Program-made: the position numbers and the translations under genes | Notes under the pieces: generated by a model | What the model saw: only the letters and a program-made list of their open reading frames with translations | Told to the model about the DNA's origin: nothing | Database searches by the model: none | Shown: positions 1 to 64,000 of the stretch, in pieces | Position numbering within the stretch: position 1 is the first letter of the stretch | How the letters are laid out: every line of letters starts with the position of its first letter | Sequence record: PV173775 | DNA length: 64,000 nucleotides | Strand: one strand, 5' to 3' | From: Escherichia phage GEP001

Positions 1-38
1 CGCGACGTTATCGCTCGTACCTTTACTGAGAGTCTGTA

Positions 39-260
39 ATGGCAAAGATAATTATTGAAGGTTCTGAAGATGTGCTAAATGCTTTCGCCGAATGGTTTAG
101 TAATTCAGGCGAACAACAATTTAACGAAGCATGGAACATGGGTGATATTAATGGAATTTATCCTACTACAGAAATTTCTGTTCAGGGATATGGCATTCAT
201 GAACCTATTCGTTTAGTTGAATACGATTTATGTACTGGTGAGGAAGTCAAATATGATTGA
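39..260 (+). CDS. hypothetical small protein (73 aa)
   Basis: ATG with GAGAG upstream; stop overlaps next start (ATGATTGA); operon context. Confidence 0.5.
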   Translation: MAKIIIEGSEDVLNAFAEWFSNSGEQQFNEAWNMGDINGIYPTTEISVQGYGIHEPIRLVEYDLCTGEEVKYD

Positions 261-519
261 AGATATTAAAGGTTATAAGCCGCACACTGAAGAGAAAATC
301 GGTAAAGTAAATGCTATTAAAGACGCTGAAGTTCGTTTAGGACTTATCTTTGATGCTTTATACGATGAATTTTGGGAAGCATTTGATAGCTGTGAAGATG
401 ATGAACTCGCAAAGAATTATGCTGAAAGTCTCGATCAGTTAACTATTGCTAAAACGAAACTCAAAGAAGCCAGTATGTGGGCTTGTCGTGCAGTGTTCCA
501 ACCAGAGGAAAAATATTAA
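253..519 (+). CDS. small protein (88 aa), candidate Vs.4/Acb2-like anti-CBASS sponge by position only
   Basis: ATG 253 after GAGGAAG; two genes upstream of regB where T4 has vs.4; synteny and size only. Confidence 0.45.
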
Positions 520-797
520 TGGCTCAATTAAGCGCAGGGTTTGGTTATGAGTATTATACTGCCCCTCGTCGTGTATCTGTTGCTCCTAAGAAAATTCAAA
601 GTCTTGATGACTTCCAAGAAGTAGTCCGTAAAGCTTTCCAGGACTACGCACGTTATCTTAAAGAAGATTCACAGGACTGTCTCGAAGAAGATGAAATTGC
701 TTACTATGAGCAGCGTCTTGAACAGCTTAAAAACCTACATGAGGTTCGTGCAGAAGTTTCAAAGTCTATGAATAAATTGATTAGATTTAAAGAATAA
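519..797 (+). CDS. hypothetical protein (92 aa)
   Basis: ATG overlapping previous stop (TAATG), GAGGAAAA SD; immediately upstream of regB promoter. Confidence 0.5.
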
Positions 798-799
798 TT

Positions 800-829
800 G
801 TTTACTTTTCCTCTTGACTGTGGTATAAT
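800..829 (+). promoter_or_regulatory. T4-type early promoter (regB)
   Basis: GTTTAC 800-805, 18-nt spacer, TGTGGTATAAT ending 829. Confidence 0.6.
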
Positions 830-856
830 TTTTCTATCAGTTAAGAGGAGAATAAC

Positions 857-1318
857 ATGACTATCAACACTGAAGTTTTTATCCGTCGAAATAAGCTTCG
901 TCGTCACTTTGAGTCGGAGTTTCGTCAAATTAACAATGAGATTCGTGAGGCATCAAAAGCAGCAGGGGTCTCATCGTTTCATCTAAAATATTCTCAGCAT
1001 CTTCTTGATCGTGCAATTCAACGGGAGATTGATGAGACATACGTTTTTGAATTATTCCACAAAATAAAAGACCATGTTTTAGAAGTTAATGAATTCCTGA
1101 GTATGCCTCCGCGTCCTGACATTGACGAGGATTTTATTGATGGGGTTGAATATCGTCCTGGGCGTTTAGAAATCACAGATGGAAATCTTTGGCTTGGATT
1201 TACAGTTTGTAAACCTAATGCGAAGTTCAAAGACCCGTCGCTTCAATGTAGGATGGCAATTATCAACAGTCGTCGTTTACCAGGAAAGGCTTCTAAAGCA
1301 GTAATTAAAACTCAATGA
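857..1318 (+). CDS. regB: RegB site-specific endoribonuclease
   Basis: 153 aa protein matching T4 RegB in length and sequence as recalled; AAGAGGAG SD; early promoter upstream. Confidence 0.85.
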   Translation: MTINTEVFIRRNKLRRHFESEFRQINNEIREASKAAGVSSFHLKYSQHLLDRAIQREIDETYVFELFHKIKDHVLEVNEFLSMPPRPDIDEDFIDGVEYRPGRLEITDGNLWLGFTVCKPNAKFKDPSLQCRMAIINSRRLPGKASKAVIKTQ

Positions 1319-1325
1319 GGTAAGC

Positions 1326-1871
1326 ATGAGAAAAGCACTACTCGCTGGTCTATTGGCCATTTCAATGATGGCACATAGCTCCGAGCATACTTTCAGTAAT
1401 GTCCAACTCGATAACATGCGTTACGCGTATCAATTCGGGGAACAATTTTCTAAGGATGGAAAATATAAAACACACAAAAATATCCACAAGAGCGGATTGG
1501 GTCATATAATGGCTGCTATTTTATGGCAAGAAAGCTCTGCCGGAGTTAATTTAAAATCTAAACCAAAGCATCATGCCTACGGAATGTTCCAAAATTATTT
1601 GCCGACTATGCGAGCAAGAATTAAGGAACTTGGTTATAATATGACCGATGCCGAAATAAAAAGAATGTTGAATAAACGGTCCAATTCAGCTTCCTGGGCG
1701 TACATTGAACTTTCTTATTGGTTAAATATACATAAGGGTGATATAAGAAAGGCAATATCCTCTTATAATTCGGGATGGAATGTTAAAGCAGGTTCTAAAT
1801 ATGCTTCTGAAGTCCTAGAAAAGGCTAACTACCTTAAAAATAATAAACTTTTGGAAATAGTAAATGACTAA
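1326..1871 (+). CDS. secreted lytic transglycosylase/SLT-like protein
   Basis: N-terminal signal peptide; ES...GMFQ catalytic-type motif of SLT/lysozyme-like domains; position of T4 vs.1. Confidence 0.6.
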   Translation: MRKALLAGLLAISMMAHSSEHTFSNVQLDNMRYAYQFGEQFSKDGKYKTHKNIHKSGLGHIMAAILWQESSAGVNLKSKPKHHAYGMFQNYLPTMRARIKELGYNMTDAEIKRMLNKRSNSASWAYIELSYWLNIHKGDIRKAISSYNSGWNVKAGSKYASEVLEKANYLKNNKLLEIVND

Positions 1872-2205
1872 AATTTTGGTTTTATGTATAGGATTAATTT
1901 CATTTTCTGCGTTAGCAAATACATCATATACTGAAATTAGAGAGTATGTAAACCGTACTGCCGCGGATTATTGCGGGAAAAATAAAGCATGCCAAGCTGA
2001 ATTTGCGCAGAAATTAATATATGCATATAAAGACGGAGAAAGAGATAAATCAAGCAGATACAAGAACGATACTTTATTAAAACGATATGCTAAAAAGTGG
2101 AATACCTTAGAATGTTCAGTTGCGGAGGAGAAAGATAAAGCCGCTTGTCATTCAATGGTTGACCGTTTGGTAGATTCTTATAATCGAGGATTGAGTACTA
2201 GATGA
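1864..2205 (+). CDS. hypothetical secreted protein (113 aa)
   Basis: ATG overlapping upstream stop; hydrophobic N-terminal signal-like segment. Confidence 0.55.
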   Translation: MTKILVLCIGLISFSALANTSYTEIREYVNRTAADYCGKNKACQAEFAQKLIYAYKDGERDKSSRYKNDTLLKRYAKKWNTLECSVAEEKDKAACHSMVDRLVDSYNRGLSTR

Positions 2206-2681
2206 TTGTAAAATATATCAAGGGCGATATTGTCGCCCTATTTCTTCAAGGTAATATTATTGCGCACGGATGCAACTGCTTCCACACAATGGGCTCTGGT
2301 GTAGCGGGTCAATTAGCAAGAGCCTATCCCAAAATTTTAGAAATAGATAAAACCACTACCGAGTACGGTTCTCGTGATAAATTAGGCGATATGTCTATTG
2401 TTTTTAAACATAATCCTACAGGATTTGGTATATGCTATAACCTGTATACGCAATACGAACCGGGTCCTAATCTTGATTATGATGCTTTAGTAAATTGCAT
2501 GATAGAATTAAATCTACAGGCAGAAACCCTTTTGTTTAAACCAGTAATTTATATTCCACGTATAGGTTGTGGTATTGCTGGCGGTGATTGGGATAAGGTT
2601 TCTAAATTAATCGACATGTTTACTCCTGATATTGATTTAATAGTGGTGGATTATGAAAGCACATTACCCGCATCCGTTTGA
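2202..2681 (+). CDS. macro domain protein (ADP-ribose binding/processing)
   Basis: GDI...NIIAHGCNC...GSGVAGQLARAYP pattern typical of macro domains; GAGGA SD; coupled start. Confidence 0.6.
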   Translation: MIVKYIKGDIVALFLQGNIIAHGCNCFHTMGSGVAGQLARAYPKILEIDKTTTEYGSRDKLGDMSIVFKHNPTGFGICYNLYTQYEPGPNLDYDALVNCMIELNLQAETLLFKPVIYIPRIGCGIAGGDWDKVSKLIDMFTPDIDLIVVDYESTLPASV

Positions 2682-2865
2682 TCCTAAAAACAAAGCGGAA
2701 ATTATTCGTCAATGGGAACGCATTTGCCGTACTAAATGCCCAATTAATAGTCCACATGATGTAGATAAAGACTATATTGGAACATTCGTTGAATATACCT
2801 TTATTGATAGGAAAGGTCGTAAACAACATGTAGAAGAATATTGCTTAAAGGTTACATGGTTATGA
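2653..2865 (+). CDS. hypothetical protein (70 aa)
   Basis: ATG with GTGGTGGA upstream; overlaps end of macro gene; same-strand operon. Confidence 0.5.
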   Translation: MKAHYPHPFDPKNKAEIIRQWERICRTKCPINSPHDVDKDYIGTFVEYTFIDRKGRKQHVEEYCLKVTWL

Positions 2866-3068
2866 GCCAAACTAGTATTCTTAAAAATGCCCATTGTGAA
2901 AAGTGTAAATGGCCAGTTGTTTTTGCTTTATGCAATGATGAAATGGCTTGTGATTTCGATTATTGGTGCTATTGCTCTAATAAAGGATGCATCAATCATA
3001 AAGGCGAAGGATTTTATTCGGGATTTTATCCTTATCCCGATTTCATTAAAGAAGGTAAACCAAAATGA
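2862..3068 (+). CDS. Cys-rich small protein (68 aa), possible zinc binding
   Basis: ATGA start/stop overlap with upstream gene; AAAGG SD 9 nt upstream; multiple Cys pairs. Confidence 0.5.
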   Translation: MSQTSILKNAHCEKCKWPVVFALCNDEMACDFDYWCYCSNKGCINHKGEGFYSGFYPYPDFIKEGKPK

Positions 3069-3238
3069 ATAATTTTGAGTTACAATATGAAGTGTTACGT
3101 GAACTTGATAATTTAATTGAACTCGCTGTTAATAAAGGTTTTGCCATTGGAATTGGTCAAAAAGATACTGATCATTTAACTATGGAAATATTTAAGCAAA
3201 AACGAATTATTTTAAAACTTCTGGAAATTAATATATGA
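3065..3238 (+). CDS. hypothetical small protein (57 aa)
   Basis: ATGA overlaps at both ends link it to flanking genes; below 60 aa so absent from ORF track. Confidence 0.4.
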   Translation: MNNFELQYEVLRELDNLIELAVNKGFAIGIGQKDTDHLTMEIFKQKRIILKLLEINI

Positions 3239-3420
3239 GTCTGAGCAAAGAACAAAAAGATAAATTGTTTGAGCTTATCCATGAACTTCTAGATGAGCAT
3301 ACAGAAGCAAACACCTTTTATGATGAATACGGCCCGCTATCTCCCGATCAGCAAGAAGAATTTGCTGATCGGTTTGATAAGAAAGAAAATGAATTAATAG
3401 CTTATGTGAATACGCTTTAA
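3235..3420 (+). CDS. hypothetical acidic protein (61 aa)
   Basis: ATGA overlap with upstream ORF; directly precedes tk. Confidence 0.5.
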   Translation: MSLSKEQKDKLFELIHELLDEHTEANTFYDEYGPLSPDQQEEFADRFDKKENELIAYVNTL

Positions 3421-3429
3421 GAAGGTGAT

Positions 3430-4011
3430 ATGGCGAGTTTAATTTTTACTTATGCAGCAATGAATGCTGGAAAATCTGCTTCTCTTTTGACTGCTGCGCA
3501 TAATTATAAAGAACGCGGAATGGGTGTATTAGTTCTTAAGCCTGCTATTGATACTCGCGATTCTGTTTGTGAAGTCGTTTCTCGCATTGGAATTAAGCAG
3601 GAAGCGAATATTATTACGGATGATATGGATATTTTTGAGTTCTATAAATGGGCTGAAGCACAAAAAGATATTCATTGTGTATTTGTAGATGAAGCACAGT
3701 TTTTAAAAACTGAACAGGTGCATCAATTAAGCCGAATTGTCGATACATATAATGTTCCTGTTATGGCTTATGGACTAAGGACTGATTTCGCTGGAAAATT
3801 ATTTGAAGGTTCTAAAGAACTTTTGGCTATTGCAGATAAACTTATTGAACTGAAGGCAGTTTGTCATTGCGGTAAAAAAGCGATTATGACAGCTCGATTA
3901 ATGGAAGATGGAACACCAGTTAAAGAAGGTAATCAAATCTGTATTGGTGATGAAATTTATGTTTCTTTGTGTAGAAAACATTGGAATGAATTAACTAAAA
4001 AGCTCGGTTAG
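3430..4011 (+). CDS. tk: thymidine kinase
   Basis: 193 aa; P-loop NAGKSAS; C-terminal CHCG...C zinc motif typical of type II thymidine kinases; matches T4 Tk. Confidence 0.95.
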   Translation: MASLIFTYAAMNAGKSASLLTAAHNYKERGMGVLVLKPAIDTRDSVCEVVSRIGIKQEANIITDDMDIFEFYKWAEAQKDIHCVFVDEAQFLKTEQVHQLSRIVDTYNVPVMAYGLRTDFAGKLFEGSKELLAIADKLIELKAVCHCGKKAIMTARLMEDGTPVKEGNQICIGDEIYVSLCRKHWNELTKKLG

Positions 4012-4053
4012 TGCAAAAGTTATAAATAGGTTTATCTAACTAAAGGGGTATAT

Positions 4054-4266
4054 ATGCTACAATTAACTGAAAAGCAACTTCGCAATCTTACTGTGCTTCA
4101 ATTAGATGAAATTCGTAGGGAAGTTGGAAATATCATTTCAGCTTTGCGTCGAGAAGTATCGCTCAACCAATCTCCGGCAGACTATACTAGATTGCGAAAT
4201 TTTGAAAAATACCTTGATAAAGTTAAGGCCGTGCACCGGCATAAAGTAAATACAGGACAAAAATGA
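4054..4266 (+). CDS. hypothetical protein (70 aa)
   Basis: ATG after AAAGGGG SD; between tk and rI. Confidence 0.55.
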
Positions 4267-4278
4267 TAGGAGGCCTTT

Positions 4279-4572
4279 ATGGCCTTAAAAGCAACGGCAC
4301 TATTCGCCATGCTAGGATTAGCGTTTGTTTTATCTCCGCCGATTGAAGCGAATGTCGATCCTCATTTTGATAAATTTATGGAATCTGGTATTAGGCACGT
4401 TTATACACTTTTTGAAAATAAAAGCGTAGAATCGTCTGAACAATTCTATAGTTTTATGAGAACGACCTATAAAAATGACCCGTGCTCTTCTGATTTTGAA
4501 TGTATAGAGCGAGGCGCGGAGATGGCACAATCATACGCTAGAATTATGAACATTAAATTGGAGACTGAATGA
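4279..4572 (+). CDS. rI: lysis inhibition regulator RI (signal-anchored periplasmic antiholin)
   Basis: 97 aa, N-terminal membrane anchor, sequence matches T4 RI as recalled; TAGGAGG SD. Confidence 0.85.
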   Translation: MALKATALFAMLGLAFVLSPPIEANVDPHFDKFMESGIRHVYTLFENKSVESSEQFYSFMRTTYKNDPCSSDFECIERGAEMAQSYARIMNIKLETE

Positions 4573-4955
4573 AATTCAGCGACTTTTCACAAAGTGGAAA
4601 ACCTTCAAAGGCAGATGAATACTTAGGTTTATTAATGGCTGCACAAGCTTATTTTCATTCTGCGCATTTTGAAACTAAAAGTTATGCTAGACACAAAGCA
4701 TACGATTTTATTTTCTCTGAGTTGCCAGATTTGATTGATAAATTTGGTGAGCAATATTTGGGGTATTCTGGTAGAAAATACACACCTTCAATTCCAGATG
4801 CCAGTAAACTTCCTACCGACACAATTAAAATGATTGATCGCATATTAGACCAATCTAACAGCATTTACAAAGAAATGCCTCCAGCCATTCAAAGCACGAT
4901 AGATGATATTACTGGAATGTTTTATCAAAGTAAGTATCTTCTTTCCCTCGAATAA
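4569..4955 (+). CDS. hypothetical protein (128 aa)
   Basis: ATGA overlap with rI; followed by intrinsic terminator. Confidence 0.6.
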
Positions 4956-4959
4956 CATT

Positions 4960-4982
4960 AGTCTCCTTCGGGAGACTTTTTT
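4960..4982 (+). terminator. intrinsic terminator
   Basis: stem AGTCTCC / GGAGACT with TTCG loop, then T6 run. Confidence 0.75.
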
Positions 4983-4992
4983 CATTTTACCG

Positions 4993-5022
4993 GTTTACTT
5001 TCCATTTGAGCTGTGATACTAT
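4993..5022 (+). promoter_or_regulatory. T4-type early promoter
   Basis: GTTTAC, 18-nt spacer, TACTAT; immediately after terminator 4960-4982. Confidence 0.55.
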
Positions 5023-5050
5023 ACAACCATCGGATAAAGAGGAGAACATC

Positions 5051-5239
5051 ATGAAAATTGAAGCACTTAATCAAGAAGGAAATATCTACGTCATCATTAA
5101 TGGTGATTTTTTCGTCGACATGGATGAAGTTACCAGTGAAGAACTTGAAGAACTTCTTAAGAAACGTTATGATATGTGTGATGAAGCTGCAACTCACATG
5201 GCGTGTGCAATATTCTCTCTTTCATATGTGGTAGAATAA
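5051..5239 (+). CDS. hypothetical acidic protein (62 aa)
   Basis: ATG after AAGAGGAGAA SD, downstream of early promoter; track ORF starts earlier at TTG. Confidence 0.5.
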
Positions 5240-5442
5240 TGATTAGTATCGAACAAGCAGATAAAATTAAAGAATTGGTAGCTTTAATTCGCAAAGCAGA
5301 CGAGGAACTTAGTGACTTTGCTTGGTTTTCGGCAGGCATTGCAAATAAAGGCGCTGAAGAACTTGAAGCTAAAGTTGATAATGCTGTAGAAGCTTTAGAT
5401 ATGTTTCTTGATGAAATTATCGATCATAATACGAGAGTTTAA
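5239..5442 (+). CDS. hypothetical protein (67 aa)
   Basis: TAATG-type overlap with upstream ORF. Confidence 0.5.
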   Translation: MISIEQADKIKELVALIRKADEELSDFAWFSAGIANKGAEELEAKVDNAVEALDMFLDEIIDHNTRV

Positions 5443-5444
5443 GT

Positions 5445-5639
5445 ATGCTGACACACGAACAGTTTGAAAAAATCATTAAATTAGTACGTGATGTTGAAAT
5501 AGATTCATATCAATTAGCAGTTGAGCATTGTGAAGGATACTCATACGATGGTATAGAAGCAGCTAAAAAGGATTTGGATAAATCCAAAGCTAAGTTAGTT
5601 CAATATCTTGAAATGATTAGGTGGAATAATGAAAACTGA
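5445..5639 (+). CDS. hypothetical protein (64 aa)
   Basis: ATG 2 nt after upstream stop. Confidence 0.5.
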   Translation: MLTHEQFEKIIKLVRDVEIDSYQLAVEHCEGYSYDGIEAAKKDLDKSKAKLVQYLEMIRWNNEN

Positions 5640-5802
5640 AAAGCAGATGTTTTTAATGAAGCTAATTGAAGAATACGCTAATGCAGTTTCTGACTATGAG
5701 TGTTCTTCTCGTGAAAGAGGTACAGCTTTCGCAAAGGAAGAAATGAAAATCATGGTTGATGCTCACACAAAGCTTCAGAATTTTATTGAAAACGTCATTT
5801 AA
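5629..5802 (+). CDS. hypothetical small protein (57 aa)
   Basis: ATG overlapping upstream gene end; open to TAA at 5800-5802. Confidence 0.4.
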   Translation: MKTEKQMFLMKLIEEYANAVSDYECSSRERGTAFAKEEMKIMVDAHTKLQNFIENVI

Positions 5803-5804
5803 TG

Positions 5805-5834
5805 GTTTACAAGTTGGCAAGGTTATGGTATAGT
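5805..5834 (+). promoter_or_regulatory. T4-type early promoter
   Basis: GTTTACAAG, 18-nt spacer, TATAGT; partial inverted repeat around -10. Confidence 0.55.
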
Positions 5835-5862
5835 AATCTTGTCAACTGCCAAGGAGAAGAGA

Positions 5863-5967
5863 ATGAAAGTTTTGTTTGTTGTGTATGTGATGATTCAATA
5901 TAATTACCCGATGTTTACTTATAATCTGGTGAACAACATTATTGATATTATTCAAAGGAGTATGTAA
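5863..5967 (+). CDS. possible 34-aa hydrophobic peptide
   Basis: strong AAGGAG SD 6 nt before ATG just downstream of early promoter; very short. Confidence 0.3.
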   Translation: MKVLFVVYVMIQYNYPMFTYNLVNNIIDIIQRSM

Positions 5968-5969
5968 TT

Positions 5970-6527
5970 GTGAGTGAGTCGAAGAGAATCAATATGAAAC
6001 GATTAGTATTAGAAGTTAGTCCGCTTTTTGGTGAATTGGCTATAGAAAAAGTAAATAGCATGTATCGTTTGACGCAAGAAGACGATATGCTGTATTTTAC
6101 GCCTAGTGAAATCATTCATTTAACCCAAATTGAATATCCTTATACTGATAAAATAGTAAGCATCAATGATGAGCACAAAATTCATTTTTATTCTTCATGT
6201 CCAGGATTTAATATTAAAAGTGAGTCAATGTGTTTATCAGTTATTCATTGGGATAGTTTTATAGCTAAGATTAAATATTTTTATTATTCTAATGAAAGAA
6301 AACATAGTTTAAAATGGCTCAAAAATTGCAATGCTATTATTACTAACGATTGCAATCAGAATGATGAAACTCTTTTAAATGTATCAAAATGTTATGAAGA
6401 GGGAGATGTCTTAACTATTCGTCAAATTGATGATTTTCGATCACATATTGTCACATTTACCAAAGACGAAGCTATTGCGCTAAAGACTTATCTTGATTCT
6501 GTCATTCCAACTATGATTTCAAAGTGA
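5970..6527 (+). CDS. hypothetical protein (185 aa), paralog of next gene
   Basis: GTG start with AAAGGAG SD (alternative ATG at 5994); C-terminal motif shared with 6534..7055. Confidence 0.5.
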   Translation: MSESKRINMKRLVLEVSPLFGELAIEKVNSMYRLTQEDDMLYFTPSEIIHLTQIEYPYTDKIVSINDEHKIHFYSSCPGFNIKSESMCLSVIHWDSFIAKIKYFYYSNERKHSLKWLKNCNAIITNDCNQNDETLLNVSKCYEEGDVLTIRQIDDFRSHIVTFTKDEAIALKTYLDSVIPTMISK

Positions 6528-6533
6528 GGAAAT

Positions 6534-7055
6534 ATGTTTATTTCAAGTGAAAGTGGTTTAATTCGTGTTGAATTTAAAAATGACATCTTTCTTATTCAAG
6601 GAGATGATATTATTAAAATGAGTTATGATGAAATCAAGAAAATTTGTCATGCTCTTGAAAGTCATGGAAAGGAAAATGCTACTATCGATATAGGTGATTT
6701 ATGGGTGACACTTTATGAAGTATCCGAAGGATTTAACATTGAAGATGAAAACAACATCTTAGCTATTGATAAAAGAAGTGATTTGTTTGATGTATTAAAA
6801 GTTTATGAACAGTCAAACGGTGGAAGAAAAGCTGCATTGATTTATCAAAAACCACATTCATGTGGAACTGCTTCAATCATTTCAAATATTGAAGATGAAA
6901 CTGATACTTATATGTGTGTTTTGAAAGCTGGTGGTGACCGTCATCCGGATTTTATTTCTATTCGTCAAAACAATGGAGAAATTTCATTATCAAAATCAGA
7001 AGCTGAAGCTATGATTAAGTATTTAACAACTGTTACACCTTCAATGAAAGGATAA
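6534..7055 (+). CDS. hypothetical protein (173 aa), paralog of previous gene
   Basis: GTGAGGAAA SD; C-terminal ...YL..V.P.M motif shared with upstream neighbour. Confidence 0.55.
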   Translation: MFISSESGLIRVEFKNDIFLIQGDDIIKMSYDEIKKICHALESHGKENATIDIGDLWVTLYEVSEGFNIEDENNILAIDKRSDLFDVLKVYEQSNGGRKAALIYQKPHSCGTASIISNIEDETDTYMCVLKAGGDRHPDFISIRQNNGEISLSKSEAEAMIKYLTTVTPSMKG

Positions 7056-7057
7056 TT

Positions 7058-7519
7058 ATGATTATTAATGAAAGCTCTTGGCACTATAAATTATTCAAAA
7101 TGTTTAATGATGAATGGAAACGACCTAAGACACTATGCGCGTATTTTTGGTCTATTGTTATTCCTACATTTTTCGTTTCTTTTTTCGGATGTACTATACT
7201 CGCAGGTCTAACTATCATCTGTGCAGAAATCATACAGAAATGGCTTATTTTTGGTAGTTTATGGACTCTTATTCCATCAGCATTTATACTTGCTATTTTG
7301 CTTGTTTTACTTATTATCGGTTCATTTGTTATTCCCGCACAACTGCATGAAAAATATAAAGATTATAAATGGAAAAAGGATTACTCTTTACATGTAGAAA
7401 ATATTGATAGGGCGTATAAAGGTTTACCTCCTATTCAACCAAAGAAATCTATTATCGTCGAATTTTTAAAAGCGCGTAAAGCTAAAGTATGTCCTGTTAT
7501 TGAATATAAGGCTGAATGA
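7058..7519 (+). CDS. integral membrane protein (153 aa)
   Basis: AAAGGA SD; two or three long hydrophobic helices. Confidence 0.55.
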   Translation: MIINESSWHYKLFKMFNDEWKRPKTLCAYFWSIVIPTFFVSFFGCTILAGLTIICAEIIQKWLIFGSLWTLIPSAFILAILLVLLIIGSFVIPAQLHEKYKDYKWKKDYSLHVENIDRAYKGLPPIQPKKSIIVEFLKARKAKVCPVIEYKAE

Positions 7520-8529
7520 TGAAAACAGTAATGAAAAGCTATTTTGGTAGTCATCTTTATGGAACTTCTACTCCAGAATCTGATGTAGATTTTAAAGAAA
7601 TTTTTGTTCCTCCTGCTCGCGATATTCTTATCGGAAATGTTAAAGAGCATATGAGTAAAAACACTAACAACACATCATCTAAAAACACTAAAGATGATAT
7701 TGACCATGAACTATACAGTCTTAAGTATTTCTTTAAATTAGCAGCAGATGGTGAAACTGTAGCATTGGATATGCTTCACACTCCACCTGAACTAGTAGTT
7801 AAATCTGATTTGCCTGATGTATGGAAGTTTATTCAAGACAATCGTTCTCGTTTTTATACGACTAACATGAAATCCTATTTAGGATATGTTCGCAAGCAAG
7901 CTTCTAAATATGGTGTCAAGGGTTCTCGTTTGGCCGCATTGCGTGATGTATTGAAAGTAGTTAATCAAATCCCTGAGCAATGGGTCGATTACCAAGAAGA
8001 CGGTTCCATTAAGCAGCGTCGAACTAAAGTTGAAGATATTAAGCATCGTCTTCCAGAGAACGAATTCTGTGAATGGGTATTCCATAATCATGAGAAAACA
8101 GGCCCACAAACGTTCTACACTGTGTTGGGCCGTAAATATCAGACAACGCTTTCTCTTATCGAGCTTAAGCAGTCACTGAACAAATTAGATGCTGAATACG
8201 GCGAACGCGCTCGTAAGGCTGAAGCGAATGAGGGCATTGACTGGAAAGCTCTAAGTCATGCTTGTCGTGGCGGACTCCAACTATTGGAAATTTACAAAAC
8301 TGGTGACTTAGTCTATCCACTTCAAGACGCTCCATTTATTCTCGACGTGAAGTTGGGTAAACATCCATTTAAAACTGTTCAAGAGCTTTTGGAAGATGTG
8401 GTCGATCAAGTAGAAGCAGCATCTATTGAAGCTTCTAAGAATGGTATGCAACAAAAAGTAGACATGGGTTTCTGGGATGACTTCCTTGAGAGGGTTTATC
8501 TTGAAAACCATCGAAGTTATTATAAATGA
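7516..8529 (+). CDS. Pol-beta-superfamily nucleotidyltransferase-like protein
   Basis: N-terminal GS-x9-DVD motif (FGSHLYGTSTPESDVDF); 337 aa; ATGA overlap with upstream gene. Confidence 0.55.
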   Translation: MMKTVMKSYFGSHLYGTSTPESDVDFKEIFVPPARDILIGNVKEHMSKNTNNTSSKNTKDDIDHELYSLKYFFKLAADGETVALDMLHTPPELVVKSDLPDVWKFIQDNRSRFYTTNMKSYLGYVRKQASKYGVKGSRLAALRDVLKVVNQIPEQWVDYQEDGSIKQRRTKVEDIKHRLPENEFCEWVFHNHEKTGPQTFYTVLGRKYQTTLSLIELKQSLNKLDAEYGERARKAEANEGIDWKALSHACRGGLQLLEIYKTGDLVYPLQDAPFILDVKLGKHPFKTVQELLEDVVDQVEAASIEASKNGMQQKVDMGFWDDFLERVYLENHRSYYK

Positions 8530-8531
8530 TA

Positions 8532-8556
8532 GGGAGCCTTCGGGCTCCCTTTTTTT
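8532..8556 (+). terminator. intrinsic terminator
   Basis: stem GGGAGCC / GGCTCCC with TTCG loop, then T7 run. Confidence 0.8.
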
Positions 8557-8606
8557 ATTTCTATGGTACTATACAACTATCAACTGATACGGATTTGGAG
8601 AATAAA

Positions 8607-9575
8607 ATGAAAACTGTAACTATCAATAAGGGTATCTACTTCGGTAAAGAAATCTCTGGAACTTTTGAGCTCTTAGGCGAATGGTTCCCAGATAATGCTC
8701 CGGTAGATGCACAAGGAGATGGTAAAGTTTTTGTTGAAATTGACGGTAAACGTCGCGGTGTTTGGGTTTACAAATCAGATATTTCATATGATGGTGTAAA
8801 AGTTGAAGAAGTTAAAGAATCATATGAAGATATGAAAACCCGCATTAATAAAAGATTTAATGTTATGGGAATGATGACGAACGGTATTATTAATGGAAAT
8901 ATTCGTTCATTAATTATCTCTGGCGCAGCAGGTATTGGTAAAACGTATTCTTTAGATAAAGCTTTAAATAAAGCAAATGATATTGGATACATTGAATATA
9001 AAAGCATTAATGGTAAAATCTCTGGTATTGGTCTTTATGAGCAGCTTTGGAATAATCGTGAAGAGAATTCTGTCCTTTTGATTGATGATGTGGATGTTTT
9101 CTCTGATATGGACATTCTTAATCTTCTAAAAGCTGCTCTGGACACTGGAGAGACCCGTAAAGTCTGCTGGAGCACTGCGTCTTCTTACTTAGAAGAAAAA
9201 GGCATTGACCGTGAGTTTGAATTTAAAGGAACGATTGTTTTTATCACAAACGTTGACATTGACCGCGAATTAGACCGTGGTACTAAACTTGCTCCACATT
9301 TACAAGCATTAGTGTCCCGCTCGGTTTATTTGGATTTGGGTGTTCACACTAATGAAGAAATTATGGTCAGGGTTGAAGATGTTATTCTTTCAACTGACAT
9401 GATGCAAAAGCGTGGTCTTTCTGATGAAGAAACTTATAAAGCATTATCATGGATGAAAGTTAATGTTAACCGTTTACGCAATGTTTCACTGCGTACTGCT
9501 CTTTATCTTGCTGACTTTATTATGACCGACAAAAACGGTTGGGAAGAAATCGCTGAGGTTACTCTTCTGAAATAA
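8607..9575 (+). CDS. AAA+/P-loop ATPase
   Basis: Walker A GAAGIGKT and Walker B LLIDDVD; ATG after GGAGAATAAA; longer track ORF reads through the terminator/promoter. Confidence 0.65.
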   Translation: MKTVTINKGIYFGKEISGTFELLGEWFPDNAPVDAQGDGKVFVEIDGKRRGVWVYKSDISYDGVKVEEVKESYEDMKTRINKRFNVMGMMTNGIINGNIRSLIISGAAGIGKTYSLDKALNKANDIGYIEYKSINGKISGIGLYEQLWNNREENSVLLIDDVDVFSDMDILNLLKAALDTGETRKVCWSTASSYLEEKGIDREFEFKGTIVFITNVDIDRELDRGTKLAPHLQALVSRSVYLDLGVHTNEEIMVRVEDVILSTDMMQKRGLSDEETYKALSWMKVNVNRLRNVSLRTALYLADFIMTDKNGWEEIAEVTLLK

Positions 9576-9676
9576 TTCATAAGAGGACTTCTATGACAAA
9601 AAGGCAGTTCAGAAATAGATTATATGGACTGCCATTAAAAAGATGACTAGAATTAAACTGGTGAATGGAGGTAATG

Positions 9677-9979
9677 ATGTTATACTCAAAGGCTCGTGAA
9701 ATTTACGAAACTAAAATTAAAGAAGCAGTATTTCAGTTCGCAACGACAATGCGATGGACAAATGACTGGGAGTATTCAAAAAATCATAAGAAGCCCATGG
9801 TGGCAAGAAAGGCTCATATGTTAGTGTTAATAGACCGTGAGCAGATTAAAGCCCGAGAAGCCCTCCAGAATCATAAAAAGGCTGCCTTTGAATGGTTTAT
9901 GGATAACACTGCTCCTGAGACTAAGAAAGCAGTGAGCGCATGGTTCAGTGGAAAAAATTGTGAAAGAAGTTTCTTTTAG
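9677..9979 (+). CDS. hypothetical protein (about 100 aa)
   Basis: GGAGG SD 5 nt before ATG 9677; earlier in-frame ATGs at 9665/9674 possible. Confidence 0.5.
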   Translation: MLYSKAREIYETKIKEAVFQFATTMRWTNDWEYSKNHKKPMVARKAHMLVLIDREQIKAREALQNHKKAAFEWFMDNTAPETKKAVSAWFSGKNCERSFF

Positions 9980-9981
9980 TG

Positions 9982-10011
9982 GTTTACAAGACTGTTTCTC
10001 TGTGGTACTAT
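9982..10011 (+). promoter_or_regulatory. T4-type early promoter (repeat family copy)
   Basis: GTTTACAAGACTGTT..CTCTGTGGTACTAT; near-identical to 35564-35593. Confidence 0.55.
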
Positions 10012-10039
10012 ACAACTATCAACTACGGAGGAACACAAA

Positions 10040-10567
10040 ATGAATGCTAAAGATATTTTCAACTTGGTAAATTACAACGATGGTAAATTTAAATCTGAAG
10101 CACAAAGCAAGTTCTTTAATGACATCTCAATCGGAGGTGAAATCACAGTTGATGGAGGACAAATTTATAAATCCCGTTGGAATTGGATCGTTATTATCGA
10201 TGAGATTGGTATTGTAGAAATTTACAAGAATACGAATAAAAATCGTACATTACATTGGTCTCGTGATACTAACGAACAGTACAAAAAGGATAAAGCATCT
10301 AAATTATCTCGTGTAACTCAAGAAGATATTGAGTTCATCAAGAAAGATATTTTAATGTATGATAACTTAATTGCTGAAGAGCAAGCTGTTATTGATAAAT
10401 TTGATGAGATTAAAGCTTCTCGTGAAATTCCTGATTTTATGAAAGAATCAGTAAATGAACGATACTCTCTCATTTCAGAGCGTATTGAAACTTACAAAAA
10501 GCAAAGAGCTGAACGCCAAAATACTCTTCGGAAGTTTGAAGAACGGTTAAAGACGGTACTCGCATAA
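10040..10567 (+). CDS. hypothetical protein with C-terminal coiled-coil tail
   Basis: GGAGG SD after early promoter; C-terminal 60 aa charged heptad-like. Confidence 0.55.
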   Translation: MNAKDIFNLVNYNDGKFKSEAQSKFFNDISIGGEITVDGGQIYKSRWNWIVIIDEIGIVEIYKNTNKNRTLHWSRDTNEQYKKDKASKLSRVTQEDIEFIKKDILMYDNLIAEEQAVIDKFDEIKASREIPDFMKESVNERYSLISERIETYKKQRAERQNTLRKFEERLKTVLA

Positions 10568-10593
10568 CCGCTTTATACCAAGGATGGTATAAT
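10567..10593 (+). promoter_or_regulatory. candidate middle promoter (MotA-box-like)
   Basis: GCTTTA 10570-10575 then 12 nt to TATAAT 10588-10593. Confidence 0.4.
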
Positions 10594-10622
10594 GGTTCTA
10601 AGCCCTTTTAATTGAGATTATT

Positions 10623-11030
10623 ATGAAACGGTTGATAATTAAAAGATTGAATTTATTGATATGTTGTTTATGTGTAGTAGTTGCATATGGTTATTACGCA
10701 ATTAATGATTATATGCATTATAAAGATTATGATGTTACTGTAGTTAATACCATTACAGGAACACAAGGAAAAGGGTCTAGTTTATCGTTTATTGCCGTAT
10801 ATGAACTCAAAGACGGTTATAGATTTAGTGAATATATTTCCCCAGAGATGTATTCTTCAATAGAAAAAGGTGATAATATTACTGTAAGTTTACGTCCTTT
10901 CGACGTAAAACAGACATTGTTTGATAATATTGTTTGGTTCTTTGGGATGGTATTAGTTCAATCTGTGTGCGGTGCTTATGTAGTCTGTTCAATCATATTC
11001 TGTGTATTTAGTAAAATTGAAATTGAGTGA
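10623..11030 (+). CDS. membrane protein (135 aa)
   Basis: hydrophobic N- and C-terminal segments; downstream of a TATAAT promoter. Confidence 0.5.
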   Translation: MKRLIIKRLNLLICCLCVVVAYGYYAINDYMHYKDYDVTVVNTITGTQGKGSSLSFIAVYELKDGYRFSEYISPEMYSSIEKGDNITVSLRPFDVKQTLFDNIVWFFGMVLVQSVCGAYVVCSIIFCVFSKIEIE

Positions 11031-11037
11031 GGAAAAT

Positions 11038-11928
11038 ATGTCAGTAGTAATTAATAATGTCAATGCAGTAATTAAATCTTTAGTTAATAAAAAAATGATG
11101 AATGAATGGACTGTACTTCGTCGTGGAGAGCCAGATAATTTTTTTCATAGATTTAACCCAACTTTGGATTTGAATGTTATTGATAAAGATGTTCATGCCG
11201 AAATTTTAGATAAGTTTAAAGTTGATATTGGATTTGGATTAGAAAAACATTTGCAACGAACAAGCGGATCTGGAATGAGTTTATCTAATCGCATTATGAA
11301 AGCCCTTAATAAAATTGGAGCATTGTCTCGTATTAATGCGAGTGAAATCCTTCGTAATTACAATAAAGGATATGACCTTTATGGTCGACTAATGCCAAAA
11401 TTATCATTCGACCAAATGATTGCAGATTTGTGGGAAAATCAAAGACGATTATTAGCATTAGGCGCTCGATTAGCTAAAGGTCTAGATAAACAAATGATTT
11501 TTAAGACCAATAATACAGAAGACCTTAAATGCTTTAAATTTAGTATTCGTGGAGATGATTATTACATCAGAGCTCACTCTACAGATTATGTTAATATGGG
11601 GCATCATCTCTGTTTAGCTTTTGAAGTTTTAAAAGAAGCTGGAACATTAGAATATTCATCTGGTGCAAAATGCCCTATTGGTTCAAGTTGTATTTTAATT
11701 TATCGCCCGAATGAATCCAGTTCAACTACATTGCCTACAAAACCTGTACCAGTTCGTAGTAATGAAAAACATTCTGAACAAATTGATTATTTTAATAAGC
11801 AAATTGAAGAGCTGAATATTTCTATTCAACAGTATGACGATGAAATTTTCAGACTATCTGGATTGAGTAATAAAGCTAAATCTGAGCGTGAAAAATTAAT
11901 TAAAATTGTTGATTTACTTAAATCTTAA
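11038..11928 (+). CDS. hypothetical protein (296 aa) with C-terminal coiled coil
   Basis: TGAGGAAAA SD before ATG 11038; first of four consecutive 300-350 aa ORFs with helical C-terminal tails. Confidence 0.6.
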   Translation: MSVVINNVNAVIKSLVNKKMMNEWTVLRRGEPDNFFHRFNPTLDLNVIDKDVHAEILDKFKVDIGFGLEKHLQRTSGSGMSLSNRIMKALNKIGALSRINASEILRNYNKGYDLYGRLMPKLSFDQMIADLWENQRRLLALGARLAKGLDKQMIFKTNNTEDLKCFKFSIRGDDYYIRAHSTDYVNMGHHLCLAFEVLKEAGTLEYSSGAKCPIGSSCILIYRPNESSSTTLPTKPVPVRSNEKHSEQIDYFNKQIEELNISIQQYDDEIFRLSGLSNKAKSEREKLIKIVDLLKS

Positions 11929-11936
11929 GGAACACT

Positions 11937-12965
11937 ATGAAAACTCGTTCTCAAATTGAAGATATGGTTCGTAATGCCAGTTATACTCGTGATGTTATGA
12001 CATTTTTGTGTGAAAATAATTTAGACCCTGATAAAGTTAATCGTGTTATTCATCACTTTAAGTATACGAATAGCAGTGAATGGGTGCGTAATTTTAGTAA
12101 AGCGGGTTATATTACACAAATGACTGCTCGTGAGCAACTCACCGATTTCTGTAAAACTATTGATTATAAAAATCCTCTATTTGTTCAAGGCGTTGGTCAA
12201 AGTAAGGTCGATTTATCATCTGGATTTTTCAATCCAAATCATTATCGTATTGAATGGAGATTTATTGCTCTGTTCCGTAGACAATTAAAGCAAATTTTAT
12301 CAACTGCGAGTCGATTAAAAGGTTCTGATATTAACTTAAAGAACTTGAAATTTGATGGTTATACTCTTCAGATGGAAGTAAGACCATTAAAAGAAAATAA
12401 CAGAACTGCACGAATTAGCTTTAAACCTAATACAAAAAATTCTCTTTCAATTTGCGAATGCCTTAAATCACAGTTGACAGAAGCATTTAAGTATATGGAT
12501 GTTGTTGCTGCTGTCCAGTCTAAGATTTTACCTCGTTTTGAGCGATTTAAATTAGACACAACAACATATGAACTTGATATGATCGTTTCATTTAAATATG
12601 ATTTTTTGAGAAAGGACGAAGTCACGCAAGAGAAAAAGCAAGAAGTGCAAGATAACTTAAATTTAAATTTATCTAATTACTCATCAAACGATCCTAAATT
12701 TTGGATGTATAGTTCAGGTAATAAGGATGCATGGAAATTCAATAAAGTGAATTTTCTTCCTGTTGAAAATCCGAGTCTTAAACCTGTTGAAAAATGGCAT
12801 GCCGATGCGATTGAGAAGTCTATCAAGGCAGTAGATGATGAACTCGTTAAAGCAACTAATGAAGTGCTAGAAGCTGAAAAGATGCTAGAAAAAGCTCAAG
12901 AAAAAGTCAAAAATCTTACGAAGCAACGTTCTAAACTGAACAATGCATTAAATGCACTAAACTAG
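11937..12965 (+). CDS. hypothetical protein (342 aa) with C-terminal coiled coil
   Basis: AAGGAA SD; long ORF; same architecture as neighbours. Confidence 0.6.
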   Translation: MKTRSQIEDMVRNASYTRDVMTFLCENNLDPDKVNRVIHHFKYTNSSEWVRNFSKAGYITQMTAREQLTDFCKTIDYKNPLFVQGVGQSKVDLSSGFFNPNHYRIEWRFIALFRRQLKQILSTASRLKGSDINLKNLKFDGYTLQMEVRPLKENNRTARISFKPNTKNSLSICECLKSQLTEAFKYMDVVAAVQSKILPRFERFKLDTTTYELDMIVSFKYDFLRKDEVTQEKKQEVQDNLNLNLSNYSSNDPKFWMYSSGNKDAWKFNKVNFLPVENPSLKPVEKWHADAIEKSIKAVDDELVKATNEVLEAEKMLEKAQEKVKNLTKQRSKLNNALNALN

Positions 12966-12994
12966 TTTACTTTGCCACAAGGATGTGGTATAAT
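12965..12994 (+). promoter_or_regulatory. T4-type early promoter
   Basis: GTTTACTTTGCCACAAGGATGTGGTATAAT; near-identical to 59740-59769. Confidence 0.6.
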
Positions 12995-13022
12995 GTTCTT
13001 ACTTTCTACTGAGGAGATTAAT

Positions 13023-14024
13023 ATGACTCGTAACGAATATATCAAATCATTCAATAGCGTTATTGATGATAAAGTTAAACCTATGTCTAGTCAGAATAGT
13101 GTTCTTTCTATTATCAATCAATGGCTCAATAATATTGATGTAAGCATTGTTTCTTCCAGCAGATTTATTCACGAAGTTCGTGAAATTTCTAGTCGTACAG
13201 ATAAAGATGACATTAAGAAAACCTTTAAAGGGTCTCGTCTTCTTTCATACTTAGTCAACAGAGATATTCTTGGTAAATTTGGGAAAGAAATTAAACGAAC
13301 TAAAGATGTAGTAGGATATAATTGGTTCGGTGATGTTAATTCTTATCATCTTAATAATAAAGAAGACCCTGAGAATATTTTTACTCGTCGTTGGATTAGT
13401 AATTTCAGGCTTTTCAAAGGACAGATTCTAAAATCAGCTTCTAAATTATGTTATGGCGATTATCGTCAAATTCATCCTTTGGCTTCTGATATGATTATCG
13501 TAAAAGAATATGAGCTTGATAAAAATAAAGTAGCTATTTTTGTGAATTATGGATTTTTTACACCAAACGCTAACCAAAAGAATATTAATAAATTTTTCTC
13601 AATTGCTAGCACTATAACTTATCAATTAGAGGCGGCTTTGGGCTGTATGGAAACCGTAAAAAGTATTCATACATATCCTTTCAAAAATATGTGTGGTTGG
13701 GAAGGATATAAAATTATAATTAGCCTTCGTGAAGTGAAACGTACGTACTCACCGACTGATAAAGAAATTTACCAACAAAAATGTGATGAAATTGTGAATA
13801 CTCCTAAAGAAGAAACTACCCTTGAAGAACTAATGGAATGTCTTGACGATTCGCCTGAACCGATAGAAATTCGTCCAGAAGTTATTGCACTAGAAAAAGC
13901 TTATAAAGAAGTTCTAGAAATTTCTAATAAAGCGCAGAAAGAATATGAGAAGGCTAAAAGGATTTGGGAAGAATCTGTTAATCGCCTTGATCGTTTGGAA
14001 CAAGCTTTACAGTTAATTAAGTAA
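13023..14024 (+). CDS. hypothetical protein (333 aa) with C-terminal coiled coil
   Basis: GAGGAG SD before ATG 13023 downstream of early promoter; track ORF start lies inside the promoter. Confidence 0.6.
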   Translation: MTRNEYIKSFNSVIDDKVKPMSSQNSVLSIINQWLNNIDVSIVSSSRFIHEVREISSRTDKDDIKKTFKGSRLLSYLVNRDILGKFGKEIKRTKDVVGYNWFGDVNSYHLNNKEDPENIFTRRWISNFRLFKGQILKSASKLCYGDYRQIHPLASDMIIVKEYELDKNKVAIFVNYGFFTPNANQKNINKFFSIASTITYQLEAALGCMETVKSIHTYPFKNMCGWEGYKIIISLREVKRTYSPTDKEIYQQKCDEIVNTPKEETTLEELMECLDDSPEPIEIRPEVIALEKAYKEVLEISNKAQKEYEKAKRIWEESVNRLDRLEQALQLIK

Positions 14025-14076
14025 TTTAAAGCCAAGGATGGCTCGGAGTATAAATCATTAACCAAGTGAGAAGAAC

Positions 14077-15006
14077 ATGAAAACTCGTAAACATTATATT
14101 GATTATTTTGACAGTCTTATTACTAAACATCGTAATTATCAGATCGGGCACAGAACAGTAATCAATAATATTCTTCGTGATTTCCTTCAATATGTTGGCC
14201 AGGAAAATCATATCTGTAAAGATACTCAAAACGCTTATTCTCATTCGTTAGGCAATTTGCTTGAATGGTTTAAACGTTCTCGTATGTTATCTTCTACTGT
14301 AGCTCGTGATAACATTGAAAACTTTATGAAGCCGAGCTTCATTAAATCTGCGACATCTATAACCGATTTAGTTGAATTTACTATTGTTAACGATGTTAAA
14401 AAGACCCATTTGGCTGATTGGTTATCTACCATTCCTGAAACTAAATTTGCTGATAAATTCGCTTGTCAATTCAATGACCAAGTGAATATGCTTTTTAAGC
14501 ATGCTCGTAAACTATTTACCGCAGGCGATGACCGTACAAATACAGTTCATGTTAAGGACTGGGTTATTGCTGATGAAGTAACACACAAGCCAGGTGGTTC
14601 ATCAGTATTAATTAATATCCAGGTTCCTTATTATTACTCACGTAATCTCGGCACCATGACAGCTAGAGAAATTAATAAGCACAACAAAACTATTCGTTCG
14701 TTGTCTTATAAACTCCGCATGATGTTAAAAATCATGGACGTAGTGGAAATGTATGATGAAACCGAAGATAATGGTTCAATGTTATACAGTTCACGTATTC
14801 TAATTAAACTGAAGAACCCTAATACATATAAGCCAGTTGTAAAAGAACCTAAAGTAGAAAAGGTTGATAACCTGAGCGAAGAACGCGAATATCTCAATGC
14901 TCGTTTGATTGAAGTTGAAGCCCAGATTGCCGAACACACCAAACTGTTAAAAGCTCTTAATGCAAAAGCAAATGGTTTACGCAATGCTATTGAGGTATTG
15001 AAATGA
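14077..15006 (+). CDS. hypothetical protein (309 aa) with C-terminal coiled coil
   Basis: long ORF; C-terminal ~50 aa heptad-like. Confidence 0.6.
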   Translation: MKTRKHYIDYFDSLITKHRNYQIGHRTVINNILRDFLQYVGQENHICKDTQNAYSHSLGNLLEWFKRSRMLSSTVARDNIENFMKPSFIKSATSITDLVEFTIVNDVKKTHLADWLSTIPETKFADKFACQFNDQVNMLFKHARKLFTAGDDRTNTVHVKDWVIADEVTHKPGGSSVLINIQVPYYYSRNLGTMTAREINKHNKTIRSLSYKLRMMLKIMDVVEMYDETEDNGSMLYSSRILIKLKNPNTYKPVVKEPKVEKVDNLSEEREYLNARLIEVEAQIAEHTKLLKALNAKANGLRNAIEVLK

Positions 15007-15320
15007 AAAAGCGTCTATTAGAAGATATTGTAGCTTCAAGTAATTCCAGTCTAATTAAAATTATTATGGCTGGTGAAGAAGACGATCTGGAAATGCGTGG
15101 AAAGATTCATGGTTGCGATGATTTAGACTTTAAACCTCCAGCCTGGGATGCCATTATGGTTATGGTTGAACGTCGCGAAAGGGCTTCTAAAAACGTTCCT
15201 AATTGTCCTGAATGCGGTACTGAACAGGTTCAATTAGTCCATTGGCAGACTAGTAATCTTCGTTATAAATGTCGTCATTGCAAACACCGATTTAACCGAG
15301 AAGAAAATGACCAAGCGTAA
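15003..15320 (+). CDS. zinc-ribbon protein (105 aa)
   Basis: ATGA overlap; CPEC...CRHC four-Cys ribbon near C-terminus. Confidence 0.55.
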
Positions 15321-15549
15321 AGAATATATGGAGATTGCTGAAAAGGCAGTCCGTGAATTAGCAATAGCGTATTATAATGAACATGGTAAATTTCCTGATA
15401 GATACAGCGTGCTTAAATCTGCTTTAACTCGTTCATATAAAAATATGCTATCAGAAGTAAGTGATATTATATACAAACATAAAGAACAAACAGGTCAAAG
15501 TCTTGATTACGACGAGACTTTTAAACAAGTACTAGGAATTAAGGAATAA
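15307..15549 (+). CDS. hypothetical protein (80 aa)
   Basis: ATGA-type overlap; precedes nrdC. Confidence 0.5.
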
Positions 15550-15550
15550 T

Positions 15551-15814
15551 ATGTTTAAAGTATATGGTTATGATAGCAACATCCACAAATGTGTGTATTG
15601 CGATAATGCAAAACGTCTTTTGGCTATGAAGAAACAGCCGTTTGAATTTATCAACATTATGCCGGAAAAAGGTGTTTTTGATGATGAGAAAATTGCTGAG
15701 CTTCTGACTAAACTAGGTCGTGATACTCAAATTGGCTTGACGATGCCTCAGGTATTTGCTCCTGATGGAAGCCATATTGGTGGATTCGATCAATTGCGGG
15801 AATACTTTAAATGA
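15551..15814 (+). CDS. nrdC: glutaredoxin/thioredoxin NrdC
   Basis: 87 aa; CVYC active site; matches T4 NrdC as recalled. Confidence 0.9.
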   Translation: MFKVYGYDSNIHKCVYCDNAKRLLAMKKQPFEFINIMPEKGVFDDEKIAELLTKLGRDTQIGLTMPQVFAPDGSHIGGFDQLREYFK

Positions 15815-16026
15815 TGCTTGAAGGAACTGATTATATCCATGACTACCGCGGAAGCGCGGTATATGTGGGTGATGAGGTTGCAGTTTATTATGGGTATGGA
15901 ACTTTGATGACAGCAAAGGTTATTCAAATTAAAAATGGCCGCGCTAAACTCGAAGTTTATTATTCTAATGGTGAAAAGTCTATTTCTAAATGGAAATATG
16001 GCGATTGTATGGTCAAACTGGGGTAA
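15811..16026 (+). CDS. hypothetical protein (71 aa)
   Basis: ATGATG start overlapping nrdC stop. Confidence 0.5.
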   Translation: MMLEGTDYIHDYRGSAVYVGDEVAVYYGYGTLMTAKVIQIKNGRAKLEVYYSNGEKSISKWKYGDCMVKLG

Positions 16027-16028
16027 AT

Positions 16029-16337
16029 ATGATTTACGATGTTGATGCAGTTCTGAGTGAAATCATCGAAGACCATGATGCATTTTCAGAAAATTATGAT
16101 TTCGATTTTTCGGATTATCTTAAACCTATCGAAATAGAAGACTGGGTGCAAGACGGTAAATGTCAATATCGTCAGTGTGTTTATTTTAGTCCAAAACATA
16201 ATGTACATGTTTCCGTAAATGAATGCCGTTCAGGTTCTTATCATTCTGACTGGTATTATGTAGTTCCGACTGTTGAACTAGTCGAGCCCCGTGAACGTGT
16301 AGTAACTCAGACAATACGAGAATGGATTACGCTATAA
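16029..16337 (+). CDS. hypothetical acidic protein (102 aa)
   Basis: ATG 16029 chosen inside track ORF 15990..16337. Confidence 0.5.
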   Translation: MIYDVDAVLSEIIEDHDAFSENYDFDFSDYLKPIEIEDWVQDGKCQYRQCVYFSPKHNVHVSVNECRSGSYHSDWYYVVPTVELVEPRERVVTQTIREWITL

Positions 16338-16460
16338 AACCCTGGTGGGCGGCTAGATGGGAAACAGTAGAGCCAGAGCCGGAAGAACCGGTTTACACTG
16401 ATGAAGAAACAGTATATAATGAACCAACAATAAATGACTTAATTGATATGGAGATGGGAC

Positions 16461-16907
16461 ATGATTACAGTAGATAAGTGGTTTAGAATTAATCGTGCTG
16501 ATAAGGGGCTGTGTAATTACTGGCCTGAACTTAGTGCAGGTACTGTCTTTAAAGTTCGTGAACTTGCAAAAGAATGCGAAGATGACATAGAACCTGATAC
16601 TGGAATTATTGAAATTGAACTTTCTGACGGAAAGGTTATTAATATCTACGATAAGCCAATTACGTATTGGTGCTTGTGGAATACTGAATCAGTAGAAAAT
16701 GGCGAAATTGAAGAAGTTGTAGAACGAGTTGATCAAGCTATTCATAAACCTAAAGCCGCTTTTCAAGGTGAACGCATTTCATATGCATTAGCTAAATTAG
16801 CTGCACAAGAAAATAACGATGGTTATGAAGGAAATTTGATGCAAGCTGCGGCAGAATATATTGAATGGCTTGAAACTCAAATTTCTTTTTCTGACCGAGC
16901 GTTTTAA
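16461..16907 (+). CDS. hypothetical protein (148 aa)
   Basis: GGAG SD 7 nt before ATG 16461; track ORF starts at TTG 16443. Confidence 0.5.
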   Translation: MITVDKWFRINRADKGLCNYWPELSAGTVFKVRELAKECEDDIEPDTGIIEIELSDGKVINIYDKPITYWCLWNTESVENGEIEEVVERVDQAIHKPKAAFQGERISYALAKLAAQENNDGYEGNLMQAAAEYIEWLETQISFSDRAF

Positions 16908-17083
16908 TGAAAACTGAATTGGTTTATACTGAAAAGTTAAATGGTGGTAAGGTTTGGAAACTTTTTATTAAAGGAAGTCCTACCGACTCTAATATGACCA
17001 CTTGTGTAGGAACTTATTCTCGTCCTACTAAAAAGATGATTCGGCAATATAAGCGATTGCATCGAATGTTTTACAATACTTGA
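16907..17083 (+). CDS. hypothetical small protein (58 aa)
   Basis: TAATG overlap with upstream ORF; basic protein; followed by hairpin before gene 49. Confidence 0.4.
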   Translation: MKTELVYTEKLNGGKVWKLFIKGSPTDSNMTTCVGTYSRPTKKMIRQYKRLHRMFYNT

Positions 17084-17094
17084 AAATAATAAAT

Positions 17095-17124
17095 ACCCTT
17101 ATCTATTTAAGGTAAGGGTTTATT
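17095..17124 (+). terminator. hairpin just upstream of gene 49 start (terminator and/or translational control element)
   Basis: 7-bp stem ACCCTTA / TAAGGGT, 11-nt loop, U-rich tail, ATG 17125 follows. Confidence 0.45.
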
Positions 17125-17598
17125 ATGTTATTGACTGGCAAATTATACAAAGAAGAAAAACAAAAATTTTATAATGCACAAAACGGTAAATGCTTAATTT
17201 GCCAACGAGAACTAAATCCTGATGTTCAAGCTAATCACCTCGACCATGACCATGAATTAAATGGACCAAAAGCAGGAAAGGTACGTGGATTGCTTTGTAA
17301 TCTCTGCAATGCTGCAGAAGGTCAAATGAAACATAAATTTAATCGTTCTGGTTTAAAGGGACAAGGTGTTGATTATCTTGAATGGTTAGAAAATTTACTT
17401 ACTTATTTAAAATCCGATTACACCCAAAATAATATTCACCCTAACTTTGTTGGAGATAAATCAAAGGAATTTTCTCGTTTGGGAAAAGAGGAAATGATGG
17501 CTGAGATGCTTCAAAGAGGATTTGAATATAATGAATCTGACACCAAAACACAATTAATAGCTTCATTTAAGAAGCAGCTTAGAAAGAGTTTAAAATGA
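17125..17598 (+). CDS. 49: endonuclease VII (Holliday junction resolvase)
   Basis: 157 aa; Cys-rich zinc site (CLIC...CNLCN) and H-N-H-like core; matches T4 gp49. Confidence 0.9.
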   Translation: MLLTGKLYKEEKQKFYNAQNGKCLICQRELNPDVQANHLDHDHELNGPKAGKVRGLLCNLCNAAEGQMKHKFNRSGLKGQGVDYLEWLENLLTYLKSDYTQNNIHPNFVGDKSKEFSRLGKEEMMAEMLQRGFEYNESDTKTQLIASFKKQLRKSLK

Positions 17599-19412
17599 CA
17601 ATTGAAAAAGAAATTGAAGGATTGATTCATAAAACTAATAAAGACCTTTTAAACGAGAATGCTAATAAAGATTCTCGTGTTTTTCCAACTCAACGGGACC
17701 TTATGGCTGGTATTGTGTCTAAACACATTGCCAAAAATATGGTCCCGTCTTTTATTATGAAAGCGCATGAAAGCGGAATTATCCATTTCCACGATATTGA
17801 TTATTCCCCTGCTCTTCCATTTACTAATTGTTGTTTAGTAGATTTAAAAGGAATGCTTGAGAACGGATTTAAGCTCGGTAATGCACAGATTGAAACTCCT
17901 AAATCAATCGGCGTTGCTACTGCAATTATGGCACAAATTACTGCGCAGGTTGCTTCTCATCAATATGGTGGAACGACCTTTGCGAATGTAGATAAAGTAC
18001 TTTCTCCTTATGTTAAACGCACCTATGCAAAACATATTGAGGATGCAGAAAAATGGCAAATCGCTGATGCGTTGAATTATGCCCAATCTAAAACAGAAAA
18101 AGACGTATACGATGCATTCCAAGCTTATGAATATGAAGTAAATACTCTCTTTAGTTCAAACGGACAAACGCCTTTTGTAACAATTACATTTGGTACGGGA
18201 ACTGACTGGACTGAACGGATGATTCAGAAAGCAATTCTGAAAAATCGTATTAAAGGTCTCGGTCGTGATGGGATAACTCCTATTTTCCCTAAACTTGTTA
18301 TGTTCGTTGAAGAAGGTGTTAATCTTTATAAAGACGATCCGAACTATGATATTAAGCAGCTTGCTCTAGAGTGTGCAAGCAAAAGAATGTATCCTGACAT
18401 CATTTCGGCTAAGAACAATAAAGCTATCACCGGTTCATCTATTCCTGTTTCTCCAATGGGTTGTCGTAGTTTCTTGGGCGTATGGAAAGATTCGACTGGT
18501 AATGAAATTCTTGATGGACGTAATAATCTTGGTGTTGTAACACTGAATCTTCCTCGTATTGCGTTAGATTCTTATATTGGAACACAGTTCAATGAACAGA
18601 AATTTACTGAATTGTTCAATGAGCGAATGGATTTATGTTTTGAAGCTTTGATGCGTAGAATTAGTTCCTTAAAAGGAGTTAAAGCTACTGTTGCTCCTAT
18701 TCTTTATCAAGAAGGTGCATTCGGGGTTCGTCTTAAACCTGATGACGATATAATTGAGTTATTTAAAAACGGTAGAAGTTCAGTGTCCCTAGGATACATT
18801 GGTATTCACGAATTGAATATTCTTGTCGGTCGTGATATTGGACAAGAAATTTTAACTAAAATGAATATTCATCTTAAACAATGGACTGAAAGAACTGGTT
18901 TTGCTTTTAGCTTATATTCTACTCCTGCTGAAAACCTGTGCTATCGCTTCTGTAAACTTGATACCGAAAAATATGGAAGTGTAAAAGATGTTACCGATAA
19001 AGGCTGGTATACTAACAGTTTCCACGTTTCAGTAGAAGAAAATATTACTCCGTTTGAAAAGATTTCTCGCGAAGCTCCGTATCATTTCATTGCGACAGGT
19101 GGTCACATTTCTTATGTTGAACTTCCTGATATGAAAAATAACCTAAAAGGTCTTGAGGCTGTATGGGATTATGCTGCACAACATTTAGATTATTTTGGTG
19201 TTAACATGCCAGTAGATAAATGTTTTACATGCGGAAGTACCCATGAAATGACTCCTACTGAAAACGGGTTTGTTTGTTCTATTTGTGGAGAAACTGATCC
19301 TAAAAAGATGAACACAATAAGAAGAACTTGTGGTTATTTGGGAAATCCGAATGAACGCGGATTTAATCTCGGCAAAAATAAAGAAATCATGCATAGGGTT
19401 AAACACCAATGA
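17595..19412 (+). CDS. nrdD: anaerobic ribonucleoside-triphosphate reductase
   Basis: 605 aa continuous ORF; C-terminal glycyl-radical motif RRTCGYLG and Cys zinc ribbon; no intron interruption. Confidence 0.95.
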   Translation: MTIEKEIEGLIHKTNKDLLNENANKDSRVFPTQRDLMAGIVSKHIAKNMVPSFIMKAHESGIIHFHDIDYSPALPFTNCCLVDLKGMLENGFKLGNAQIETPKSIGVATAIMAQITAQVASHQYGGTTFANVDKVLSPYVKRTYAKHIEDAEKWQIADALNYAQSKTEKDVYDAFQAYEYEVNTLFSSNGQTPFVTITFGTGTDWTERMIQKAILKNRIKGLGRDGITPIFPKLVMFVEEGVNLYKDDPNYDIKQLALECASKRMYPDIISAKNNKAITGSSIPVSPMGCRSFLGVWKDSTGNEILDGRNNLGVVTLNLPRIALDSYIGTQFNEQKFTELFNERMDLCFEALMRRISSLKGVKATVAPILYQEGAFGVRLKPDDDIIELFKNGRSSVSLGYIGIHELNILVGRDIGQEILTKMNIHLKQWTERTGFAFSLYSTPAENLCYRFCKLDTEKYGSVKDVTDKGWYTNSFHVSVEENITPFEKISREAPYHFIATGGHISYVELPDMKNNLKGLEAVWDYAAQHLDYFGVNMPVDKCFTCGSTHEMTPTENGFVCSICGETDPKKMNTIRRTCGYLGNPNERGFNLGKNKEIMHRVKHQ

Positions 19413-19879
19413 ATTACGATAGATTTTATCCCTGTGATTTTGTGAATGGCCCTGGATGCAGGGTCGTTCTTTTCGTTACAGGTTGTTTGCATAAATGCGA
19501 AGGGTGTTATAATAAATCAACGTGGAATGCTAGAAATGGCGTTCCATTCACTGGTGAAACACTAGAACAATTAATTGAATGTTTGAATAATGATTATATA
19601 GAAGGATTAACTATAACTGGAGGAGACCCTCTCTATCCAGATAACCGAGATGTTGTTCATTGCATTGTTCAAACAGTAAAAAATCTTTATCCGAATAAAA
19701 GCATTTGGTTGTGGACAGGATATAAGTTTGAAGATATTAAACAACTAGAAATGCTTAAATATGTTGATGTTATTATTGATGGGAAGTATGAGAAAAATCT
19801 TCCGACCAAAAAGCTGTGGCGAGGATCAGATAATCAGCGACTTTGGTCAAATACCGATGGGGTGTGGAAACATGATTAA
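19409..19879 (+). CDS. nrdG: anaerobic RNR activating protein (radical SAM)
   Basis: 156 aa; CxxxCxxC cluster (CLHKCEGC); ATGA overlap with nrdD. Confidence 0.9.
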   Translation: MNYDRFYPCDFVNGPGCRVVLFVTGCLHKCEGCYNKSTWNARNGVPFTGETLEQLIECLNNDYIEGLTITGGDPLYPDNRDVVHCIVQTVKNLYPNKSIWLWTGYKFEDIKQLEMLKYVDVIIDGKYEKNLPTKKLWRGSDNQRLWSNTDGVWKHD

Positions 19880-19994
19880 ATTGAATTATATCATGGATAC
19901 CATAAATGATATGATTTTTCATTTTGGTCCAGAATTTTATTCGCAATATAGTTTAGTGCTTATCAATGCTTGGTTAATCAATTAAGGGTAAAAT

Positions 19995-20210
19995 ATGTAT
20001 AAATTTCGTAAAGGTTTAGCTGATTTTCTTACAACTGTAACATTCTTTCTGTTTATGGCAGTTGGAGCTATTTTTCTTATTCCTTTTATTGTTATATTTT
20101 TCGTAATTAGTTTGATTTCTCCAGAAAAAGGACTGTCTTCTAGCGAGTTCAATGAGCGCCTGGATAAAATTACTAACAAACTGAATGCTGTTCTTGATAA
20201 AAAGGCTTAA
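19995..20210 (+). CDS. small membrane protein (71 aa)
   Basis: AAGGG SD; long hydrophobic central segment. Confidence 0.5.
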   Translation: MYKFRKGLADFLTTVTFFLFMAVGAIFLIPFIVIFFVISLISPEKGLSSSEFNERLDKITNKLNAVLDKKA

Positions 20211-20212
20211 TT

Positions 20213-20524
20213 ATGATTAGTTTTGAGCGGTATGTGGTAGAGAGTTGGAAGGGTTTTGATATGTTCGGTAATGACTATTATTTCTATGAATGTAGTCTAA
20301 ATCCTAGTTTTTGGGCTGGACGAGAACGAGAACTTGAAGAAATTAATAACCGTGCTGAATTGTTAGGTGAATTACCTACGGTTTATTTTACCTTTGATGC
20401 ATCTGGATTTGTTATCCAGGTTTATTTTCCTGAAGAAAATTCTGGCGATGATTCTGTTAACCCGCCATACTGGGCTTATCAAGGAATTATTTCTCGTGGA
20501 ACAAAACTCGAACTTAAAGAATAA
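20213..20524 (+). CDS. hypothetical protein (103 aa)
   Basis: AAAGG SD; ATG 3 nt after upstream stop. Confidence 0.5.
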   Translation: MISFERYVVESWKGFDMFGNDYYFYECSLNPSFWAGRERELEEINNRAELLGELPTVYFTFDASGFVIQVYFPEENSGDDSVNPPYWAYQGIISRGTKLELKE

Positions 20525-20819
20525 GATTGAAGTCTATGGAATTCCAGATGAAGTAGGTCGTTGTCCTGGATGTCAATCAGTTACAAAACTTCTAAAGGAG
20601 CTCAATGCTCCTTTTACTTTCTATAAAGTTCTTACAAATAATGGTAAGATTGAGTATGATCGCCCACTGATTGTATCTCTTGCTAAACGTGCTGGATTCA
20701 CATCTCTTAACATTCGTTATCCAGTCATTTTCATCAATGATTCTAGACAAAAGAACATTAAACACTTCAAAGAAACTCTCATTTCACTTGGATATGATAG
20801 TGATATCATAGAAGACTAA
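20496..20819 (+). CDS. nrdH: NrdH-like glutaredoxin
   Basis: CPGC redox motif in glutaredoxin-like beta-alpha-beta start; start assigned to GTG 20496 (AAGGAA SD), uncertain. Confidence 0.6.
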   Translation: MEQNSNLKNKIEVYGIPDEVGRCPGCQSVTKLLKELNAPFTFYKVLTNNGKIEYDRPLIVSLAKRAGFTSLNIRYPVIFINDSRQKNIKHFKETLISLGYDSDIIED

Positions 20820-20822
20820 GAC

Positions 20823-20843
20823 GGGCCCTCTGGGCCTTTCTTT
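20823..20843 (+). terminator. probable terminator hairpin
   Basis: GGCCC / GGGCC stem, 3-nt loop, T-rich tail. Confidence 0.45.
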
Positions 20844-20916
20844 CTCACATTCTGTATATTACCATTCTAACTATCATTCACTTCTTATCATTCCCTAAAA
20901 TAATTTTCACAAAGTT

Positions 20917-20946
20917 GTTTACAAGAAGTTCAAACTGTGGTATTAT
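20917..20946 (+). promoter_or_regulatory. T4-type early promoter
   Basis: GTTTACAAG, 18-nt spacer, TGTGGTATTAT. Confidence 0.55.
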
Positions 20947-20976
20947 TAACATATGAATTGCCTTTGAGGATTTGAT

Positions 20977-21153
20977 ATGGTTGATAAAGAGATTAAAAGG
21001 GATCAGTATTATCGTGTTAACGGACATATTGTTATTGTTACAGCAGTAGATGATCTAGATGTTCATTATACTGTACTTAAATGGAACAAACACATGATTT
21101 GTGACCGTGCTGTATTTAGTTCAGTTGCTAAGGAAATTAAACTCCATGGGTAA
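20977..21153 (+). CDS. hypothetical small protein (58 aa)
   Basis: GAGGA SD before ATG downstream of early promoter; not in ORF track (<60 aa). Confidence 0.35.
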   Translation: MVDKEIKRDQYYRVNGHIVIVTAVDDLDVHYTVLKWNKHMICDRAVFSSVAKEIKLHG

Positions 21154-21439
21154 AACGTATCGTCGTAAAGATTTAAAAGTGCGTGATTATGACTATTTCG
21201 GAAAGCGTAAAGCTCCTGATGGTGTAAGTCATAAAGATATGGTTGAAAACATTTTTCGCTCTGATAAATGGCGTAGAATGAAAGGCATTGATTCAGAAGT
21301 TAAAGATGAGCTAAATCGTCAATTGCGTAGTGAAGTAAGAAAGTTGAAAAAATCAGTTTACATTGACGATGATTTTGATTATAATACTTCTCAACGAGTT
21401 GCTAAGCGTAAATCAAACGAGTGTTATCGTTATAGCTGA
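21146..21439 (+). CDS. hypothetical basic protein (97 aa)
   Basis: AAGGAA SD 10 nt before ATG 21146. Confidence 0.5.
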   Translation: MGKTYRRKDLKVRDYDYFGKRKAPDGVSHKDMVENIFRSDKWRRMKGIDSEVKDELNRQLRSEVRKLKKSVYIDDDFDYNTSQRVAKRKSNECYRYS

Positions 21440-21446
21440 GGAAAAT

Positions 21447-21578
21447 ATGAATATCAAACGCATGCTTTTTAAACAAGGATTATACACTTTAAATGTTGCT
21501 CCAAAAGGCGATACGACCAAGTGGTCAGTAAATGACTGGATTAAATTCATTGATGAAAACGGTAACTGGAAAATTTAA
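21447..21578 (+). CDS. hypothetical small protein (43 aa)
   Basis: TGAGGAAAA SD before ATG 21447. Confidence 0.4.
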   Translation: MNIKRMLFKQGLYTLNVAPKGDTTKWSVNDWIKFIDENGNWKI

Positions 21579-21779
21579 ATGAATCCTGAATCTAAATTAT
21601 CACAACGAATTGCCGAAGCTCGTCGTCAGTTCTTTGAAAATATGATAGCCCAAGGTATTGATGACGAAGTTTTTCTGAACTGGTTTTGGAATCACAAATA
21701 TTCAAGTTGCTCAGGAGCAATATTAATATCAGCCGCAATGATGTACGAAGGCTGGAAGGGTGCCAAACAGTTTAGCTAA
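21579..21779 (+). CDS. hypothetical protein (66 aa)
   Basis: ATG directly after upstream stop; followed by hairpin terminator. Confidence 0.5.
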   Translation: MNPESKLSQRIAEARRQFFENMIAQGIDDEVFLNWFWNHKYSSCSGAILISAAMMYEGWKGAKQFS

Positions 21780-21796
21780 GGGCTTCGGCCCTTTTT
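21780..21796 (+). terminator. intrinsic terminator (UUCG hairpin)
   Basis: GGGC TTCG GCCC followed by TTTTT. Confidence 0.7.
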
Positions 21797-21831
21797 GGAT
21801 AATAAAATTTTAACGTAATTGAGGATAATGT

Positions 21832-22158
21832 ATGACTATTCAAATTAAAAACGCCATCAATTCTTATGCATATGATAAAGTAGTTTCTTTGCTAGAAAAA
21901 GGCGATATTGTAACTCCTCAAATTTTGGATAAATGGGAAAAAGAGCTTCATCAGACGATGAAACAGAATGATCAGAAGATTGGACGAAATACTGTCCGTG
22001 AATTGTTGGTTCAATATATCTTGTCAGAATTTGATGTTAAAGCTTTTGGCGTAGAATCTAAAGCTTATCAAAAGCATGAAATTTCTGATAAAACTATTCG
22101 TCGTATGAAAAATCAACGCAAGAAAAAATTTGCTGACCTGAAAATTACTAAGGCATAA
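21832..22158 (+). CDS. hypothetical protein (108 aa)
   Basis: GAGGA SD. Confidence 0.55.
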   Translation: MTIQIKNAINSYAYDKVVSLLEKGDIVTPQILDKWEKELHQTMKQNDQKIGRNTVRELLVQYILSEFDVKAFGVESKAYQKHEISDKTIRRMKNQRKKKFADLKITKA

Positions 22159-22160
22159 TT

Positions 22161-22376
22161 ATGAACGAAGCTCTTATTAACGATTTACGTCTTGCCGGAT
22201 ATGAAGTAAATATAAACGGCGTTGGTTTAACTCAAATTGAAGGAAATGGATTCATCCTTGAGTATGAATTTAGCCAATGGTGGTTATACGCTAATTACGG
22301 CGAATTGATTGAATACGTTGACCAATTTGATTCACTAGATGCAGCTCTTGAAGCGGCTAAGTTGATGAATGTATGA
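22161..22376 (+). CDS. hypothetical protein (71 aa)
   Basis: AAGG SD; 2 nt after previous stop. Confidence 0.5.
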   Translation: MNEALINDLRLAGYEVNINGVGLTQIEGNGFILEYEFSQWWLYANYGELIEYVDQFDSLDAALEAAKLMNV

Positions 22377-22642
22377 AATTTATTAATATTTCTATTACTA
22401 TTGAAAATTATGGCATTTTCTATGTTGACCAATACATGAAAATTTCATTTTTCCCAAATAAGACTGGTGTTGGATATTGGGAAAGCCATGTTTCTGAATT
22501 AAATGAAAGCGAATATGTTAGCACACATGAAAAGTTTTTAGACTTTTTATATCATGCTGATTTAACTAGTCATTACATAGATATTCATGAATTTAAAAAG
22601 ATGATGGAGAAAGTGTTCCAAGCATACTGTTTACTTAGATAA
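22373..22642 (+). CDS. hypothetical protein (89 aa)
   Basis: ATGA overlap. Confidence 0.5.
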   Translation: MKFINISITIENYGIFYVDQYMKISFFPNKTGVGYWESHVSELNESEYVSTHEKFLDFLYHADLTSHYIDIHEFKKMMEKVFQAYCLLR

Positions 22643-22652
22643 CTGATATCCT

Positions 22653-22691
22653 CTATGCTTTAAGATAGATCTTCAAATATTATGATATAAT
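22653..22691 (+). promoter_or_regulatory. promoter region upstream of gene 55 with MotA-box-like element
   Basis: TGCTTTA 22656-22662 followed by AT-rich -10 candidates and AGATCT-containing palindromes; exact -10 unclear. Confidence 0.35.
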
Positions 22692-22720
22692 AGATCTATG
22701 AATTGAGCTAAGAGGTGAAA

Positions 22721-23278
22721 ATGTCAGAAACTAAGCCTAAATATAATTACGTAAACAATAAAGAGCTTTTACAAGCTATTATTGATTGGAAAACAGAATT
22801 AGCAAATAATAAAGACCCAAATAAAGTAGTTCGTCAGAATGATACCATCGGATTAGCCATTATGCTTATTGCAGAAGGCTTATCTAAACGTTTCAACTTT
22901 TCAGGATACACCCAGTCTTGGAAACAAGAAATGATTGCAGATGGTATAGAAGCTTCTATTAAGGGGCTTCATAATTTTGACGAAACGAAATATAAAAACC
23001 CACATGCATATATAACTCAAGCTTGTTTTAATGCATTCGTCCAACGTATTAAAAAAGAACGTAAGGAAGTTGCAAAGAAATATAGTTACTTCGTTCACAA
23101 TGTCTATGACAGTCGTGACGACGATATGGTTGCGTTAGTAGATGAAACTTTTATTCAAGACATCTACGATAAAATGACGCATTACGAAGAATCAACCTAT
23201 AGAACACCGGGGGCTGAAAAGAAAAGTGTTGTAGACGATTCTCCTAGTTTGGATTTTTTATATGAGGCTAACGATTAA
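22721..23278 (+). CDS. 55: late-transcription sigma factor gp55
   Basis: 185 aa from ATG 22721 (AAGAGG SD); sequence matches T4 gp55 as recalled. Confidence 0.9.
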
Positions 23279-23480
23279 CCTCTCCGGATTCTTGGAAGAA
23301 ATACCTGAAGTTGAAGCTATTCCCTATTTACTTAAAATGTATCTCAGGGAAGTTTTAGCTCTTGACATTGATATTGATCCAGAAAATCCGTATGATACCG
23401 CTTTTAAATCTAACGGTGTAGAATTAAACTATCGGTATCATTTAACAGATGATGATTTTTATTTTATATTAGAGAAATAA
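23262..23480 (+). CDS. hypothetical acidic protein (72 aa)
   Basis: ORF overlapping the 3' end of gene 55; weak SD. Confidence 0.45.
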
Positions 23481-23481
23481 T

Positions 23482-23799
23482 ATGACTGATAAACCCGAAA
23501 TTAATGATGAAGTGGAAAAGCTTATTTCTTCTATTGAAGAAAAGAACCGTCTTGAAGCAGAAAGAAAAGCAAATAAGTTATTGTCTAAAAATAAACGCGA
23601 ACTGAACCGTCTTTATAAACACGCTCAGATTGCAGCTGAAAACAATAATTTTGCTCAATACGAATATGCTATCAAGAAAAGTCGGGATATTCTAAAACAG
23701 CCATATAACGATGAACTCATTAGTATTCTTTGGAAGACTACTAGATCGCAGATTGAGGATATGATTGATGCTTACACACGTAAAATTCAAGCGTCTTAA
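23482..23799 (+). CDS. hypothetical protein (105 aa)
   Basis: ATG after AGAGAAA; helical, charged. Confidence 0.5.
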   Translation: MTDKPEINDEVEKLISSIEEKNRLEAERKANKLLSKNKRELNRLYKHAQIAAENNNFAQYEYAIKKSRDILKQPYNDELISILWKTTRSQIEDMIDAYTRKIQAS

Positions 23800-23971
23800 A
23801 ATTAATGCAGGATTTACTGAATCTTTGAATGGTCATCTTTGTGTGAAAATTTCTGAAAAAGAATACCATGATAGTTCAATTAAAGAAGTTAATCCTCCTA
23901 TTGTAAGAGCAGACCCTAATATGAAAGTGTGGGTTGATTCTTATCAAGTCAAAAAATGGTGGCAATTGTGA
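23768..23971 (+). CDS. hypothetical protein (67 aa)
   Basis: GAGGA SD 9 nt before ATG 23768. Confidence 0.45.
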   Translation: MLTHVKFKRLKINAGFTESLNGHLCVKISEKEYHDSSIKEVNPPIVRADPNMKVWVDSYQVKKWWQL

Positions 23972-23974
23972 AAG

Positions 23975-24148
23975 ATGAACACCCAGACTTCTGAAATAGA
24001 TTATAATAAAATTCGTTCCTCTAAAGTAGAAATGATGAGACGCTTTAAAGAGGCTCACGATAAAGCTAAAGCAGAAGGAACTATAACATATAAGCGCATA
24101 AAATTTAGAAGCTCTAACGAGCCTCTGTATGGTGTATTATGCGGATAG
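23975..24148 (+). CDS. hypothetical small protein (57 aa)
   Basis: ATG 3 nt after upstream stop; ends in a hairpin; not in ORF track. Confidence 0.35.
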   Translation: MNTQTSEIDYNKIRSSKVEMMRRFKEAHDKAKAEGTITYKRIKFRSSNEPLYGVLCG

Positions 24149-24164
24149 GAGCTTCGGCTCCTAT
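24145..24164 (+). terminator. UUCG hairpin, possible terminator/RNA stability element
   Basis: ATAGGAGC TTCG GCTCCTAT; weak T tail. Confidence 0.4.
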
Positions 24165-24190
24165 ATTGCTTTATAAATTTTTGGTAAAAT
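24164..24190 (+). promoter_or_regulatory. candidate middle promoter upstream of a-gt
   Basis: TGCTTTA 24167-24173, 11 nt, TAAAAT 24185-24190. Confidence 0.5.
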
Positions 24191-24214
24191 AAACCAAAAC
24201 AATGAGGATATTAA

Positions 24215-25417
24215 ATGAAAGTATGCATTTTTATGGCTCGAGGTCTTGAAGGTTGTGGTGTAACTAAATTTTCTCTTGAGCAACGTGATTGGTTTATTAA
24301 AAATGGTCATGAAGTAACTTTGGTTTATGCTAAAGATAAATCATTTACTCGTAATTGCGCGCATGATTATAAATCATTTTCAATTCCGGTTTTATTGGCA
24401 AAAGAATACGATAAAACACTTAAGCTGGTAAATGATTGTGATATTCTAGTTATCAATTCAGTTCCTGCTACTTCAGTCGAAGAAGACACTATTAATAACT
24501 ATAAAAAAATTATTGATAACATTAAACCTTCGGTTCGTGTTGTAGTTTATCAGCATGACCATTCTTCTCTTTCTTTGCGCCGAAATTTGGGATTAGAAGA
24601 AACTGTTCGTCGAGCTGATGTTATTTTTAGTCATTCTGATAATGGCGATTTTAATAAAGTTTTGATGAAAGAATGGTATCCGGAAACTGTTTCTCTGTTT
24701 GATGATATTGAAGAAGCACCGACTGTATATAACTTTCAGCCTCCTATGGATATTGCGAAGGTTCGATCAACCTACTGGAAAGATGTTTCTGAAATTAACA
24801 TGAATATCAACCGTTGGATTGGTCGTACTACTACATGGAAAGGCTTTTATCAGATGTTTGATTTTCACGAAAAACATCTTAAACCTGCAGGACTAAGTAC
24901 TATTATGGAAGGTCTGGAACGTTCTCCAGCATTCATTCCTATTAAAGAAAAAGGAATTCCATACGAGTATTATCGTCTTCATCAAGTAGACCAAATTAAA
25001 ATTGCTCCTAATTTGCCAACGCAAATTCTCGACCGTTATGTAAATAGCGAAATGCTTGAACGCATGAGTAAATCCGGATTTGGTTATCAGTTGAGTAAAT
25101 TAGATAAAAAATATTTACAACGTTCTTTAGAATATACTCATCTCGAGCTTGGTGCATGTGGAACAATTCCAGTATTTTGGAAATCTACTGGTGAAAATTT
25201 AAAATTCCGTGTTGATAACACTCCGTTAATTTCTCATGATAGCGGTATCGTTTGGTTTGATGAAAATGACATGGAATCAACATTTGAACGTATTAAAGAA
25301 CTGTCATCTGACCGAGCTCTTTATGACCGCGAACGTGAAAAAGCTTATGAATTTTTGTATCAGCATCAAGATTCAAGCTTCTGCTTTAAAGAACAGTTTG
25401 ACATTATTACAAAATAA
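24215..25417 (+). CDS. agt: DNA alpha-glucosyltransferase
   Basis: 400 aa; near-identical to T4 alpha-gt as recalled; GAGGA SD; MotA-box promoter upstream. Confidence 0.9.
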   Translation: MKVCIFMARGLEGCGVTKFSLEQRDWFIKNGHEVTLVYAKDKSFTRNCAHDYKSFSIPVLLAKEYDKTLKLVNDCDILVINSVPATSVEEDTINNYKKIIDNIKPSVRVVVYQHDHSSLSLRRNLGLEETVRRADVIFSHSDNGDFNKVLMKEWYPETVSLFDDIEEAPTVYNFQPPMDIAKVRSTYWKDVSEINMNINRWIGRTTTWKGFYQMFDFHEKHLKPAGLSTIMEGLERSPAFIPIKEKGIPYEYYRLHQVDQIKIAPNLPTQILDRYVNSEMLERMSKSGFGYQLSKLDKKYLQRSLEYTHLELGACGTIPVFWKSTGENLKFRVDNTPLISHDSGIVWFDENDMESTFERIKELSSDRALYDREREKAYEFLYQHQDSSFCFKEQFDIITK

Positions 25418-25433
25418 AGGGCTTCGGCCCTTT
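25416..25433 (+). terminator. UUCG hairpin after a-gt
   Basis: AAAGGGC TTCG GCCCTTT; no long U tract. Confidence 0.5.
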
Positions 25434-25456
25434 AGCTTTATACGGAGTTTGATATA

Positions 25457-25597
25457 ATGATATTTCTTGGATATGTGATACTTTTTCTAGCGTTTTATCT
25501 ATTCACTAGAGCATGTTGGATTGGGTTCTTTAGCACTCCAGATGGATTTATTTCAATAATTTTATTTTGCATTTCAATGACGGTTCTTGATATATGA
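25457..25597 (+). CDS. small hydrophobic membrane peptide (46 aa)
   Basis: GGAG SD 9 nt upstream; two hydrophobic stretches; ATGA overlap with downstream gene. Confidence 0.4.
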   Translation: MIFLGYVILFLAFYLFTRACWIGFFSTPDGFISIILFCISMTVLDI

Positions 25598-26142
25598 AAA
25601 AATATATAACTTATTTAACAATATATAGTGGAGATAAACTTCCTCCTTTTTATATTGGATCTACATCTTTAGACAGGCATTTAGCCGGATATCATGGATC
25701 AGTTTTATCTAAAAAGTATAAGAAAATTTATAATGAAGAACTTTCAAATAACCCACATTTATTTGATTCATGCATTTTAGATGAATTTGATACGCGCGAA
25801 GAAGCTATTAAATGCGAACTATATTATCAACGTTTGCATGATGCGGTTAAAAATCCATTATTCTTTAATATGTCATATGCTGCTCCAAAAGGTTCATTTG
25901 GAAGAGATATTAAAGGACAAAATCATCCATTATATGGTTCTCATAATTGTAAAGGAAACATACATTCACATGACCCATTAACAGGAAAATCTGCCTTTTT
26001 ACCGTATATTCCAGAAGGTTATGTAAAAGGAAGGTCAAATAAATTTAAAGCTTCATCACATAATAAAGGTAAAAAATGGTATAATAACGGAGTTAAGCAA
26101 ATGTTATGTCATGAACCTCCTGGTCCTGAATGGACAAAATGA
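25594..26142 (+). CDS. GIY-YIG-like nuclease domain protein (possible Seg-type homing endonuclease)
   Basis: N-terminal ...IYSG-x8-YIGST...R... resembling GIY-YIG; segments similar to I-TevI-like (DSCILDEF); 182 aa. Confidence 0.5.
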   Translation: MKKYITYLTIYSGDKLPPFYIGSTSLDRHLAGYHGSVLSKKYKKIYNEELSNNPHLFDSCILDEFDTREEAIKCELYYQRLHDAVKNPLFFNMSYAAPKGSFGRDIKGQNHPLYGSHNCKGNIHSHDPLTGKSAFLPYIPEGYVKGRSNKFKASSHNKGKKWYNNGVKQMLCHEPPGPEWTK

Positions 26143-26194
26143 AAAATTAAAGAACTAGTTTCAAAAGCAGCTAAATTAGGATGGAAAAGACACC

Positions 26195-27214
26195 ATGAAA
26201 ATACTAAACTTGGGTGATTGGCATTTAGGCGTTAAAGCTGATGATGAATGGATTCGCGGTATTCAAATTGATGGAATTAAACAAGCGATAGAATGTTCTA
26301 AGAAAAATGGAATTACTGTATGGATTCAATACGGTGATATTTTTGATGTGCGAAAAGCGATTACGCATAAAACTATGGAGTTTGCACGTGAAATAGTTCA
26401 AATGCTTGATGACGCTGGAATCACATTACATACTATTGTAGGAAATCACGATCTCCATTATAAAAATGTAATGCATCCAAATGCTTCTACTGAGCTTTTG
26501 GCTAAATATCCTAATGTTAAAGTATATGATAAGCCTACTACAGTAGATTTTGACGGATGTTTGATTGATTTAATTCCTTGGATGTGCGAAGAAAATACTG
26601 GTGAAATTCTTGAACACATCAAAACTTCATCTGCTTCTTTTTGTGTCGGTCACTGGGAGCTGAATGGATTTTATTTTTATAAAGGAATGAAATCTCACGG
26701 TCTTGAACCTGATTTCCTTAAGACTTATAAAGAGGTGTGGTCTGGTCACTTCCATACTATCTCTGAGGCTGCTAACGTCAGATATATTGGGACACCATGG
26801 ACACTAACTGCAGGTGACGAGAATGACCCTCGCGGGTTCTGGATGTTTGATACAGAAACAGAACGAATGGAATTTATTCCAAACAACACTACCTGGCATC
26901 GTCGAATTCATTATCCATTTAAGGGAAAAATTGACTATAAAGATTTTACAAATCTGTCAGTACGTGTTATAGTAACTGAGGTAGACAAAAATCTGACAAA
27001 GTTCGAATCTGAACTAGAAAAAGTTGTGCATTCATTACGAGTTGTGTCAAAGATTGATAACTCTGTCGAGTCAGATGATAGTGAAGAAGTTGAAGTTCAA
27101 TCTCTTCAGACATTGATGGAAGAATACATTAATGCAATTCCAGACATCACTGATTCTGACCGTGAAGCACTTATTCAATATGCAAATCAGTTATATGTAG
27201 AGGCAACACAATGA
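26195..27214 (+). CDS. 47: recombination endonuclease subunit gp47 (Mre11-like)
   Basis: 339 aa; phosphoesterase motifs GDWHLG, GDIFD, GNHD; matches T4 gp47. Confidence 0.9.
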   Translation: MKILNLGDWHLGVKADDEWIRGIQIDGIKQAIECSKKNGITVWIQYGDIFDVRKAITHKTMEFAREIVQMLDDAGITLHTIVGNHDLHYKNVMHPNASTELLAKYPNVKVYDKPTTVDFDGCLIDLIPWMCEENTGEILEHIKTSSASFCVGHWELNGFYFYKGMKSHGLEPDFLKTYKEVWSGHFHTISEAANVRYIGTPWTLTAGDENDPRGFWMFDTETERMEFIPNNTTWHRRIHYPFKGKIDYKDFTNLSVRVIVTEVDKNLTKFESELEKVVHSLRVVSKIDNSVESDDSEEVEVQSLQTLMEEYINAIPDITDSDREALIQYANQLYVEATQ

Positions 27215-27474
27215 CTTTTGATGAATTTAAAAATGTTATGATGAGTCAGCATTTTGAATGCGAAGTAAAAGATGATATTGGGCATAAAGAAATTATTGAA
27301 TACTGGTTTGAACCACTAGAGGTTGAAGATAATTGTATTAAAAAGGTCACGGTCTGCACTGACTGGGCTGTATCTTTTAACTTCAACATTTTAGATAATG
27401 ACACACCTAAATCATTACAAGATATGGCTGTATCTTGTATTAAGGATGCATACTGTGAAGTTTTCGACATTTGA
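27211..27474 (+). CDS. hypothetical protein (87 aa)
   Basis: ATGA overlap with gene 47. Confidence 0.5.
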   Translation: MTFDEFKNVMMSQHFECEVKDDIGHKEIIEYWFEPLEVEDNCIKKVTVCTDWAVSFNFNILDNDTPKSLQDMAVSCIKDAYCEVFDI

Positions 27475-27661
27475 CATTAATGATGAATTCATAGCAAATA
27501 TTGATTACACCGAAGAAGATTCTAGATATGTTGGAATAATTTATATCACATCAAAAGCAGCACAAGGTGTTGTTTGCATGGCTGAATTTGATGAATACTT
27601 TTTAGATTATGATGATATGATAGAATGGTCTAAAAGATACATTAAAAGGAATCTTTTGTGA
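27455..27661 (+). CDS. hypothetical protein (about 68 aa)
   Basis: GTG 27455 with AAGGA SD (alternative ATG 27446); overlaps gene 46 start. Confidence 0.4.
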   Translation: MKFSTFDINDEFIANIDYTEEDSRYVGIIYITSKAAQGVVCMAEFDEYFLDYDDMIEWSKRYIKRNLL

Positions 27662-29340
27662 AGAATTTTAAACTAAACCGAGTTAGGTATCAAAATATAA
27701 TGTCAGTAGGTGGAAATCCTATTGACATTCAACTAGATAAGGTTCAAAAAACTCTTATTACTGGACGAAATGGCGGTGGTAAGTCTACTATGTTAGAAGC
27801 CATCACATTTGGGCTTTTTGGCAAGCCATTTCGTGATGTAAAGAAAGGTCAATTAATAAACAGCACAAATAAGAAAGAGCTTTTAGTTGAACTGTGGATG
27901 GAATATGATGAGAAAAAGTACTATATCAAAAGAGGACAAAAACCAAACGTTTTCGAAATCACCGTTAACGGTACACGTCTTAATGAATCTGCCAGCAGTA
28001 AAGATTTCCAAGCAGAATTTGAACAGCTTATCGGAATGTCATATGCCAGTTTCAAGCAGATTGTTGTCCTTGGTACAGCAGGGTATACCCCTTTCATGGG
28101 TTTGTCGACCCCTGCGCGAAGAAAGCTTGTGGAAGACCTGCTCGAGGTAGGAACATTAGCTGAAATGGATAAGCTTAATAAAGCACTAATACGTGAATTA
28201 AATTCACAAAACCAAGTGCTTGATGTTAAAAAAGATAGTATTATCCAACAAATTAAAATATATAATGATAACGTTGAACGCCAGAAAAAATTAACTGGTG
28301 ATAACCTTACTCGTCTGCAGAATATGTATGATGATTTGGCAAAAGAAGCTAGAACGCTAAAATCGGAAATAGAAGAAGCTAATGAAAGATTAGTTAATAT
28401 TGTTTTAGATGAAGACCCGACTGATGCATTTAATAAAATCGGTCAAGAAGCATTTTTAATTAAATCAAAAATTGACTCGTATAATAAAGTCATTAATATG
28501 TATCACGAAGGTGGATTATGTCCAACCTGTTTGTCACAATTAAGTTCCGGTGATAAAGTTGTTTCTAAAATTAAAGATAAAGTTTCTGAATGCACACATT
28601 CGTTTGAACAGCTTTCAACACATCGTGATAATTTAAAAGTTCTTGTTGATGAATACCGAGATAATATTAAAACCCAGCAGACGTTGGCAAATGATATTCG
28701 CAATAAAAAGCAATCCTTAATCACGACGGTAGATAAAGCTAAAAAGGTTAAAGCGGCTATAGAAAAAGCATCATCCGAGTTTATTGACCATGCTGATGAA
28801 ATAGCACTGCTTCAAGAAGAACTTGATAAAATTGTTAAGACAAAAACTAATTTAGTAATGGAAAAATACCATAGAGGAATTTTGACTGATATGCTCAAAG
28901 ATTCTGGTATTAAAGGTGCTATTATTAAAAAGTACATTCCATTATTTAATAAGCAGATTAACCATTATCTTAAAATAATGGAAGCGGATTATGTGTTTAC
29001 ATTAGATGAAGAATTTAATGAGACAATTAAATCCCGTGGTCGTGAAGATTTTAGTTATGCTTCATTTAGTGAAGGTGAAAAAGCACGAATCGATATTGCT
29101 CTTTTATTTACTTGGCGTGATATTGCTTCTATCGTATCTGGTGTTAGTATTAGTACATTAATTCTTGATGAAGTGTTTGATGGGTCATTTGATGCCGAAG
29201 GTATTAAAGGTGTAGCGAATATTATAAATTCAATGAAAAATACTAATGTTTTTATAATTTCGCATAAAGACCATGACCCGCAAGAATATGGTCAGCATCT
29301 TCAAATGAAGAAAGTTGGTCGATTTACTGTAATGGTTTAA
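27658..29340 (+). CDS. 46: recombination endonuclease subunit gp46 (Rad50/SbcC-like ATPase)
   Basis: 560 aa; Walker A GRNGGGKST, zinc-hook CPTC, ABC signature SFSEGEKAR, Walker B LILDEVFD; GTG start with AAAGGAA SD. Confidence 0.9.
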   Translation: MKNFKLNRVRYQNIMSVGGNPIDIQLDKVQKTLITGRNGGGKSTMLEAITFGLFGKPFRDVKKGQLINSTNKKELLVELWMEYDEKKYYIKRGQKPNVFEITVNGTRLNESASSKDFQAEFEQLIGMSYASFKQIVVLGTAGYTPFMGLSTPARRKLVEDLLEVGTLAEMDKLNKALIRELNSQNQVLDVKKDSIIQQIKIYNDNVERQKKLTGDNLTRLQNMYDDLAKEARTLKSEIEEANERLVNIVLDEDPTDAFNKIGQEAFLIKSKIDSYNKVINMYHEGGLCPTCLSQLSSGDKVVSKIKDKVSECTHSFEQLSTHRDNLKVLVDEYRDNIKTQQTLANDIRNKKQSLITTVDKAKKVKAAIEKASSEFIDHADEIALLQEELDKIVKTKTNLVMEKYHRGILTDMLKDSGIKGAIIKKYIPLFNKQINHYLKIMEADYVFTLDEEFNETIKSRGREDFSYASFSEGEKARIDIALLFTWRDIASIVSGVSISTLILDEVFDGSFDAEGIKGVANIINSMKNTNVFIISHKDHDPQEYGQHLQMKKVGRFTVMV

Positions 29341-29351
29341 TTTATAAGAGA

Positions 29352-29378
29352 TTATGCTTTAATTTATTAGAGTATAAT
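29352..29378 (+). promoter_or_regulatory. candidate middle promoter upstream of 45.2-like ORF and rpbA
   Basis: TGCTTTA 29355-29361, 11 nt, TATAAT 29373-29378; flanked by inverted repeat AGAGATTAT/ATAATCTCT. Confidence 0.5.
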
Positions 29379-29395
29379 CTCTATGGAGGAAAAAC

Positions 29396-29584
29396 ATGGA
29401 ATATTCAACTGGACAGCATCTATTAACTATTCCTGAAATAAAACGATATATTCTGAGAAATAATTTTTCTAATGAAGAGCATATAGTTACTGAATCTATG
29501 CTTAAGAATGCATTTAAAGCAGAATATACGAAAATAATGTCCAACAGAAATGAAGCTTGGACTGTTACTGATTATTATGACTAA
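29396..29584 (+). CDS. hypothetical protein (62 aa), position of T4 45.2
   Basis: GGAGG SD; MotA-box promoter upstream. Confidence 0.5.
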   Translation: MEYSTGQHLLTIPEIKRYILRNNFSNEEHIVTESMLKNAFKAEYTKIMSNRNEAWTVTDYYD

Positions 29585-29593
29585 AGGTGTATT

Positions 29594-29983
29594 ATGACTA
29601 AAATTACTGTGAATTATACTGTTGATGTAAAAGATATCCAGCCAAAACACGTGCGTTCTGAATCAAATCCGCAAAACCAAAATAAAATTCGTCGAGCATG
29701 GGTTTTGTCTCTTTCTGATAACGCAATGGAAGTTATTCAGAACAAAATTAAATCTGCACCTGCTCGTCATGCATATTATGAAGCTATCGATCGTGAAGTG
29801 AGTGATAAATGGATTGAACTGATGCGCAAACATACGACAGAATCTCTAAATGCTGGTGCTAAATTTATTATGACTTCATGTGGTGAACGCCTTGAAGATG
29901 ATTATTGCGGTAATGCAGATGAACGTCTAATTGTTGCTGCTCAAATTGTTGCTGAAACAATTGCTGCTGATTTTAATCGTTAA
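29594..29983 (+). CDS. rpbA: RNA polymerase binding protein RpbA
   Basis: 129 aa between 46 and 45 as in T4; sequence consistent with T4 RpbA as recalled. Confidence 0.75.
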
Positions 29984-30009
29984 TTGCTTTATTAAATTAG
30001 TTATAAAAT
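29982..30009 (+). promoter_or_regulatory. candidate middle/late promoter upstream of gene 45
   Basis: TGCTTTA 29985-29991, about 11 nt, TATAAAAT resembling late TATAAATA. Confidence 0.5.
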
Positions 30010-30038
30010 TAAATCTCATTTGAATTGAAGGAAATTAC

Positions 30039-30725
30039 ATGAAACTGTCTAAAGATACTACTGCTCTGCTTAAAAATTTCGCTACTATTAACTCTGGTAT
30101 TATGCTTAAATCCGGTCAATTTATTATGACTCGCGCGGTTAATGGTACAACTTATGCGGAAGCAAATATTTCTGACACTATTGATTTTGATGTAGCAATT
30201 TACGATTTGAACGGTTTTCTCGGTATTCTGTCTCTAGTTAATGATGATGCAGAAATTTCCCAGTCAGAAGATGGTAATATTAAAATTGCTGATGCTCGTT
30301 CAACAATTTTTTGGCCAGCAGCCGATCCGAGTACAGTAGTTGCTCCTAATAAACCAATTCCATTCCCGGTAGCATCTGTTGTTACTGAAATTAAAGCTGA
30401 AGACCTTCAACAACTGCTGCGTGTATCTCGTGGTCTGCAGATTGATACAATCGCTATCACAGTAAAAGAAGGTAAAATCGTAATTAACGGTTTTAATAAA
30501 GTAGAAGATTCTGCTTTGACCCGTGTTAAATATTCTTTGACTCTTGGTGATTATGATGGTGAAAATACATTTAATTTCATTATCAATATGGCAAATATGA
30601 AAATGCAACCAGGAAATTATAAACTTCTGCTCTGGGCAAAAGGTAAACAAGGCGCTGCTAAATTTGAAGGTGAACATGCGAATTATGTAGTAGCTCTTGA
30701 AGCTGATTCTACCCACGATTTTTAA
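30039..30725 (+). CDS. 45: sliding clamp gp45
   Basis: 228 aa; sequence matches T4 gp45; GAAGGAAA SD; middle/late-type promoter upstream. Confidence 0.95.
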   Translation: MKLSKDTTALLKNFATINSGIMLKSGQFIMTRAVNGTTYAEANISDTIDFDVAIYDLNGFLGILSLVNDDAEISQSEDGNIKIADARSTIFWPAADPSTVVAPNKPIPFPVASVVTEIKAEDLQQLLRVSRGLQIDTIAITVKEGKIVINGFNKVEDSALTRVKYSLTLGDYDGENTFNFIINMANMKMQPGNYKLLLWAKGKQGAAKFEGEHANYVVALEADSTHDF

Positions 30726-30728
30726 TAG

Positions 30729-30742
30729 AGGGCTTCGGCCCT
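30729..30742 (+). terminator. UUCG hairpin after gene 45
   Basis: AGGGC TTCG GCCCT. Confidence 0.5.
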
Positions 30743-30776
30743 TTATAATTTACACTAAAACTTGAATGAGGAAATT

Positions 30777-31736
30777 ATGATTACTGTAAATGAAAAAGAA
30801 CACATTCTTGAACAGAAATATCGTCCATCTACTATCGATGAATGTATTCTTCCCGCCTTTGATAAAGAAACCTTTAAATCTATTACAAGTAAAGGTAAGA
30901 TTCCACATATTATTCTTCATTCTCCTTCTCCAGGAACAGGTAAAACAACCGTAGCAAAAGCATTGTGTCATGACGTAAATGCTGATATGATGTTTGTGAA
31001 TGGGTCAGATTGTAAAATTGATTTCGTTCGTGGTCCTTTGACTAATTTCGCCAGCGCAGCTTCATTTGATGGTCGTCAAAAAGTAATCGTTATTGATGAA
31101 TTTGACCGCTCAGGGCTAGCAGAGTCTCAGCGACATCTTCGTTCCTTTATGGAAGCTTATAGTTCAAACTGTAGTATTATTATTACTGCTAACAATATTG
31201 ATGGTATTATTAAACCGCTTCAGTCACGCTGCCGAGTTATTACGTTCGGTCAACCGACCGATGAAGATAAAATTGAAATGATGAAGCAGATGATTCGTCG
31301 ATTGACTGAAATCTGTAAGCATGAAGGAATTGCTATAGCTGATATGAAAGTTGTAGCAGCTTTGGTTAAAAAGAATTTTCCTGATTTTCGTAAAACTATT
31401 GGTGAGCTCGATAGCTATTCATCTAAAGGTGTTTTGGATGCTGGTATTTTATCACTGGTTACTAACGATCGTGGTGCTATTGATGATGTTCTTGAATCTC
31501 TCAAAAATAAAGATGTTAAACAACTCAGAGCTTTAGCACCAAAATATGCGGCTGATTATTCGTGGTTCGTAGGTAAACTTGCCGAAGAAATCTATACACG
31601 CGTAACTCCGCAAAGTATTATTCGTATGTATGAAATTGTTGGTGAAAATAACCAGTATCATGGAATTGCGGCTAATACTGAGTTACATTTAGCATATCTT
31701 TTCATTCAATTGGCATGCGAAATGCAGTGGAAGTGA
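30777..31736 (+). CDS. 44: clamp loader large subunit gp44
   Basis: 319 aa from ATG 30777 (GAGGAAA SD); Walker [11 protein letters not shown]; SRC motif. Confidence 0.95.
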
Positions 31737-31737
31737 T

Positions 31738-32301
31738 ATGAGCTTATTTGAAGATGATATTCAATTAAACGAGCATCAAGTTGCTTGGTATTCAAAAGAT
31801 TGGACAGCTGTCCAATCTGCTGCTGATTCTTTTAAAGAAAAAGCTGAAAATGAGTTTTTTGAAATAATTGGAGCTATTAATAATAAAACTAAATGCTCTA
31901 TTGCTCAAAAAGATTATTCAAAATACATGGTTGAGAATGCATTATCACAATTTCCTGAATGCATGCCAGCTGTATATGCTATGAATTTAATTGGATCAGG
32001 TTTAAGCGATGAAGCCCATTTTAATTATCTGATGGCTGCTGTTCCTCAGGGTAAAAGATATGGTAAATGGGCAAAACTGGTTGAAGATTCTACCGAAGTA
32101 TTGATTATTAAGTTACTTGCTAAGCGGTATCAAGTTAATACAAATGATGCAATTAACTATAAATCAATTCTTACTAAAAATGGAAAACTTCCTTTAGTAT
32201 TAAAAGAACTAAAAGGTTTAGTCACGGATGATTTTTTGAAAGAAGTGACTAAGAACGTAAAAGAACAGAAACAACTCAAAAAACTAGCATTGGAATGGTA
32301 A
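31738..32301 (+). CDS. 62: clamp loader small subunit gp62
   Basis: 187 aa; coupled to gene 44; matches T4 gp62. Confidence 0.9.
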
Positions 32302-32302
32302 A

Positions 32303-32671
32303 ATGATTGAAATTACTCTTAAAAAACCTGAAGATTTTCTGAAAGTTAAAGAAACCTTGACTCGCATGGGAATTGCTAATAATAAAGATAAAGTTCTGTA
32401 TCAATCCTGTCATATTCTCCAGAAAAAAGGACTATACTATATCGTCCATTTTAAAGAAATGCTTCGTATGGATGGCCGTCAGGTTGAAATGACAGAAGAA
32501 GATGAAGTTCGTCGTGATTCGATTGCATGGCTGTTAGAAGATTGGGGACTGATTGAAATCGCTCCAGGTCAAAGAACTTTTATGAAAGATTTAACTAATA
32601 ACTTCCGAGTTATTTCTTTTAAGCAAAAACATGAATGGAAACTCGTTCCTAAATATACGATTGGAAATTAA
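32303..32671 (+). CDS. regA: translational repressor RegA
   Basis: 122 aa; matches T4 RegA; coupled to gene 62. Confidence 0.9.
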   Translation: MIEITLKKPEDFLKVKETLTRMGIANNKDKVLYQSCHILQKKGLYYIVHFKEMLRMDGRQVEMTEEDEVRRDSIAWLLEDWGLIEIAPGQRTFMKDLTNNFRVISFKQKHEWKLVPKYTIGN

Positions 32672-32673
32672 GC

Positions 32674-32691
32674 AAGGGGCTTCGGCCCCTT
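32674..32691 (+). terminator. UUCG hairpin after regA
   Basis: AAGGGGC TTCG GCCCCTT. Confidence 0.5.
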
Positions 32692-32712
32692 ATTTGGAGT
32701 ATAATATATCAA

Positions 32713-32749
32713 GAGCCTAATAACTCGGGCTATAAACTAAGGAATATCT
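32713..32749 (+). promoter_or_regulatory. candidate gene 43 translational operator
   Basis: short hairpin (AGCC...GGCT) then AU-rich tract overlapping the AAGGAA SD; T4 gp43 autorepresses translation at such a site. Confidence 0.5.
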
Positions 32750-35446
32750 ATGAAAGAATTTTATATCTCTATCGAAACAGTCGGAAATAATATTGTTGAA
32801 CGTTATATTGATGAAAATGGAAAGGAACGTACTCGTGAAGTAGAATATCTTCCGACTATGTTTAGGCATTGTAAGGAAGAGTCAAAATACAAAGACATTT
32901 ATGGTAAAAATTGCGCTCCTCAAAAATTTCCATCAATGAAAGATGCACGAGACTGGATGAAACGAATGGAAGATATCGGTCTCGAAGCTCTCGGTATGAA
33001 CGATTTTAAACTCGCTTATATCAGTGATACATATGGTTCAGAAATTGTTTATGACCGAAAATTTGTTCGTGTAGCTAACTGTGACATTGAGGTTACTGGT
33101 GATAAATTTCCTGACCCAATGAAAGCAGAATATGAAATTGATGCTATCACTCATTATGATTCAATTGACGACCGTTTTTACGTCTTTGATTTGTTGAATT
33201 CAATGTACGGTTCAGTATCAAAATGGGATGCAAAGTTAGCTGCTAAGCTTGACTGTGAAGGTGGTGATGAAGTTCCTCAGGAAATTCTTGACCGAGTAAT
33301 TTATATGCCATTCGATAATGAGCGTGATATGCTCATGGAATATATTAATCTCTGGGAACAGAAACGACCTGCTATTTTTACCGGTTGGAATATTGAGGGA
33401 TTTGACGTTCCGTATATCATGAATCGCGTTAAAATGGTTCTCGGTGAACGTAGTATGAAACGCTTCTCTCCAATCGGTCGAGTAAAATCTAAACTAATTC
33501 AAAATATGTACGGTAGCAAAGAAATTTATTCTATTGATGGCGTATCTATTCTTGATTATTTAGATTTGTACAAGAAATTCGCATTTACTAATTTGCCATC
33601 ATTCTCTTTGGAATCAGTTGCTCAACATGAAACCAAAAAAGGTAAATTGCCGTACGATGGTCCTATTAATAAACTTCGTGAGACTAATCATCAACGATAC
33701 ATTAGTTATAACATTATTGACGTAGAATCAGTTCAAGCAATTGATAAAATTCGTGGGTTTATCGATCTAGTTTTAAGTATGTCTTATTATGCTAAAATGC
33801 CTTTTTCTGGCGTAATGAGTCCTATTAAAACTTGGGATGCTATTATTTTTAACTCATTGAAAGGTGAACATAAGGTTATTCCTCAACAAGGTTCGCACGT
33901 TAAACAAAGTTTTCCAGGTGCATTTGTGTTTGAACCTAAAGCGATTGCCCGTCGATACATTATGAGTTTTGACTTGACGTCTTTGTATCCTAGCATTATT
34001 CGTCAGGTTAACATTAGTCCTGAGACTATTCGTGGACAGTTTAAAGTTCATCCAATTCATGAATATATCGCAGGAACAGCTCCTAAACCAAGTGATGAGT
34101 ATTCATGTTCTCCGAATGGATGGATGTATGATAAGCATCAAGAAGGTATCATTCCAAAGGAAATCGCTAAAGTATTTTTCCAACGTAAAGATTGGAAAAA
34201 GAAAATGTTCGCTGAAGAAATGAATGCCGAAGCTATTAAAAAGATTATTATGAAAGGTGCAGGGTCTTGTTCAACTAAACCGGAAGTTGAACGATATGTT
34301 AAGTTCAATGATGATTTCTTAAATGAATTATCGAATTACACCGAATCTGTTCTTAATAGTCTGATCGAAGAATGTGAAAAAGCAGCTACACTTGCTAACA
34401 CAAATCAGCTGAACCGTAAAATTCTTATTAACAGTCTTTATGGTGCTCTTGGCAATATTCATTTCCGTTACTATGATTTGCGAAATGCTACTGCTATCAC
34501 AATTTTTGGTCAAGTTGGTATTCAGTGGATTGCTCGTAAAATTAATGAATACCTGAATAAAGTATGTGGAACTGATGGTGAAGATTTCATTGCAGCAGGT
34601 GATACTGATTCGGTATATGTCTGTGTAGATAAAGTTATTGAAAAAGTAGGTCTTGACCGCTTTAAAGAACAAAATGATTTAGTTGAATTCATGAATCAGT
34701 TTGGTAAGAAAAAGATGGAACCTATGATTGATGTTGCATATCGTGAGTTATGTGATTATATGAATAACCGCGAGCATCTGATGCATATGGACCGTGAAGC
34801 TATTTCTTGCCCTCCACTTGGTTCAAAGGGTGTTGGTGGATTTTGGAAAGCGAAAAAACGTTATGCTCTAAACGTTTATGATATGGAAGATAAGCGATTT
34901 GCCGAACCGCATCTAAAAATCATGGGTATGGAAACTCAACAAAGTTCAACACCAAAAGCAGTACAAGAAGCTCTCGAAGAAAGTATTCGTCGTATTCTTC
35001 AGGAAGGCGAAGAGTCTGTCCAAGAATACTACAAGAACTTTGAGAAAGAATATCGTCAACTTGACTATAAAGTTATTGCTGAAGTAAAAACTGCGAATGA
35101 TATAGCGAAATATGATGATAAAGGTTGGCCAGGATTTAAATGCCCGTTCCACATTCGCGGTGTGCTAACTTATCGTCGAGCTGTTAGTGGTTTAGGTGTA
35201 GCTCCAATTTTGGATGGAAATAAGGTAATGGTTCTTCCATTACGTGAGGGAAATCCATTTGGTGATAAGTGCATTGCTTGGCCGTCGGGTACGGAACTTC
35301 CAAAAGAAATTCGTTCTGATGTACTGTCTTGGATTGACTACTCAACTTTGTTCCAAAAATCGTTTGTTAAACCGCTTGCGGGTATGTGTGAATCGGCAGG
35401 TATGGACTATGAGGAAAAAGCTTCGTTAGACTTCCTGTTTGGCTGA
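32750..35446 (+). CDS. 43: DNA polymerase gp43 (family B)
   Basis: 898 aa; exonuclease and polymerase motifs (DxE, YGDTDS); matches T4 gp43. Confidence 0.95.
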   Translation: MKEFYISIETVGNNIVERYIDENGKERTREVEYLPTMFRHCKEESKYKDIYGKNCAPQKFPSMKDARDWMKRMEDIGLEALGMNDFKLAYISDTYGSEIVYDRKFVRVANCDIEVTGDKFPDPMKAEYEIDAITHYDSIDDRFYVFDLLNSMYGSVSKWDAKLAAKLDCEGGDEVPQEILDRVIYMPFDNERDMLMEYINLWEQKRPAIFTGWNIEGFDVPYIMNRVKMVLGERSMKRFSPIGRVKSKLIQNMYGSKEIYSIDGVSILDYLDLYKKFAFTNLPSFSLESVAQHETKKGKLPYDGPINKLRETNHQRYISYNIIDVESVQAIDKIRGFIDLVLSMSYYAKMPFSGVMSPIKTWDAIIFNSLKGEHKVIPQQGSHVKQSFPGAFVFEPKAIARRYIMSFDLTSLYPSIIRQVNISPETIRGQFKVHPIHEYIAGTAPKPSDEYSCSPNGWMYDKHQEGIIPKEIAKVFFQRKDWKKKMFAEEMNAEAIKKIIMKGAGSCSTKPEVERYVKFNDDFLNELSNYTESVLNSLIEECEKAATLANTNQLNRKILINSLYGALGNIHFRYYDLRNATAITIFGQVGIQWIARKINEYLNKVCGTDGEDFIAAGDTDSVYVCVDKVIEKVGLDRFKEQNDLVEFMNQFGKKKMEPMIDVAYRELCDYMNNREHLMHMDREAISCPPLGSKGVGGFWKAKKRYALNVYDMEDKRFAEPHLKIMGMETQQSSTPKAVQEALEESIRRILQEGEESVQEYYKNFEKEYRQLDYKVIAEVKTANDIAKYDDKGWPGFKCPFHIRGVLTYRRAVSGLGVAPILDGNKVMVLPLREGNPFGDKCIAWPSGTELPKEIRSDVLSWIDYSTLFQKSFVKPLAGMCESAGMDYEEKASLDFLFG

Positions 35447-35459
35447 TAGAATAAATCTA

Positions 35460-35480
35460 GGGACCTCCGGGTCCCTTTTT
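35460..35480 (+). terminator. intrinsic terminator after gene 43
   Basis: GGGACC TCCG GGTCCC followed by TTTTT. Confidence 0.8.
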
Positions 35481-35563
35481 CATACAAGTAATATAAATCT
35501 ATACTTAGGAAAAATAGATGATTCTGGACCTCTGGAATTCATTAAAAAATTTTTCACAAAATG

Positions 35564-35593
35564 GTTTACAAGACTGTTCCTCTGTGGTACTAT
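35564..35593 (+). promoter_or_regulatory. T4-type early promoter (repeat family copy)
   Basis: GTTTACAAGACTGTTCCTCTGTGGTACTAT; follows gene 43 terminator. Confidence 0.55.
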
Positions 35594-35627
35594 ACAACTA
35601 TCAACTGATGCGGATTTGGAGAATGAA

Positions 35628-36008
35628 ATGAAAATCGCTATTTTGGTTATTGCATTGGGTCTTACTGGTTGTGTAGCTCAAGGACCAGTAGTAAATCAGT
35701 CTGATGTAGGAAAAATTGTAAACTGCTCAAGCAAATTTTATAATCCTAATGTTAAGTGTTATAAAGAAGCTCCAAAACAGACAGTAGAACAAATGCAGGC
35801 GAATTTTGACGAAGCTATTCGTCCAGATGAATCTGCCCAAGCATATCGTAATTCAGATGTAATTACACGCGAAGAAAAAATTGAAAGCTACTGCGCTGAA
35901 CTTTGGGCTAATTGGGCTAATAATTACCAATGGCGTACTGGTAAAAATGCTCCGATGGAGTATGTAGTGAATTCTTATAATTCATGTGTAAAAAATTTGA
36001 CTAAGTGA
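35628..36008 (+). CDS. lipoprotein (126 aa)
   Basis: signal peptide with lipobox LTGC; GGAGAATGAA SD; track ORF N-terminus reads through terminator/promoter. Confidence 0.6.
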   Translation: MKIAILVIALGLTGCVAQGPVVNQSDVGKIVNCSSKFYNPNVKCYKEAPKQTVEQMQANFDEAIRPDESAQAYRNSDVITREEKIESYCAELWANWANNYQWRTGKNAPMEYVVNSYNSCVKNLTK

Positions 36009-36015
36009 GGAAAAC

Positions 36016-36267
36016 ATGGAAACTTTAGTAGCAGGTTCAATTTTTATGGTTTTAGTTTCAGGCGTGTTGGCTATTATTATATACATGCTTCCATGGTTCA
36101 TCGCCTTGATGCGTGGGTCAAAATCGACAGTAGGAATCTTTTTCACATCTTTACTGTTTAACTGGTCAATTATTGGTTGGTTTATTACATTTATTTGGTC
36201 AATTGCGGGTGAAACTAAAAAATCTGCACAGCAAAACCAAGTAATTATCATCAGAGAGAAGGAATGA
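36016..36267 (+). CDS. imm: superinfection immunity membrane protein Imm
   Basis: 83 aa, two transmembrane helices; matches T4 Imm in size and position next to 43/42. Confidence 0.75.
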   Translation: METLVAGSIFMVLVSGVLAIIIYMLPWFIALMRGSKSTVGIFFTSLLFNWSIIGWFITFIWSIAGETKKSAQQNQVIIIREKE

Positions 36268-36413
36268 AAAGCAAAATTATAGCAGTGTTGCTTTTAATCT
36301 TGATGATTATAATAAGTATATACTATAGTGTAACGGTTCCTCTTATGATTCCAACGCTTATTATAGGGTGGAGTTTATTACTGTTACAAGTTAAATATGA
36401 ATGTATCAATTGA
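36264..36413 (+). CDS. small hydrophobic membrane peptide (49 aa)
   Basis: ATGA overlap with imm; two hydrophobic segments; ends 8 nt before gene 42. Confidence 0.4.
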   Translation: MKSKIIAVLLLILMIIISIYYSVTVPLMIPTLIIGWSLLLLQVKYECIN

Positions 36414-36420
36414 GGTTTAA

Positions 36421-37161
36421 ATGATTAATGACTCTATGACAGTTGAAGAAATCCGTCTTCATTTGGGAATTGCATTAAAGGAAAAAGATTTCGTAATTGA
36501 TAAAACCGGTGTTAAAACTATTGAAATTATTGGTGCATCATTTGTAGCAGATGAACCTTTTATTTTTGGCGCTCTTAATGATGAATACATTCAGCGTGAA
36601 CTTGAATGGTATAAGTCTCAAAGTTTGTTTGTTAAAGATATTCCAGGTGAAACGCCGAAGATTTGGCAGCAGGTAGCATCTTCTAAAGGCGAAATTAACT
36701 CGAATTATGGTTGGGCCATCTGGTCAGAAGATAACTATGCCCAGTATGATATGTGTTTAGCTGAACTTGGTCAAAATCCTGATTCTCGCCGCGGTATCAT
36801 GATTTATACTCGTCCATCCATGCAGTTTGACTACAATAAAGATGGCATGTCAGATTTCATGTGTACGAATACAGTGCAGTACCTGATTCGTGATAAGAAA
36901 GTCAATGCAGTGGTTAACATGCGTTCAAATGACGTGGTCTTCGGATTCCGTAATGATTATGCATGGCAAAAATACGTACTAGATAAATTAGTATCTGATT
37001 TGAATGCAGGTGATTCAACTCGTCAGTATAAAGCAGGTTCCATTATATGGAATGTCGGGAGCCTTCATGTGTATTCCCGTCATTTTTATTTGGTTGACCA
37101 TTGGTGGAAAACTGGCGAAACTCATATTGCGAAAAAAGATTATAACGGTGAGTGGAAATGA
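36421..37161 (+). CDS. 42: dCMP hydroxymethylase gp42
   Basis: 246 aa; thymidylate-synthase-like fold motifs; matches T4 gp42. Confidence 0.9.
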   Translation: MINDSMTVEEIRLHLGIALKEKDFVIDKTGVKTIEIIGASFVADEPFIFGALNDEYIQRELEWYKSQSLFVKDIPGETPKIWQQVASSKGEINSNYGWAIWSEDNYAQYDMCLAELGQNPDSRRGIMIYTRPSMQFDYNKDGMSDFMCTNTVQYLIRDKKVNAVVNMRSNDVVFGFRNDYAWQKYVLDKLVSDLNAGDSTRQYKAGSIIWNVGSLHVYSRHFYLVDHWWKTGETHIAKKDYNGEWK

Positions 37162-38000
37162 TTCAATTCGTAATTCCAAGCTATCAACGCGTAGGGGCAG
37201 TTTCTGCCCTTGATATGTTTCCGACTGATTATGAACCTCATATTGTAGTACGTGAACACGAAGAAAAAGCTTATTATGACGCTTACGGGTCTAGAGCTAA
37301 AATTATAACTATTCCTGATGATGTTAATGGAATTGCTGGTACTCGTAAAGCAATTACTGATATGTATGCAGGTCAACGAATCTGGATGATTGATGATGAT
37401 ACTACTATTCGTATGAGTTCAATGCGAAAGAAAGATGATCGTCGCTGCGTAGATAAAATTAATCAATTAACCCGTGAACAGTTCTATGAATTGATTCAAT
37501 ACGTGGAAGATGCCATGGATTGCGGGTATTATCATGGTCATGCTCGTTTACCAATTTTTAAAATTACTTCATCTTGGGGTAATTATCGTGAAAATTCATA
37601 TGGATTCACGAATACCTGGTATGATTTAGGAAAACTTACAACAGAACAAATTGGGTATGGAAAAATTGATTTATGCGAAGATATGTATGCATTTCTCAAT
37701 TTAATTAATCAAGGTTATCCGCATTTGGCCTTGTTCAAATATCTGGTTGTATCTGGAAAAGCACAAGCTCCTGGCGGGTGCAGTTCAATTCGTAGTAATT
37801 CTAAACATAATAGAGCGCTTGAGCAAATCAATAGAGAGTTTCCAGAGCAAGCTCGTTGGAAAACTTCTAATATTGAAAAACGAAAATCGTTGGGTGAAGA
37901 AGACGAGCCATTAAAGGTTCTTCGCATGTGTGTTTCGCGCAAAGAAAAGTCAGAAGCATTTCATAAGTTTAATGCTATTCATCCAATAGCAGTTGATTAA
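37158..38000 (+). CDS. GT-A-type glycosyltransferase (candidate beta-glucosyl-HMC-alpha-glucosyltransferase)
   Basis: N-terminal IPSYQR and downstream DDD (DxD) motif; occupies the beta-gt slot between 42 and uvsX; ATGA overlap with 42. Confidence 0.55.
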   Translation: MIQFVIPSYQRVGAVSALDMFPTDYEPHIVVREHEEKAYYDAYGSRAKIITIPDDVNGIAGTRKAITDMYAGQRIWMIDDDTTIRMSSMRKKDDRRCVDKINQLTREQFYELIQYVEDAMDCGYYHGHARLPIFKITSSWGNYRENSYGFTNTWYDLGKLTTEQIGYGKIDLCEDMYAFLNLINQGYPHLALFKYLVVSGKAQAPGGCSSIRSNSKHNRALEQINREFPEQARWKTSNIEKRKSLGEEDEPLKVLRMCVSRKEKSEAFHKFNAIHPIAVD

Positions 38001-38077
38001 TGCCTAAATTTATTGTGTTATAATTACTCTATCTTTAACCAGTGAGGAAAATATAATGATGCCTATGGAAAAAATGA

Positions 38078-39259
38078 ATGTCTATTGCAGATTTAAAATC
38101 CCGTTTGATTAAAGCTTCCACTTCTAAAATGACTGCTGAACTGACTACATCTAAATTCTTTAATGAAAAGGATGTAATCCGTACAAAAATCCCAATGCTT
38201 AATATCGCTATTTCTGGTGCGATTGATGGTGGTATGCAGTCTGGTTTAACCATTTTTGCAGGTCCTTCTAAACACTTTAAATCAAATATGTCTTTGACTA
38301 TGGTTGCGGCGTATTTGAACAAATATCCTGACGCAGTTTGTCTATTCTATGATAGCGAATTTGGTATTACTCCAGCTTATTTGCGATCCATGGGAGTTGA
38401 CCCGGAACGAGTAATTCATACACCAATCCAGTCAGTTGAACAACTGAAAATTGATATGGTGAATCAGCTTGAAGCTATTGAGCGTGGTGAAAAGGTTATT
38501 GTATTCATCGACTCAATCGGTAATATGGCTTCTAAGAAAGAAACGGAAGATGCCTTGAATGAAAAATCTGTGGCAGATATGACTCGTGCTAAATCACTGA
38601 AGTCATTATTCCGTATTGTTACTCCTTATTTTAGTATTAAAAACATTCCATGTGTTGCGGTTAACCATACAATTGAAACAATTGAAATGTTTAGTAAAAC
38701 CGTGATGACAGGTGGTACAGGCGTAATGTATTCGGCTGATACTGTATTCATTATCGGTAAACGTCAGATTAAAGATGGTTCTGATCTTCAGGGGTATCAA
38801 TTTGTTCTAAATGTAGAAAAATCTCGTACTGTCAAAGAAAAAAGTAAATTCTTTATTGATGTTAAATTTGACGGTGGTATCGATCCTTATTCTGGATTGT
38901 TAGATATGGCTCTTGAATTAGGATTTGTGGTAAAACCTAAAAATGGCTGGTATGCTCGTGAATTTCTTGACGAAGAAACCGGCGAGATGATTCGCGAAGA
39001 AAAATCTTGGCGTGCAAAAGATACCAATTGCACTACATTCTGGGGTCCTTTATTTAAACATCAGCCATTCCGAGATGCTATTAAACGTGCTTATCAGTTA
39101 GGTGCTATTGATAGCAATGAAATTGTTGAAGCTGAAGTTGATGAATTGATTAACTCAAAGGTTGAAAAATTTAAATCTCCAGAAAGTAAAAGTAAATCAG
39201 TAGCTGATTTAGAAACTGACCTAGATCAGTTAAGTGATATGGAAGAATTTAATGAATAA
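38078..39259 (+). CDS. uvsX: recombinase UvsX (RecA-like)
   Basis: 393 aa; Walker A GPSKHFKS; matches T4 UvsX. Confidence 0.95.
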   Translation: MSIADLKSRLIKASTSKMTAELTTSKFFNEKDVIRTKIPMLNIAISGAIDGGMQSGLTIFAGPSKHFKSNMSLTMVAAYLNKYPDAVCLFYDSEFGITPAYLRSMGVDPERVIHTPIQSVEQLKIDMVNQLEAIERGEKVIVFIDSIGNMASKKETEDALNEKSVADMTRAKSLKSLFRIVTPYFSIKNIPCVAVNHTIETIEMFSKTVMTGGTGVMYSADTVFIIGKRQIKDGSDLQGYQFVLNVEKSRTVKEKSKFFIDVKFDGGIDPYSGLLDMALELGFVVKPKNGWYAREFLDEETGEMIREEKSWRAKDTNCTTFWGPLFKHQPFRDAIKRAYQLGAIDSNEIVEAEVDELINSKVEKFKSPESKSKSVADLETDLDQLSDMEEFNE

Positions 39260-39596
39260 AGATGATTTAGATTTAGATCTAGAAATTATCGATGAATCCC
39301 CCTCTTCGGAGGGGGAAGAAGAAAGAAAAGAACGTCTTTTTAATGAATCTCTTAAGATAATTAAATCTGCCATGGAAAATGTTATCCAGGAGATTGTCAT
39401 TAAACTAGAAGATGGTTCTACACACATTGTGTATGTGACAAAATTAGATTGGGTTGATGGAAAAGTCGTAATGGACTTTGCTGTTCTTGATCAAGAAAGA
39501 AAAGCTGAGTTAGCTCCTCATGTAGAAAAATGTATTACAATGCAACTACAAGATGCATTTAATAAAAGGTCAAAGAAAAAATTTAAATTCTTTTAA
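39252..39596 (+). CDS. 40: gp40 head vertex assembly chaperone
   Basis: ATG 39252 overlapping uvsX stop, GGAAGA SD; about 114 aa acidic protein in the T4 gene 40 position. Confidence 0.65.
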   Translation: MNKDDLDLDLEIIDESPSSEGEEERKERLFNESLKIIKSAMENVIQEIVIKLEDGSTHIVYVTKLDWVDGKVVMDFAVLDQERKAELAPHVEKCITMQLQDAFNKRSKKKFKFF

Positions 39597-39605
39597 GGAG
39601 TAAGT

Positions 39606-41033
39606 GTGGTAGAAATTATTCTTTCTCATCTCATATTTGATCAAGCTTATTTTTCAAAAGTTTGGCCATATATGGATTCAGAATATTTTGAAAGTGGTCC
39701 AGCTAAAAATACATTCAAATTAATTAAATCTCATGTCAATGAGTACCATAGCGTTCCATCTATTAATGCGTTAAATGTTGCATTAGAAAATAGTTCATTT
39801 ACTGAAACAGAATATTCTGGTGTAAAAACACTTATTTCGAAACTAACCGATTCTCCAGAAGACCATAGCTGGTTAGTAAAAGAAACAGAAAAATACGTTC
39901 AGCAAAGGGCGATGTTTAATGCTACGTCTAAAATAATTGAAATTCAAACTAATGCTGAGCTTCCTCCGGAAAAACGCAATAAGAAAATGCCAGATGTAGG
40001 TGCTATTCCTGACATCATGCGCCAAGCATTATCAATTTCATTTGATAGTTACGTTGGTCATGATTGGATGGATGACTACGAAGCACGTTGGCTATCTTAT
40101 ATGAATAAAGCTCGTAAGGTTCCATTTAAACTCAAAATTCTAAATAAAATTACTAAAGGCGGAGCTGAAACTGGAACACTGAATGTTTTAATGGCTGGTG
40201 TTAACGTTGGTAAGTCATTAGGTCTGTGTTCATTGGCAGCAGATTATTTGCAGCTCGGACATAATGTTCTTTACATTTCCATGGAAATGGCTGAAGAAGT
40301 CTGTGCTAAACGTATTGATGCTAATATGCTTGATGTTTCTCTTGATGACATTGATGATGGGCATATTTCTTACGCTGAGTATAAAGGAAAAATGGAAAAA
40401 TGGCGTGAGAAATCTACTCTCGGTCGTTTAATCGTTAAACAGTATCCTACTGGTGGAGCAGACGCTAATACATTTCGATCGCTTTTAAACGAATTGAAGC
40501 TCAAGAAGAATTTTGTTCCAACAATCATTATTGTCGACTATCTAGGTATTTGTAAATCTTGCCGCATCAGAGTTTACTCAGAAAATAGTTACACAACTGT
40601 TAAAGCCATCGCAGAAGAATTGCGTGCTCTGGCTGTTGAAACCGAAACTGTTCTTTGGACTGCAGCACAGGTTGGTAAGCAAGCTTGGGATTCTTCTGAT
40701 GTTAACATGAGCGATATTGCAGAATCTGCCGGTCTTCCAGCAACAGCCGATTTTATGCTTGCGGTCATTGAAACTGAGGAGTTAGCAGCTGCTGAACAAC
40801 AACTCATTAAGCAAATCAAATCACGATATGGCGATAAGAATAAATGGAATAAGTTTTTGATGGGTGTTCAAAAAGGAAATCAGAAATGGGTAGAAATTGA
40901 ACAAGATTCTACTCCAACTGAAGTGAACGAAGTGGCAGGTTCACAGCAGATTCAAGCTGAGCAGAATCGCTATCAAAGAAACGAATCCGCTCGAGCTCAG
41001 TTAGATGCTTTGGCAAACGAATTAAAATTTTAG
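39606..41033 (+). CDS. 41: replicative DNA helicase gp41
   Basis: 475 aa; GTG start after AAGGAG; Walker A GVNVGKS; DnaB-like; matches T4 gp41. Confidence 0.95.
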   Translation: MVEIILSHLIFDQAYFSKVWPYMDSEYFESGPAKNTFKLIKSHVNEYHSVPSINALNVALENSSFTETEYSGVKTLISKLTDSPEDHSWLVKETEKYVQQRAMFNATSKIIEIQTNAELPPEKRNKKMPDVGAIPDIMRQALSISFDSYVGHDWMDDYEARWLSYMNKARKVPFKLKILNKITKGGAETGTLNVLMAGVNVGKSLGLCSLAADYLQLGHNVLYISMEMAEEVCAKRIDANMLDVSLDDIDDGHISYAEYKGKMEKWREKSTLGRLIVKQYPTGGADANTFRSLLNELKLKKNFVPTIIIVDYLGICKSCRIRVYSENSYTTVKAIAEELRALAVETETVLWTAAQVGKQAWDSSDVNMSDIAESAGLPATADFMLAVIETEELAAAEQQLIKQIKSRYGDKNKWNKFLMGVQKGNQKWVEIEQDSTPTEVNEVAGSQQIQAEQNRYQRNESARAQLDALANELKF

Positions 41034-41073
41034 TTTACAAGCCGACAAGACTATGGTATAGTAGTCTTGTCGG
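41033..41073 (+). promoter_or_regulatory. early promoter of dmd with perfect 12-bp inverted repeat around -10
   Basis: GTTTAC 41033-38, TATAGT 41057-62; arms CCGACAAGACTA (41042-53) and TAGTCTTGTCGG (41062-73). Confidence 0.6.
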
Positions 41074-41091
41074 TTAAATGAGGAGATTTTT

Positions 41092-41274
41092 ATGGAATTG
41101 GTAAAGGTAGTTTTTATGGGGTGGTTTAAGAATGAAAGCATGTTTACTAAAGAAATCACAATGATGAAAGATGACGTTCAATGGGCTACTACTCAATATG
41201 CTGAAGTTAATAAAGCGCTAGTTAAAGCTTTCATTGATGACAAGAAAGTATGCGAAGTGGATTGCCGAGGATAA
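41092..41274 (+). CDS. dmd: Dmd antitoxin (inhibitor of RnlA/LsoA toxins)
   Basis: 60 aa; sequence matches T4 Dmd as recalled; early promoter with perfect inverted repeat upstream. Confidence 0.8.
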   Translation: MELVKVVFMGWFKNESMFTKEITMMKDDVQWATTQYAEVNKALVKAFIDDKKVCEVDCRG

Positions 41275-41275
41275 T

Positions 41276-41533
41276 ATGCATATTGTTTTATTTAAACCTA
41301 CTCCGTATAACGTCAGGAAAAATACTCAATTCAAAGCACTTATCGCAGATACGTGGGAATTGGTATTAGATATTCCAGCAGAAGAAAGCCCTCCATTTGG
41401 TCGAGTGGAATTTATTAAGTTTGCTGTGCGCCCTACAAAGCGGCAGATTCGCCAATGCAAAAGATACTTTCGTAAAATCGTCAAGTTAGAGAAACAGTTT
41501 GTAACATGTGATTATACAGAAGTTTTAAAATAG
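41276..41533 (+). CDS. hypothetical protein (85 aa)
   Basis: GAGGA SD; ATG 2 nt after dmd stop. Confidence 0.55.
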   Translation: MHIVLFKPTPYNVRKNTQFKALIADTWELVLDIPAEESPPFGRVEFIKFAVRPTKRQIRQCKRYFRKIVKLEKQFVTCDYTEVLK

Positions 41534-41535
41534 TA

Positions 41536-41578
41536 GTTTACAAGCTGATAGAGTTGTGTTATAGTAATTCTATCAGCT
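41536..41578 (+). promoter_or_regulatory. early promoter with 9-bp inverted repeat flanking -10
   Basis: GTTTAC 41536-41, TATAGT 41560-65; arms AGCTGATAG (41543-51) and CTATCAGCT (41570-78). Confidence 0.55.
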
Positions 41579-41596
41579 AATCGCGGAGAAAAGAAA

Positions 41597-41851
41597 ATGA
41601 TGCTAGTTAATAGAGAATATCAGTTTAAATCAGAAGAAGATTTGGAAAAATTCGCGAGCGGTTGTGAACTGAATAGACGCACAGCTAAAGTCATAGGATT
41701 AAAACCCTTTACAGTTCTAGATTGTGAAGTTTCTAAATTCCGCAGAGGGTGTTCTATTAGCGGTCATGCTCTGGTTGATGGGAACACATTTTTCTTTGTT
41801 TTTAGCGTCAGAGAACTTTTATTGATTAACGAACTTGAGGAAATAAAATAG
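41597..41851 (+). CDS. hypothetical protein (84 aa)
   Basis: GGAG SD 9 nt upstream; own early promoter with inverted repeat. Confidence 0.55.
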   Translation: MMLVNREYQFKSEEDLEKFASGCELNRRTAKVIGLKPFTVLDCEVSKFRRGCSISGHALVDGNTFFFVFSVRELLLINELEEIK

Positions 41852-41915
41852 TTTACTTTTGTTTTAAACATGTTATTATAGACCTATCAAAACAAACGAG
41901 TAAATGGAGAATAAA

Positions 41916-42095
41916 ATGTCTAAAGTATCAGGTTATCAATTATTAACACAAGAACAACGTTCAGAGATGGATTCTTTACAAGAACGGTGTCAGCATAGAA
42001 ATAACGCACTTGATTCATTTTTATTAGTTGAATATGAAAACTTGTGCTCTAGACTTGAAAAAGAATATGTTCATCAACATGGAGGAGAAGAATGA
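41916..42095 (+). CDS. hypothetical protein (59 aa)
   Basis: GGAGAATAAAATG initiation motif; alternative ATG at 41904. Confidence 0.45.
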   Translation: MSKVSGYQLLTQEQRSEMDSLQERCQHRNNALDSFLLVEYENLCSRLEKEYVHQHGGEE

Positions 42096-42198
42096 AACTG
42101 AAATCACCAATTATTGTAATTTGTCTGTTTGCTTCTACTAGTGTTTACTTTTGTTGAAAATTGAGATACTATAAACATAAACTACTGAGGAGATTATC

Positions 42199-42492
42199 AT
42201 GAAAAAATTTATCTTTGCTGCAATTTTTGCTTTATCTTCTTGCGCTGCTCAGCCTGCTATGGCGGGTTATGACAAAGATTTGTGTGAGTGGTCTATGACT
42301 GCAGATCAGACTGAGGTTGAAACTCAGATTGAAGCCGATATTATGAATATCGTTGAGCGTGATCGTCCTGAAATGAAAGCTGAAGTGCAAAAACAACTTA
42401 AGTCTGGTGGTGTAATGCAGTATAATTATGTTCTGTATTGCGATAAAAACTTTAATAATAAAAATATCGTAACCGAAATCACAGGCGAATAA
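42199..42492 (+). CDS. sp: Spackle periplasmic protein (lysozyme inhibitor / superinfection exclusion)
   Basis: 97 aa with cleavable signal peptide; size, position between dmd and 61 and sequence consistent with T4 Sp. Confidence 0.7.
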   Translation: MKKFIFAAIFALSSCAAQPAMAGYDKDLCEWSMTADQTEVETQIEADIMNIVERDRPEMKAEVQKQLKSGGVMQYNYVLYCDKNFNNKNIVTEITGE

Positions 42493-42493
42493 T

Positions 42494-43126
42494 ATGATTT
42501 ATTATATGCACAAAAATCCACCGTTTAAATATGGTAAATTTCCTGATGCACAATGTTATAATATAACACCTAATGAAAATAACCGTGGATATCTTATTGG
42601 CACAATTTTTGTAATTGTTAAAGATAACGAAATCGTTGCCTGGGCAGATTTTAAAGGTACAACATATGATGTTAATCCGGTGCCTTTCACATATTACAAT
42701 TTAATGGATTTGGCATACGATTATAATTGGTTTAATCATGATACTTTGGCTCATATTGAAGGTGTAGGATTTGATATTTCATATTCGGAATACACTTTAA
42801 GCCCTATGAGTCGAGCCCATAAAGAACCTGAATATTTTTCATTTAGGAAACGTGTAAACTTTAAACGCAGCACAGAGTATATCGGTGGAATCTTTGTTAA
42901 AGATAATCGAATTATTCGTATTAATTATCCTTTGAGCGTTAGTCAAAAAGATATTGATGTTGATTTAGATTTCACTGAAAATAATATTAATAATATTGCT
43001 TCTGTGTATTTTGGTATCGATCACAAAATTGTAATATGTGGATATGAATTACCGTTTGAAGAACAGCCTAAAGTAAAAGTTTCTATTGACGATCAAATTT
43101 TTAATGCTTTTATGAATAAAGGTTAA
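42494..43126 (+). CDS. hypothetical protein (210 aa) with two internal VKDN-motif repeats
   Basis: ATG 1 nt after sp stop; C-terminal SIDDQIFNAFMNKG shared with next ORF. Confidence 0.55.
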   Translation: MIYYMHKNPPFKYGKFPDAQCYNITPNENNRGYLIGTIFVIVKDNEIVAWADFKGTTYDVNPVPFTYYNLMDLAYDYNWFNHDTLAHIEGVGFDISYSEYTLSPMSRAHKEPEYFSFRKRVNFKRSTEYIGGIFVKDNRIIRINYPLSVSQKDIDVDLDFTENNINNIASVYFGIDHKIVICGYELPFEEQPKVKVSIDDQIFNAFMNKG

Positions 43127-43127
43127 T

Positions 43128-43484
43128 ATGTATAGTTCTGAATTTTCATATTTAAAAATGGAAAAAATTTCATACGATTTTATAGATGAAAAGGTTTATT
43201 ACAGTTTCCATGAACCGCGTTTTAATAGTGAGGTTGGGTTTATTGTAGTAAAAGACAATTTCATTTTAAAGATATATTCGGCATTAAAGGATTTTCACTA
43301 CGAAAATATTAACCTAAAATTTGATAAAGAAAACGTTCGTAATTGTGCAGTAACAATTACAGGAAATAAAGGTACATGTGTTATGCTATCTGATGAAATT
43401 AATGATTTGCTAAATGATGTAGAAAAGGTTGCTGTTCCATCGATTGATGACCAAATTTTTAATGCTTTTATGAATAGAGGTTAA
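43128..43484 (+). CDS. hypothetical protein (118 aa), single copy of the VKDN-motif domain
   Basis: ATG 1 nt after upstream stop; C-terminus PSIDDQIFNAFMNRG nearly identical to upstream ORF. Confidence 0.55.
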   Translation: MYSSEFSYLKMEKISYDFIDEKVYYSFHEPRFNSEVGFIVVKDNFILKIYSALKDFHYENINLKFDKENVRNCAVTITGNKGTCVMLSDEINDLLNDVEKVAVPSIDDQIFNAFMNRG

Positions 43485-43485
43485 T

Positions 43486-43650
43486 ATGAAAACATATAAA
43501 GAATTTATCAAAGAAGATATGGTAGCTGGAGATTCGGGTGGTAATCCTGAAAATATCTCTACTGGAACAACGTCAGGCGCTGTAGTAAATAAAGGCCCTG
43601 AACAGATTCCTAAAAAGAAAAAAGAGGAATCTAAAGAAAAAGAAGAGTAA
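43486..43650 (+). CDS. hypothetical small protein (54 aa), Lys/Glu-rich tail
   Basis: GAGG SD; ends 2 nt before gene 61 start; not in ORF track. Confidence 0.4.
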   Translation: MKTYKEFIKEDMVAGDSGGNPENISTGTTSGAVVNKGPEQIPKKKKEESKEKEE

Positions 43651-43652
43651 AA

Positions 43653-44681
43653 ATGTCATCAATACCTTGGATTGATAATGAGTTTGCATATCGTGCATTA
43701 GCTCATTTACCTAAATTTACACAAGTAAATAATAGTTCAACTTTTAAATTGCGGTTTAGATGCCCTGTTTGTGGAGATTCAAAAACCGACCAAAATAAAG
43801 CTCGTGGATGGTATTATGGCGATAATAATGAAGGAAATATTCATTGTTATAACTGTAACTATCATGCACCAATCGGAATATATTTAAAGGAGTTTGAACC
43901 CGATTTATATCGTGAGTATATCTTTGAAATAAGAAAAGAAAAAGGTAAAAGTCGTCCAGTAGAAAAACCTAAAGAACTTCCTAAACAACCTGAGAAGAAA
44001 ATAATTAAATCTCTTCCGTCATGTGTTAGATTAGATAAACTGGCGGAAGACCATCCAATTATAAAATATGTAAAAGCTCGCTGTATTCCAAAGGATAAAT
44101 GGAAATATCTTTGGTTTACATCTGAATGGCCTAAATTAGTTAATAGTATAGCACCAGGAACATATAAAAAGGAAATACCTGAGCCTCGTCTTGTTATTCC
44201 AATTTATAATGCTAATGGAAAAGCTGAGTCTTTTCAAGGACGTGCATTAAAGAAAGATGCTCCTCAAAAATATATCACCATCAAAGCTTATCCTGAGGCA
44301 ACAAAAATCTATGGTGTTGAACGAGTTAAAGATGGTGATGTATATGTTCTAGAAGGACCTATAGATTCACTTTTTATTGAAAATGGTATAGCTATTACAG
44401 GTGGTCAATTAGACCTAGAAATTGTTCCATTTAAAGATAGACGAGTATGGGTTTTGGATAATGAACCTCGTCATCCTGATACTATTAAACGAATGACTAA
44501 ATTAGTTGACGCAGGAGAAAGGATTATGTTTTGGGACAAATCTCCATGGAAATCAAAAGATGTTAATGATATGATTAGAAAGGAAGGTGCAACCCCTGAA
44601 CAAATTATGGAATATATGAAAAATAATATTGCGCAGGGGTTGATGGCTAAAATGCGGCTATCTAAATATGCTAAGATTTAA
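43653..44681 (+). CDS. 61: DNA primase gp61
   Basis: 342 aa; N-terminal zinc ribbon CPVCGDS...CYNC; Toprim-type core; matches T4 gp61. Confidence 0.9.
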   Translation: MSSIPWIDNEFAYRALAHLPKFTQVNNSSTFKLRFRCPVCGDSKTDQNKARGWYYGDNNEGNIHCYNCNYHAPIGIYLKEFEPDLYREYIFEIRKEKGKSRPVEKPKELPKQPEKKIIKSLPSCVRLDKLAEDHPIIKYVKARCIPKDKWKYLWFTSEWPKLVNSIAPGTYKKEIPEPRLVIPIYNANGKAESFQGRALKKDAPQKYITIKAYPEATKIYGVERVKDGDVYVLEGPIDSLFIENGIAITGGQLDLEIVPFKDRRVWVLDNEPRHPDTIKRMTKLVDAGERIMFWDKSPWKSKDVNDMIRKEGATPEQIMEYMKNNIAQGLMAKMRLSKYAKI

Positions 44682-44878
44682 ATTAACCCAACTAAAGCAA
44701 ATGCTAAATCTACGAATGTATCAAGAGTAATTACTGGAATACTAACGCCATGAGCAATAGCAACTGGCGATAAAACAAAATTCCAAAGTAAAATTCCTAT
44801 CATAGCAGAAATAGTAAAAGCTATACGTTTTTTATTACCTTTGATGGCATTAACAAGTGCCATTAATTTTTGTACCAT
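44678..44878 (-). CDS. small hydrophobic membrane protein (66 aa), opposite strand
   Basis: minus-strand ATG preceded by AAAGGAGG SD at 8 nt; two hydrophobic segments; convergent with gene 61. Confidence 0.55.
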   Translation of the reverse strand: MVQKLMALVNAIKGNKKRIAFTISAMIGILLWNFVLSPVAIAHGVSIPVITLDTFVDLAFALVGLI

Positions 44879-44927
44879 GTGTCGTCCTCCTTTAAATTAA
44901 ATATTTATCGCAAATTTTACAAAATTT

Positions 44928-44973
44928 GTTTACTTTCTCAGCTTGTTGTGGTATTATAAAATAAACTGCTGAG
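44928..44973 (+). promoter_or_regulatory. early promoter upstream of PD-(D/E)xK-like ORF
   Basis: GTTTAC 44928-33, 18 nt, TATTAT 44952-57; CTCAGC/GCTGAG arms; about 60 bp similar to 54341-54400. Confidence 0.55.
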
Positions 44974-44982
44974 GATAATATA

Positions 44983-46322
<1,340 letters not shown>

Positions 46323-46382
46323 CTGCTTATATATTCAAATGATATAATTATTTAACTTATTAATGAATTGAAAGGAAAAATA

Positions 46383-46901
46383 ATGGCATACTTTAATGAA
46401 TGTTCACAACTGATCGAAGGCGCTGATAAAGCTCAAAATGAATACTGGGATATTCTCGGTGATGAAAAAGACCCGCTGCAGGTTATGCTTGATATGCAGA
46501 AATCTTTGCAGGTTCGTTTAGCTAAAGATAAACCTGAATATAACCGTCATCCTGATGATTTGGCTACTGCAGGTGAAGTTGTTGATTGGCTGCGTAATCA
46601 GAAAGATTATATTGACGATGAATTCCGTGAACTTCTAACTTCTCTTGGCGGTATGAGTAATGGCGAAAAAGATGCATCTGCTGTATGGAAGCCTTGGAAA
46701 GCTCAACATGGTGAACGCCGTGAAACTCTAATTACTGATTTGTCTCCACAAGACCAGTTGGAAATTAAATTCGAAATGATTGATATTCTTCATTTCGTTT
46801 TGAACATGTTCCAAGGTCTTGGTCTTACGGCTGAAGAAATCTTTAAACTTTATTATCTGAAAAATGCTGAAAACTTCGCTCGTCAAGACCGAGGTTATTA
46901 A
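46383..46901 (+). CDS. 56: dCTPase/dCTP pyrophosphatase gp56
   Basis: 172 aa from ATG 46383 (AAAGGA SD); MazG-like; matches T4 gp56. Confidence 0.9.
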   Translation: MAYFNECSQLIEGADKAQNEYWDILGDEKDPLQVMLDMQKSLQVRLAKDKPEYNRHPDDLATAGEVVDWLRNQKDYIDDEFRELLTSLGGMSNGEKDASAVWKPWKAQHGERRETLITDLSPQDQLEIKFEMIDILHFVLNMFQGLGLTAEEIFKLYYLKNAENFARQDRGY

Positions 46902-46983
46902 TAGCTCGTTTATTTAAACGACGACTTAAAAGCCGTGAGAATTATTATAAATAATCATGTAATTTAAATAAAAGGAGAATTAC

Positions 46984-47229
46984 ATGGCTAGTACTCGCGG
47001 TTATGTTAATATCAAAACATTTGAGCAGAAATTAGATGGAAATAAGAAAATTGAAGGAAAGGAAATTTCAGTAGCTTTCCCTCTTTATTCTGACGTTCAC
47101 AAAATTTCTGGCGCTCATTACCAGACATTCCCTTCAGAAAAAGCAGCATATACTACTGTATATGAAGAAAATCAGCGTACTGAATGGATTGCTGCAAACG
47201 AAGATTTGTGGAAAGTAACTGGTGGTTAA
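46984..47229 (+). CDS. soc: small outer capsid protein Soc
   Basis: 81 aa; sequence matches T4 Soc; followed by strong terminator. Confidence 0.9.
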   Translation: MASTRGYVNIKTFEQKLDGNKKIEGKEISVAFPLYSDVHKISGAHYQTFPSEKAAYTTVYEENQRTEWIAANEDLWKVTGG

Positions 47230-47236
47230 TAATTCA

Positions 47237-47262
47237 AGGACTCCTTCGGGAGTCCTTTTTTC
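47237..47262 (+). terminator. intrinsic terminator after soc
   Basis: AAGGACTCC TTCG GGAGTCCTT followed by T6. Confidence 0.85.
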
Positions 47263-47272
47263 ATTTTACTGG

Positions 47273-47302
47273 TTTACTTTCCAAAATGAGTATGGTATAA
47301 TA
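47273..47302 (+). promoter_or_regulatory. T4-type early promoter
   Basis: GTTTAC, 18 nt, TATGGTATAAT; terminator-promoter module similar to 4960-5022. Confidence 0.6.
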
Positions 47303-47327
47303 AAATTATCTTATAGAGGAGAGCACT

Positions 47328-47540
47328 ATGTTAAATCGCTGGATTAAACCAAATGAAGACCTTCAGAAGGTTCTTGATAAAGCTATCTCTGATAAATGGG
47401 GTATGAAAAGCTGGGATTGTGATATCGTCACGCATTCATTCATGATGCATGCAGATGGTTCAGTCGAGTTCAATGCTGAAATGCGATACACTGACTGGGG
47501 TGGATTTCAAAGAGTCGAATTTCAAAGAGGCTTTTTGTAA
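47328..47540 (+). CDS. hypothetical protein (70 aa)
   Basis: GAGGAGAG SD downstream of early promoter. Confidence 0.55.
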   Translation: MLNRWIKPNEDLQKVLDKAISDKWGMKSWDCDIVTHSFMMHADGSVEFNAEMRYTDWGGFQRVEFQRGFL

Positions 47541-47881
47541 TGTTTATCTTTAACTGGTTTAAAAATTTCTTTACGGATTTTTTCTTTACAGCTCCTGGAG
47601 AAGGTGTAGTTCCTATTTCAAACGACTACCTTCCTTTAACTGTAGTTGAATATGTTTATATGGGAGATGGAACAGTAGAAGCAGTTACTATGACTTATGA
47701 AGAAGCCCAAGAATATTATAAAAATCCTTGGCGCTGGTCAACACCTACTGCATCATCTAATACACAGAATACACAATCTAGTTCTGATTCATATGACACT
47801 AATGTTCCTGTTCATGTATGGGCGGGCGATTCATGTGGAAGTTCTTGTGATTCTAGTTGTTCATCTACATCTTGTGATTGA
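47540..47881 (+). CDS. hypothetical protein with Ser/Cys-rich C-terminal tail
   Basis: ATG overlapping upstream stop; tail [18 protein letters not shown]. Confidence 0.5.
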
Positions 47882-48375
47882 GGAAAATTATGGAAGCGAT
47901 TTTGTTTGAAATGTATATTAGTAGTAATAGTTTGTCGTTTGCTAAAGACGTTCCAATTACCGTAGCAGTAATGATTGATAAGGGTTATTGTGACCCAATG
48001 TATCTCGTAGAAAATTTCGTTTCAATGCCAGTTCCAGAAGATGCTGAAATAAAACTTAAAAAGATTGGTATTATTGAAACTGTACCAAATATTCCGTTTA
48101 GAGCAATTGAAGCATTTACTAAATCCGAATACATTAATGTTAGCGCAGAACAATATAATGATAAACCTTTATCTTTCTATTCGTATGATTCATTATATAG
48201 TTGGAAAATAGATAAAGGAAATAAATTTATAATTGCGAGTGAAGATGCGTTATCATACTTTATTTCTTCTATATGGAATAGTTTACATCCAAATTTGCTA
48301 AAAATTCATGAATTTGATGATGCTCCTACTGTTGTTTTAGGTAAAACAAATGAAAGTTCTGAAGAAAATGTTTGA
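47878..48375 (+). CDS. hypothetical protein (165 aa)
   Basis: ATGA-type overlap; GAGGAAA SD. Confidence 0.55.
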
Positions 48376-48553
48376 ATGGTTCAATAGACCAAACTCAATG
48401 TACATTGATGATGGTTGGGTTGAACAGGCAAATAAAGAAATGCAGAACGAATCAGAAGAATGGATGAAATCAATGATTAGTGCCGAGAAAGAAAAGAAAT
48501 TAGAACGCTCAGCGCTTAAATTGATGAGAGACATCTATGGGGATAAATCGTGA
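48350..48553 (+). CDS. hypothetical protein (67 aa)
   Basis: overlaps end of upstream ORF. Confidence 0.45.
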
Positions 48554-48706
48554 ACAGAGATATGACGCTAGAAGAGGCCAAGGCTAAAGCAAATGAAGCA
48601 CTGGATTTGCTTCTTAAAATTGGCAGTAAAATGATGGAAGAAAATGAGAAATATATCCAGGAAAACAAAATTCCTGACGGCCCATTAGTAGGCAAGAGGA
48701 AATCAC

Positions 48707-49177
48707 ATGATTGAAGTAGCAAAACTATATTCAATAGAATTTATGTCTAAAGAAGGTAAATCTGTAAATACACTTGACAAAAAGTGCTCATTAATTATTC
48801 CTTTAGCAGAAAATCCGGATATTTTAATTAAAGATATAAAAGAAAGAAAATATCCAGAAGATGTTATTCTAATTATAAAGCATACTGAAGATATTTTGCA
48901 GCATATTGATTCACCATTTTCTTCTTCTGAGGCTTTAACTATCAAAGGCTATAAAAGAGCTCATGAATATGGTCTTTTTGACCTATTTGAAGACGATAAA
49001 GTTAAATTAGCGAGTCAACCTTCTAAAAGTAAAACATTCATTATTGAAGATATTAAAGATATAAATGCATTTGTTAAGATGGTCTGGGCTCATTTTGATG
49101 TTGGACTACGCTGGAGAATGTCCGAAGAAGAAAGAAAGATTATTGAAACTAATCGTTATTTTGGTTTTTATCGCTAG
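48707..49177 (+). CDS. hypothetical protein (156 aa)
   Basis: GAGGAAA SD. Confidence 0.55.
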
Positions 49178-49185
49178 GAATTAAT

Positions 49186-49368
49186 ATGGATTTATTTGAG
49201 ATGTTAGAAGATAATCATTCTACGAATATCCAGAATGATTCTAGTGATTATAAGAAAGAATACCGTATAGTATTACAGAATTATGGAATTGAAGCCCCAG
49301 ATGCTCTTCTAGAAGAACTAGCTTCATACCATCTTGACCCTCCGCCCTGGGCTCCCTGGGCAAAATAA
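49186..49368 (+). CDS. hypothetical acidic protein (60 aa)
   Basis: AGGAA SD; ends in PPPWAPWAK. Confidence 0.45.
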   Translation: MDLFEMLEDNHSTNIQNDSSDYKKEYRIVLQNYGIEAPDALLEELASYHLDPPPWAPWAK

Positions 49369-49379
49369 TTCAAAAAGTT

Positions 49380-49409
49380 GTTTACTTTCCTTCCTAACGA
49401 TGATATGAT
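49380..49409 (+). promoter_or_regulatory. T4-type early promoter upstream of modB
   Basis: GTTTAC, 18 nt, TATGAT. Confidence 0.5.
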
Positions 49410-49435
49410 AGCTTCTGAAGTATATGGAGGCTATC

Positions 49436-50059
49436 ATGATTATTAATCTTGCAGATGTTGAACAGTTATCTATAAAAGCTGAAAGTGTTGATTTTCAATA
49501 TGATATGTATAAAAAGGTCTGTGAAAAATTTACTGATTTCGAGCAGTCAGTTCTTTGGCAATGTATGGAAGCCAAAAAGAATGAAGCTCTTCATCGGCAG
49601 TTGAATAAAATCATTAAAAAGCATTTAACTAAATCACCTTATCAGCTATATCGTGGTATATCAAAATCGACAAAAGAGCTCATTAAAGATTTACAAGTTG
49701 GAGAAGTGTTTTCAACGAATAGAGTAGATTCATTTACTACTAGTTTGCACACAGCATGTGGTTTTTCTTATGTTGAGTATTTCACTGAAATAATATTTCG
49801 CTTAAAAACTGATAAAGCTTTTAATTATTCTGACCATATCAGCGATATTATACTTTCTTCTCCTAATACTGAGTTTAAGTATACATATGAAGATACTGAT
49901 GGATTAGATTCAGAACGTACTGATAACTTAATGATGATTGTGCGTGAACAAGAATGGATGATTCCAATTGGAAAGTATAAAATAACTTCTATTTCAAAAG
50001 AAAAATTACACGATTCATTTGGAACATTTAAAGTGTATGATATTGAGGTAGTTGAATGA
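49436..50059 (+). CDS. modB: ADP-ribosyltransferase ModB
   Basis: 207 aa from ATG 49436 (GGAGG SD); R-S-E ART triad context (YRGIS...STN...E); paralog of adjacent gene. Confidence 0.7.
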   Translation: MIINLADVEQLSIKAESVDFQYDMYKKVCEKFTDFEQSVLWQCMEAKKNEALHRQLNKIIKKHLTKSPYQLYRGISKSTKELIKDLQVGEVFSTNRVDSFTTSLHTACGFSYVEYFTEIIFRLKTDKAFNYSDHISDIILSSPNTEFKYTYEDTDGLDSERTDNLMMIVREQEWMIPIGKYKITSISKEKLHDSFGTFKVYDIEVVE

Positions 50060-50658
50060 AATATTCAGCAATGCAATTAAAAGATTTTAAAATCAAATCA
50101 ATGAATGCATCGGTGCGTGCTTCTATTCGTGAAGAATTACTTTCTGAAGGATTTAATTTATCCGAAATTGAACTTTTAATTCATTGTATTACTAATAAGC
50201 CAGACGATCATTCTTGGTTAAATGAAATAATCAAATCTCGTTTGGAACCAAACGATAAACCTCTTTGGAGAGGTGTTCCAGTTGAGACTAAGCAGGTGTT
50301 AAATCAAGGAATTGATATTATTACATTTGATAAAGTAGTATCAGCTTCATATGATAAAAATATAGCTCTGCATTTTGCTTCTGGATTAGAATACAACACA
50401 CAAGTTATTTTTGAATTCAAAGCTCCTATGGTATTTAATTTTCAGGAGTATGCTATAAAAGCTCTACGTTGTAAAGAATATAGTCCAAGTTTTAAGTTTC
50501 CAGATAGCCATCGCTATCGTAATATGGAATTAGTTTCAGATGAACAAGAAGTAATGATACCAGCTGGAAGTGTATTTAGAATTGCAGATAGATATGAGTA
50601 TAAAAAGTATTCAACATACACTATCTATACTCTTGATTTTGAAGGATTTAATCTATAA
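50056..50658 (+). CDS. modA: ADP-ribosyltransferase ModA
   Basis: 200 aa; ART motifs (LWRGV...SAS...); ATGA overlap with modB. Confidence 0.7.
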   Translation: MKYSAMQLKDFKIKSMNASVRASIREELLSEGFNLSEIELLIHCITNKPDDHSWLNEIIKSRLEPNDKPLWRGVPVETKQVLNQGIDIITFDKVVSASYDKNIALHFASGLEYNTQVIFEFKAPMVFNFQEYAIKALRCKEYSPSFKFPDSHRYRNMELVSDEQEVMIPAGSVFRIADRYEYKKYSTYTIYTLDFEGFNL

Positions 50659-50714
50659 TGGAAGGACTTAGATTCATTATACCATGAAAGTTTTAAAGCA
50701 TTTTTCATAAAGTT

Positions 50715-50744
50715 GTTTACAAGCTGAAGTAAAAATGATATAGT
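50715..50744 (+). promoter_or_regulatory. T4-type early promoter
   Basis: GTTTACAAG, 18 nt, TATAGT. Confidence 0.5.
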
Positions 50745-50773
50745 ATAAGTAGTTAACCGTCCGTGAGAAAAAT

Positions 50774-51520
50774 ATGAAACTATCTAAAAATCAAATTCGT
50801 AAAATTACACGTCGTTTAGAGCATACTCAGGCATCAGCTAAAAGACGTTCTAAAGATTTTAACTTAGACTTCAATTACATTAAGAACATTTTAGATCAGA
50901 AAGTTTGCGCTTACTCGGGAGAACCTTTTGATAATCGTATTGAAGGAGAGAAATTATCATTAGAACGTTTTGATAATAACGTTGGATACATTAAAGGGAA
51001 TGTTATTGCAGTAAAGAAAAAGTATAATACATTTCGTTCTGATTATACTTTAGAAGAGTTGATTGAAAAGCGTGATTTATTTGCTTTGCGAATTGGTCGT
51101 TCATCTGCGAAAAAAGTTCATAAACTAAATTTAGATGAAAAGAAATGGGCTAAAATCAAAAAGACTTATAATCAAATTAAAGCTATACAGAAAAAACGTG
51201 AAAACCGAATTGAGCACATTTCTCAGCTTTCTAAGTCAAAACAAACATCTGACATTAAGCTAACGATTATAGCGCTTAAAGCTCGTATTGATGGTTCTCG
51301 TATAGCAGAAGGCGCTGAAGTTGTTAAATTGAACGTTCTTCTTAAAGGCTCGGATTGGAAAACTGTGAAAAAGTTGTCAGAAGCAGAAATGCAATATGAT
51401 ATGTGTGATAAAATTATTCAAGGTGTAGAGCGGTATCAAAACTTGTCTTTTATTGATAAACTTAAACTGAAAAGAGGATACCCGCTAAATTGTTCAATTT
51501 TTAAACTTATCCGAGGATAA
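50774..51520 (+). CDS. hypothetical protein (248 aa), position of T4 srd
   Basis: basic N-terminus; positional assignment only. Confidence 0.5.
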   Translation: MKLSKNQIRKITRRLEHTQASAKRRSKDFNLDFNYIKNILDQKVCAYSGEPFDNRIEGEKLSLERFDNNVGYIKGNVIAVKKKYNTFRSDYTLEELIEKRDLFALRIGRSSAKKVHKLNLDEKKWAKIKKTYNQIKAIQKKRENRIEHISQLSKSKQTSDIKLTIIALKARIDGSRIAEGAEVVKLNVLLKGSDWKTVKKLSEAEMQYDMCDKIIQGVERYQNLSFIDKLKLKRGYPLNCSIFKLIRG

Positions 51521-51521
51521 T

Positions 51522-51833
51522 ATGTTTTATGTATATGCGATAGTGTATAGAGATAAAGATGGATTTGCGGTGCCTGTTCCTCTTGATGAACATCGTCCTG
51601 CTATATTTTTTGAAAGGGAGATTGCTGATAAAGTATTTACAACTCTTAAAGAGCAGTATCAACTAGCTTTAGGTATGGGAATTCCGAGATTAGTTGAGAC
51701 TCCACGCAAGTTTTGGTTTAATAAAATAGAAGTTAAACATGTTAAGCCTGATGTAGACACACAAAGATTATATCGGCGAATTTTAGATACTGGGCGTATT
51801 GTTAGTATACCAATTGCAGGGAATTTACGATGA
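51522..51833 (+). CDS. hypothetical protein (103 aa)
   Basis: GAGGA SD; coupled to dda. Confidence 0.55.
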   Translation: MFYVYAIVYRDKDGFAVPVPLDEHRPAIFFEREIADKVFTTLKEQYQLALGMGIPRLVETPRKFWFNKIEVKHVKPDVDTQRLYRRILDTGRIVSIPIAGNLR

Positions 51834-53149
51834 CATTTGATGATTTGACAGAAGGCCAGAAAAATGCCTTTAACATCGTTATGAGGGCTATCAAAGAAAA
51901 GAAACATCATGTAACTATTAATGGACCTGCCGGTACTGGTAAAACTACTCTTACTAAGTTCATCATTGAAGCTTTAATATCTACAGGCGAAACTGGAATT
52001 ATTTTAGCAGCTCCTACACATGCAGCTAAAAAGATTCTTTCAAAACTATCAGGGAAAGAAGCAAGTACTATTCACAGTATTCTCAAAATTAACCCAGTAA
52101 CATACGAAGAAAACGTTCTTTTTGAACAAAAAGAAGTACCGGATTTGGCTAAATGCAGAGTATTAATCTGCGACGAAGTGTCAATGTATGATAGAAAGCT
52201 ATTTAAAATTCTGCTTTCAACTATCCCGCCGTGGTGTACTATAATTGGAATAGGCGATAATAAGCAAATTAGACCTGTTGACCCAGGAGAAAACACTGCT
52301 TATATCAGTCCATTCTTTACGCACAAAGATTTTTATCAGTGTGAACTCACTGAAGTTAAACGCAGTAATGCTCCTATTATTGATGTAGCTACTGATGTTC
52401 GTAATGGTAAGTGGATTTATGATAAAATTGTTGACGGGCATGGAGTACGTGGATTTACTGGTGATACCGCTTTACGCGATTTTATGGTAAATTATTTTTC
52501 AATCGTAAAATCACTAGATGATTTGTTTGAAAATCGTGTAATGGCATTTACGAATAAATCTGTTGATAAGTTAAATAGCATTATTCGTAAAAAGATTTTT
52601 GAAACTGATAAAGACTTTATTGTCGGTGAAATTATTGTAATGCAGGAACCATTAATTAAAACATATAAAATTGATGGAAAGCCTGTGTCAGAAATTATTT
52701 TTAATAACGGACAATTAGTTCGTATTATAGAAGCAGAGTATACATCAACATTTGTTAAAGCTCGTGGTGTTTCTGGAGAATATCTAATTCGTCATTGGGA
52801 TTTAACAGTAGAAACTTACGGCGATGATGAATATTATCGTGAAAAGATTAAAATAATTTCATCTGATGAAGAGCTGTATAAGTTTAACTTATTTTTAGGT
52901 AAAACGGCAGAAACTTACAAAAATTGGAATAAAGGTGGAAAAGCTCCGTGGAGTGATTTTTGGGATGCTAAATCACAGTTTAGTAAAGTGAAAGCACTTC
53001 CTGCATCAACATTCCATAAAGCTCAGGGCATGTCTGTAGATCGTGCTTTTATCTATACGCCTTGTATTCATTATGCAGATGCTGAACTAGCGCAGCAGCT
53101 TCTTTATGTTGGTGTCACTCGTGGTCGTTATGATGTGTTTTATGTATGA
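51830..53149 (+). CDS. dda: Dda DNA helicase (SF1B)
   Basis: 439 aa; Walker A GPAGTGKTT; Walker B ICDEVSM; matches T4 Dda. Confidence 0.9.
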   Translation: MTFDDLTEGQKNAFNIVMRAIKEKKHHVTINGPAGTGKTTLTKFIIEALISTGETGIILAAPTHAAKKILSKLSGKEASTIHSILKINPVTYEENVLFEQKEVPDLAKCRVLICDEVSMYDRKLFKILLSTIPPWCTIIGIGDNKQIRPVDPGENTAYISPFFTHKDFYQCELTEVKRSNAPIIDVATDVRNGKWIYDKIVDGHGVRGFTGDTALRDFMVNYFSIVKSLDDLFENRVMAFTNKSVDKLNSIIRKKIFETDKDFIVGEIIVMQEPLIKTYKIDGKPVSEIIFNNGQLVRIIEAEYTSTFVKARGVSGEYLIRHWDLTVETYGDDEYYREKIKIISSDEELYKFNLFLGKTAETYKNWNKGGKAPWSDFWDAKSQFSKVKALPASTFHKAQGMSVDRAFIYTPCIHYADAELAQQLLYVGVTRGRYDVFYV

Positions 53150-53170
53150 TTAAATTTGAGGAAGCTATTC

Positions 53171-53416
53171 GTGGAAATAACTAAAGACCAGTTTTATCTA
53201 CTTCAAGATAAAGTGAGTGAAATTTATGAAATAGCTTATAGTAAAAATCGCAAAAACGTGAAAATTGAATCAGGCAAGTTAATGCTTCAATTGGAAGAAA
53301 TTGAACGAGATTTGATTGCGTTAGAATTCTTTTGTGGTGAAGTTAAAACTGTTACAATCAGTGATTACATTTTAGGTGAAATTAGCCATCTTTATAAGGC
53401 GGTTATTAATGATTGA
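53171..53416 (+). CDS. hypothetical protein (about 81 aa), tandem paralog A
   Basis: GTG 53171 with GAGGAAG SD (track starts at TTG 53156); similar to next ORF. Confidence 0.45.
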   Translation: MEITKDQFYLLQDKVSEIYEIAYSKNRKNVKIESGKLMLQLEEIERDLIALEFFCGEVKTVTISDYILGEISHLYKAVIND

Positions 53417-53651
53417 ATTAAGTTTGCATCAGTTTAAATCTCTTATGACAAATGTTAAAGCTGTCATTCAAGAAAATTCAGGACCTGATAATGTTACTAT
53501 TCGCGAAAAAGCTTTAAAGATAGTATACAGTCTTGAAGAGATACAAAAAGATATTGAATCTATGGCAAAATTTATTGATGAGCCCATTAATAAAGTTTAT
53601 ATCCAAGATTATACTGTAGGTCAAATTCGCGATTTAGCGAGGAAAATTTAA
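53409..53651 (+). CDS. hypothetical protein (80 aa), tandem paralog B
   Basis: ATG overlapping upstream stop; shares LEEI...D...YxxGxI pattern with paralog A. Confidence 0.45.
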   Translation: MIELSLHQFKSLMTNVKAVIQENSGPDNVTIREKALKIVYSLEEIQKDIESMAKFIDEPINKVYIQDYTVGQIRDLARKI

Positions 53652-54334
53652 TGTTTGATTTTATTATAGATTTTGAAACAATGGGAAGCGGTGAAAAGGC
53701 AGCTGTTATTGATTTGGCTGTTATTGCCTTTGACCCTAATCCAGAAGTAGTTGAAACGTTTGATGAATTAGTTTCACGCGGCATTAAAATCAAATTTGAT
53801 TTAAAAAGCCAAAAAGGACATCGTCTTTTTACTAAAAGCACTATCGAATGGTGGAAAAATCAGTCTCCTGAAGCTCGAAAAAATATTGCACCGTCAGATG
53901 AAGATGTAAGCACTATCGATGGTATTGTAAAATTTAATGATTACATCAATGTACATAACATCGATCCTTGGAAATCTCAAGGCTGGTGCCGTGGAATGTC
54001 GTTTGATTTTCCAATTTTAGTCGATCTCATTCGTGATATTCAACGTCTTAATGGCGTTTCTGAGAATGAACTTGACACATTTAAGTTAGAACCATGTAAA
54101 TTCTGGAATCAGCGTGATATTCGTACCAGAATTGAAGCACTTCTCCTTGTTCGTGATATGACCACGTGTCCTCTTCCAAAGGGAACTTTAGATGGATTCG
54201 TTGCACATGATTCTATTCATGACTGTGCGAAAGACATCCTGATGATGAAGTATGCTTTGCGATATGCTATGGGTCTTGAAGATGCTCCGTCAGAGGAAGA
54301 ATGCGATCCTCTATCTCTTCCAACAAAACGATAA
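53651..54334 (+). CDS. dexA: exonuclease A DexA (DEDD family)
   Basis: 227 aa; N-terminal DFETMG exo motif; matches T4 DexA. Confidence 0.9.
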   Translation: MFDFIIDFETMGSGEKAAVIDLAVIAFDPNPEVVETFDELVSRGIKIKFDLKSQKGHRLFTKSTIEWWKNQSPEARKNIAPSDEDVSTIDGIVKFNDYINVHNIDPWKSQGWCRGMSFDFPILVDLIRDIQRLNGVSENELDTFKLEPCKFWNQRDIRTRIEALLLVRDMTTCPLPKGTLDGFVAHDSIHDCAKDILMMKYALRYAMGLEDAPSEEECDPLSLPTKR

Positions 54335-54340
54335 AAAGTT

Positions 54341-54370
54341 GTTTACTTCCTCGGTTAGTTGTGGTATTAT
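54341..54370 (+). promoter_or_regulatory. T4-type early promoter
   Basis: GTTTAC, 18 nt, TGTGGTATTAT; paralogous to 44928 cassette. Confidence 0.55.
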
Positions 54371-54397
54371 AACACCATAGCTACTGAGGATAATAAA

Positions 54398-54901
54398 ATG
54401 AAAATTTATCGTGTTGAATCATCTTTTAGTATTCTTAATTATGAAGATGCTATAACAATACGTCGAAATCTTTGTGTTCAAATAACACCGTACAGGAGTA
54501 TAATAGATTCATGGAGCGAAGAGTGGTTATTACACGTAGGTTATGACAGACCTAATTTTATGCATCATAGCGATAATAATAATAAAAGAATTCCTTTACC
54601 ACACGAAGATAAACTATTAGTTAAAAACGCTAATATAGTAATTAATACTAAGTTCAAGAAAGATTATGTTGGAGTAGAATATCATATTCCAGGATGGTTT
54701 ATAGCTCTTTATCATTTTGCTTTCGCTAGTGAATATGATATGATGAGATGGTTCACACGAGAAGAGCGGGAAGAATTATCTTCTAAAGGATTTTATCTCG
54801 CTGTGTATGAAGTTCCAGATGATCAAGTTATCATTGGCGGGCACCAAGTAATGTTCCGCAAATCGCATGCTGAACTCATAGATTTTATTGAAATGAGATA
54901 A
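54398..54901 (+). CDS. hypothetical protein (167 aa)
   Basis: GAGGATAATAAAATG start after early promoter. Confidence 0.5.
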   Translation: MKIYRVESSFSILNYEDAITIRRNLCVQITPYRSIIDSWSEEWLLHVGYDRPNFMHHSDNNNKRIPLPHEDKLLVKNANIVINTKFKKDYVGVEYHIPGWFIALYHFAFASEYDMMRWFTREEREELSSKGFYLAVYEVPDDQVIIGGHQVMFRKSHAELIDFIEMR

Positions 54902-54903
54902 TT

Positions 54904-55446
54904 ATGAAATTTAATTATAATCCTGAATACATACCAAATCCGGTAGCTAAACTGATTGATTTTGATGTTGTAAGCACTTATGTATGCCCTGTTAAACCAC
55001 TGGAAATTAAGGAATCTACTATGACTACCGCTATTGAAATCGGCAAAACCTACAAACTAGTTGAACCTGAAATTAAAACCAATGCCTTGATTTCCGGCTA
55101 TAAAACTTTGACTGGTGTTTTTGGCGAAGGCGAATTTACTGTTGAAGACTTTGAAAAAAGTAAATGGTTTACTAAATCTTATATTGTCCACGGTCGTCGT
55201 TTAGACAATAACAAAATAGAGAAAATCCTGGTTTATGAAGCAGAGTTCATCCTGTTCCAAGAAGTTGAAGAACAAGACCCTACAGACCTTCTAACTCGTG
55301 CGGTAGCTATCAAGACCCCATTTGTTTCGGTCTGTGGTTGGGTAACAGACCAGTGGATTGAAGATGGTGTTGAACTTCTGAACGTTGTTCATGCAGGTGA
55401 TTTTAGCGTAGTACCTCGTAGTACGGTGGTAGCTATTTTGAATTAA
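54904..55446 (+). CDS. hypothetical protein (180 aa), paralog of 55523..56020
   Basis: C-terminal ...TDQWIEDGVEL.N.V..G....VP motif shared with downstream ORF. Confidence 0.55.
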   Translation: MKFNYNPEYIPNPVAKLIDFDVVSTYVCPVKPLEIKESTMTTAIEIGKTYKLVEPEIKTNALISGYKTLTGVFGEGEFTVEDFEKSKWFTKSYIVHGRRLDNNKIEKILVYEAEFILFQEVEEQDPTDLLTRAVAIKTPFVSVCGWVTDQWIEDGVELLNVVHAGDFSVVPRSTVVAILN

Positions 55447-55448
55447 TA

Positions 55449-55484
55449 GTTTACAAACTCTTGGGACCAGAGTATAATGGTCCC
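55449..55484 (+). promoter_or_regulatory. early promoter with inverted repeat flanking -10
   Basis: GTTTAC 55449-54, TATAAT 55473-78; arms GGGACC (55463-68) and GGTCCC (55479-84). Confidence 0.55.
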
Positions 55485-55522
55485 GCGGAGTATAAAATCT
55501 TTTTAACAAGTGAGAGATAACT

Positions 55523-56020
55523 ATGATTATTAATATTGGTGAAATTGCTCGTGTATCTGATAAATCTCGTTCTAAAGCAGCAGGAAAATTGGTCGAAATT
55601 GTAAGCATTCAGCTTAAACACGGCGTTAAAGATGAAGATTCTGAAGTAAAAGTGCGTATCATTCCTAAAGATGGAAAGTCTAAACCTCAGTTTGGCTATG
55701 TTCGTGCGAAATTTCTTGAATCTGCGTTTTTGAAAGCTGTTCCCGCTAAAGGAATTGAGACGATTGATACTTCACATGTAGGTGTAGACTTTAAGTGGAA
55801 ACTCGGTCAGGCTATTAAGTTCATTGCTCCTTATGAATTCGAATTTACCGAAGATGAGGAAGGGGTTGTTCAAAAACATCGTACTCGTGCTATGTGTGCA
55901 TACATTACCGATCAATGGGTAGAAGATGGCGTTAAGTTGTACAACGCGGTATTTTTAGGAACATACAAAGTCATTCCTGAAAGTTGGATTAAACACTATA
56001 GCAAAGCTCGCTGTGCATAA
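55523..56020 (+). CDS. hypothetical protein (165 aa), paralog of 54904..55446
   Basis: GAGAGATAA SD; C-terminal ITDQWVEDGVKLYNAV motif. Confidence 0.55.
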   Translation: MIINIGEIARVSDKSRSKAAGKLVEIVSIQLKHGVKDEDSEVKVRIIPKDGKSKPQFGYVRAKFLESAFLKAVPAKGIETIDTSHVGVDFKWKLGQAIKFIAPYEFEFTEDEEGVVQKHRTRAMCAYITDQWVEDGVKLYNAVFLGTYKVIPESWIKHYSKARCA

Positions 56021-56053
56021 AGTTTAAAATTTTTTCATAAAACTATATACATC

Positions 56054-56090
56054 AGTAGTTGATTATGGTACTATATCAATATCAACTACT
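56054..56090 (+). promoter_or_regulatory. promoter-like element with perfect 10-bp inverted repeat around -10
   Basis: arms AGTAGTTGAT (56054-63) and ATCAACTACT (56081-90) flank TATGGTACTATATCAAT; no clear GTTTAC. Confidence 0.4.
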
Positions 56091-56117
56091 GATACAGAAA
56101 ACAACTTGGAGAATAAA

Positions 56118-56387
56118 ATGGAAAACTTAATTATCATCGAACAATCTTTCAACGATTATGGTATGGCTTATGGTTATCGTGCGATAATGGAAGATTCTCG
56201 TGGATGTGTTATCGATATTGCTGAATGTAAAGATTTACTGCAGCTTTTGAAGATTGTTCGCAAAAATTGGGATTGTGAAAACATTAAAGTTCGTGTTGTA
56301 ACGGAAGAAGAAACTGTTTTTCATGATGTAAAATTTGCCAAAGGTGCTGCTACTCTTCTGAAACGCATCGCTCCACTGTTCAATTAA
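56118..56387 (+). CDS. hypothetical protein (89 aa)
   Basis: GGAGAATAAAATG initiation motif downstream of inverted-repeat promoter. Confidence 0.5.
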   Translation: MENLIIIEQSFNDYGMAYGYRAIMEDSRGCVIDIAECKDLLQLLKIVRKNWDCENIKVRVVTEEETVFHDVKFAKGAATLLKRIAPLFN

Positions 56388-56400
56388 TGAGGAAATTGTA

Positions 56401-56616
56401 ATGAAACGTAAAATTGTTCAGAACTGCACTAATGACGAATTTGAAGATGTATTATTTGATCCAGATTTGGTAGTGGTTCAAAAGGAACATACCGTTAAGT
56501 TTACTCACTTGACTTCGGTTTATGTGTATGAAAAGGTTGGTGATAAACAGCCGATTTACGGTGTATTCCGTGAAATTACTGAAGATGGCACAACTTACTG
56601 GAAGGAAATTTATTAA
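56401..56616 (+). CDS. hypothetical protein (71 aa)
   Basis: GAGGAAA SD. Confidence 0.5.
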
Positions 56617-57035
56617 TGGCTATTAAATTTGAAGTTAATAAATGGTATCAATTTAAAAATAAACAAGCTCAAGAAAATTTTATTAAAGACCATACTGATA
56701 ACGGAATCTATGCACGACGTTTAGGTATGGAACCTTTTAAAATTTTAGATGTTGACTATTACGGGCGTCCTACTAAAATTGTGACATCTACTGGCACAAT
56801 TGGATATTCAACATGTGGTACAGTCATTGACGAAAACTTTATCTGGCTCTCTACTAACGAAGCTGAGTTCTTTGATGAAGTTGAAAATCCATACCAGGCT
56901 GCTGAAGAACAAGAGCAGGAAGAGCAAGAACAAATAGAAGATTTCACAGAATTCCCGGTAATGAAAGTTACTATTGAAAATAATGAACAGGCATGGTCTT
57001 TGTATCAGATGTTGAAAGCACATTTTAAGGAATAA
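56616..57035 (+). CDS. hypothetical protein with acidic EQEQEEQEQ tract (139 aa)
   Basis: ATG overlapping upstream stop. Confidence 0.5.
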
Positions 57036-57037
57036 TT

Positions 57038-57214
57038 ATGCCAATGTATGATTATAAATGCCAATCCGAAGATTGCGGGCATGAATATGAAAAAATTAAA
57101 AAGATTTCTGAACGAGAAAATGATGTTTGCCCTAAATGTCATCGTTTGTCTACTCGTCGGCCTTCTGCTCCTAAGCATGTGAATGGTGGATTTTACGACT
57201 TACTTAAAGGGTAA
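57038..57214 (+). CDS. FmdB-type zinc-ribbon protein (58 aa)
   Basis: MPMYDYKCQSEDCGHEYE...CPKC matches the MPxYxYxCxxCG zinc-ribbon pattern; not in ORF track. Confidence 0.5.
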   Translation: MPMYDYKCQSEDCGHEYEKIKKISERENDVCPKCHRLSTRRPSAPKHVNGGFYDLLKG

Positions 57215-57216
57215 TT

Positions 57217-57588
57217 ATGTTTAAAATTGGTAAGAAATATCGTGTTCGCGAAGGTGAAGAAAAGAAATATCTACTTTCTTCTATTTATAGGAATGGTTCT
57301 ATTAATGCCGTAATATCTACAAGCGAATTTATCGTTGAAGATATGAAAGGCCATAATGTTACAATGATTAGTACAGCATCTGGAAATGATGGAAAAATTC
57401 TTCACAGTTTTCAGAGTAATGTTCTAATTTATGATGAAGAATTTGACTTCTTCGAAGAAGTTCCTGAAGATTTTGATTTTGAATGCACCATCACTATGAA
57501 ATCTGGTGACCCTCTTTCATTTACGGTTAAAGATGAAAGAAGTCGCTTGAGAATTATTAGTCTCCTTCAAGCCATTAAATTTGAGTGA
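57217..57588 (+). CDS. hypothetical protein (123 aa)
   Basis: AAAGGG SD; 2 nt after upstream stop. Confidence 0.55.
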   Translation: MFKIGKKYRVREGEEKKYLLSSIYRNGSINAVISTSEFIVEDMKGHNVTMISTASGNDGKILHSFQSNVLIYDEEFDFFEEVPEDFDFECTITMKSGDPLSFTVKDERSRLRIISLLQAIKFE

Positions 57589-57592
57589 AATT

Positions 57593-57853
57593 ATGAAATA
57601 TGTTAATCGTTCTATCGCGGCATTAGTATTAGCAGTATCTTTAGTAGGATGTACTGATGCTGATAATGCAACCAAAGTTTTGTCTTCAAGTGGGTTTACT
57701 AATATTGAAATCACTGGATACAATTGGTTTGGTTGCTCTGAAAATGATTTCCAACACACTGGATTTCGTGCTATTGGACCTACCGGGCAAAAAGTAGAAG
57801 GAACCGTGTGTTCTGGTCTATTCTTCAAGGATTCGACTATCCGTTTTAAATAA
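57593..57853 (+). CDS. lipoprotein (86 aa)
   Basis: signal peptide ending LVGC lipobox; ATG 57593 within track ORF. Confidence 0.5.
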   Translation: MKYVNRSIAALVLAVSLVGCTDADNATKVLSSSGFTNIEITGYNWFGCSENDFQHTGFRAIGPTGQKVEGTVCSGLFFKDSTIRFK

Positions 57854-57870
57854 AAGGCCTTCGGGCCTTT
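57853..57870 (+). terminator. UUCG hairpin
   Basis: AAAGGCC TTCG GGCCTTT; downstream context resembles 25416-25460. Confidence 0.5.
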
Positions 57871-57922
57871 AGCTTTATGATTACCGGAGTATAATATTCC
57901 CGAAACCAAACGAGGATAAGTG

Positions 57923-59740
57923 ATGATTAAGAATGAAATTAAAATTCTGAGCGATATTGAACATATCAAAAAGCGTAGCGGCATGTACATTGGTTCTTCT
58001 GCTAATGAAATGCATGAGCGCTTTCTGTTTGGTAAATGGGAAAGTGTTCAGTATGTACCTGGTCTTGTTAAGCTTATTGATGAAATTATCGATAACTCAG
58101 TAGATGAAGGTATTCGTACTAAGTTTAAATTCGCAAATAAAATTAATGTTACCATTAAAAATAATCAGGTAACAGTTGAAGATAACGGTCGTGGTATTCC
58201 ACAAGCGATGGTTAAAACACCTACCGGTGAAGAAATTCCTGGTCCTGTTGCTGCCTGGACTATTCCAAAAGCAGGTGGTAACTTTGGTGATGATAAAGAA
58301 CGCGTCACCGGTGGTATGAATGGTGTTGGTTCTAGTTTAACTAACATTTTTTCTGTGATGTTTGTCGGTGAAACTGGCGATGGTCAAAATAATATTGTTG
58401 TTCGTTGTTCAAATGGCATGGAAAATAAATCATGGGAAACTATTCCTGGAAAATGGAAAGGAACTCGCGTTACTTTCATTCCTGATTTTATGTCATTTGA
58501 AACTAATGAGCTATCTCAAGTTTATCTTGACATTACGTTAGATCGTCTCCAGACACTTGCAGTAGTTTATCCTGATATTCAATTTACCTTTAATGGTAAA
58601 AAGGTTCAGGGTAATTTTAAGAAATATGCACGCCAATATGATGAACACGCCATCGTTCAAGAACAAGAAAACTGTTCTATTGCGGTTGGTCGTTCACCGG
58701 ACGGTTTTCGTCAATTAACGTACGTCAATAACATTCATACTAAGAATGGTGGCCATCACATTGACTGCGTTATGGATGATATTTGTGAAGACCTTATTCC
58801 ACAAATCAAACGTAAGTTCAAAATTGATGTAACTAAAGCACGTGTTAAAGAATGTTTGACTATCGTTATGTTTGTTCGTGATATGAAAAACACGCGATTT
58901 GACTCTCAAACTAAAGAGCGTCTGACTTCTCCATTTGGTGAAATCCGTAGTCATATTCAGCTTGATGCTAAAAAGATTTCACGTGCTATTTTAAATAATG
59001 AAGCAATTTTAATGCCAATTATTGAAGCTGCCTTGGCTCGTAAATTGGCGGCAGAAAAAGCAGCAGAAACTAAAGCAGCTAAAAAGGCTTCTAAAGCTAA
59101 GGTTCATAAACATATTAAAGCGAATCTTTGTGGTAAAGATGCTGACACTACTCTTTTCTTGACTGAGGGTGATTCTGCTATCGGATATCTTATTGATGTT
59201 CGTGATAAAGAACTTCATGGCGGTTATCCATTGCGTGGTAAAGTTCTCAACAGTTGGGGTATGTCATATGCTGATATGCTTAAAAACAAAGAACTGTTTG
59301 ATATTTGCGCAATCACTGGATTAGTTCTTGGTGAAAAAGCCGAAAACTTGAATTATCATAATATTGCTATTATGACCGATGCTGACCATGATGGTCTAGG
59401 AAGCATTTATCCTTCTTTGCTCGGATTTTTTAGTAATTGGCCAGAACTGTTTGAACAAGGAAGAATTCGCTTTGTCAAAACTCCTGTAATCATCGCTCAG
59501 GTCGGTAAAAAACAAGAATGGTTTTATACAGTCGCTGAATATGAGAGTGCTAAAGATGCTCTACCTAAACATAGCATCCGTTATATTAAGGGACTTGGCT
59601 CTTTGGAAAAATCTGAATATCGTGAGATGATTCAAAATCCAGTATATGATGTTGTTAAACTTCCTGAGAATTGGAAAGAGCTTTTTGAAATGCTCATGGG
59701 AGATAATGCTGACCTTCGTAAAGAATGGATGAGCCAGTAG
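57923..59740 (+). CDS. 39: DNA topoisomerase II large subunit (gene 39, continuous with gene 60-equivalent region)
   Basis: 605 aa from ATG 57923 (GAGGA SD); GHKL ATPase motifs; single ORF, no separate gene 60 or bypass gap. Confidence 0.9.
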   Translation: MIKNEIKILSDIEHIKKRSGMYIGSSANEMHERFLFGKWESVQYVPGLVKLIDEIIDNSVDEGIRTKFKFANKINVTIKNNQVTVEDNGRGIPQAMVKTPTGEEIPGPVAAWTIPKAGGNFGDDKERVTGGMNGVGSSLTNIFSVMFVGETGDGQNNIVVRCSNGMENKSWETIPGKWKGTRVTFIPDFMSFETNELSQVYLDITLDRLQTLAVVYPDIQFTFNGKKVQGNFKKYARQYDEHAIVQEQENCSIAVGRSPDGFRQLTYVNNIHTKNGGHHIDCVMDDICEDLIPQIKRKFKIDVTKARVKECLTIVMFVRDMKNTRFDSQTKERLTSPFGEIRSHIQLDAKKISRAILNNEAILMPIIEAALARKLAAEKAAETKAAKKASKAKVHKHIKANLCGKDADTTLFLTEGDSAIGYLIDVRDKELHGGYPLRGKVLNSWGMSYADMLKNKELFDICAITGLVLGEKAENLNYHNIAIMTDADHDGLGSIYPSLLGFFSNWPELFEQGRIRFVKTPVIIAQVGKKQEWFYTVAEYESAKDALPKHSIRYIKGLGSLEKSEYREMIQNPVYDVVKLPENWKELFEMLMGDNADLRKEWMSQ

Positions 59741-59769
59741 TTTACTTTACCACAAGGATGTGGTATAAT
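59740..59769 (+). promoter_or_regulatory. T4-type early promoter
   Basis: GTTTACTTTACCACAAGGATGTGGTATAAT; near-identical to 12965-12994. Confidence 0.6.
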
Positions 59770-59794
59770 TAATTAGGCAAATGAGGATATTGAA

Positions 59795-59998
59795 ATGAAA
59801 TCATATAAAGTAAATTTAGAACTTTTTGATAAAGCAGTTCATCGAGAATATAGAATCATTCAACGCTTTTTCGATATGGGAGAAGCCGAAGAGTTTAAAA
59901 ACCGCTTTAAGAATATTAGAGATAAAATTCAATCCGACACCGCAACTAAAGATGAACTACTAGAAGTTGCCGAAGTTATTAAACGCAATATGAATTAA
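59795..59998 (+). CDS. hypothetical protein (67 aa)
   Basis: GAGGA SD after early promoter; between 39 and rIIA. Confidence 0.5.
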
Positions 59999-60008
59999 TG
60001 AGGAAATT

Positions 60009-62186
60009 ATGATTATCACCACTGAAAAAGAAACAATTCTTGGTAATGGTTCTAAATCAAAAGCATTTAGCATCACAGCGTCTCCTAAAGTATTTAAAAT
60101 TCTGTCATCTGATTTGTATACAAACAAGATTCGCGCAGTGGTTCGTGAATTGATTACCAATATGATTGATGCCCATGCTCTTAATGGAAATCCTGAAAAA
60201 TTTATCATTCAAGTTCCAGGACGATTAGATCCGCGATTTGTTTGCCGAGATTTTGGTCCAGGTATGAGCGATTTTGATATTCAGGGTGATGATAATTCTC
60301 CTGGGTTGTATAATTCATACTTTAGTTCATCTAAGGCTGAATCTAATGATTTCATTGGTGGATTTGGTTTAGGTTCTAAATCTCCGTTTAGTTATACTGA
60401 TACATTTAGTATTACTTCATATCATAAAGGTGAAATTCGTGGTTATGTAGCTTACATGGATGGTGACGGTCCGCAGATTAAACCTACATTCGTAAAAGAA
60501 ATGGGTCCAGACGATAAAACTGGCATTGAAATCGTAGTTCCGGTTGAAGAAAAAGACTTTAGAAACTTTGCTTATGAAGTTTCTTATATCATGCGACCAT
60601 TCAAAGATTTGGCTATTATTAATGGTCTTGACCGCGAAATTGATTATTTTCCGGATTTTGATGACTATTACGGTGTAAATCCAGAAAGATACTGGCCAGA
60701 TCGTGGTGGATTGTATGCTATCTATGGCGGTATTGTTTATCCTATTGATGGCGTTATTAGAGACCGTAACTGGTTAAGCATTCGCAATGAAGTGAATTAT
60801 ATTAAGTTTCCAATGGGTTCACTTGATATTGCTCCATCGCGTGAGGCTCTTTCGCTGGATGATCGTACTCGTAAAAATATTATTGAGCGTGTTAAAGAGC
60901 TCAGTGAAAAGGCATTTAATGAAGATGTAAAACGATTTAAAGAATCTACATCTCCTCGTCATACATACCGTGAATTGATGAAGATGGGATATTCTGCTCG
61001 AGATTATATGATTAGTAATTCGGTCAAATTCACGACTAAAAATCTGTCATATAAAAAGATGCAGAGCATGTTTGAACCTGACAGTAAGTTATGCAATGCA
61101 GGGGTTGTGTATGAAGTAAATCTTGACCCTCGACTGAAACGCATTAAGCAAAGTCATGAAACTTCAGCCGTTGCATCAAGTTATCGTCTGTTTGGTATTA
61201 ATACGACAAAAATTAATATTGTTATTGATAATATTAAAAATCGTGTTAATATTGTCCGTGGATTAGCGCATGCGTTAGATGATAGCGAATTTAATAACAC
61301 CTTAAATATTCATCATAACGAGCGTCTTCTGTTTATTAATCCGGAAGTAGAATCGCAAATTGATTTACTTCCTGATATTATGGCAATGTTTGAAAGTGAT
61401 GAAGTTAACATTCATTATTTGTCAGAAATTGAAGCTTTAGTTAAAAGTTATATTCCAAAGGCAGTTAAAAGTAAAGCTCCTCGTCCTAAAGCTGCTACTG
61501 CATTTAAGTTCGAAATTAAAAACGGGCGCTGGGAAAAAGAGGAACTGTTTACGCTCACATCAGAAGCAGATGAAATTACTGGTTATGTAGCATACATGCA
61601 TCGTTCTGATATTTTCTCTATGGATGGTACTACATCGCTTTGTCATCCATCTACGAATATTTTGATTCGTATGGCTAATCTTATTGGCATTAATGAATTT
61701 TATGTTATTCGTCCGCTTTTGCAGAAAAAGGTAAAAGAACTTGGTCAGTGCCAATGTATTTTTGAAACTTTGCGTGATTTATATGTAGATGCTTTTGATG
61801 ATGTAGATTATGATAAGTATGTAGGTTATTCAAGTTCAGCTAAACGATATATTGATAAAATTATCAAGTATCCTGAGTTAGATTTTATGATGAAGTACTT
61901 CAGTGTAGATGAAGTTTCTGAAGAATATACACGACTCGCTAATATGGTTAGTTCATTACAGGGTGTATATTTCAACGGTGGAAAAGATACCATCGGTCAT
62001 GACATCTGGACAGTAACTAATCTTTTTGATGTATTATCAAATAATGCTTCAAAAAACAGTGATAAAATGGTTGCTGAGTTTACCAAGAAATTCCGTATTG
62101 TTTCCGACTTCATCGGTTATCGCAATTCTTTAAGTGATGATGAAGTTTCCCAAATCGCTAAAACTATGAAGGCCCTTGCGGCCTAA
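60009..62186 (+). CDS. rIIA: rIIA protein
   Basis: 725 aa; N-terminal GHKL-like ATPase region; matches T4 rIIA. Confidence 0.95.
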
Positions 62187-62197
62187 TAAGGAAAATT

Positions 62198-63136
62198 ATG
62201 TACAATATTAAATGCCTGACCAAAAACGAACAAGCTGAAATTGTCAAACTGTATTCAAGTGGTAATTATACTCAGCAGGAATTGGCTGATTGGCAAGGTG
62301 TATCGGTTGATACCATCCGTCGTGTTTTGAAAAATGCTGAAGAAGCTGAGCGCTCCAAAGTTACCATTAGCGGTGACATTACAGTTGAAGTTAAGAGTGA
62401 TGCAGTTATTGCTCCAGTTGCTAAATCTGACATTATTTGGAATGCATCTAAAAAATTCATTTCAATTACTGTTGATGGCGTAACTTATAACGCAACTCCT
62501 AATACTCATTCAAACTTCCAGGAAATTCTTAATCTGCTTGTTGCAGATAAATTGGAAGAAGCGGCACAAAAAATTAATGTTCGTCGCGCTGTTGAAAAAT
62601 ATATTTCCGGCGATGTTCGAATTGAAGGTGGAAGCCTGTTCTATCAAAATATTGAATTGCGGTCTGGTTTAGTTGATCGTATTCTCGATTCGATGGAAAA
62701 AGGTGAAAACTTTGAATTTTATTTTCCATTCCTGGAAAATCTGCTGGAAAACCCAAGCCAAAAAGCAGTATCTCGACTCTTTGATTTCTTGGTAGCAAAC
62801 GATATTGAAATTACAGAAGACGGCTACTTCTATGCTTGGAAAGTAGTTCGCAGCAATTACTTTGACTGTCATTCAAATACTTTTGATAACAGCCCTGGTA
62901 AAGTAGTTAAAATGCCACGTACTCGTGTGAATGACGATGATACACAAACTTGTTCTCGTGGTCTGCATGTGTGTTCTAAATCTTATATTCGTCACTTTGG
63001 TAGTTCAACCAGTCGAGTTGTAAAAGTTAAAGTGCATCCGCGTGATGTAGTATCAATTCCGATTGATTACAACGATGCTAAAATGCGTACCTGCCAATAC
63101 GAAGTAGTTGAAGACGTTACTGAACAATTTAAATAA
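62198..63136 (+). CDS. rIIB: rIIB protein
   Basis: 312 aa; matches T4 rIIB; follows rIIA. Confidence 0.95.
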   Translation: MYNIKCLTKNEQAEIVKLYSSGNYTQQELADWQGVSVDTIRRVLKNAEEAERSKVTISGDITVEVKSDAVIAPVAKSDIIWNASKKFISITVDGVTYNATPNTHSNFQEILNLLVADKLEEAAQKINVRRAVEKYISGDVRIEGGSLFYQNIELRSGLVDRILDSMEKGENFEFYFPFLENLLENPSQKAVSRLFDFLVANDIEITEDGYFYAWKVVRSNYFDCHSNTFDNSPGKVVKMPRTRVNDDDTQTCSRGLHVCSKSYIRHFGSSTSRVVKVKVHPRDVVSIPIDYNDAKMRTCQYEVVEDVTEQFK

Positions 63137-63150
63137 GGGCTTCGGCCCTT
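63135..63150 (+). terminator. UUCG hairpin after rIIB
   Basis: AAGGGC TTCG GCCCTT. Confidence 0.5.
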
Positions 63151-63164
63151 AACTAAGGAAAATT

Positions 63165-63359
63165 ATGTTAGGTTATCAAGCACGAGTAAAAGAAGAATAC
63201 GATCAATTAATGCTCAAAATTAATGCACTGAGCAAATTTTTAGAAAGCACAAAGTTTCTAACGATTAATGAAGTTGAGCAAGAACTGCTGCTTTCACAAT
63301 TTACCTCAATGAAATCTTATGCAGATTGTTTAGAAAAAAGAATTGCACAATTCAAATAA
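63165..63359 (+). CDS. hypothetical protein (64 aa)
   Basis: AAGGAAAA SD; bracketed by two UUCG hairpins. Confidence 0.5.
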   Translation: MLGYQARVKEEYDQLMLKINALSKFLESTKFLTINEVEQELLLSQFTSMKSYADCLEKRIAQFK

Positions 63360-63362
63360 AAT

Positions 63363-63385
63363 AAGGGCTTCGGCCCTTTTGTTTT
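63363..63385 (+). terminator. intrinsic terminator
   Basis: AAGGGC TTCG GCCCTT followed by TTGTTTT. Confidence 0.65.
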
Positions 63386-63395
63386 AAGGGAAATT

Positions 63396-63725
63396 ATGAT
63401 TTATTGTATGAATATCGGTGATTCCGACATAAAAGAGATTAATCTACACGGAAATCATCACGCTAATATTGTGTACTGCAATAAATTTGAGTTTGGTCAC
63501 GAAAAACTTGGGTTTCTTTACTGTAATGATGTTATAGTCATGGATAAAAAGGAACTCGATGAACTCGACCGTGAGTCTTTAGATGAAAATGACAGAATTT
63601 ATTATGGTACTCTTAAAGTATATAACGCTTATCTCAGCGGTAAAAAGGAAAGTCTAAATGCAGAAAACGAATCCGGGTTTACAGAGACTATTTCAGATTC
63701 CGACATTTACCCTATCGAACAATGA
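63396..63725 (+). CDS. hypothetical acidic protein (109 aa)
   Basis: AAGGGAAA SD. Confidence 0.5.
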   Translation: MIYCMNIGDSDIKEINLHGNHHANIVYCNKFEFGHEKLGFLYCNDVIVMDKKELDELDRESLDENDRIYYGTLKVYNAYLSGKKESLNAENESGFTETISDSDIYPIEQ

Positions 63726-63738
63726 TTTGACTAGTGAA

Positions 63739-64000
63739 ATGAAGGTCAAAATTGCTGATACAGCAAGATACTCTTTAAAACAAAACCCGAACCAGGATAA
63801 AGCAGAAGTTATTGAAAGATGCCGTATCGCTGTGTATGCAGAGTTTTTTGTAGCAGATTGGCTGAGCGGGTATGTTAATAAAGGTCAAGAGGATGTTAAT
63901 GACCCGTATACATATGCGTGGGATGTACTGGCGCATCCAAAATACTGCGGGCTTCGTGTAGAAGTCAAAACACATCAAACTGACTCACGTTGGATTTCGA
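63739..64000 (+). CDS. hypothetical protein, 3'-truncated at window end
   Basis: ATG 63739 with GTGAAATG context; open to the end of the window. Confidence 0.4.
   Translation, partial: MKVKIADTARYSLKQNPNQDKAEVIERCRIAVYAEFFVADWLSGYVNKGQEDVNDPYTYAWDVLAHPKYCGLRVEVKTHQTDSRWIS

Follow-up and report, generated by a model that had tools for sequence, protein, structure and literature searches.

The gene at positions 253-519 (plus strand) of the DNA analyzed here, a 64,000-nt stretch of Escherichia phage GEP001 (PV173775; hereafter the window), is very probably a functional ortholog of vs.4 of phage T4, which encodes the early sponge Acb2; its activity is assigned by homology. The gene, its homology, its conserved residues, its fold and its gene order were established directly in this analysis. 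A sequence-only reading of the window had proposed from synteny that an 88-aa open reading frame (ORF) two genes upstream of regB corresponds to T4 vs.4/acb2. The ORF is indeed located there, with vs.3 lying in between, and the correspondence is borne out by 84 of 88 identical residues, by the Pfam family PF24729, by the retention of functional residues and by a gene order shared with T4.

Direct comparison of the two genes revealed that the product is 95.5% identical (84/88) to T4 Vs.4/Acb2 across all 88 residues, which is the alignment that the earlier reading had proposed as a check. A full-length match was obtained to the crystallized T4 protein in the PDB (7UQ2, 'Vs.4'; E = 1.7e-53), and PF24729 (Acb2/Tad1 hairpin) matched residues 7-83 with 71.2 bits (E = 8.2e-20), against a curated cut-off of 27 bits for this family. 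The product also matched PHROG 717 (E = 6.3e-32), the group from which Vs.4 homologs were gathered previously (Jenson et al., 2023; PMC10097602), whereas the alignment with the Acb2 of Pseudomonas phage PaMx33 (8IXZ and 8H2J) found by phmmer, although full-length (residues 4-85), was weak (E = 0.047-0.048). NCBIfam and PADLOC contain no model for the Vs.4 family and therefore neither support nor contradict the assignment. A tblastn search identified relatives in 1231 phage records, with an identity of at least 99% in 63 records; the match to 7UQ2 together with these 1231 records indicates that vs.4 is not a chance ORF. The exact 88-aa protein is already public (for example as vs.4 of RB14) and occurs on 142 contigs. 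Because the gene and its family have been published, along with structure, ligands and role, and this very allele is in the databases, what is identified here is already known.

Over its first 4 kb, the window consists of closely packed small genes on the plus strand, as judged from the ORF list. The features relevant to this study are as follows.

1-39, plus strand: 3′ end of vs.6, a GrcA-like glycyl-radical cofactor gene truncated at the window edge.
39-260, plus strand: vs.5, 73 aa, a conserved Tevenvirinae protein (PHROG 1986).
241-246, plus strand: GAGGAA, a Shine-Dalgarno-like sequence 6 nt before the vs.4 ATG and within the end of vs.5 (read from the sequence; putative function).
253-519, plus strand: vs.4/acb2, 88 aa, a predicted cyclic-dinucleotide sponge (anti-CBASS protein 2; PDB 7UQ2, PF24729 and PHROG 717).
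382-408, plus strand: vs.4 codons 44-52, a hairpin-tip patch with all four replacements relative to T4 (codon comparison).
519-797, plus strand: vs.3/tadIV-1, 92 aa from its ATG, a predicted N7-cADPR sponge (anti-type IV Thoeris; PDB 9WIW and T4 Vs.3).
801-829, plus strand: promoter-like TTTACT-17 nt-TATAAT with extended TG, before regB (consensus scan, 10/12 matches).
857-1318, plus strand: regB endoribonuclease, 153 aa, the synteny anchor (Pfam REGB_T4, E = 1.4e-68; 152/153 residues identical to T4 RegB).
3430-4011, plus strand: 193-aa ORF, the counterpart of T4 tk by position (ORF list and gene order).

The genes run on one strand in the order vs.6-vs.5-vs.4-vs.3-regB-vs.1-vs-tk.4 and then on to tk, which is the order in T4; regB is followed by an SLT-domain gene, a 113-aa gene and a macro-domain gene according to the ORF list, Pfam and the T4 gene order. 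Positions 1-900 are 97% identical at the nucleotide level to the T4 reference (NC_000866). With positions 1-1400 as the query, most of the length is covered in 538 records; the best 25 of these 538 belong to phages of Escherichia, Shigella, Yersinia and Citrobacter and are 97.5-98% identical. Phages such as REP4, HY01 and KNP5 share about 96-97% identity with positions 1-25000. The alignment with T4 and the common gene order therefore identify the window as a Tequatrovirus (T4-like) early region of which the plus strand is transcribed. The same gene order around vs.4 is annotated in related phages, and one record names the gene 'anti-CBASS protein 2'.

The ORF of vs.4 comprises 88 codons from the ATG at 253 to the TAA at 517-519. 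The flanking ORFs (39-260 and 519-797) had been described as tightly coupled to it, and the junctions agree with this description: the end of vs.5, with its TGA stop, and the start of vs.4 overlap by 8 nt (ATGATTGA, 253-260), and vs.4 and vs.3 have a TAATG in common at 517-521, as do vs.6 and vs.5 at 37-41 (with the vs.6 TAA at 37-39). The fragment of vs.6 reads in frame ...RDVIARTFTESL*, with a matching C-terminus in homologs of two other records (L005 and L007), and both the alignment and the annotation of T4 place vs.6 directly 5′ of vs.5. A longer version of vs.4 starting at TTG 217 (100 aa), as given by the ORF lister, was rejected because this codon lies inside vs.5, whereas ATG 253 is preceded, 6 bases upstream, by GAGGAA, which is identical in T4, and matches the first residue of the crystallized T4 protein (residues 1-88).

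All six residues that contact cGAMP in T4 Vs.4 (Y8, H11, K23, S74, R79 and F82) and all five published hexamer-interface residues (L29, F33, A66, A73 and A77) are present in the window protein, as is T12. Ten of these, Y8, H11, K23, L29, A66, A73, S74, A77, R79 and F82, are invariant in an alignment of eight homologs (the window, T4, two Phapecoctavirus phages, ST2, a Jiaodavirus, a Karamvirus and Klebsiella phage phi1_146010) in which the lowest identity with the window protein is 54-57%; T12 and F33 are kept in the window but are not invariant among the eight. In the T4 protein, 3′,3′-cGAMP is bound with a Kd of about 30 nM by a hexamer holding three cGAMP molecules, each of which lies between a pair of chains, where it stacks on Y8 and F82 and is held in place by Y8, H11, K23 and R79 (PMC10097602). 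Mutations of Y8 or F82, or of L29, A66, A73 and A77, abolished the protection of CapV from cGAMP, F33A destabilized the hexamer, and T12I, S74N and A77I were recovered genetically (PMC10097602). Knockout of T4 vs.4 lowered the titre about 50-fold on CBASS with inactive Cap2 (PMC10097602).

A single-sequence AF2 model of Vs.4 (pLDDT 87.3) consists of a helix at residues 10-45, a loop or turn at 46-49 and a second helix at 50-81. Foldseek searches of the PDB with this model returned three chains of 7UQ2 at the top (E about 2e-9 to 1e-8; TM 0.73-0.74), followed by PaMx33 Acb2 (8H2X and 8H2J; probability 0.99-1.00, TM about 0.70, rmsd 2.5-3.1 Å). Superposition of the monomer on 7UQ2 gave a TM of 0.74 with an rmsd of about 6 Å, which is not a tight structural match, and such a loose fit would be expected when one chain of an interlocked hexamer is modeled by itself. 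PaMx33 Acb2 (p26; 8H2J, 8H2X and 8IXZ) thus belongs to the same family and fold, with Y8, K23 and R79 aligned, but is only about 21-24% identical to the window protein. Its mechanism as a hexameric cyclic-dinucleotide sponge would apply to the window protein as well.

Different from the T4 protein, PaMx33 Acb2 has a second pocket for cA3 and cAAG that involves R67, T74 and a kink in alpha2 (PMC10312549). T4-type Acb2 carries D61 at the R67 position, has no kink and binds no trinucleotides: cyclic dinucleotides are bound (cGAMP Kd about 84 nM) and cA3 and cAAG are not, which has been ascribed to an unkinked alpha2 and to clashes with Y37, A57, L60, D61 and T64, and a D61R mutant still does not bind cA3 or cAAG (PMC10312549). 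In the window protein the positions equivalent to PaMx33 R67 and T74 are D61 and T68, as in T4, rather than the residues of the trinucleotide pocket, and Y37, A57, L60, D61, T64 and T68, the residues associated with trinucleotide exclusion, are all kept. Because D61 and T68 are as in T4 Acb2, we assign the product by its sequence to the T4 dinucleotide-only type of the Acb2 family and not to the broad-spectrum subtype, represented by PaMx33 and JBD67, which has pockets for both di- and trinucleotides. By analogy with T4 Acb2 it should not bind cyclic trinucleotides, so that of the cyclic di- and trinucleotides suggested as ligands by the earlier reading, the trinucleotide part would not apply. 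T4 Acb2 also binds 2′,3′-c-di-AMP, a decoy (Kd about 62 nM), and this capture activates Panoptes (PMC12657218).

The window and T4 versions of vs.4 differ in 14 codons, 10 by synonymous changes and four by replacements (L44F, N46S, C50D and F52L, from T4 to the window), and all four replacements fall within nine codons. Codons 44-53 contain these four together with three synonymous changes, and the remaining 78 codons contain seven synonymous changes and no replacement; vs.4 is under purifying selection outside the tip. The AF2 model places the four replaced positions around the hairpin turn, and the ligand residues, close to the termini, at the other end of the hairpin. This central stretch is the most variable part of the family alignment, where homologs differ by gaps of 2 to 12 residues. 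In a set made up of T4 and twelve public Tequatrovirus alleles, the tip is the main polymorphic patch, and two major haplotypes can be distinguished: F44/S46/D50/L52, found in the window and RB14, and L44/N46/C50/F52, the T4 type (ALDNCEDCEF). Among the public alleles read, the RB14 type is no rarer than the T4 type. Positions 44 and 52 covary among the Tequatrovirus alleles (F/L, L/F or W/L), which looks like volume-conserving compensatory packing across the hairpin turn.

It may be asked whether the product, while being Acb2, carries a tip haplotype that alters its ligand range, hexamer stability, decoy capture or contact with a partner protein. The clustering of the replacements is not easily attributed to chance, as four randomly placed changes span nine codons or fewer in about 0.2% of permutation trials (p about 0.002); the same patch is polymorphic within Tequatrovirus and rich in indels across genera, and the Acb2 family does diversify in its ligands, with some members binding 3′cADPR (PMC12393519). 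The patch lies far from the published ligand residues, at the other tip of the hairpin, which argues against such an effect, as does the nature of the known specificity switches of the family, which reside in N- or C-terminal elements or the alpha2 kink and not in the tip (PMC10312549; PMC12393519). The mutations by which T4 escaped Panoptes likewise abolished function or altered the pocket (F82C, for example) and did not affect the tip (PMC12657218), and the exchange of F/L for L/F at positions 44 and 52 would resemble neutral drift of a tolerant loop. We therefore find an altered function of the tip haplotype highly improbable, and read the patch as mutation-tolerant and not as a functional switch, with a small effect on assembly being conceivable.

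The second alternative concerns the neighbors of vs.4, beginning with vs.3. The product of vs.3 in the window is identical to T4 Vs.3 at 90 of 92 positions (97.8%) and matches PDB 9WIW (E = 4.9e-38), which is the apo form of TadIV-1 from phage UPEC07 (PMC13243611). As a dimer, T4 Vs.3 (TadIV-1) acts as a sponge for the type IV Thoeris signal N7-cADPR; deletion of vs.3 sensitizes T4, and among Vs.3-Vs.8 it is the sole gene active against this system (PMC13243611). Long forms of TadIV-1 (~90 aa) with a flexible N-terminal loop are active, whereas short forms are inactive, and R17, R18 and K24 matter in T4 Vs.3 (PMC13243611). The window protein is of the long N-terminal form (~90 aa) and has R17, R18 and K24. 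By its sequence it is assignable to TadIV-1, published in 2026, with N7-cADPR binding predicted by homology. Like Acb2, TadIV-1 is a small sponge with a helical hairpin that captures an immune signal, but it differs in its unrelated sequence family, its dimeric rather than hexameric state, its N7-cADPR ligand and its flexible N-terminal-loop pocket (PMC13243611). Two genes with predicted functions as sponges against two different immune signals thus adjoin with a one-base overlap.

The 9WIW entry and several GenBank records call the Vs.3 homolog an 'endoribonuclease', a label that appears to have been carried over from the adjoining regB, and some of the mislabeled records start the gene at an upstream GTG (477; 106 aa). 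Two further matches of Vs.3 were dismissed, namely a weak, sub-threshold similarity to Cas11f in NCBIfam/PADLOC (E = 0.0044), which was judged a chance hit on a helical protein, and Pfam Tex_N (18.6 bits, below the cut-off of 32).

The other neighbor, vs.5, encodes a protein that matches PHROG 1986 (E = 7e-44), a group of unknown function, and has tblastn hits in 988 phage records. No Pfam, NCBIfam or PADLOC match was found for Vs.5, and a PDB search gave only a hit at chance level. A search for homologs yielded 11 close relatives, and the AF2 model built on this shallow alignment was poor (pLDDT 58.9), with a strand at residues 2-7, a helix at 10-33 and no structure modeled for the remainder. 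In the searched library of literature, no paper was found that mentions vs.5 along with both regB and phage T4. Nearly all of the 988 records contain, as the window does, an intact 73-codon vs.5 frame with an end that overlaps the vs.4 ATG. Different from these, the T4 reference vs.5 (record L001, 5382-5558, minus strand) has a 1-nt deletion relative to the window (GCCGAA in the window, G-CGAG in T4), and the annotated T4 Vs.5 is therefore truncated to 58 aa with an out-of-frame tail; this could be a laboratory-strain mutation or an error of the reference.

In an exact-sequence look-up, Vs.4 (88 aa) and Vs.5 (73 aa) were placed in one '90% identity' cluster. A similarity between the two proteins, considered because of this shared label, was rejected (BLASTP E = 0.36), and the shared cluster is probably a clustering artefact tied to the overlapping genes.

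The vs.5 gene is widely conserved and lies directly upstream of two immune-signal sponge genes. It could encode a third counter-defence protein in a vs.5-vs.4-vs.3 cassette. We consider it unlikely that at least one of two statements holds, namely that vs.5 is a third counter-defence protein, or that the tip haplotypes of vs.4 are kept by selection or differ functionally. The earlier suggestion that the flanking ORFs are co-functional with vs.4 stands in part: vs.3 does encode a sponge, TadIV-1, but for a different signal, and vs.5 has no known function. A stronger version, in which vs.5, vs.4 and vs.3 make up a single functional unit, either as a hetero-complex or as a single pathway, would fit with the overlapping stop and start codons that join vs.6, vs.5, vs.4 and vs.3 and with the fact that vs.4 and vs.3 both encode small helical immune-signal sponges. 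Such overlaps are, however, the norm among small early genes throughout the window, and the proteins act singly: T4 Vs.4 by itself binds cGAMP and blocks CapV in vitro (PMC10097602), and Vs.3 by itself inhibits type IV Thoeris (PMC13243611). The genes also separate in relatives, as vs.4 of Klebsiella phage JY1 is followed by regB and is accompanied neither by vs.3 nor by vs.5, and acb2 of Phapecoctavirus phages stands beside unrelated small ORFs. These published single-gene activities and the loss of adjacency in relatives led us to reject the one-unit reading, which we regard as extremely improbable.

The cassette of vs genes is modular, as observed in several relatives. In phages of the genus Phapecoctavirus (Stephanstirmvirinae), Acb2 homologs (record L003, 1495-1764; record L008, 1495-1770) are 67-77% identical to the window protein, with N- and C-terminal thirds almost identical to it and a different hairpin tip. 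This pattern, in phages of a different subfamily of myoviruses, suggests horizontal transfer. The 72-aa ORF downstream of acb2 in these phages is not Vs.3-like. In Klebsiella phage JY1 (record L005, 1495-2292) the order is vs.6-vs.4-regB. Phage ST2 (record L004, 1740-1955) has only a short, 71-aa Vs.3 homolog, and TadIV-1 proteins of this short class have been reported to be inactive against type IV Thoeris (PMC13243611).

With respect to expression, promoter-like sites were no commoner in a promoter and terminator scan than in shuffled sequence. The sole credible promoter-like site is that at 801-829, before regB, as T4 has the identical sequence there. This site, a putative T4-type early promoter, bounds the vs.6-vs.3 block on its downstream side. 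A terminator-like hairpin on the minus strand inside vs.4 (484-467) was treated as a chance occurrence, and no Rfam family matched positions 1-2500 on either strand at E values up to 1. The RegB target motif GGAG was absent from the plus strand of positions 1-846. Across the whole window this motif occurs 216 times, against 215.7 expected, being neither enriched nor depleted, and its absence from 1-846 therefore allows no conclusion. GGAG is present in the Shine-Dalgarno sequence of regB itself (847-850), as it is in T4. The regB mRNA is known to undergo self-cleavage, and both the GGAG at 847-850 and the site at 801-829 are consistent with this.

Farther downstream, a homolog of tk.4 (2202-2681, plus strand) matched the Pfam family Macro (E = 2.5e-8), and the T4 gene is annotated as a phosphatase with an A1pp motif. 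Since macro domains act on ADP-ribose derivatives, it is conceivable that tk.4 has a counter-defence role against ADP-ribose-based signaling or modification.

The hexamer, the ligand binding and the anti-CBASS effect proposed for the window protein are transferred from the 95.5%-identical T4 protein and would operate as follows. The gene vs.4 would be expressed early in infection as part of the overlapping run vs.6-vs.5-vs.4-vs.3. Its 88-residue chains are predicted to fold into two-helix hairpins, six of which would interlock into a hexamer as in T4. Three pockets, each formed between paired chains, may each accommodate one molecule of 3′,3′-cGAMP or a related cyclic dinucleotide, which would be clamped by Y8 and F82 and contacted by the polar residues H11, K23, S74 and R79. 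Because the signal would be captured with nanomolar affinity but left intact, CBASS effectors (CapV among them) would stay inactive, and the phage cycle could then be completed. Binding of the decoy 2′,3′-c-di-AMP, by contrast, would expose the phage to Panoptes-type systems.

These results add little new biology, as the family, structure, ligands and CBASS role were published in 2023. Their practical value lies in annotation, because most of the phage records listed still call vs.4 a 'hypothetical protein' and many mislabel the adjoining TadIV-1 gene, some as an endoribonuclease. If the tip haplotypes do differ in function, they might tune hexamer stability or decoy capture and thereby the sensitivity to Panoptes-type guards. 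For phages carrying this locus, vs.4 predicts resistance to cGAMP-type CBASS where the signal output is limiting, and vs.3 predicts resistance to type IV Thoeris; the same locus also predicts vulnerability to decoy systems of the Panoptes type, by which nucleotide sponges are sensed.

Follow-up and report, generated by a model that had tools for sequence, protein, structure and literature searches.

The macrodomain gene of Escherichia phage GEP001 is the ortholog, by position as well as by sequence, of the phage T4 gene tk.4, also known as adfM. As judged from alignments, its product belongs to the Gln-type, ALC1-like (SCO6735/BT1257-like) macrodomains. The protein is probably a stand-alone ADP-ribosylglycohydrolase of the ALC1/TARG1/DarG-like class, which would act early in infection and reverse the ADP-ribosylation of thymidine by DarT2 through residues N25 and Q84. 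Both the gene with its macro fold and the protective role of the T4 ortholog against DarTG2 have already been described, and what is added here beyond the published adfM work is modest. The accessible portions of the two AdfM papers contain neither the Gln-for-Lys site matching that of SCO6735, nor the separate lineage of the PhiKZ protein, nor the two-allele cassette described below.

The window analysed is the whole stretch of 64,000 nucleotides of sequence record PV173775, which derives from a Tequatrovirus; the 2.8 kb around tk.4 are 98% identical to Shigella phage CT01, Escherichia phage GADU22 and many others. The tk.4 reading frame begins with ATG and encodes 159 amino acids (its coordinates in Table 1 take in the stop codon). 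The gene order regB, vs.1, vs, macrodomain gene, tk.3 ... tk is the same as in T4, and a macrodomain gene also occupies the vs-to-tk.3 position in Dhakavirus VR5 and Tequatrovirus F26. The vs stop and the tk.4 start overlap in an ATGA, an arrangement shared with T4 that looks like translational coupling inside an early regB-vs.1-vs-tk.4 block. A promoter scan of positions 1..4300 returned 12 sigma-70-like sites, compared with 16.3 expected by chance. Near the 3' end of the gene (2640..2681), a 13-nt deletion relative to T4 has moved the stop codon and added a 9-residue tail, YESTLPASV, and because of this deletion the last part of tk.4 overlaps the first 29 nt of tk.3. These nine C-terminal residues are a low-confidence tail.

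Table 1. Coordinates of the features discussed, in positions of the window.
Feature	Position	Strand	Basis or remark
regB	857..1318		early block, 5' side of tk.4
vs.1	1326..1871		between regB and vs
vs	1864..2205		directly 5' of tk.4
ATGA, vs stop/tk.4 start overlap	2202..2205	+	sequence reading
tk.4/adfM-type macrodomain gene	2202..2681	+	ORF, Pfam Macro, PHROG 335, T4 tk.4 positional orthology
Putative loop 1, H22-G-C-N25-C-F-H-T-M-G31-S-G33	2265..2300	+	alignments, conservation
N80-L-Y-T-Q84 strand end	2439..2453	+	alignment columns, conservation
Putative phosphate-binding loop, P119-R-I-G-C-G-I-A-G-G-D-W130	2556..2591	+	alignments, conservation
Divergent allele block	2250..2680	+	pairwise DNA alignment, 60-nt identity profile
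tk.3 (DUF7202)	2653..2865	+	first part overlaps tk.4 end
tk	3430..4011		beyond tk.3
T4 61.2 (AdfA) homolog	42494..43126	+	tblastn, 72% identity over 210 aa
modB + modA ADP-ribosyltransferase genes	49436..50658	+	context

A side observation concerns the start of the gene. Codons 7-13 of tk.4 (2221..2239) hold a potential hairpin with a perfect 8-bp GC-rich stem, AGGGCGAT-ATT-GTCGCCCT, and a T-rich tail. It lies within 48 nt with 100% identity to T4, immediately 3' of which the match collapses. Dhakavirus VR5 retains the stem although synonymous changes occur in the loop and immediately downstream; the stem is missing from Marfavirus F48, and the region is annotated as 'terminator' in some GenBank records. 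Its fold energy is not clearly better than that of shuffled sequence (z=-1.55; 12/200 shuffles). The hairpin could be an attenuator, an RNA-processing element, a recombination boundary, or chance.

A preliminary description, made from the sequence, had called this reading frame a macro-domain protein. The assignment holds, and the motifs it quoted are present in the translation. The product matches the Pfam Macro profile (PF01661) over nearly its whole length (E=2.5e-8, 34.3 bits, gathering cut-off 22) and PHROG 335 with E=6e-72. An AlphaFold2 model, computed from an alignment of 60 homologs from which the T4 sequence was left out, has a mean pLDDT of 94.8 and a pTM of 0.89, with disorder predicted in the final three residues alone (157-159, pLDDT <50). 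The score above the gathering threshold is thus accompanied by the three-layer alpha/beta/alpha fold of the family. Loops predicted to bind ADP-ribose, G31-S-G33 (the GxG motif) and the Gly-rich G122-C-G124-I-A-G-G, are both present in the alignment. In a sequence search of the PDB the best matches were BT1257 (1.8e-11), yeast Poa1p (1.5e-9) and Streptomyces SCO6735 (5.8e-8), followed by the Mycobacterium tuberculosis DarG macrodomain 5M3I (4.7e-5) and human TARG1 (7e-3). The MacroD/Af1521-type hydrolases, with which a comparison had been proposed, are not the closest structural class; proteins of the SCO6735/BT1257 type are nearer. The product is acidic (pI 4.9), while the DarG and BT1257 macrodomains have a pI of 8.7-9.0 and PhiKZ AdfM one of 5.05. 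As evidence on whether the protein binds DNA, net charge was discarded as uninformative, since PhiKZ AdfM is biochemically active and just as acidic.

The T4 gene lying between vs and tk.3 is tk.4, which is annotated 'phosphatase; contains A1pp phosphatase motif'. BLASTP aligns the GEP001 and T4 products ungapped over 155/155 residues (58% identity, 74% similarity, E=1e-70), and this identity, together with the vs-to-tk.3 position, therefore makes the gene the tk.4 ortholog. The two proteins are of about equal length and have an identical loop 1 (AHGCNCFHTMGSGVAGQL) and an identical NLYTQ motif. However, 42% of the residues differ, synonymous sites are saturated, and the phosphate-binding loop reads GAGIGKGNW in T4 Tk.4 and GCGIAGGDW in GEP001. 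Since the differing positions include this loop, the specificity of the GEP001 allele could differ from that of T4. The GEP001 allele is found in hundreds of GenBank genomes, some of which label it 'macro domain-containing protein'.

What is known of the T4 gene comes mainly from a preprint of November 2025 (bioRxiv 10.1101/2025.11.20.689424). There, tk.4 was the sole significant match when a T4 transposon library was challenged on a DarTG2 host (HIDEN-SEQ), a clean tk.4 knock-out makes T4 sensitive to DarTG2, and the gene was renamed adfM, for anti-DarT factor Macrodomain. The check proposed in the preliminary description, comparing infections of a DarT-expressing host by phage that has or lacks the gene, has thus been published for the T4 ortholog. 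The adfM finding fills a gap, because T4 lacking both adfA and adfN stays resistant to DarTG2, as do T4 or T2 lacking adfN (PMC11825919). Enzymatic removal of ADP-ribose from DNA by T4 AdfM is described in the November preprint only as something that 'seems likely'. In T2-infected cells the Tk.4 protein has been detected (bioRxiv 10.64898/2026.06.19.733364). The same study captured the T2 tk.4 mRNA with the host sRNA ArcZ on Hfq by RIL-seq and found the level of Tk.4 protein unchanged in a delta-arcZ host; tk.4 is mislabelled there as a 'putative thymidine kinase'.

Conservation of the putative active site was assessed in a set of 121 sequences, the 120 best database homologs and the query. 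In loop 1, H22, G23, N25 and C26 are shared by 119/119 of the homologs aligned there, and 121/121 have G33, part of the GxG ADP-ribose-binding motif. H22 and N25 match His24 and Asn27 of SCO6735, and N25 also matches N23 of DarG/PhiKZ; the functional role of this Asn is described in PMC9411070 and PMC13309987. N80, Y82 and Q84, at the end of a strand, are unchanged in every one of the 121 sequences. The column holding Thr83-Gln84 is that of the Thr-Lys of TARG1 (K84), DarG (K80) and PhiKZ gp104 (FPTK), and BT1257 also has Gln there. The equivalence of the Q84 column comes from a multiple alignment and a profile-to-PDB alignment. For SCO6735 (5E3B), the direct alignment covers the phosphate-binding-loop segment only, and the equivalence of its H24, N27 and Q85 rests on the TARG1, DarG and BT1257 columns combined with the structure-based alignment of PMC9411070. 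In the phosphate-binding loop itself, the tk.4 product (PRIGCGIAGGDW) is near-identical to SCO6735 (PRIGCGLAGGTW) and BT1257 (PRIGCGLAGGKW), whose loops can be written jointly as PRIGCGLAGG.W. G122 and G124 occur in 119/121 sequences, with gaps in the remaining two.

This combination of a Gln at the TARG1 K84/DarG K80 column with the loop-1 Asn places the tk.4 product, on the alignments, in the Gln-type class. PMC9411070 treats this Gln as what sets SCO6735 and ALC1 homologs apart from homologs of TARG1 and DarG. SCO6735 lacks the catalytic residues of TARG1 and DarG and carries Gln85 at the Lys position. It is nevertheless an efficient hydrolase of thymidine-linked ADPr-DNA and protects E. 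coli against DarT; activity is lost in the Q85A mutant and nearly lost in N27S (PMC9411070). In the mechanism put forward there, hydrolysis is water-mediated and the distal ribose is positioned by the Gln; K80A served as the catalytically inactive DarG control (PMC9411070). Like Tk.4, SCO6735 and BT1257 (2AFC/2FG1) are stand-alone proteins with Gln in place of the catalytic Lys and an H-x-x-N motif. They differ from it in being cellular rather than phage genes and in being only about 25-29% identical to the GEP001 product. SCO6735 further has Val25 where GEP001 has Gly23. The basic 'mobile loop' that follows the Gln in SCO6735 and BT1257, which holds Lys89/Lys94 and is 5-6 residues longer, is missing from the Tk.4 family; in the alignment the 5-6-residue insertion of BT1257 has no counterpart in the tk.4 product. 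Bacterial homologs were also considered as DarT-linked antitoxins and set aside, as the single homolog whose surroundings were inspected, from Pelagimonas (40% identity), is encoded by a stand-alone gene on the chromosome and has no ADP-ribosyltransferase neighbour.

The Lys-type enzymes stand further off. The K84/D125 dyad of TARG1/OARD1 (4J5S) is replaced by Q84/A126 in the GEP001 protein, which therefore does not qualify as TARG1-type. DarG (Thermus aquaticus 5M31/5M3E, M. tuberculosis 5M3I) uses the catalytic Lys80 where GEP001 has Gln84. Against the NCBIfam DarG equivalog (NF048014) the tk.4 product scores 28.5 bits, well short of the cut-off of 250, and it matches positions 3-144 of a 329-position model, so that the C-terminal DarT-binding domain of DarG is lacking. 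The neighbours of tk.4 are vs and tk.3, and neither is a darT gene. On these sequence comparisons the tk.4 product is not a DarG antitoxin.

The name AdfM was given independently to gp104 of phage PhiKZ (Cell Reports 2026, PMC13309987). Like T-even AdfM, gp104 is a stand-alone macrodomain encoded by a phage and acts against DarTG2. The phage nucleus imports it, and in vitro it removes DarT2-installed ADP-ribose from a TNTC oligonucleotide, an activity impaired by N23A. Unlike the GEP001 product, gp104 retains the Lys in its FPTK motif. With the PADLOC DarG model, gp104 scores 132.9 bits, the tk.4 product 28.5 bits and T4 Tk.4 36 bits. A PDB search with gp104 returns DarG structures at 1e-24 to 1e-19, with BT1257, TARG1 and SCO6735 all absent at E<=1, and BLASTP aligns only 23 residues of gp104 with the tk.4 product. 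Because the DarG-model scores, the PDB matches and this short alignment all differ in this way, the two AdfM proteins are, by sequence, different lineages of one fold class: gp104 classifies as a Lys-type, DarG-like orphan antitoxin and T-even AdfM as a Gln-type stand-alone macrodomain.

Under the preferred reading, the tk.4 product would be made early, with the regB-vs.1-vs block, and would strip DarT2-attached ADP-ribose from thymidines in single-stranded phage DNA, so that phage replication could proceed and the abortive defence by DarTG2 would be neutralised. The chemistry would be of the Gln type seen in SCO6735, in which N25 would lock the invariant Q84, Q84 would position the distal ribose, and water would carry out hydrolysis, and it would not be the Lys-dependent chemistry used by DarG and TARG1. 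By analogy, we infer that the 58%-identical GEP001 allele shares the target of the T4 protein and that protection is enzymatic.

The sequence of the gene is mosaic with respect to T4. DNA identity is 95-100% through vs and the first 48 nt of tk.4, drops abruptly to ~45-75% across the divergent block, and recovers within tk.3. For codons 17-155 of tk.4, dS is about 3.2 (pS=0.74, saturated) and dN 0.42, whereas regB, vs.1, vs and tk have a dS of 0.09-0.20 and a dN of 0.003-0.005; tk.3 has an elevated dS of 0.59, mainly at its 5' end, and a dN of 0.036. The dN/dS of tk.4 is about 0.13, which indicates purifying selection. Saturated synonymous sites amid flanks of low dS therefore indicate that GEP001 tk.4 is an old divergent allele moved by recombination, rather than a product of recent fast evolution. 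The 5' bias of dS in tk.3 would place the right-hand recombination junction of the cassette inside that gene. The GEP001 allele is at least 90% identical in about 312 phage records; the T4 allele is at least 90% identical in about 224, with another 159 at 80-90%. Both circulate among otherwise near-identical Tequatrovirus backbones. The closest relatives of the GEP001 allele outside its group, which include Dhakavirus VR5, are 73-80% identical. GEP001 has the family-majority residue at every tabulated conserved position, and it is T4 whose phosphate-binding loop is atypical, with G126, K127 and N129 as minority states. The tk.3-tk interval (2841..3420), which adjoins the tk.4 block, is not collinear with T4 tk.2/tk.1; because its DNA identity to T4 is poor, it appears by sequence to be a second mosaic block. 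Its reading frames encode a 75-aa Cys-rich 'phage zinc binding domain' protein (PF23895), a 57-aa protein without family and a 61-aa DUF7438 protein.

Several other functions were weighed against enzymatic repair of DarT2 marks. As SCO6735 also inhibits DarT by binding it, protection need not be purely catalytic, and the tk.4 product might antagonise DarT2 mainly by 'interaction-inhibition', as DarG and SCO6735 can, sequestering or occluding the toxin or shielding ADP-ribosylated DNA. Inhibition of DarT persists in the catalytically dead SCO6735 mutant Q85A and exceeds that by DarG K80A or TARG1 K84A (PMC9411070), the T4 evidence is purely genetic (bioRxiv 10.1101/2025.11.20.689424), and turnover of whole alleles would fit a protein-protein interface in an arms race. 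However, the putative catalytic and ADPr-binding residues are invariant in the 121 sequences, which come from very different phages and bacteria, and an enzyme is therefore to be expected over a toxin-specific binder. The absence of the DarT-binding domain of DarG points the same way, and a mainly binding-based role is considered unlikely. A small-molecule enzyme, be it a Poa1p-like Appr-1''-p phosphatase, an O-acetyl-ADP-ribose deacetylase or a degrader of an ADPr-derived immune signal, is very unlikely. Yeast Poa1p (6LFQ), a close match in the PDB search, is described as a small-molecule phosphatase, but the 'phosphatase' label of tk.4 was transferred from the family name, the NCBIfam O-acetyl-ADP-ribose deacetylase models give 18 bits against a cut-off of 291, and such an activity would leave the DarTG2-specific phenotype of T4 unexplained. 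T4-type RNA repair (Pnkp/Rnl1) is not known to generate Appr-1''-p. The GEP001 allele could also have been retargeted from DarT2 to another ADP-ribosylating defence, such as RNA ADP-ribosylation, other DarT clades or other ART toxins. Its ancient divergence from the T4 allele, the co-occurrence of both in near-identical backbones and their different phosphate-binding loops speak for this. Yet it is T4 that departs from the family majority, the dN/dS points to purifying selection instead, and T-even phages are still sensitive to the mRNA ART CmdTAC, according to the abstract of PMC11618068. Retargeting is accordingly given only a slender chance.

The preliminary description had coupled the macrodomain to the phage's own ADP-ribosyltransferases, suggesting that it might tune them or else counter a host ADP-ribosylating defence. 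Both transferase genes are indeed present in the window: the ModB (49424/49436..50059) and ModA (50056..50658) reading frames match PHROG 832, and ModA is 96.5% identical to T4 modA. A 248-aa reading frame after modA was considered as a homing endonuclease and rejected; its position and length match T4 srd. The tk.4 product might thus erase or tune the marks set by Alt, ModA and ModB, or ModB RNAylation, on host proteins, but no functional link between modB/modA and the macrodomain gene was found in the window, where they lie 47 kb apart and share no operon. The family is also spread more widely than the enzymes it would serve. It was found in 2789 phage records, including Salmonella (293), Pseudomonas (184), Vibrio (138) and Acinetobacter phages, and in groups that are not T4-like (rV5-like, Felix O1-like, Vi1-like, PhiW-14 and a Bacillus phage). 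Alt/Mod enzymes are rare or absent in Pseudomonas, Vibrio and Salmonella phages, in which the macro family is abundant. There are 927 records with ModA/B homologs and 1222 with Alt homologs, nearly all from T4-like phages of enterobacteria, Acinetobacter or Aeromonas. A detectable Alt/Mod-type ART is therefore lacking in over half of the phages that carry the macro family. Alt and Mod modify arginine, and Arg-ADPr is normally removed by ARH/DraG-type enzymes; the known ALC1-class hydrolases act on Asp/Glu esters and thymidine and are not known to remove arginine-linked ADPr. SCO6735 and TARG1 do also use protein substrates (PMC9411070), but in the T4 screen tk.4 was singled out on the DarTG2 host only (bioRxiv 10.1101/2025.11.20.689424). 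Erasure of the phage's own marks is thus scarcely credible, whereas the other half of the suggestion, defence against the host, is borne out by the T4 ortholog and DarTG2.

DarTG systems are widespread anti-phage toxin-antitoxin modules, against which T-even phages stack AdfA (61.2), AdfN (30.3) and AdfM (tk.4). Orthology to AdfM replaces the misleading 'phosphatase' and 'hypothetical' labels across hundreds of T4-like genomes and, by analogy with T4, predicts that GEP001 would be resistant to DarTG2. Since the active site of T4-type AdfM appears to be of the Gln type, mechanistic assumptions and mutants derived from DarG should not simply be transferred to it. The tk.4 locus holds at least two ancient alleles exchanged by recombination. 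It is a speculative and rather doubtful extension of these observations that T-even phages recruited a Gln-type genome-protecting macrodomain independently of PhiKZ and that the two tk.4 alleles neutralise different ADP-ribosylating toxins. Were the alleles to differ in specificity, for example for DarT2 variants that are recognised by binding or for other nucleic-acid linkages, swapping of tk.4 alleles would be a determinant of host range.

The window also encodes a homolog of T4 61.2 (AdfA), which is an anti-DarT factor according to literature cited in PMC11825919 and PMC13309987. Directly downstream of it lies an extra 118-aa reading frame (43128..43484, + strand); in T4, 61.1 follows directly after 61.2. 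The C-terminal half of its product is 35% identical to 61.2 over 103 aa and shares the ending ...SIDDQIFNAFMNRG, and by sequence it looks like a truncated tandem AdfA-like paralogue.

Follow-up and report, generated by a model that had tools for sequence, protein, structure and literature searches.

Dispersed repeats in the early region of Escherichia phage GEP001 as probable T4-type early promoters and leaders

Upstream of nrdC.10 in Escherichia phage GEP001 lies a segment of about 50 nt that returns almost unchanged upstream of imm.1 and, in part, at two further loci. This raises the question of what these repeats are and what has kept them so alike. We analysed a 64,000-nt stretch of sequence record PV173775, referred to here as the window, which by its sequence is a segment of a Tequatrovirus (T4-like) genome from the classical early region. 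In a BLAST comparison against T4, the whole window was collinear with the reverse complement of T4 from position 63,595 to 1, with 19 indels breaking the alignment. Identity to T4 and to about 500 Tequatrovirus genomes was 90-98%, and for each of the regions 8000-12000 and 35000-37000 many Tequatrovirus genomes reached 98%. Most homing endonuclease genes known from T4 are missing from the window.

A repeat family at four early loci

A sequence-only reading had reported near-identical repeats at four loci. BLAST of the window against itself with a short word size returned eight non-trivial matches, the top two of which were the pairs so reported. Positions 8564-8613 matched 35585-35634 at 48 of 50 positions (96%, 50 nt, E 2.5e-16), and 9980-10024 matched 35562-35606 at 44 of 45 (97.8%). 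A 22-nt core, TGGTACTATACAACTATCAACT, was exact at 8564, 10003 and 35585 and carried three mismatches at 56066. None of 100 shuffled sequences contained a match to this core, and none is expected by chance. The family sits upstream of nrdC.10 (8564), nrdC.8 (9982), imm.1 (35564) and an 89-aa ORF before cef (56045), each time with the layout of putative promoter, leader of 25-35 nt, Shine-Dalgarno (SD) sequence and ATG. All four elements have counterparts at orthologous positions in T4, so the family is old within the genus. The candidate promoter of mobD.5 (4993) is a fifth, more distant relative (TGATACTATACAACCATCGG).

The further repeat pairs listed in that reading all aligned, at 74-97% over the intervals it had proposed or parts of them. 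A composite of terminator (4960-4977) and early promoter (4993-5022) on the + strand upstream of mobD.5 is paired with a UUCG terminator and early promoter at 47241-47301 (+) upstream of mrh.2, and the stem carries compensatory changes between the two (partner intervals 4960-5022 and 47241-47301). Overall, 4957-5025 and 47235-47305 are 75% identical, rising to 93% between the cores 4963-5004 and 47241-47283. The predicted early promoters upstream of nrdC.4 (12965-12994, +) and rIIA.1 (59740-59769, +) lie in segments (12962-12995 and 59738-59770) that are 91% identical, and 97% identical over the 32 nt that end at 59769 in the second copy (59738-59769). A pair at 82% identity is formed by 44928-44985 (+), the early promoter and leader of a 541-bp promoter-plus-ORF cassette that T4 does not have, and 54341-54400 (+), the early promoter and leader in front of motB.2, which correspond to 8.1-8.2 kb on the T4 map. 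The last pair, 25416-25460 and 57853-57900, is 74% identical and reaches 87% over a 31-nt terminator. Both copies of this terminator are UUCG-tetraloop hairpins on the + strand, GGGCTTCGGCCC at 25411-25441 and GGCCTTCGGGCC at 57848-57878, and they differ by a compensatory change.

The repeats also leave a trace in six-frame ORF calls. ORFs 8526..9575 and 35439..36008 share an N-terminal peptide that had been called spurious, and it is indeed an artefact of reading through the leader in frame. The first ORF starts with MIGSLRAPFFYFYGTIQLSTDTDLENKMKT and the second contains CGTIQLSTDADLENEMKI internally, while the real start codons are the ATG at 8607 for nrdC.10 and the ATG at 35628 for imm.1. 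The cassettes thus account for the spurious N-terminal extensions of both calls.

Fit to the T4 early-promoter pattern

The early promoters of phage T4 are a textbook system, in which unmodified host sigma70 RNA polymerase begins transcription as soon as infection has taken place. A generic sigma70 scan found 44 sites where 45.8 were expected and did not discriminate in a genome so rich in AT, and we therefore searched with the T4-specific pattern GTTTAC-N18-TAnnnT, which corresponds to a 17-nt spacer in sigma70 terms. The window contained 19 matches against 0.78 expected. All 19 lie on the + strand, the early-gene strand of the window. Nearly all are followed by an SD and ATG at a distance of 18-47 nt. 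The genes downstream are regB, mobD.5, mobD.2, nrdC.10, nrdC.8, nrdC.4, 55.6, imm.1, dmd, sp, mrh.2, modB, srd, motB.2, motB and rIIA.1, all of them T4 early genes. Aligned on the -10 element, the sites gave the consensus attttt..A.T.GTTTAC...TgTGgTAt.AT...tatca, in which tatca is the start-site motif. The annotation of the close relative SA20RB lists these sites as T4 early promoters and terminators, on the basis of similarity only.

The family members follow this pattern to different degrees. GTTTAC stands 18 nt before TAnnnT at 9982 and 35564, as at 17 further sites; at 56045 it is replaced by the partial match ATATAC, and the 8558 copy has no -35 element. TGn plus TAnnnT is present in all four as TGGTACTAT (8564, 10003, 35585 and 56066). 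An A/T-rich UP element is clear at 35545-35561 and 56027-56043, weaker at 9963-9981 and missing at 8558. The nrdC.8 element (9963-10042, +) has its -35 GTTTAC at 9982-9987, TGn/-10 at 10003-10011, the family core at 10003-10024 and the ATG at 10040. The imm.1 element (35545-35630, +) consists of the UP sequence AAAAATTTTTCACAAAA (35545-35561), -35 (35564-35569), TGn/-10 (35585-35593), leader (35594-35627) and ATG (35628). The diverged member before cef (56026-56120, +) has a UP sequence, AAAATTTTTTCATAAAA, at 56027-56043, the weak -35 ATATAC at 56045-56050 and TGn/-10 at 56066-56074. A 13-bp perfect inverted repeat (56051-56063 and 56081-56093) surrounds its -10 (fold z = -4.4), and GGAGAATAAAA at 56108-56118 runs into the ATG at 56118 of the 89-aa ORF. 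This ORF is kept in about 300 records as in the window. In about 200 records, including T4, it has a 200-bp internal deletion, and the promoter, the leader and an 11-codon stub stay in place.

T4 early promoters have been described as having a UP/-35/TGn/-10 architecture and further consensus regions in addition to -35 and -10 (Hinton 2010, PMC2988021). The elements in the window fit this pattern, precede an SD and ATG and have orthologues in T4, in agreement with their earlier description as promoter/leader repeats. Taken together, these results suggest that the repeats are very probably T4-type early promoters plus short leaders, their activity in GEP001 being judged from sequence.

For the copy at 8558 that description holds only in part. 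TGn/-10 and the leader are present, but this is not a whole promoter, as the -35 and UP elements are gone. Following nrdC.11 is an intrinsic terminator (8531-8556, +), detected by terminator scan and RNA folding, with a UUCG-tetraloop hairpin at 8531-8550 and then a T-run. The truncated promoter and leader (8564-8606, +) begin with TGn at 8564-8566 and the -10 TACTAT at 8567-8572, within the core at 8564-8585; the leader carries the SD GGAG, and 8597-8609 (+) reads GGAGAATAAAA and then the ATG at 8607-8609. Relative to T4 and SA20RB, a 38-bp deletion has removed the UP element and -35. T4, SA20RB, BW-1 and vB_SsoM_113 have the terminator, UP element, GTTTAC, a palindromic spacer, CATAAAGCTTTATG, and then TGGTACTAT. 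In GEP001 the T-run of the nrdC.11 terminator abuts TATGGTACTAT, and GCTCCC occupies the -35 position. No record among 50,697 phage genomes spanned this terminator/-10 junction, and IMG/VR held no exact match to it; the deletion is a feature specific to the window, found in no other record searched. We found no clear microhomology at the junction and therefore propose no mechanism for the deletion. Promoters of the TGn/-10 class need no -35 contact and are insensitive to AsiA (PMC2988021). Lacking -35 and UP, the 8558 copy may be weak or inactive as a promoter; nrdC.10 may still be driven by it or may now rely on transcripts that read through the nrdC.11 terminator. The deletion before nrdC.10 offers a natural test of what a bare TGn/-10 contributes to a T4 early promoter.

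Mosaicism, probable shared descent and possible leader regulation

We propose that the repeats are composite cassettes. A UUCG-hairpin terminator would often precede a very strong sigma70-dependent early promoter made up of an A/T-rich UP element, -35 GTTTAC(A/T), TGn and -10 TAnnnT, and a short leader, a GGAG-type SD and the ATG would follow. Selection for the extended T4 early-promoter consensus would give any two such cassettes about 50% identity. Shared descent, together with ectopic homologous recombination or gene conversion, would keep the four-locus family at 96-98%. The invariant 22-nt core TGGTACTATACAACTATCAACT would serve as the crossover zone that gave rise to the imm.1 mosaic, and the same cassettes would act as joints for the insertion, deletion and duplication of small ORF modules.

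Within the window, identity was typically 50% (sd 9%) between promoters and 43% (sd 10%) between leaders, over a background of 28%. By comparison, identity was 97% over 36 nt for the leaders of nrdC.10 and imm.1 (8543/35564) and 80% over 51 nt for the promoters of nrdC.8 and imm.1 (9982/35564), both several standard deviations beyond typical pairs. The imm.1 element is, by its sequence, a mosaic in which the -35/spacer/-10 half is of the nrdC.8 type and the leader half of the nrdC.10 type; the switch falls within the 22-nt core.

RNA folding points to the source of the promoter half. In the predicted read-through RNA at nrdC.8, the promoter spacer pairs with the SD region in a 14-bp hairpin (9993-10035) that sequesters GGAGG; the fold has z = -3.6, and the cognate spacer-leader duplex, at -17.9 kcal/mol, ranks 1 of 19. 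The spacer, CTGTTTCTCTGTGGT, is the 5' arm of this hairpin and the nrdC.8 SD region is its 3' arm. At imm.1 the same spacer has no pairing partner (z = +0.7; duplex rank 17 of 19). This orphan half-hairpin suggests an nrdC.8-type element as the source of the imm.1 promoter half, and argues against convergence. The promoter half of imm.1 in the window shows 100% identity to the nrdC.8 promoter found in PP01, HP3, BW-1, SA20RB, SsoM113 and others. At most imm.1 loci, by contrast, identity over these 101 nt is only about 93%, with about 97% in the flanking 2 kb. Among the imm.1 alleles of T4, CT01, ime09, P8, ESh16 and the window, the segment from -35 to -10 is a patchwork. From this mosaicism, which is directly visible in the alignments, we infer ectopic gene conversion between the nrdC.8 and imm.1 copies, 25 kb apart, the mechanism and the direction of the exchanges both being our reading of it.

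Could these similarities have arisen in another way? Independent selection of each promoter towards the optimal T4 early-promoter consensus would explain why all early promoters of the window share an extended consensus at about 50% identity against a background of 28%, and consensus regions in addition to -35 and -10 are on record for T4 early promoters (PMC2988021). We nevertheless regard convergence as the sole cause as very improbable, because the 96-98% identity extends over spacer and leader positions that are free to vary in the remaining promoters, about 15 in number. In addition, the change of partner within the imm.1 element falls exactly on the common core, the spacer of this element is the unpaired half of the nrdC.8 hairpin, and the imm.1 alleles are a patchwork of paralogue sequence. 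The imm.1 mosaic could in principle also stem from co-infecting phages that exchanged different alleles of the same locus, but that would not account for the identity to the paralogous nrdC.8 promoter. The dispersal of the copies and the truncation at 8558 might instead call to mind assembly duplications or a self-mobilising element such as a MITE or a homing-site analogue. This is extremely unlikely: the four copies sit at these loci also in T4 and in hundreds of genomes that were sequenced independently, there is no transposase, target-site duplication or terminal inverted repeat, Rfam reports no family in the window, and the T4 homing endonuclease genes are those mostly missing here. The conservation in T4 effectively refutes an assembly artefact or mobile element. 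Shared descent with exchange between the copies, acting on T4-type early promoters, is therefore the explanation we prefer.

Compatible with this explanation is the idea that the leader is conserved as a cis-regulatory signal, be it a RegB/S1 site, a translational operator or an operator for a shut-off factor, so that the four genes form a small post-transcriptional regulon; we consider this possible, if on balance doubtful. The strong RegB/S1 cleavage consensus is GGAGRAYARAA, or GG*AGRAYARAA (Durand et al. 2006, as reviewed in PMC3014915). GGAGAATAAAA matches it perfectly at 8597, 41906 and 56108, in all three cases forming the SD of a gene behind an early promoter, and the imm.1 site (35618) is one mismatch away (GGAGAATGAAA). 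Three such motifs in the window compare with 0.46 expected, a count that 1 of 100 shuffles reached and that is only modestly significant. The window has its own regB orthologue behind the promoter at 800. A search for RNA structure in the leaders of nrdC.10 (z = +0.4) and imm.1 (z = +0.7) gave a negative result, so that a structured RNA element was rejected there; RegB requires leaders that are unstructured in this way. A TATCA-N2/5-TGATA dyad at about +1 to +17 also speaks for a signal, and the mechanism by which early promoters are shut off has been left open (PMC2988021). On the other hand, the RegB motif spans only 11 of the roughly 36 leader bases that are conserved. At nrdC.8 the core is shared, but the SD region differs (GGAGGAACAC) and the dyad is missing; the dyad may also represent what is left of the hairpin arm at the cef locus. 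From its sequence, GGAGAATAAAATG is probably an SD-proximal consensus RegB/S1 site, so that the early mRNAs concerned are probably inactivated by RegB, and selection for this site probably helps to conserve the final stretch of about 15 nt in the cassette. That core and leader (+1 to about +30, with the dyad and GGAGAATAAAATG) are a dedicated operator rather than a recombination scar, joining nrdC.10, imm.1 and the ORF before cef under a single regulator such as the shut-off factor of T4 early promoters, seems very improbable; what speaks for it is sequence conservation. Were it true, the 8558 copy would be a natural TGn/-10 variant that would escape -35-directed AsiA and UP-directed ADP-ribosylated alpha, and the timing of nrdC.10 would shift.

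Module junctions and comparison with known systems

The repeats had also been proposed as recombination substrates that shuffle gene modules. Comparison of locus boundaries among related phages bears this out, with several breakpoints lying within cassettes: at 41536/42143, at the nrdC.11/nrdC.10 junction, in CT01 and in the mosaicism of imm.1. In the first case, two early promoters (41536-41565 and 42143-42172; 41536-42172, +) surround a 607-bp module that is absent from T4 and contains two small ORFs and a third promoter at 41851. At 20104-20110 T4 instead has a single chimeric promoter, whose upstream half corresponds to 41536 and whose downstream half corresponds to 42143, with the crossover inside GTTTAC. 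At the nrdC.11/nrdC.10 junction, vB_SsoM_113 carries a two-ORF insert between direct repeats TTGG(A/G)GAATAAAATGAAAACT. BW-1 has a different two-ORF insert there, flanked by CCCTTTTTTATTTCAAAA(A)TTTTTTCACAAA, which represents the terminator T-tract plus the UP element. The flanks of both inserts are duplicated parts of the cassette. This one junction occurs in four allelic states. A search of the rest of the window for the insert ORFs of these relatives, as moved modules, gave no matches; one of the BW-1 ORFs is a distant ModB-like fragment. CT01 and its relatives have a 268-bp partial tandem duplication at imm.1, the second copy of which starts just upstream of TGn/-10 and has no -35. The cassettes indicate where Tequatrovirus genomes gain and lose accessory modules, and these comparisons add clear instances: a crossover within the -35 hexamer, an apparent conversion from nrdC.8 to imm.1 over 25 kb and four states at one junction.

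As a caveat, only about 4 of the 38 indel ends between the window and T4 fall within a cassette, a weak enrichment (binomial p about 0.05), and the notion of such repeats as recombination substrates has already been published under the name of PeSLs. Seven of the indels are homing-endonuclease genes that are present in T4 and missing here; such genes and insertions at gene junctions together make up most of the indels. The cassettes are a minor route of plasticity in the window.

The elements in the window agree with T4 early promoters, which are sigma70-dependent and have the consensus GTTTAC-N14-gtggTAttaT (PMC2988021), in hexamers, spacing, TGn, A/T-rich UP element, orientation and placement before early genes. 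Each of the four family members has a direct T4 orthologue, at about 55.36, 53.92, 27.06 and 6.61 kb respectively, and the 54341 element is orthologous to the T4 promoter near 8.2 kb. The nrdC.10 copy departs from this system, since T4 early promoters have UP and -35 elements whereas the copy in the window is a bare TGn/-10 fused to the upstream terminator. The leaders resemble RegB/S1 targets in T4 early mRNAs, with an exact 11-nt fit at three early-gene SDs of the window and leaders that are unstructured. The nrdC.8 element is comparable to the hairpin-sequestered initiation regions of T4 e, soc, 49 and I-TevI (PMC3014915), in that the proximal promoter starts within the hairpin. As the hairpin would pair the SD in read-through transcripts, only the transcript from the proximal promoter should be freely translated according to the folding model. 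In the T4 genes the internal promoter is late or middle, whereas that of nrdC.8 is early, and its effect on translation is a prediction only.

The closest parallel at the level of module exchange is provided by promoter-early stem-loop cassettes (PeSLs), which serve as joints of small-module exchange (Arbiol 2010, PMC2839356; Comeau 2014, PMC4122927). They were described for RB49/phi1, and the model was extended to the T4/PST pair (PMC2839356, PMC4122927); in that model recombination between cassettes would release mini-circles in the course of infection, and Arbiol 2010 looked for excised mini-circles by inverse PCR or deep sequencing of infected cells (PMC2839356). The stem-loop of a PeSL may stand upstream of the promoter, between -35 and -10, or over the -10. 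The cassettes in the window are the same composite of stem-loop, early promoter, SD and ATG. A stem-loop lies just upstream (4960, 8531 and 47241) or over the -10 with G-U pairs (5805, 41033, 41536, 56045 and 9982). Hairpins over the -10 are found at 10 of 19 promoters, and the 35564 copy is without one. Cognate spacer-leader duplexes rank 1 of 19 (permutation p < 5e-5), with compensatory changes in 6 of 15 pairs. As in the published PeSLs (PMC2839356, PMC4122927), the indel and replacement junctions of relatives lie in the AT-rich UP element, the -35 or the segment from -10 to ATG. On this comparison the PeSL model fits the module junctions, and in this respect the phenomenon is already known. 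The window differs from the published cases in two ways. Most of its indels relative to T4 are not at cassettes, and, while the PeSL papers emphasise excision and insertion between neighbours, the apparent conversion from nrdC.8 to imm.1 across 25 kb would go somewhat beyond them.

Gene content relative to T4

Alignment of the window with T4 left gaps at window positions 6552-7515, 18130-18133, 19409-19429, 24199-24224, 37143-38090, 46864-46946 and 59340-59405. GEP001 lacks most of the T4 homing-endonuclease genes of this region together with the nrdD intron (mobD, I-TevII, mobC, mobB, segA, segF and mobA/60.1), and its topoisomerase subunit gene 39/60 appears to be unsplit by the mobA insertion.

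Directly 5' of dam (45543-46322), a 541-bp cassette of promoter and ORF was observed at 44914-45456 that is absent from T4; an imperfect repeat, ATCGCAAA/ATCACAAA, forms its boundaries. Its ORF (44983-45543, + strand) encodes a 186-aa product with a D...EIK motif and a weak Pfam match to DpnII restriction endonuclease (E 0.002; 17.9 bits, which does not reach the cutoff of 23). This product may be a remnant of a GATC restriction-modification system.

A 49-bp direct repeat (43082-43130 and 43440-43488, 92-93% identity) spans a gene end plus TAATATG. Its copies flank an extra 118-aa ORF (43128-43484, + strand), which adjoins the 61.2/AdfA homologue (42494-43126) and matches the C-terminal half of AdfA, the anti-DarT factor A (PF23813, E 1.9e-8). 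At the same place T4 has a single copy of the repeat and lacks the 118-aa ORF. Between motB and cef, an 89-aa ORF (56118-56387, + strand) is found in ~300 Tequatrovirus records, and a Pfam search with it returned no match. T4 (6482-6609), RB32 and ~200 others carry a 200-bp deletion inside this ORF, located at an AAAAT microhomology; what remains is the promoter, the leader and a stub of 11 codons (MENSLKVLILF) that lacks annotation.

Rearrangements in related phages

In Escherichia phage BW-1 (L005, 958-1442), a two-ORF insert annotated as 'RNA polymerase ADP-ribosylase' was observed at the nrdC.11|nrdC.10 junction. Its first ORF shares ~30% identity with a segment of the T4 protein ModB (tblastn E 7e-7), so the insert probably represents a split Mod-like paralogue in the form of a cassette flanked by promoters.

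Shigella phage CT01 has a 268-bp partial tandem duplication at imm.1 (L006, 775-1100; orthologous window positions 35573-35722). The first unit comprises the promoter and leader of imm.1 with the first 32 codons of the gene, after which come 118 nt of unrelated sequence; the second is a copy of the -10 and leader without the -35, followed by the full imm.1 gene. Judged by record span, the duplication is also present in PEC04, HY01 and ECO07P2.

Hairpins at terminators and early promoters

Almost all intergenic terminator hairpins of the window carry a C(UUCG)G tetraloop (4960-4977, 8531-8550, 21780-21793, 25418-25432, 30728-30743, 47241-47258, 57855-57869, 63135-63150 and 63363-63378). Paralogous terminator copies show compensatory stem changes, such as GGGCTTCGGCCC versus GGCCTTCGGGCC and AGTCTCC..GGAGACT versus GGACTCC..GGAGTCC.

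Ten of the 19 early promoters in the window are enclosed in a hairpin, in which the spacer between -35 and -10 serves as the 5' arm and the initial transcribed region as the 3' arm (5808-5848, 41036-41076, 41539-41579, 56051-56093 and 9993-10035, with further examples at 800, 54341 and 55449). Duplexes between each spacer and its cognate transcribed region had energies of -17 to -23 kcal/mol and ranked first of 19 (permutation p < 5e-5). The presence in the stems of both G-U pairs and compensatory pairs (6/15) points to selection acting on the RNA of read-through transcripts. In the T4/PST study of PeSLs, the promoter-early stem-loop cassettes, the stems were placed upstream of the promoter (PMC4122927); stems over the -10 are on record for RB49/phi1 (PMC2839356).

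Follow-up and report, generated by a model that had tools for sequence, protein, structure and literature searches.

The window, that is, the whole 64,000-nucleotide stretch analysed (Escherichia phage GEP001, sequence record PV173775), was assigned to Tequatrovirus (T4-like phage), and five ORFs were identified from their sequences as nrdC.8, nrdC.6, nrdC.5, nrdC.4, and nrdC.3. All five are present on the plus strand where the original prediction placed them, and the two peptides that it quoted come from the C-terminal ends of ORFs 11937..12965 and 14077..15006. The features are as follows.

nrdC.8, 10040..10567, plus strand: 175 aa; phrog_2274 (E 1e-110)
nrdC.7, 10623..11030, plus strand: 135 aa; phrog_2547; hydrophobic, predicted membrane protein
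nrdC.6, 11038..11928, plus strand: 296 aa; phrog_2257; paralog family member
nrdC.6 tail, 11776..11925, plus strand: approximately residues 247-296, SEQIDYFNKQIEELNISIQQYDDEIFRLSGLSNKAKSEREKLIKIVDLLKS
nrdC.5, 11937..12965, plus strand: 342 aa; Pfam DUF7235 (PF23882), E 9.5e-128, full length; paralog family member
nrdC.5 tail helix, 12783..12959, plus strand: residues 283-341, predicted by AlphaFold2
nrdC.4, 13023..14024, plus strand: 333 aa; phrog_1435; paralog family member
nrdC.4 tail helix, 13875..14018, plus strand: residues 285-332, predicted by AlphaFold2
nrdC.3, 14077..15006, plus strand: 309 aa; phrog_1435; paralog of nrdC.4
nrdC.3 tail, 14863..15003, plus strand: approximately residues 263-309; continuous heptad register

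An upstream ATG at 12993 is an alternative start of nrdC.4 and gives 343 aa. Tequatrovirus genomes that annotate nrdC.3-nrdC.8 were 96-98% identical to this 4967-bp region. The five ORFs shared 61-98% identity with their T4 orthologs; the values were 98.3% for nrdC.8, 97% for nrdC.5 (330/340 identical), and only 61% for the nrdC.3 allele. nrdC.6 was 49% identical to NrdC.6 of JS10 (P0203). Homologs of nrdC.6 and nrdC.4 carry the precomputed Pfam families PF26899 and PF26897, respectively. The stretch from nrdC.8 to nrdC.3 lies within the plastic accessory region that separates nrdC from mobD in the T4-like phage. The run is broken up by a sixth ORF, nrdC.7, which is not a family member and has no heptad or coiled-coil tail. 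It is annotated as a predicted membrane protein in the T4 record, and in Mosigvirus PhAPEC2 a nrdC.7-like gene is placed elsewhere, between nrdC.2 and nrdC.

The C-termini of the 108 non-overlapping ORFs of the window were ranked with a simple ad hoc heptad scorer, different from COILS and Marcoil, that takes windows of 28 residues, looks for hydrophobic a/d and charged e/g positions, and penalises Pro and Gly. The five ORFs ranked 1, 2, 3, 4, and 11, which bears out the charged heptad-like tail described for each of them. The top four scores belonged to nrdC.5 (18.5), nrdC.8 (16.8), nrdC.3 (16.6), and nrdC.4 (15.3), against a median of 4.8 and a 90th percentile of 11.0. The extreme C-terminus of nrdC.6 held rank 11, and its near-C-terminal maximum was 16.0 in one continuous register. 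The register of the nrdC.5 tail also runs without breaks. The last 45 residues of the five tails contained 31-42% charged residues and 0-1 Pro/Gly, the tails being proline-free, and the pattern L-x-x-[A/I/V]-[L/I/V]-x-x-L-K is common to the tail ends. Each tail was then shuffled 1000 times with its composition kept. The heptad order was clearly above the shuffles for nrdC.5 (1/1000), nrdC.8 (2/1000), and nrdC.3 (5/1000), and weakly so for nrdC.4 (80/1000) and nrdC.6 (133/1000).

The AlphaFold2 model of nrdC.4 (mean pLDDT 82.8) has an alpha/beta head at residues 1-240, helices at 246-259 and 267-275, a disordered linker at 275-284, and an uninterrupted helix at 285-332 (pLDDT approximately 74-82). 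The tail of nrdC.5 was predicted as one helix (pLDDT 71-89), but its head was not modelled with confidence (pLDDT 43.5). nrdC.6 consists of a head, a Pro-rich linker, and a C-terminal helix. In nrdC.8, a small N-terminal domain precedes a C-terminal half that is helical, with the heptad tail at approximately residues 136-175.

The tail was more constant than the head in most ortholog comparisons. Across genera, the identity of tail and head was 56-69% and 36-52% for nrdC.6, and 56-67% and 39-53% for nrdC.4, respectively; between nrdC.3 and the T4 allele it was 77% and 58%. The conserved tail is not universal, because in nrdC.5 of the window and T4, the closest nrdC.5 pair, the tail (88%) diverges more than the head (98%). 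In the T4 reference sequence, a frameshift deletes the nrdC.6 tail; this points either to an error in sequencing or to a dispensable tail. These data also bear on whether the tails are a by-product of composition, with an AT-rich genome giving K/E/N/L-rich termini that look like coiled coils by chance. The GC content of the region is indeed 32%, scores of 12-15 also occur in several small ORFs in other parts of the window, and the tails of nrdC.4 and nrdC.6 do not stand out clearly from shuffles of equal composition. We consider such an origin very improbable all the same: the five high ranks land on five of six consecutive genes, three tails outscore at least 99.5% of their shuffles, single long helices were predicted by AlphaFold2, and the tails persist, mostly more conserved, across genera in which the heads are 31-53% identical.

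The original prediction held that the N-terminal domains were dissimilar. Visual inspection agrees, but when profiles and structures are compared the statement fails for four of the five ORFs. nrdC.3 and nrdC.4 share one PHROG (phrog_1435). They matched in BLASTP (24% identity, 270 aa, E 3e-8), nrdC.3 was matched by the nrdC.4-family HMM (E 1e-17), and their profiles aligned in hhalign with P of approximately 1e-14. The profiles of nrdC.3 and nrdC.5 aligned over 235 columns (P 9.2e-6; 57-309 against 42-342), colinear through head and tail to the C-terminus, and those of nrdC.4 and nrdC.5 over 131 columns (P 6.8e-5). nrdC.6 matched the merged nrdC.3/4/5 profile with P 5.5e-4, compared with 0.15 for its reversed control; the 13 reversed profiles used as controls gave P of 0.058-0.83. 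In Foldseek, the nrdC.4 model matched the predicted structure of JS10 NrdC.6 (C4MZI0) in full length (E 4.6e-6, prob 1.0, 339 columns). Further full-length matches were the predicted structure of a 308-aa nrdC.3-like protein (E 1e-4 to 1e-8) and those of proteins of 300-370 aa from phages of Acinetobacter, Klebsiella, Serratia, Erwinia, Pectobacterium, and Enterobacter (E 1e-4 to 1e-8), so that the fold recurs in many other T4-like phages. The match to a protein of Aeromonas phage Aeh1 was weak (E 1.1e-2, prob 0.80). The membership of nrdC.5 is based on profile-profile P values of approximately 1e-5, not on structure. On these comparisons, nrdC.3, nrdC.4, nrdC.5, and nrdC.6 are ancient tandem duplicates of one gene, and head and tail were duplicated as one unit because the nrdC.3/nrdC.5 alignment is colinear to the C-terminus. 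The profile comparison of nrdC.8 with the heads of nrdC.3-nrdC.6 gave no similarity, and its tail had a marginal profile likeness to the other tails (P 0.049, compared with 0.58 for the control). nrdC.8 is a smaller, unrelated protein of a separate family that likewise ends in a helical heptad segment.

The array holds 3 or 4 paralogs depending on the genus, and phages with a single copy, such as Klebsiella phage Roth17, also occur. nrdC.3 exists in discrete allele classes. Phage Manna carries a natural in-frame fusion of an nrdC.6 head with an nrdC.4 tail, P0056 a register-shifted fusion, and ACG-C40 a deletion that leaves just gene remnants. The junction in Manna reflects a deletion at 9-10 nt of microhomology and occurs in 1/499 records. 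The two chimeras, like the rearrangement in ACG-C40, have the look of products of deletion, not of designed module swaps. The changes in copy number, the allele classes, and the natural deletions and fusions represent a plasticity typical of arms-race loci.

The ORFs were first explained by domain shuffling, with one C-terminal oligomerisation or targeting module placed on unrelated N-terminal domains. Most heads do seem unrelated by eye and in pairwise BLAST, the tails end alike, tail-against-tail profiles beat reversed controls in 9/10 pairs, and the Manna fusion is a head-tail combination of just this kind. For nrdC.3-nrdC.6, the idea is contradicted by the homologous heads and by the colinearity of nrdC.3 and nrdC.5. 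The tails of nrdC.3 and nrdC.4 (approximately 21% identity) are as diverged as their heads (26%), and the rearrangements in Manna, P0056, and ACG-C40 have the junctions and remnants described above. We therefore regard shuffling as quite improbable and attribute the shared design of nrdC.3-nrdC.6 to whole-gene duplication. As for a shared oligomerisation module, the tails are real, have a common architecture, and look like an oligomerisation element, in keeping with an oligomerising role, but one exchangeable module is unsupported at such low identity between paralogs.

The effector-like nature suggested for these accessory proteins is supported, and two of the five are experimentally reported anti-defence factors. 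T4 nrdC.5 counteracts Dsr1 and restores T4 infection of dsr1-carrying cells; plasmid-expressed nrdC.5 does so by itself (PMC9391042). bas37_0203 of phage Bas37, found by HIDEN-SEQ, inhibits Druantia III (10.1101/2025.11.20.689424). nrdC.8 is confirmed at the sequence level as the ortholog of bas37_0203 because the published deletion primers match within the ORF (10529-10552 with 0 mismatches, 10145-10167 with 1 mismatch); the two genes have an equal length of 528 nt and an equal position. Anti-defence roles of nrdC.3, nrdC.4, and nrdC.6 are inferred; in the part of the HIDEN-SEQ comparison that was read, these three genes had no fitness effect. nrdC.3-nrdC.8 are all non-essential in T4, early expression is given in the literature only for nrdC.5, and the neighbouring genes nrdC.1 and 49.2 act against Septu and OLD, respectively. 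A function in nucleotide or redox metabolism, as the labels "thioredoxin", "ribonucleotide reductase", and "Mur ligase domain" and the proximity of nrdC and nrdD would imply, is hardly credible. Many GenBank records do call these ORFs "thioredoxin", but thioredoxin, RNR, and Mur-ligase domains were not found in searches of Pfam, NCBIfam, and PDB sequences, the labels look like carry-over from the nrdC.x gene names, and two members have demonstrated anti-defence activity.

The tails might instead tether the array proteins to a single shared partner or to each other in a hetero-oligomeric complex; such a partner could be a protein of the host, a phage scaffold, or a factor in packaging or localisation. 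The adjacent, co-oriented genes, the single motif on flexibly tethered tails, and the better conservation of tails in most ortholog comparisons agree with this. We nevertheless think it unlikely: each paralog has its own tail sequence (approximately 21% identity between paralogs), which fits paralog-specific self-pairing better, the number of paralogs varies down to one, and nrdC.5 alone restores infection from a plasmid. With moderate confidence, we believe the locus to be a counter-defence array whose heads diversify and bind targets and whose tails oligomerise. In each product of nrdC.3-nrdC.6, an alpha/beta head of approximately 240-280 aa is joined by a short, flexible Pro/charged linker to a single amphipathic helix of 45-60 aa at the C-terminus, and the five non-essential genes would work as counter-defence factors. 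Each head would recognise a separate host immunity protein, as the reported activities of nrdC.5 (Dsr1, T4) and the nrdC.8 ortholog (Druantia III, Bas37) suggest, presumably by direct binding. The tail may self-associate as a coiled coil and turn the protein into a multivalent inhibitor. An arms race would make the heads diverge fast while the tail is held steadier.

The closest known system is T4 NrdC.5 (DUF7235/PF23882), which acts against the SIR2-type Dsr1 (Srikant, Guegler and Laub, eLife 2022, PMC9391042) and corresponds to ORF 11937..12965. nrdC.3, nrdC.4, and nrdC.6 are distant paralogs of it that share the head-linker-helix layout, at approximately 20-26% identity or less; that study did not describe paralogy, architecture, or mechanism. 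Bas37_0203 belongs to another family than nrdC.3-nrdC.6, and the preprint reports neither known domains in it nor a mechanism (10.1101/2025.11.20.689424). The activity is that of the Bas37 protein, to which nrdC.8 is linked by sequence. The TPR sensor of Dsr1 reportedly recognises major capsid proteins (PMC12803255). According to PMC10981675 and PMC11087589, the phage protein DSAD1 binds and neutralises the multimeric SIR2 NADase DSR2. DSAD1 is a functional analogue of nrdC.5, a likeness of role, and NrdC.5 may act on Dsr1 as DSAD1 does on DSR2.

A short module on varied proteins has a conceptual precedent in anti-defence proteins that share a cleavable targeting peptide at the N-terminus. The nrdC tails differ in being long C-terminal helices, and the nrdC array gave no sign of packaging. 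The locus is of the same kind as the T-even anti-defence islands (the dmd-tifA-adfA "anti-TA island", 49.2 against OLD, and nrdC.1 against Septu), which are clusters of non-essential genes that each neutralise one defence and are prone to amplification and deletion. The nrdC locus differs from these islands in that its four adjacent genes are mutual paralogs, a relation of which no mention was found in the papers searched.

Many genomes of Tequatrovirus (T4-like phages) were 96-98% identical to the 4967-bp region at 10040-15006, and in some of them the ORFs are annotated as nrdC.3-nrdC.8. The coordinates of the five ORFs and the peptides quoted from them in the original prediction were correct. 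The genes of the run and its flanks were as follows.

Genes of the run and its flanks (identity is to T4)
10040..10567, + strand, nrdC.8, 98% identity
10623..11030, nrdC.7, predicted membrane protein, a sixth ORF inside the run, without the tail
11038..11928, + strand, nrdC.6, 93% identity
11937..12965, + strand, nrdC.5, 97% identity
13023..14024, + strand, nrdC.4, 90% identity
14077..15006, + strand, nrdC.3, 61% identity
15551..15814, NrdC glutaredoxin, flank
17125..17598, endonuclease VII, flank
NrdD, also in the flanks
nrdC.11 nucleotidyltransferase and nrdC.10 ATPase, upstream flank

Where nrdC.11 meets nrdC.10 there is a strong terminator-like hairpin (8531-8550), whose 8-bp stem includes 6 GC pairs and is followed by a T-run. 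It falls just within the longest nrdC.10 ORF call (8526..9575, 349 aa). Because T4 nrdC.10 has only 325 aa, the true start codon probably follows the hairpin. The counts from a promoter and terminator scan were not above those of shuffles, so no operon structure is claimed. Three ORFs of the window, with 71, 115 and 51 aa, lie between nrdC and a pin-like ORF (15811-16477). At this position T4 encodes 49.3 (102 aa), 49.2 (106 aa, reported as an OLD inhibitor) and 49.1. The positions of 49.3 and 49.2 seem to be occupied by different genes in the window.

In many deposited phage genomes, nrdC.3-nrdC.8 are called "thioredoxin", and some are called "Mur ligase domain-containing" or "spanin". None of the five ORFs matched a thioredoxin family in Pfam or NCBIfam, and the true NrdC is a separate ORF (15551..15814); a thioredoxin or glutaredoxin identity was therefore rejected. 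No Mur ligase or spanin domain was detectable either, despite the labels. The labels appear to have spread from the gene names nrdC.x. Pfam, NCBIfam and PHROGs gave no functional annotation for the five ORFs, and a redox or nucleotide role for the nrdC.x proteins has no domain support. The "thioredoxin" label, in wide use for these genes, is thereby corrected.

The C-termini of 108 non-overlapping ORFs in the window were ranked with a home-made 28-residue heptad scorer. The results showed that nrdC.5, nrdC.8, nrdC.3 and nrdC.4 took the top four places (median of all ORFs, 4.8). nrdC.6 ranked 11th at the extreme end and had a near-terminal maximum of 16.0. The five tails are 31-42% charged and contain 0-1 Pro/Gly. 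Against composition-matched shuffles, the heptad order was clear for nrdC.5 (1/1000), nrdC.8 (2/1000) and nrdC.3 (5/1000), and weak for nrdC.4 (80/1000) and nrdC.6 (133/1000). By the same scorer, the registers were continuous along the tails. AlphaFold2 predicted the tail of nrdC.4 as a single helix after a disordered linker (285-332, 48 residues) and that of nrdC.5 as a single helix (283-341, 59 residues). These predicted helices are long and unbroken and have the hydrophobic a/d periodicity of a coiled coil. A compositional artefact as the origin of the tails is contradicted by the heptad ranking, the shuffles and the conservation of the tails. Ranking, shuffles and predicted helices together indicate that the charged heptad-like tails proposed for the five ORFs are real and not due to composition by chance. 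All tails share the ending L-x-x-[A/I/V]-[L/I/V]-x-x-L-K. In tail-versus-tail profile comparisons the real scores exceeded the reversed controls, but the registers were inconsistent and P ranged from 4e-4 to 0.4, so homology of the tails cannot be claimed from tail profiles alone.

The heads preceding these tails had been described as dissimilar. Profile comparison and the nrdC.4 model showed instead that the heads of nrdC.3, nrdC.4, nrdC.5 and nrdC.6 are homologous. The closest pair is nrdC.3 and nrdC.4, which belong to the same PHROG (phrog_1435), align by BLASTP over 270 residues (E 3e-8) and by hhalign with P of about 1e-14; the HMM of the nrdC.4 family also recovered nrdC.3 (E 1e-17). Pairwise BLAST and single-family HMMs did not link nrdC.5 and nrdC.6 to the other paralogs. 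The linkage was visible only with broader profiles, to which orthologs from Mosigvirus, Gaprivervirus and Dhakavirus were added, and it was checked against 13 reversed profiles (P 0.058-0.83). With these profiles, nrdC.5 aligned to nrdC.3 over 235 columns, colinear through the tail to the C-terminus (P 9.2e-6), and to nrdC.4 over 131 columns, also colinear (P 6.8e-5). At the level of profiles, nrdC.5 is thus a paralog of nrdC.3 and nrdC.4. The nrdC.5 ORF (11937..12965) matched DUF7235 (PF23882) over the complete profile (1-307 of 307; E 9.5e-128; 426 bits, cut-off 30). Its AlphaFold2 model, built from a 9-sequence alignment, had a pLDDT of 43.5 and an unusable head, so the membership of nrdC.5 is based on sequence only. 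For nrdC.6, the sequence evidence alone is weak: P was 0.01-0.1 in pairwise profile comparison and 5.5e-4 against a merged nrdC.3/4/5 profile. The superfamily spans PF26897, PF26899 and PF23882, and phrog_1435, 2257 and 2351. nrdC.8 lies outside the family: no family profile gave it an hhalign P below 0.049, and its tail region alone aligned, marginally.

The AlphaFold2 model of nrdC.4 was confident (pLDDT 82.8). In Foldseek searches it matched NrdC.6 of phage JS10 (C4MZI0) over the full length (E 4.6e-6, prob 1.0, TM 0.43/0.50), a protein with 49% identity to nrdC.6 of the window. It also matched a 308-aa nrdC.3-like predicted structure (E 1.6e-8). Further full-length matches, with E up to 1e-4, were uncharacterised predicted phage proteins of 300-370 aa, from phages of Acinetobacter, Klebsiella, Enterobacter, Serratia, Erwinia, Pectobacterium and Yersinia. 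Two matches in the Acinetobacter phage Acj61 are probably neighbouring genes, since their UniProt accessions are consecutive. The match to a protein of the Aeromonas phage Aeh1 was weak (E 1.1e-2, prob 0.80). Klebsiella phage Roth17 has a single family member (323 aa), which was the top match of the nrdC.4 HMM and also carries a high-scoring heptad tail. An exhaustive HMMER search of 1.84 billion proteins with the nrdC.4/nrdC.3 profile returned 9 representative clusters and did not reach the distant relatives. Judging from predicted models, the wider family is visible by structure only.

The original prediction suggested that a shared tail module had been shuffled onto varied heads. For nrdC.3-nrdC.6 this is contradicted, as the heads are homologous and head and tail are colinear between paralogs. 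The colinearity indicates that whole genes were duplicated in tandem and that each copy inherited the head-linker-helix design. Between paralogs, tails have diverged as much as heads; those of nrdC.3 and nrdC.4 share about 21% identity. Among orthologs of one gene, conservation is usually higher in the tail than in the head. Identities of tail versus head were 56-67% versus 39-53% for nrdC.4 orthologs, 56-69% versus 31-52% for nrdC.6 orthologs, 76-78% versus 62-63% for nrdC.8 orthologs, and 77% versus 58% for nrdC.3 against the T4 allele. One exception is the close pair of window and T4 nrdC.5, in which the tail is more variable than the head.

Several natural rearrangements were found. In phage Manna (locus L001, 5215-6252), the nrdC.6 head is fused in frame to the nrdC.4 tail at a 9-10 nt microhomology, TGATGAAATT. 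This chimera was rejected as evidence of shuffling, because the junction is unique (1/499 records) and lies at this microhomology. The metagenomic protein P0056 is an nrdC.5/nrdC.3 fusion, nrdC.6 of phage Sf25 (P0121) contains an internal duplication of 82 aa, and in phage ACG-C40 (locus L012, 4305-4716) a deletion begins in the 5' part of nrdC.5 and extends into the 3' part of nrdC.3. These rearrangements show plasticity, not systematic module exchange. In the T4 reference (locus L011, NC_000866.4, 5567-6394), NrdC.6 is annotated with 275 aa. A 1-nt deletion (GAGCTGATATTT versus GAGCTGAATATTT in the window, about 11816) frameshifts the tail away, and the tail is still legible in another frame. 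The T4 annotation of the HIDEN-SEQ authors gives nrdC.6 as 891 nt (296 aa) (bioRxiv 10.1101/2025.11.20.689424). The frameshift reflects a sequencing error or else a difference between strains.

The content of the array varies among genera. Tequatrovirus has four paralogs; Mosigvirus (nrdC.6, nrdC.5-like, nrdC.3-like), Dhakavirus and Gaprivervirus (both nrdC.6, nrdC.5-like, nrdC.4) have three each. nrdC.3 (14077-15006) occurs in discrete allele classes that are about 60% identical even inside Tequatrovirus. In the phage collection, 357 records had an identity of at least 90% to it, 197 fell in the 60-80% band (sampled Mosigvirus-type records, 74-78%), and 95 were below 60%; the T4 type, also of Tequatrovirus, is at about 60%. 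Lateral exchange at the nrdC.3 locus is suggested by the window allele, which is 76% identical to that of Mosigvirus PhAPEC2 and only 61% identical to that of T4.

For two genes of the run, activity against bacterial immunity is already known. T4 nrdC.5 supplied in trans restored infection by a deletion mutant on cells with dsr1, a defence gene of the SIR2 type, and neutralisation of Dsr1 is known for the T4 NrdC.5 protein only (PMC9391042). The gene bas37_0203 of phage Bas37 was reported to be a Druantia type III inhibitor (2025 preprint, bioRxiv 10.1101/2025.11.20.689424). The Bas37 gene table has a 528-nt gene at the exact position of nrdC.8, the same length as the ORF in the window, and the bas37_0203 deletion primers match inside 10040..10567 (10529-10552, 0 mismatches; 10145-10167, 1 mismatch). 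Position, length and primer matches identify bas37_0203 as the nrdC.8 ortholog; nrdC.8 itself matched phrog_2274 (E 1e-110). In T4, none of nrdC.3-nrdC.8 is essential, and nrdC.1 (anti-Septu) and 49.2 (anti-OLD) are neighbouring anti-defence genes. The corresponding neighbourhood of an Aeromonas relative carries a gene annotated as nicotinamide phosphoribosyltransferase and one annotated as NMN adenylyltransferase/NUDIX hydrolase, possibly NAD+-restoring genes. In the Aeromonas phage 50AhydR13PP (locus L010), the former gene is immediately preceded by two adjacent ORFs (11153-11824 and 11846-12697), and the latter is close by. Their C-terminal ends score very strongly for heptads (20.3 and 19.6, in that order of the ORFs); the two ORFs had no detectable sequence similarity to nrdC.3-nrdC.6.

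The nrdC.8-nrdC.3 run is most likely a counter-defence array in which each head would bind one host immunity protein. The flexibly tethered C-terminal helix would self-associate to give a multivalent inhibitor, and duplication with divergence of the heads would create new specificities. The tails could also serve a common docking partner or a hetero-complex, but this is less likely, as each paralog has its own tail and the set of genes in the array differs. As a further reading, to which we give somewhat less than even confidence, we tentatively propose that nrdC.3-nrdC.6 are a family of modular immune antagonists, widespread among T4-like phages of the Straboviridae. The diversifying head would block the sensor or effector of one defence, the tethered conserved coiled coil would multimerise the antagonist to match multimeric defences such as Dsr1, and tandem duplication would provide three or four specificities per phage. 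If so, nrdC.3, nrdC.4 and nrdC.6 would inhibit further defence systems. Gene identity, paralogy, helical tails and the conservation pattern were established here, and the two anti-defence activities by others; oligomerisation, direct target binding and the anti-defence roles of nrdC.3, nrdC.4 and nrdC.6 are putative.

The genes themselves were known before, as were two of their functions. In the papers searched there is no mention that nrdC.3-nrdC.6 are paralogs, that they share a head-linker-helix design, that this design is spread through T4-like phages or that the tail is better conserved than the head. NrdC.5 is one of four tandem paralogs built in this way, and many T4-like phages encode proteins of the same fold. 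nrdC.3, nrdC.4 and nrdC.6 thereby become specific candidates, open to experimental test, for new anti-defence specificities, and the tail receives a testable role in the mechanism. We infer that these three uncharacterised genes encode phage anti-defence proteins related to NrdC.5. Compared with known systems, nrdC.5 of the window belongs to the same protein family (DUF7235) as T4 NrdC.5 and is 97% identical to it. The analysis brings no new kind of biology and no surprising principle; it usefully refines a known type of locus.
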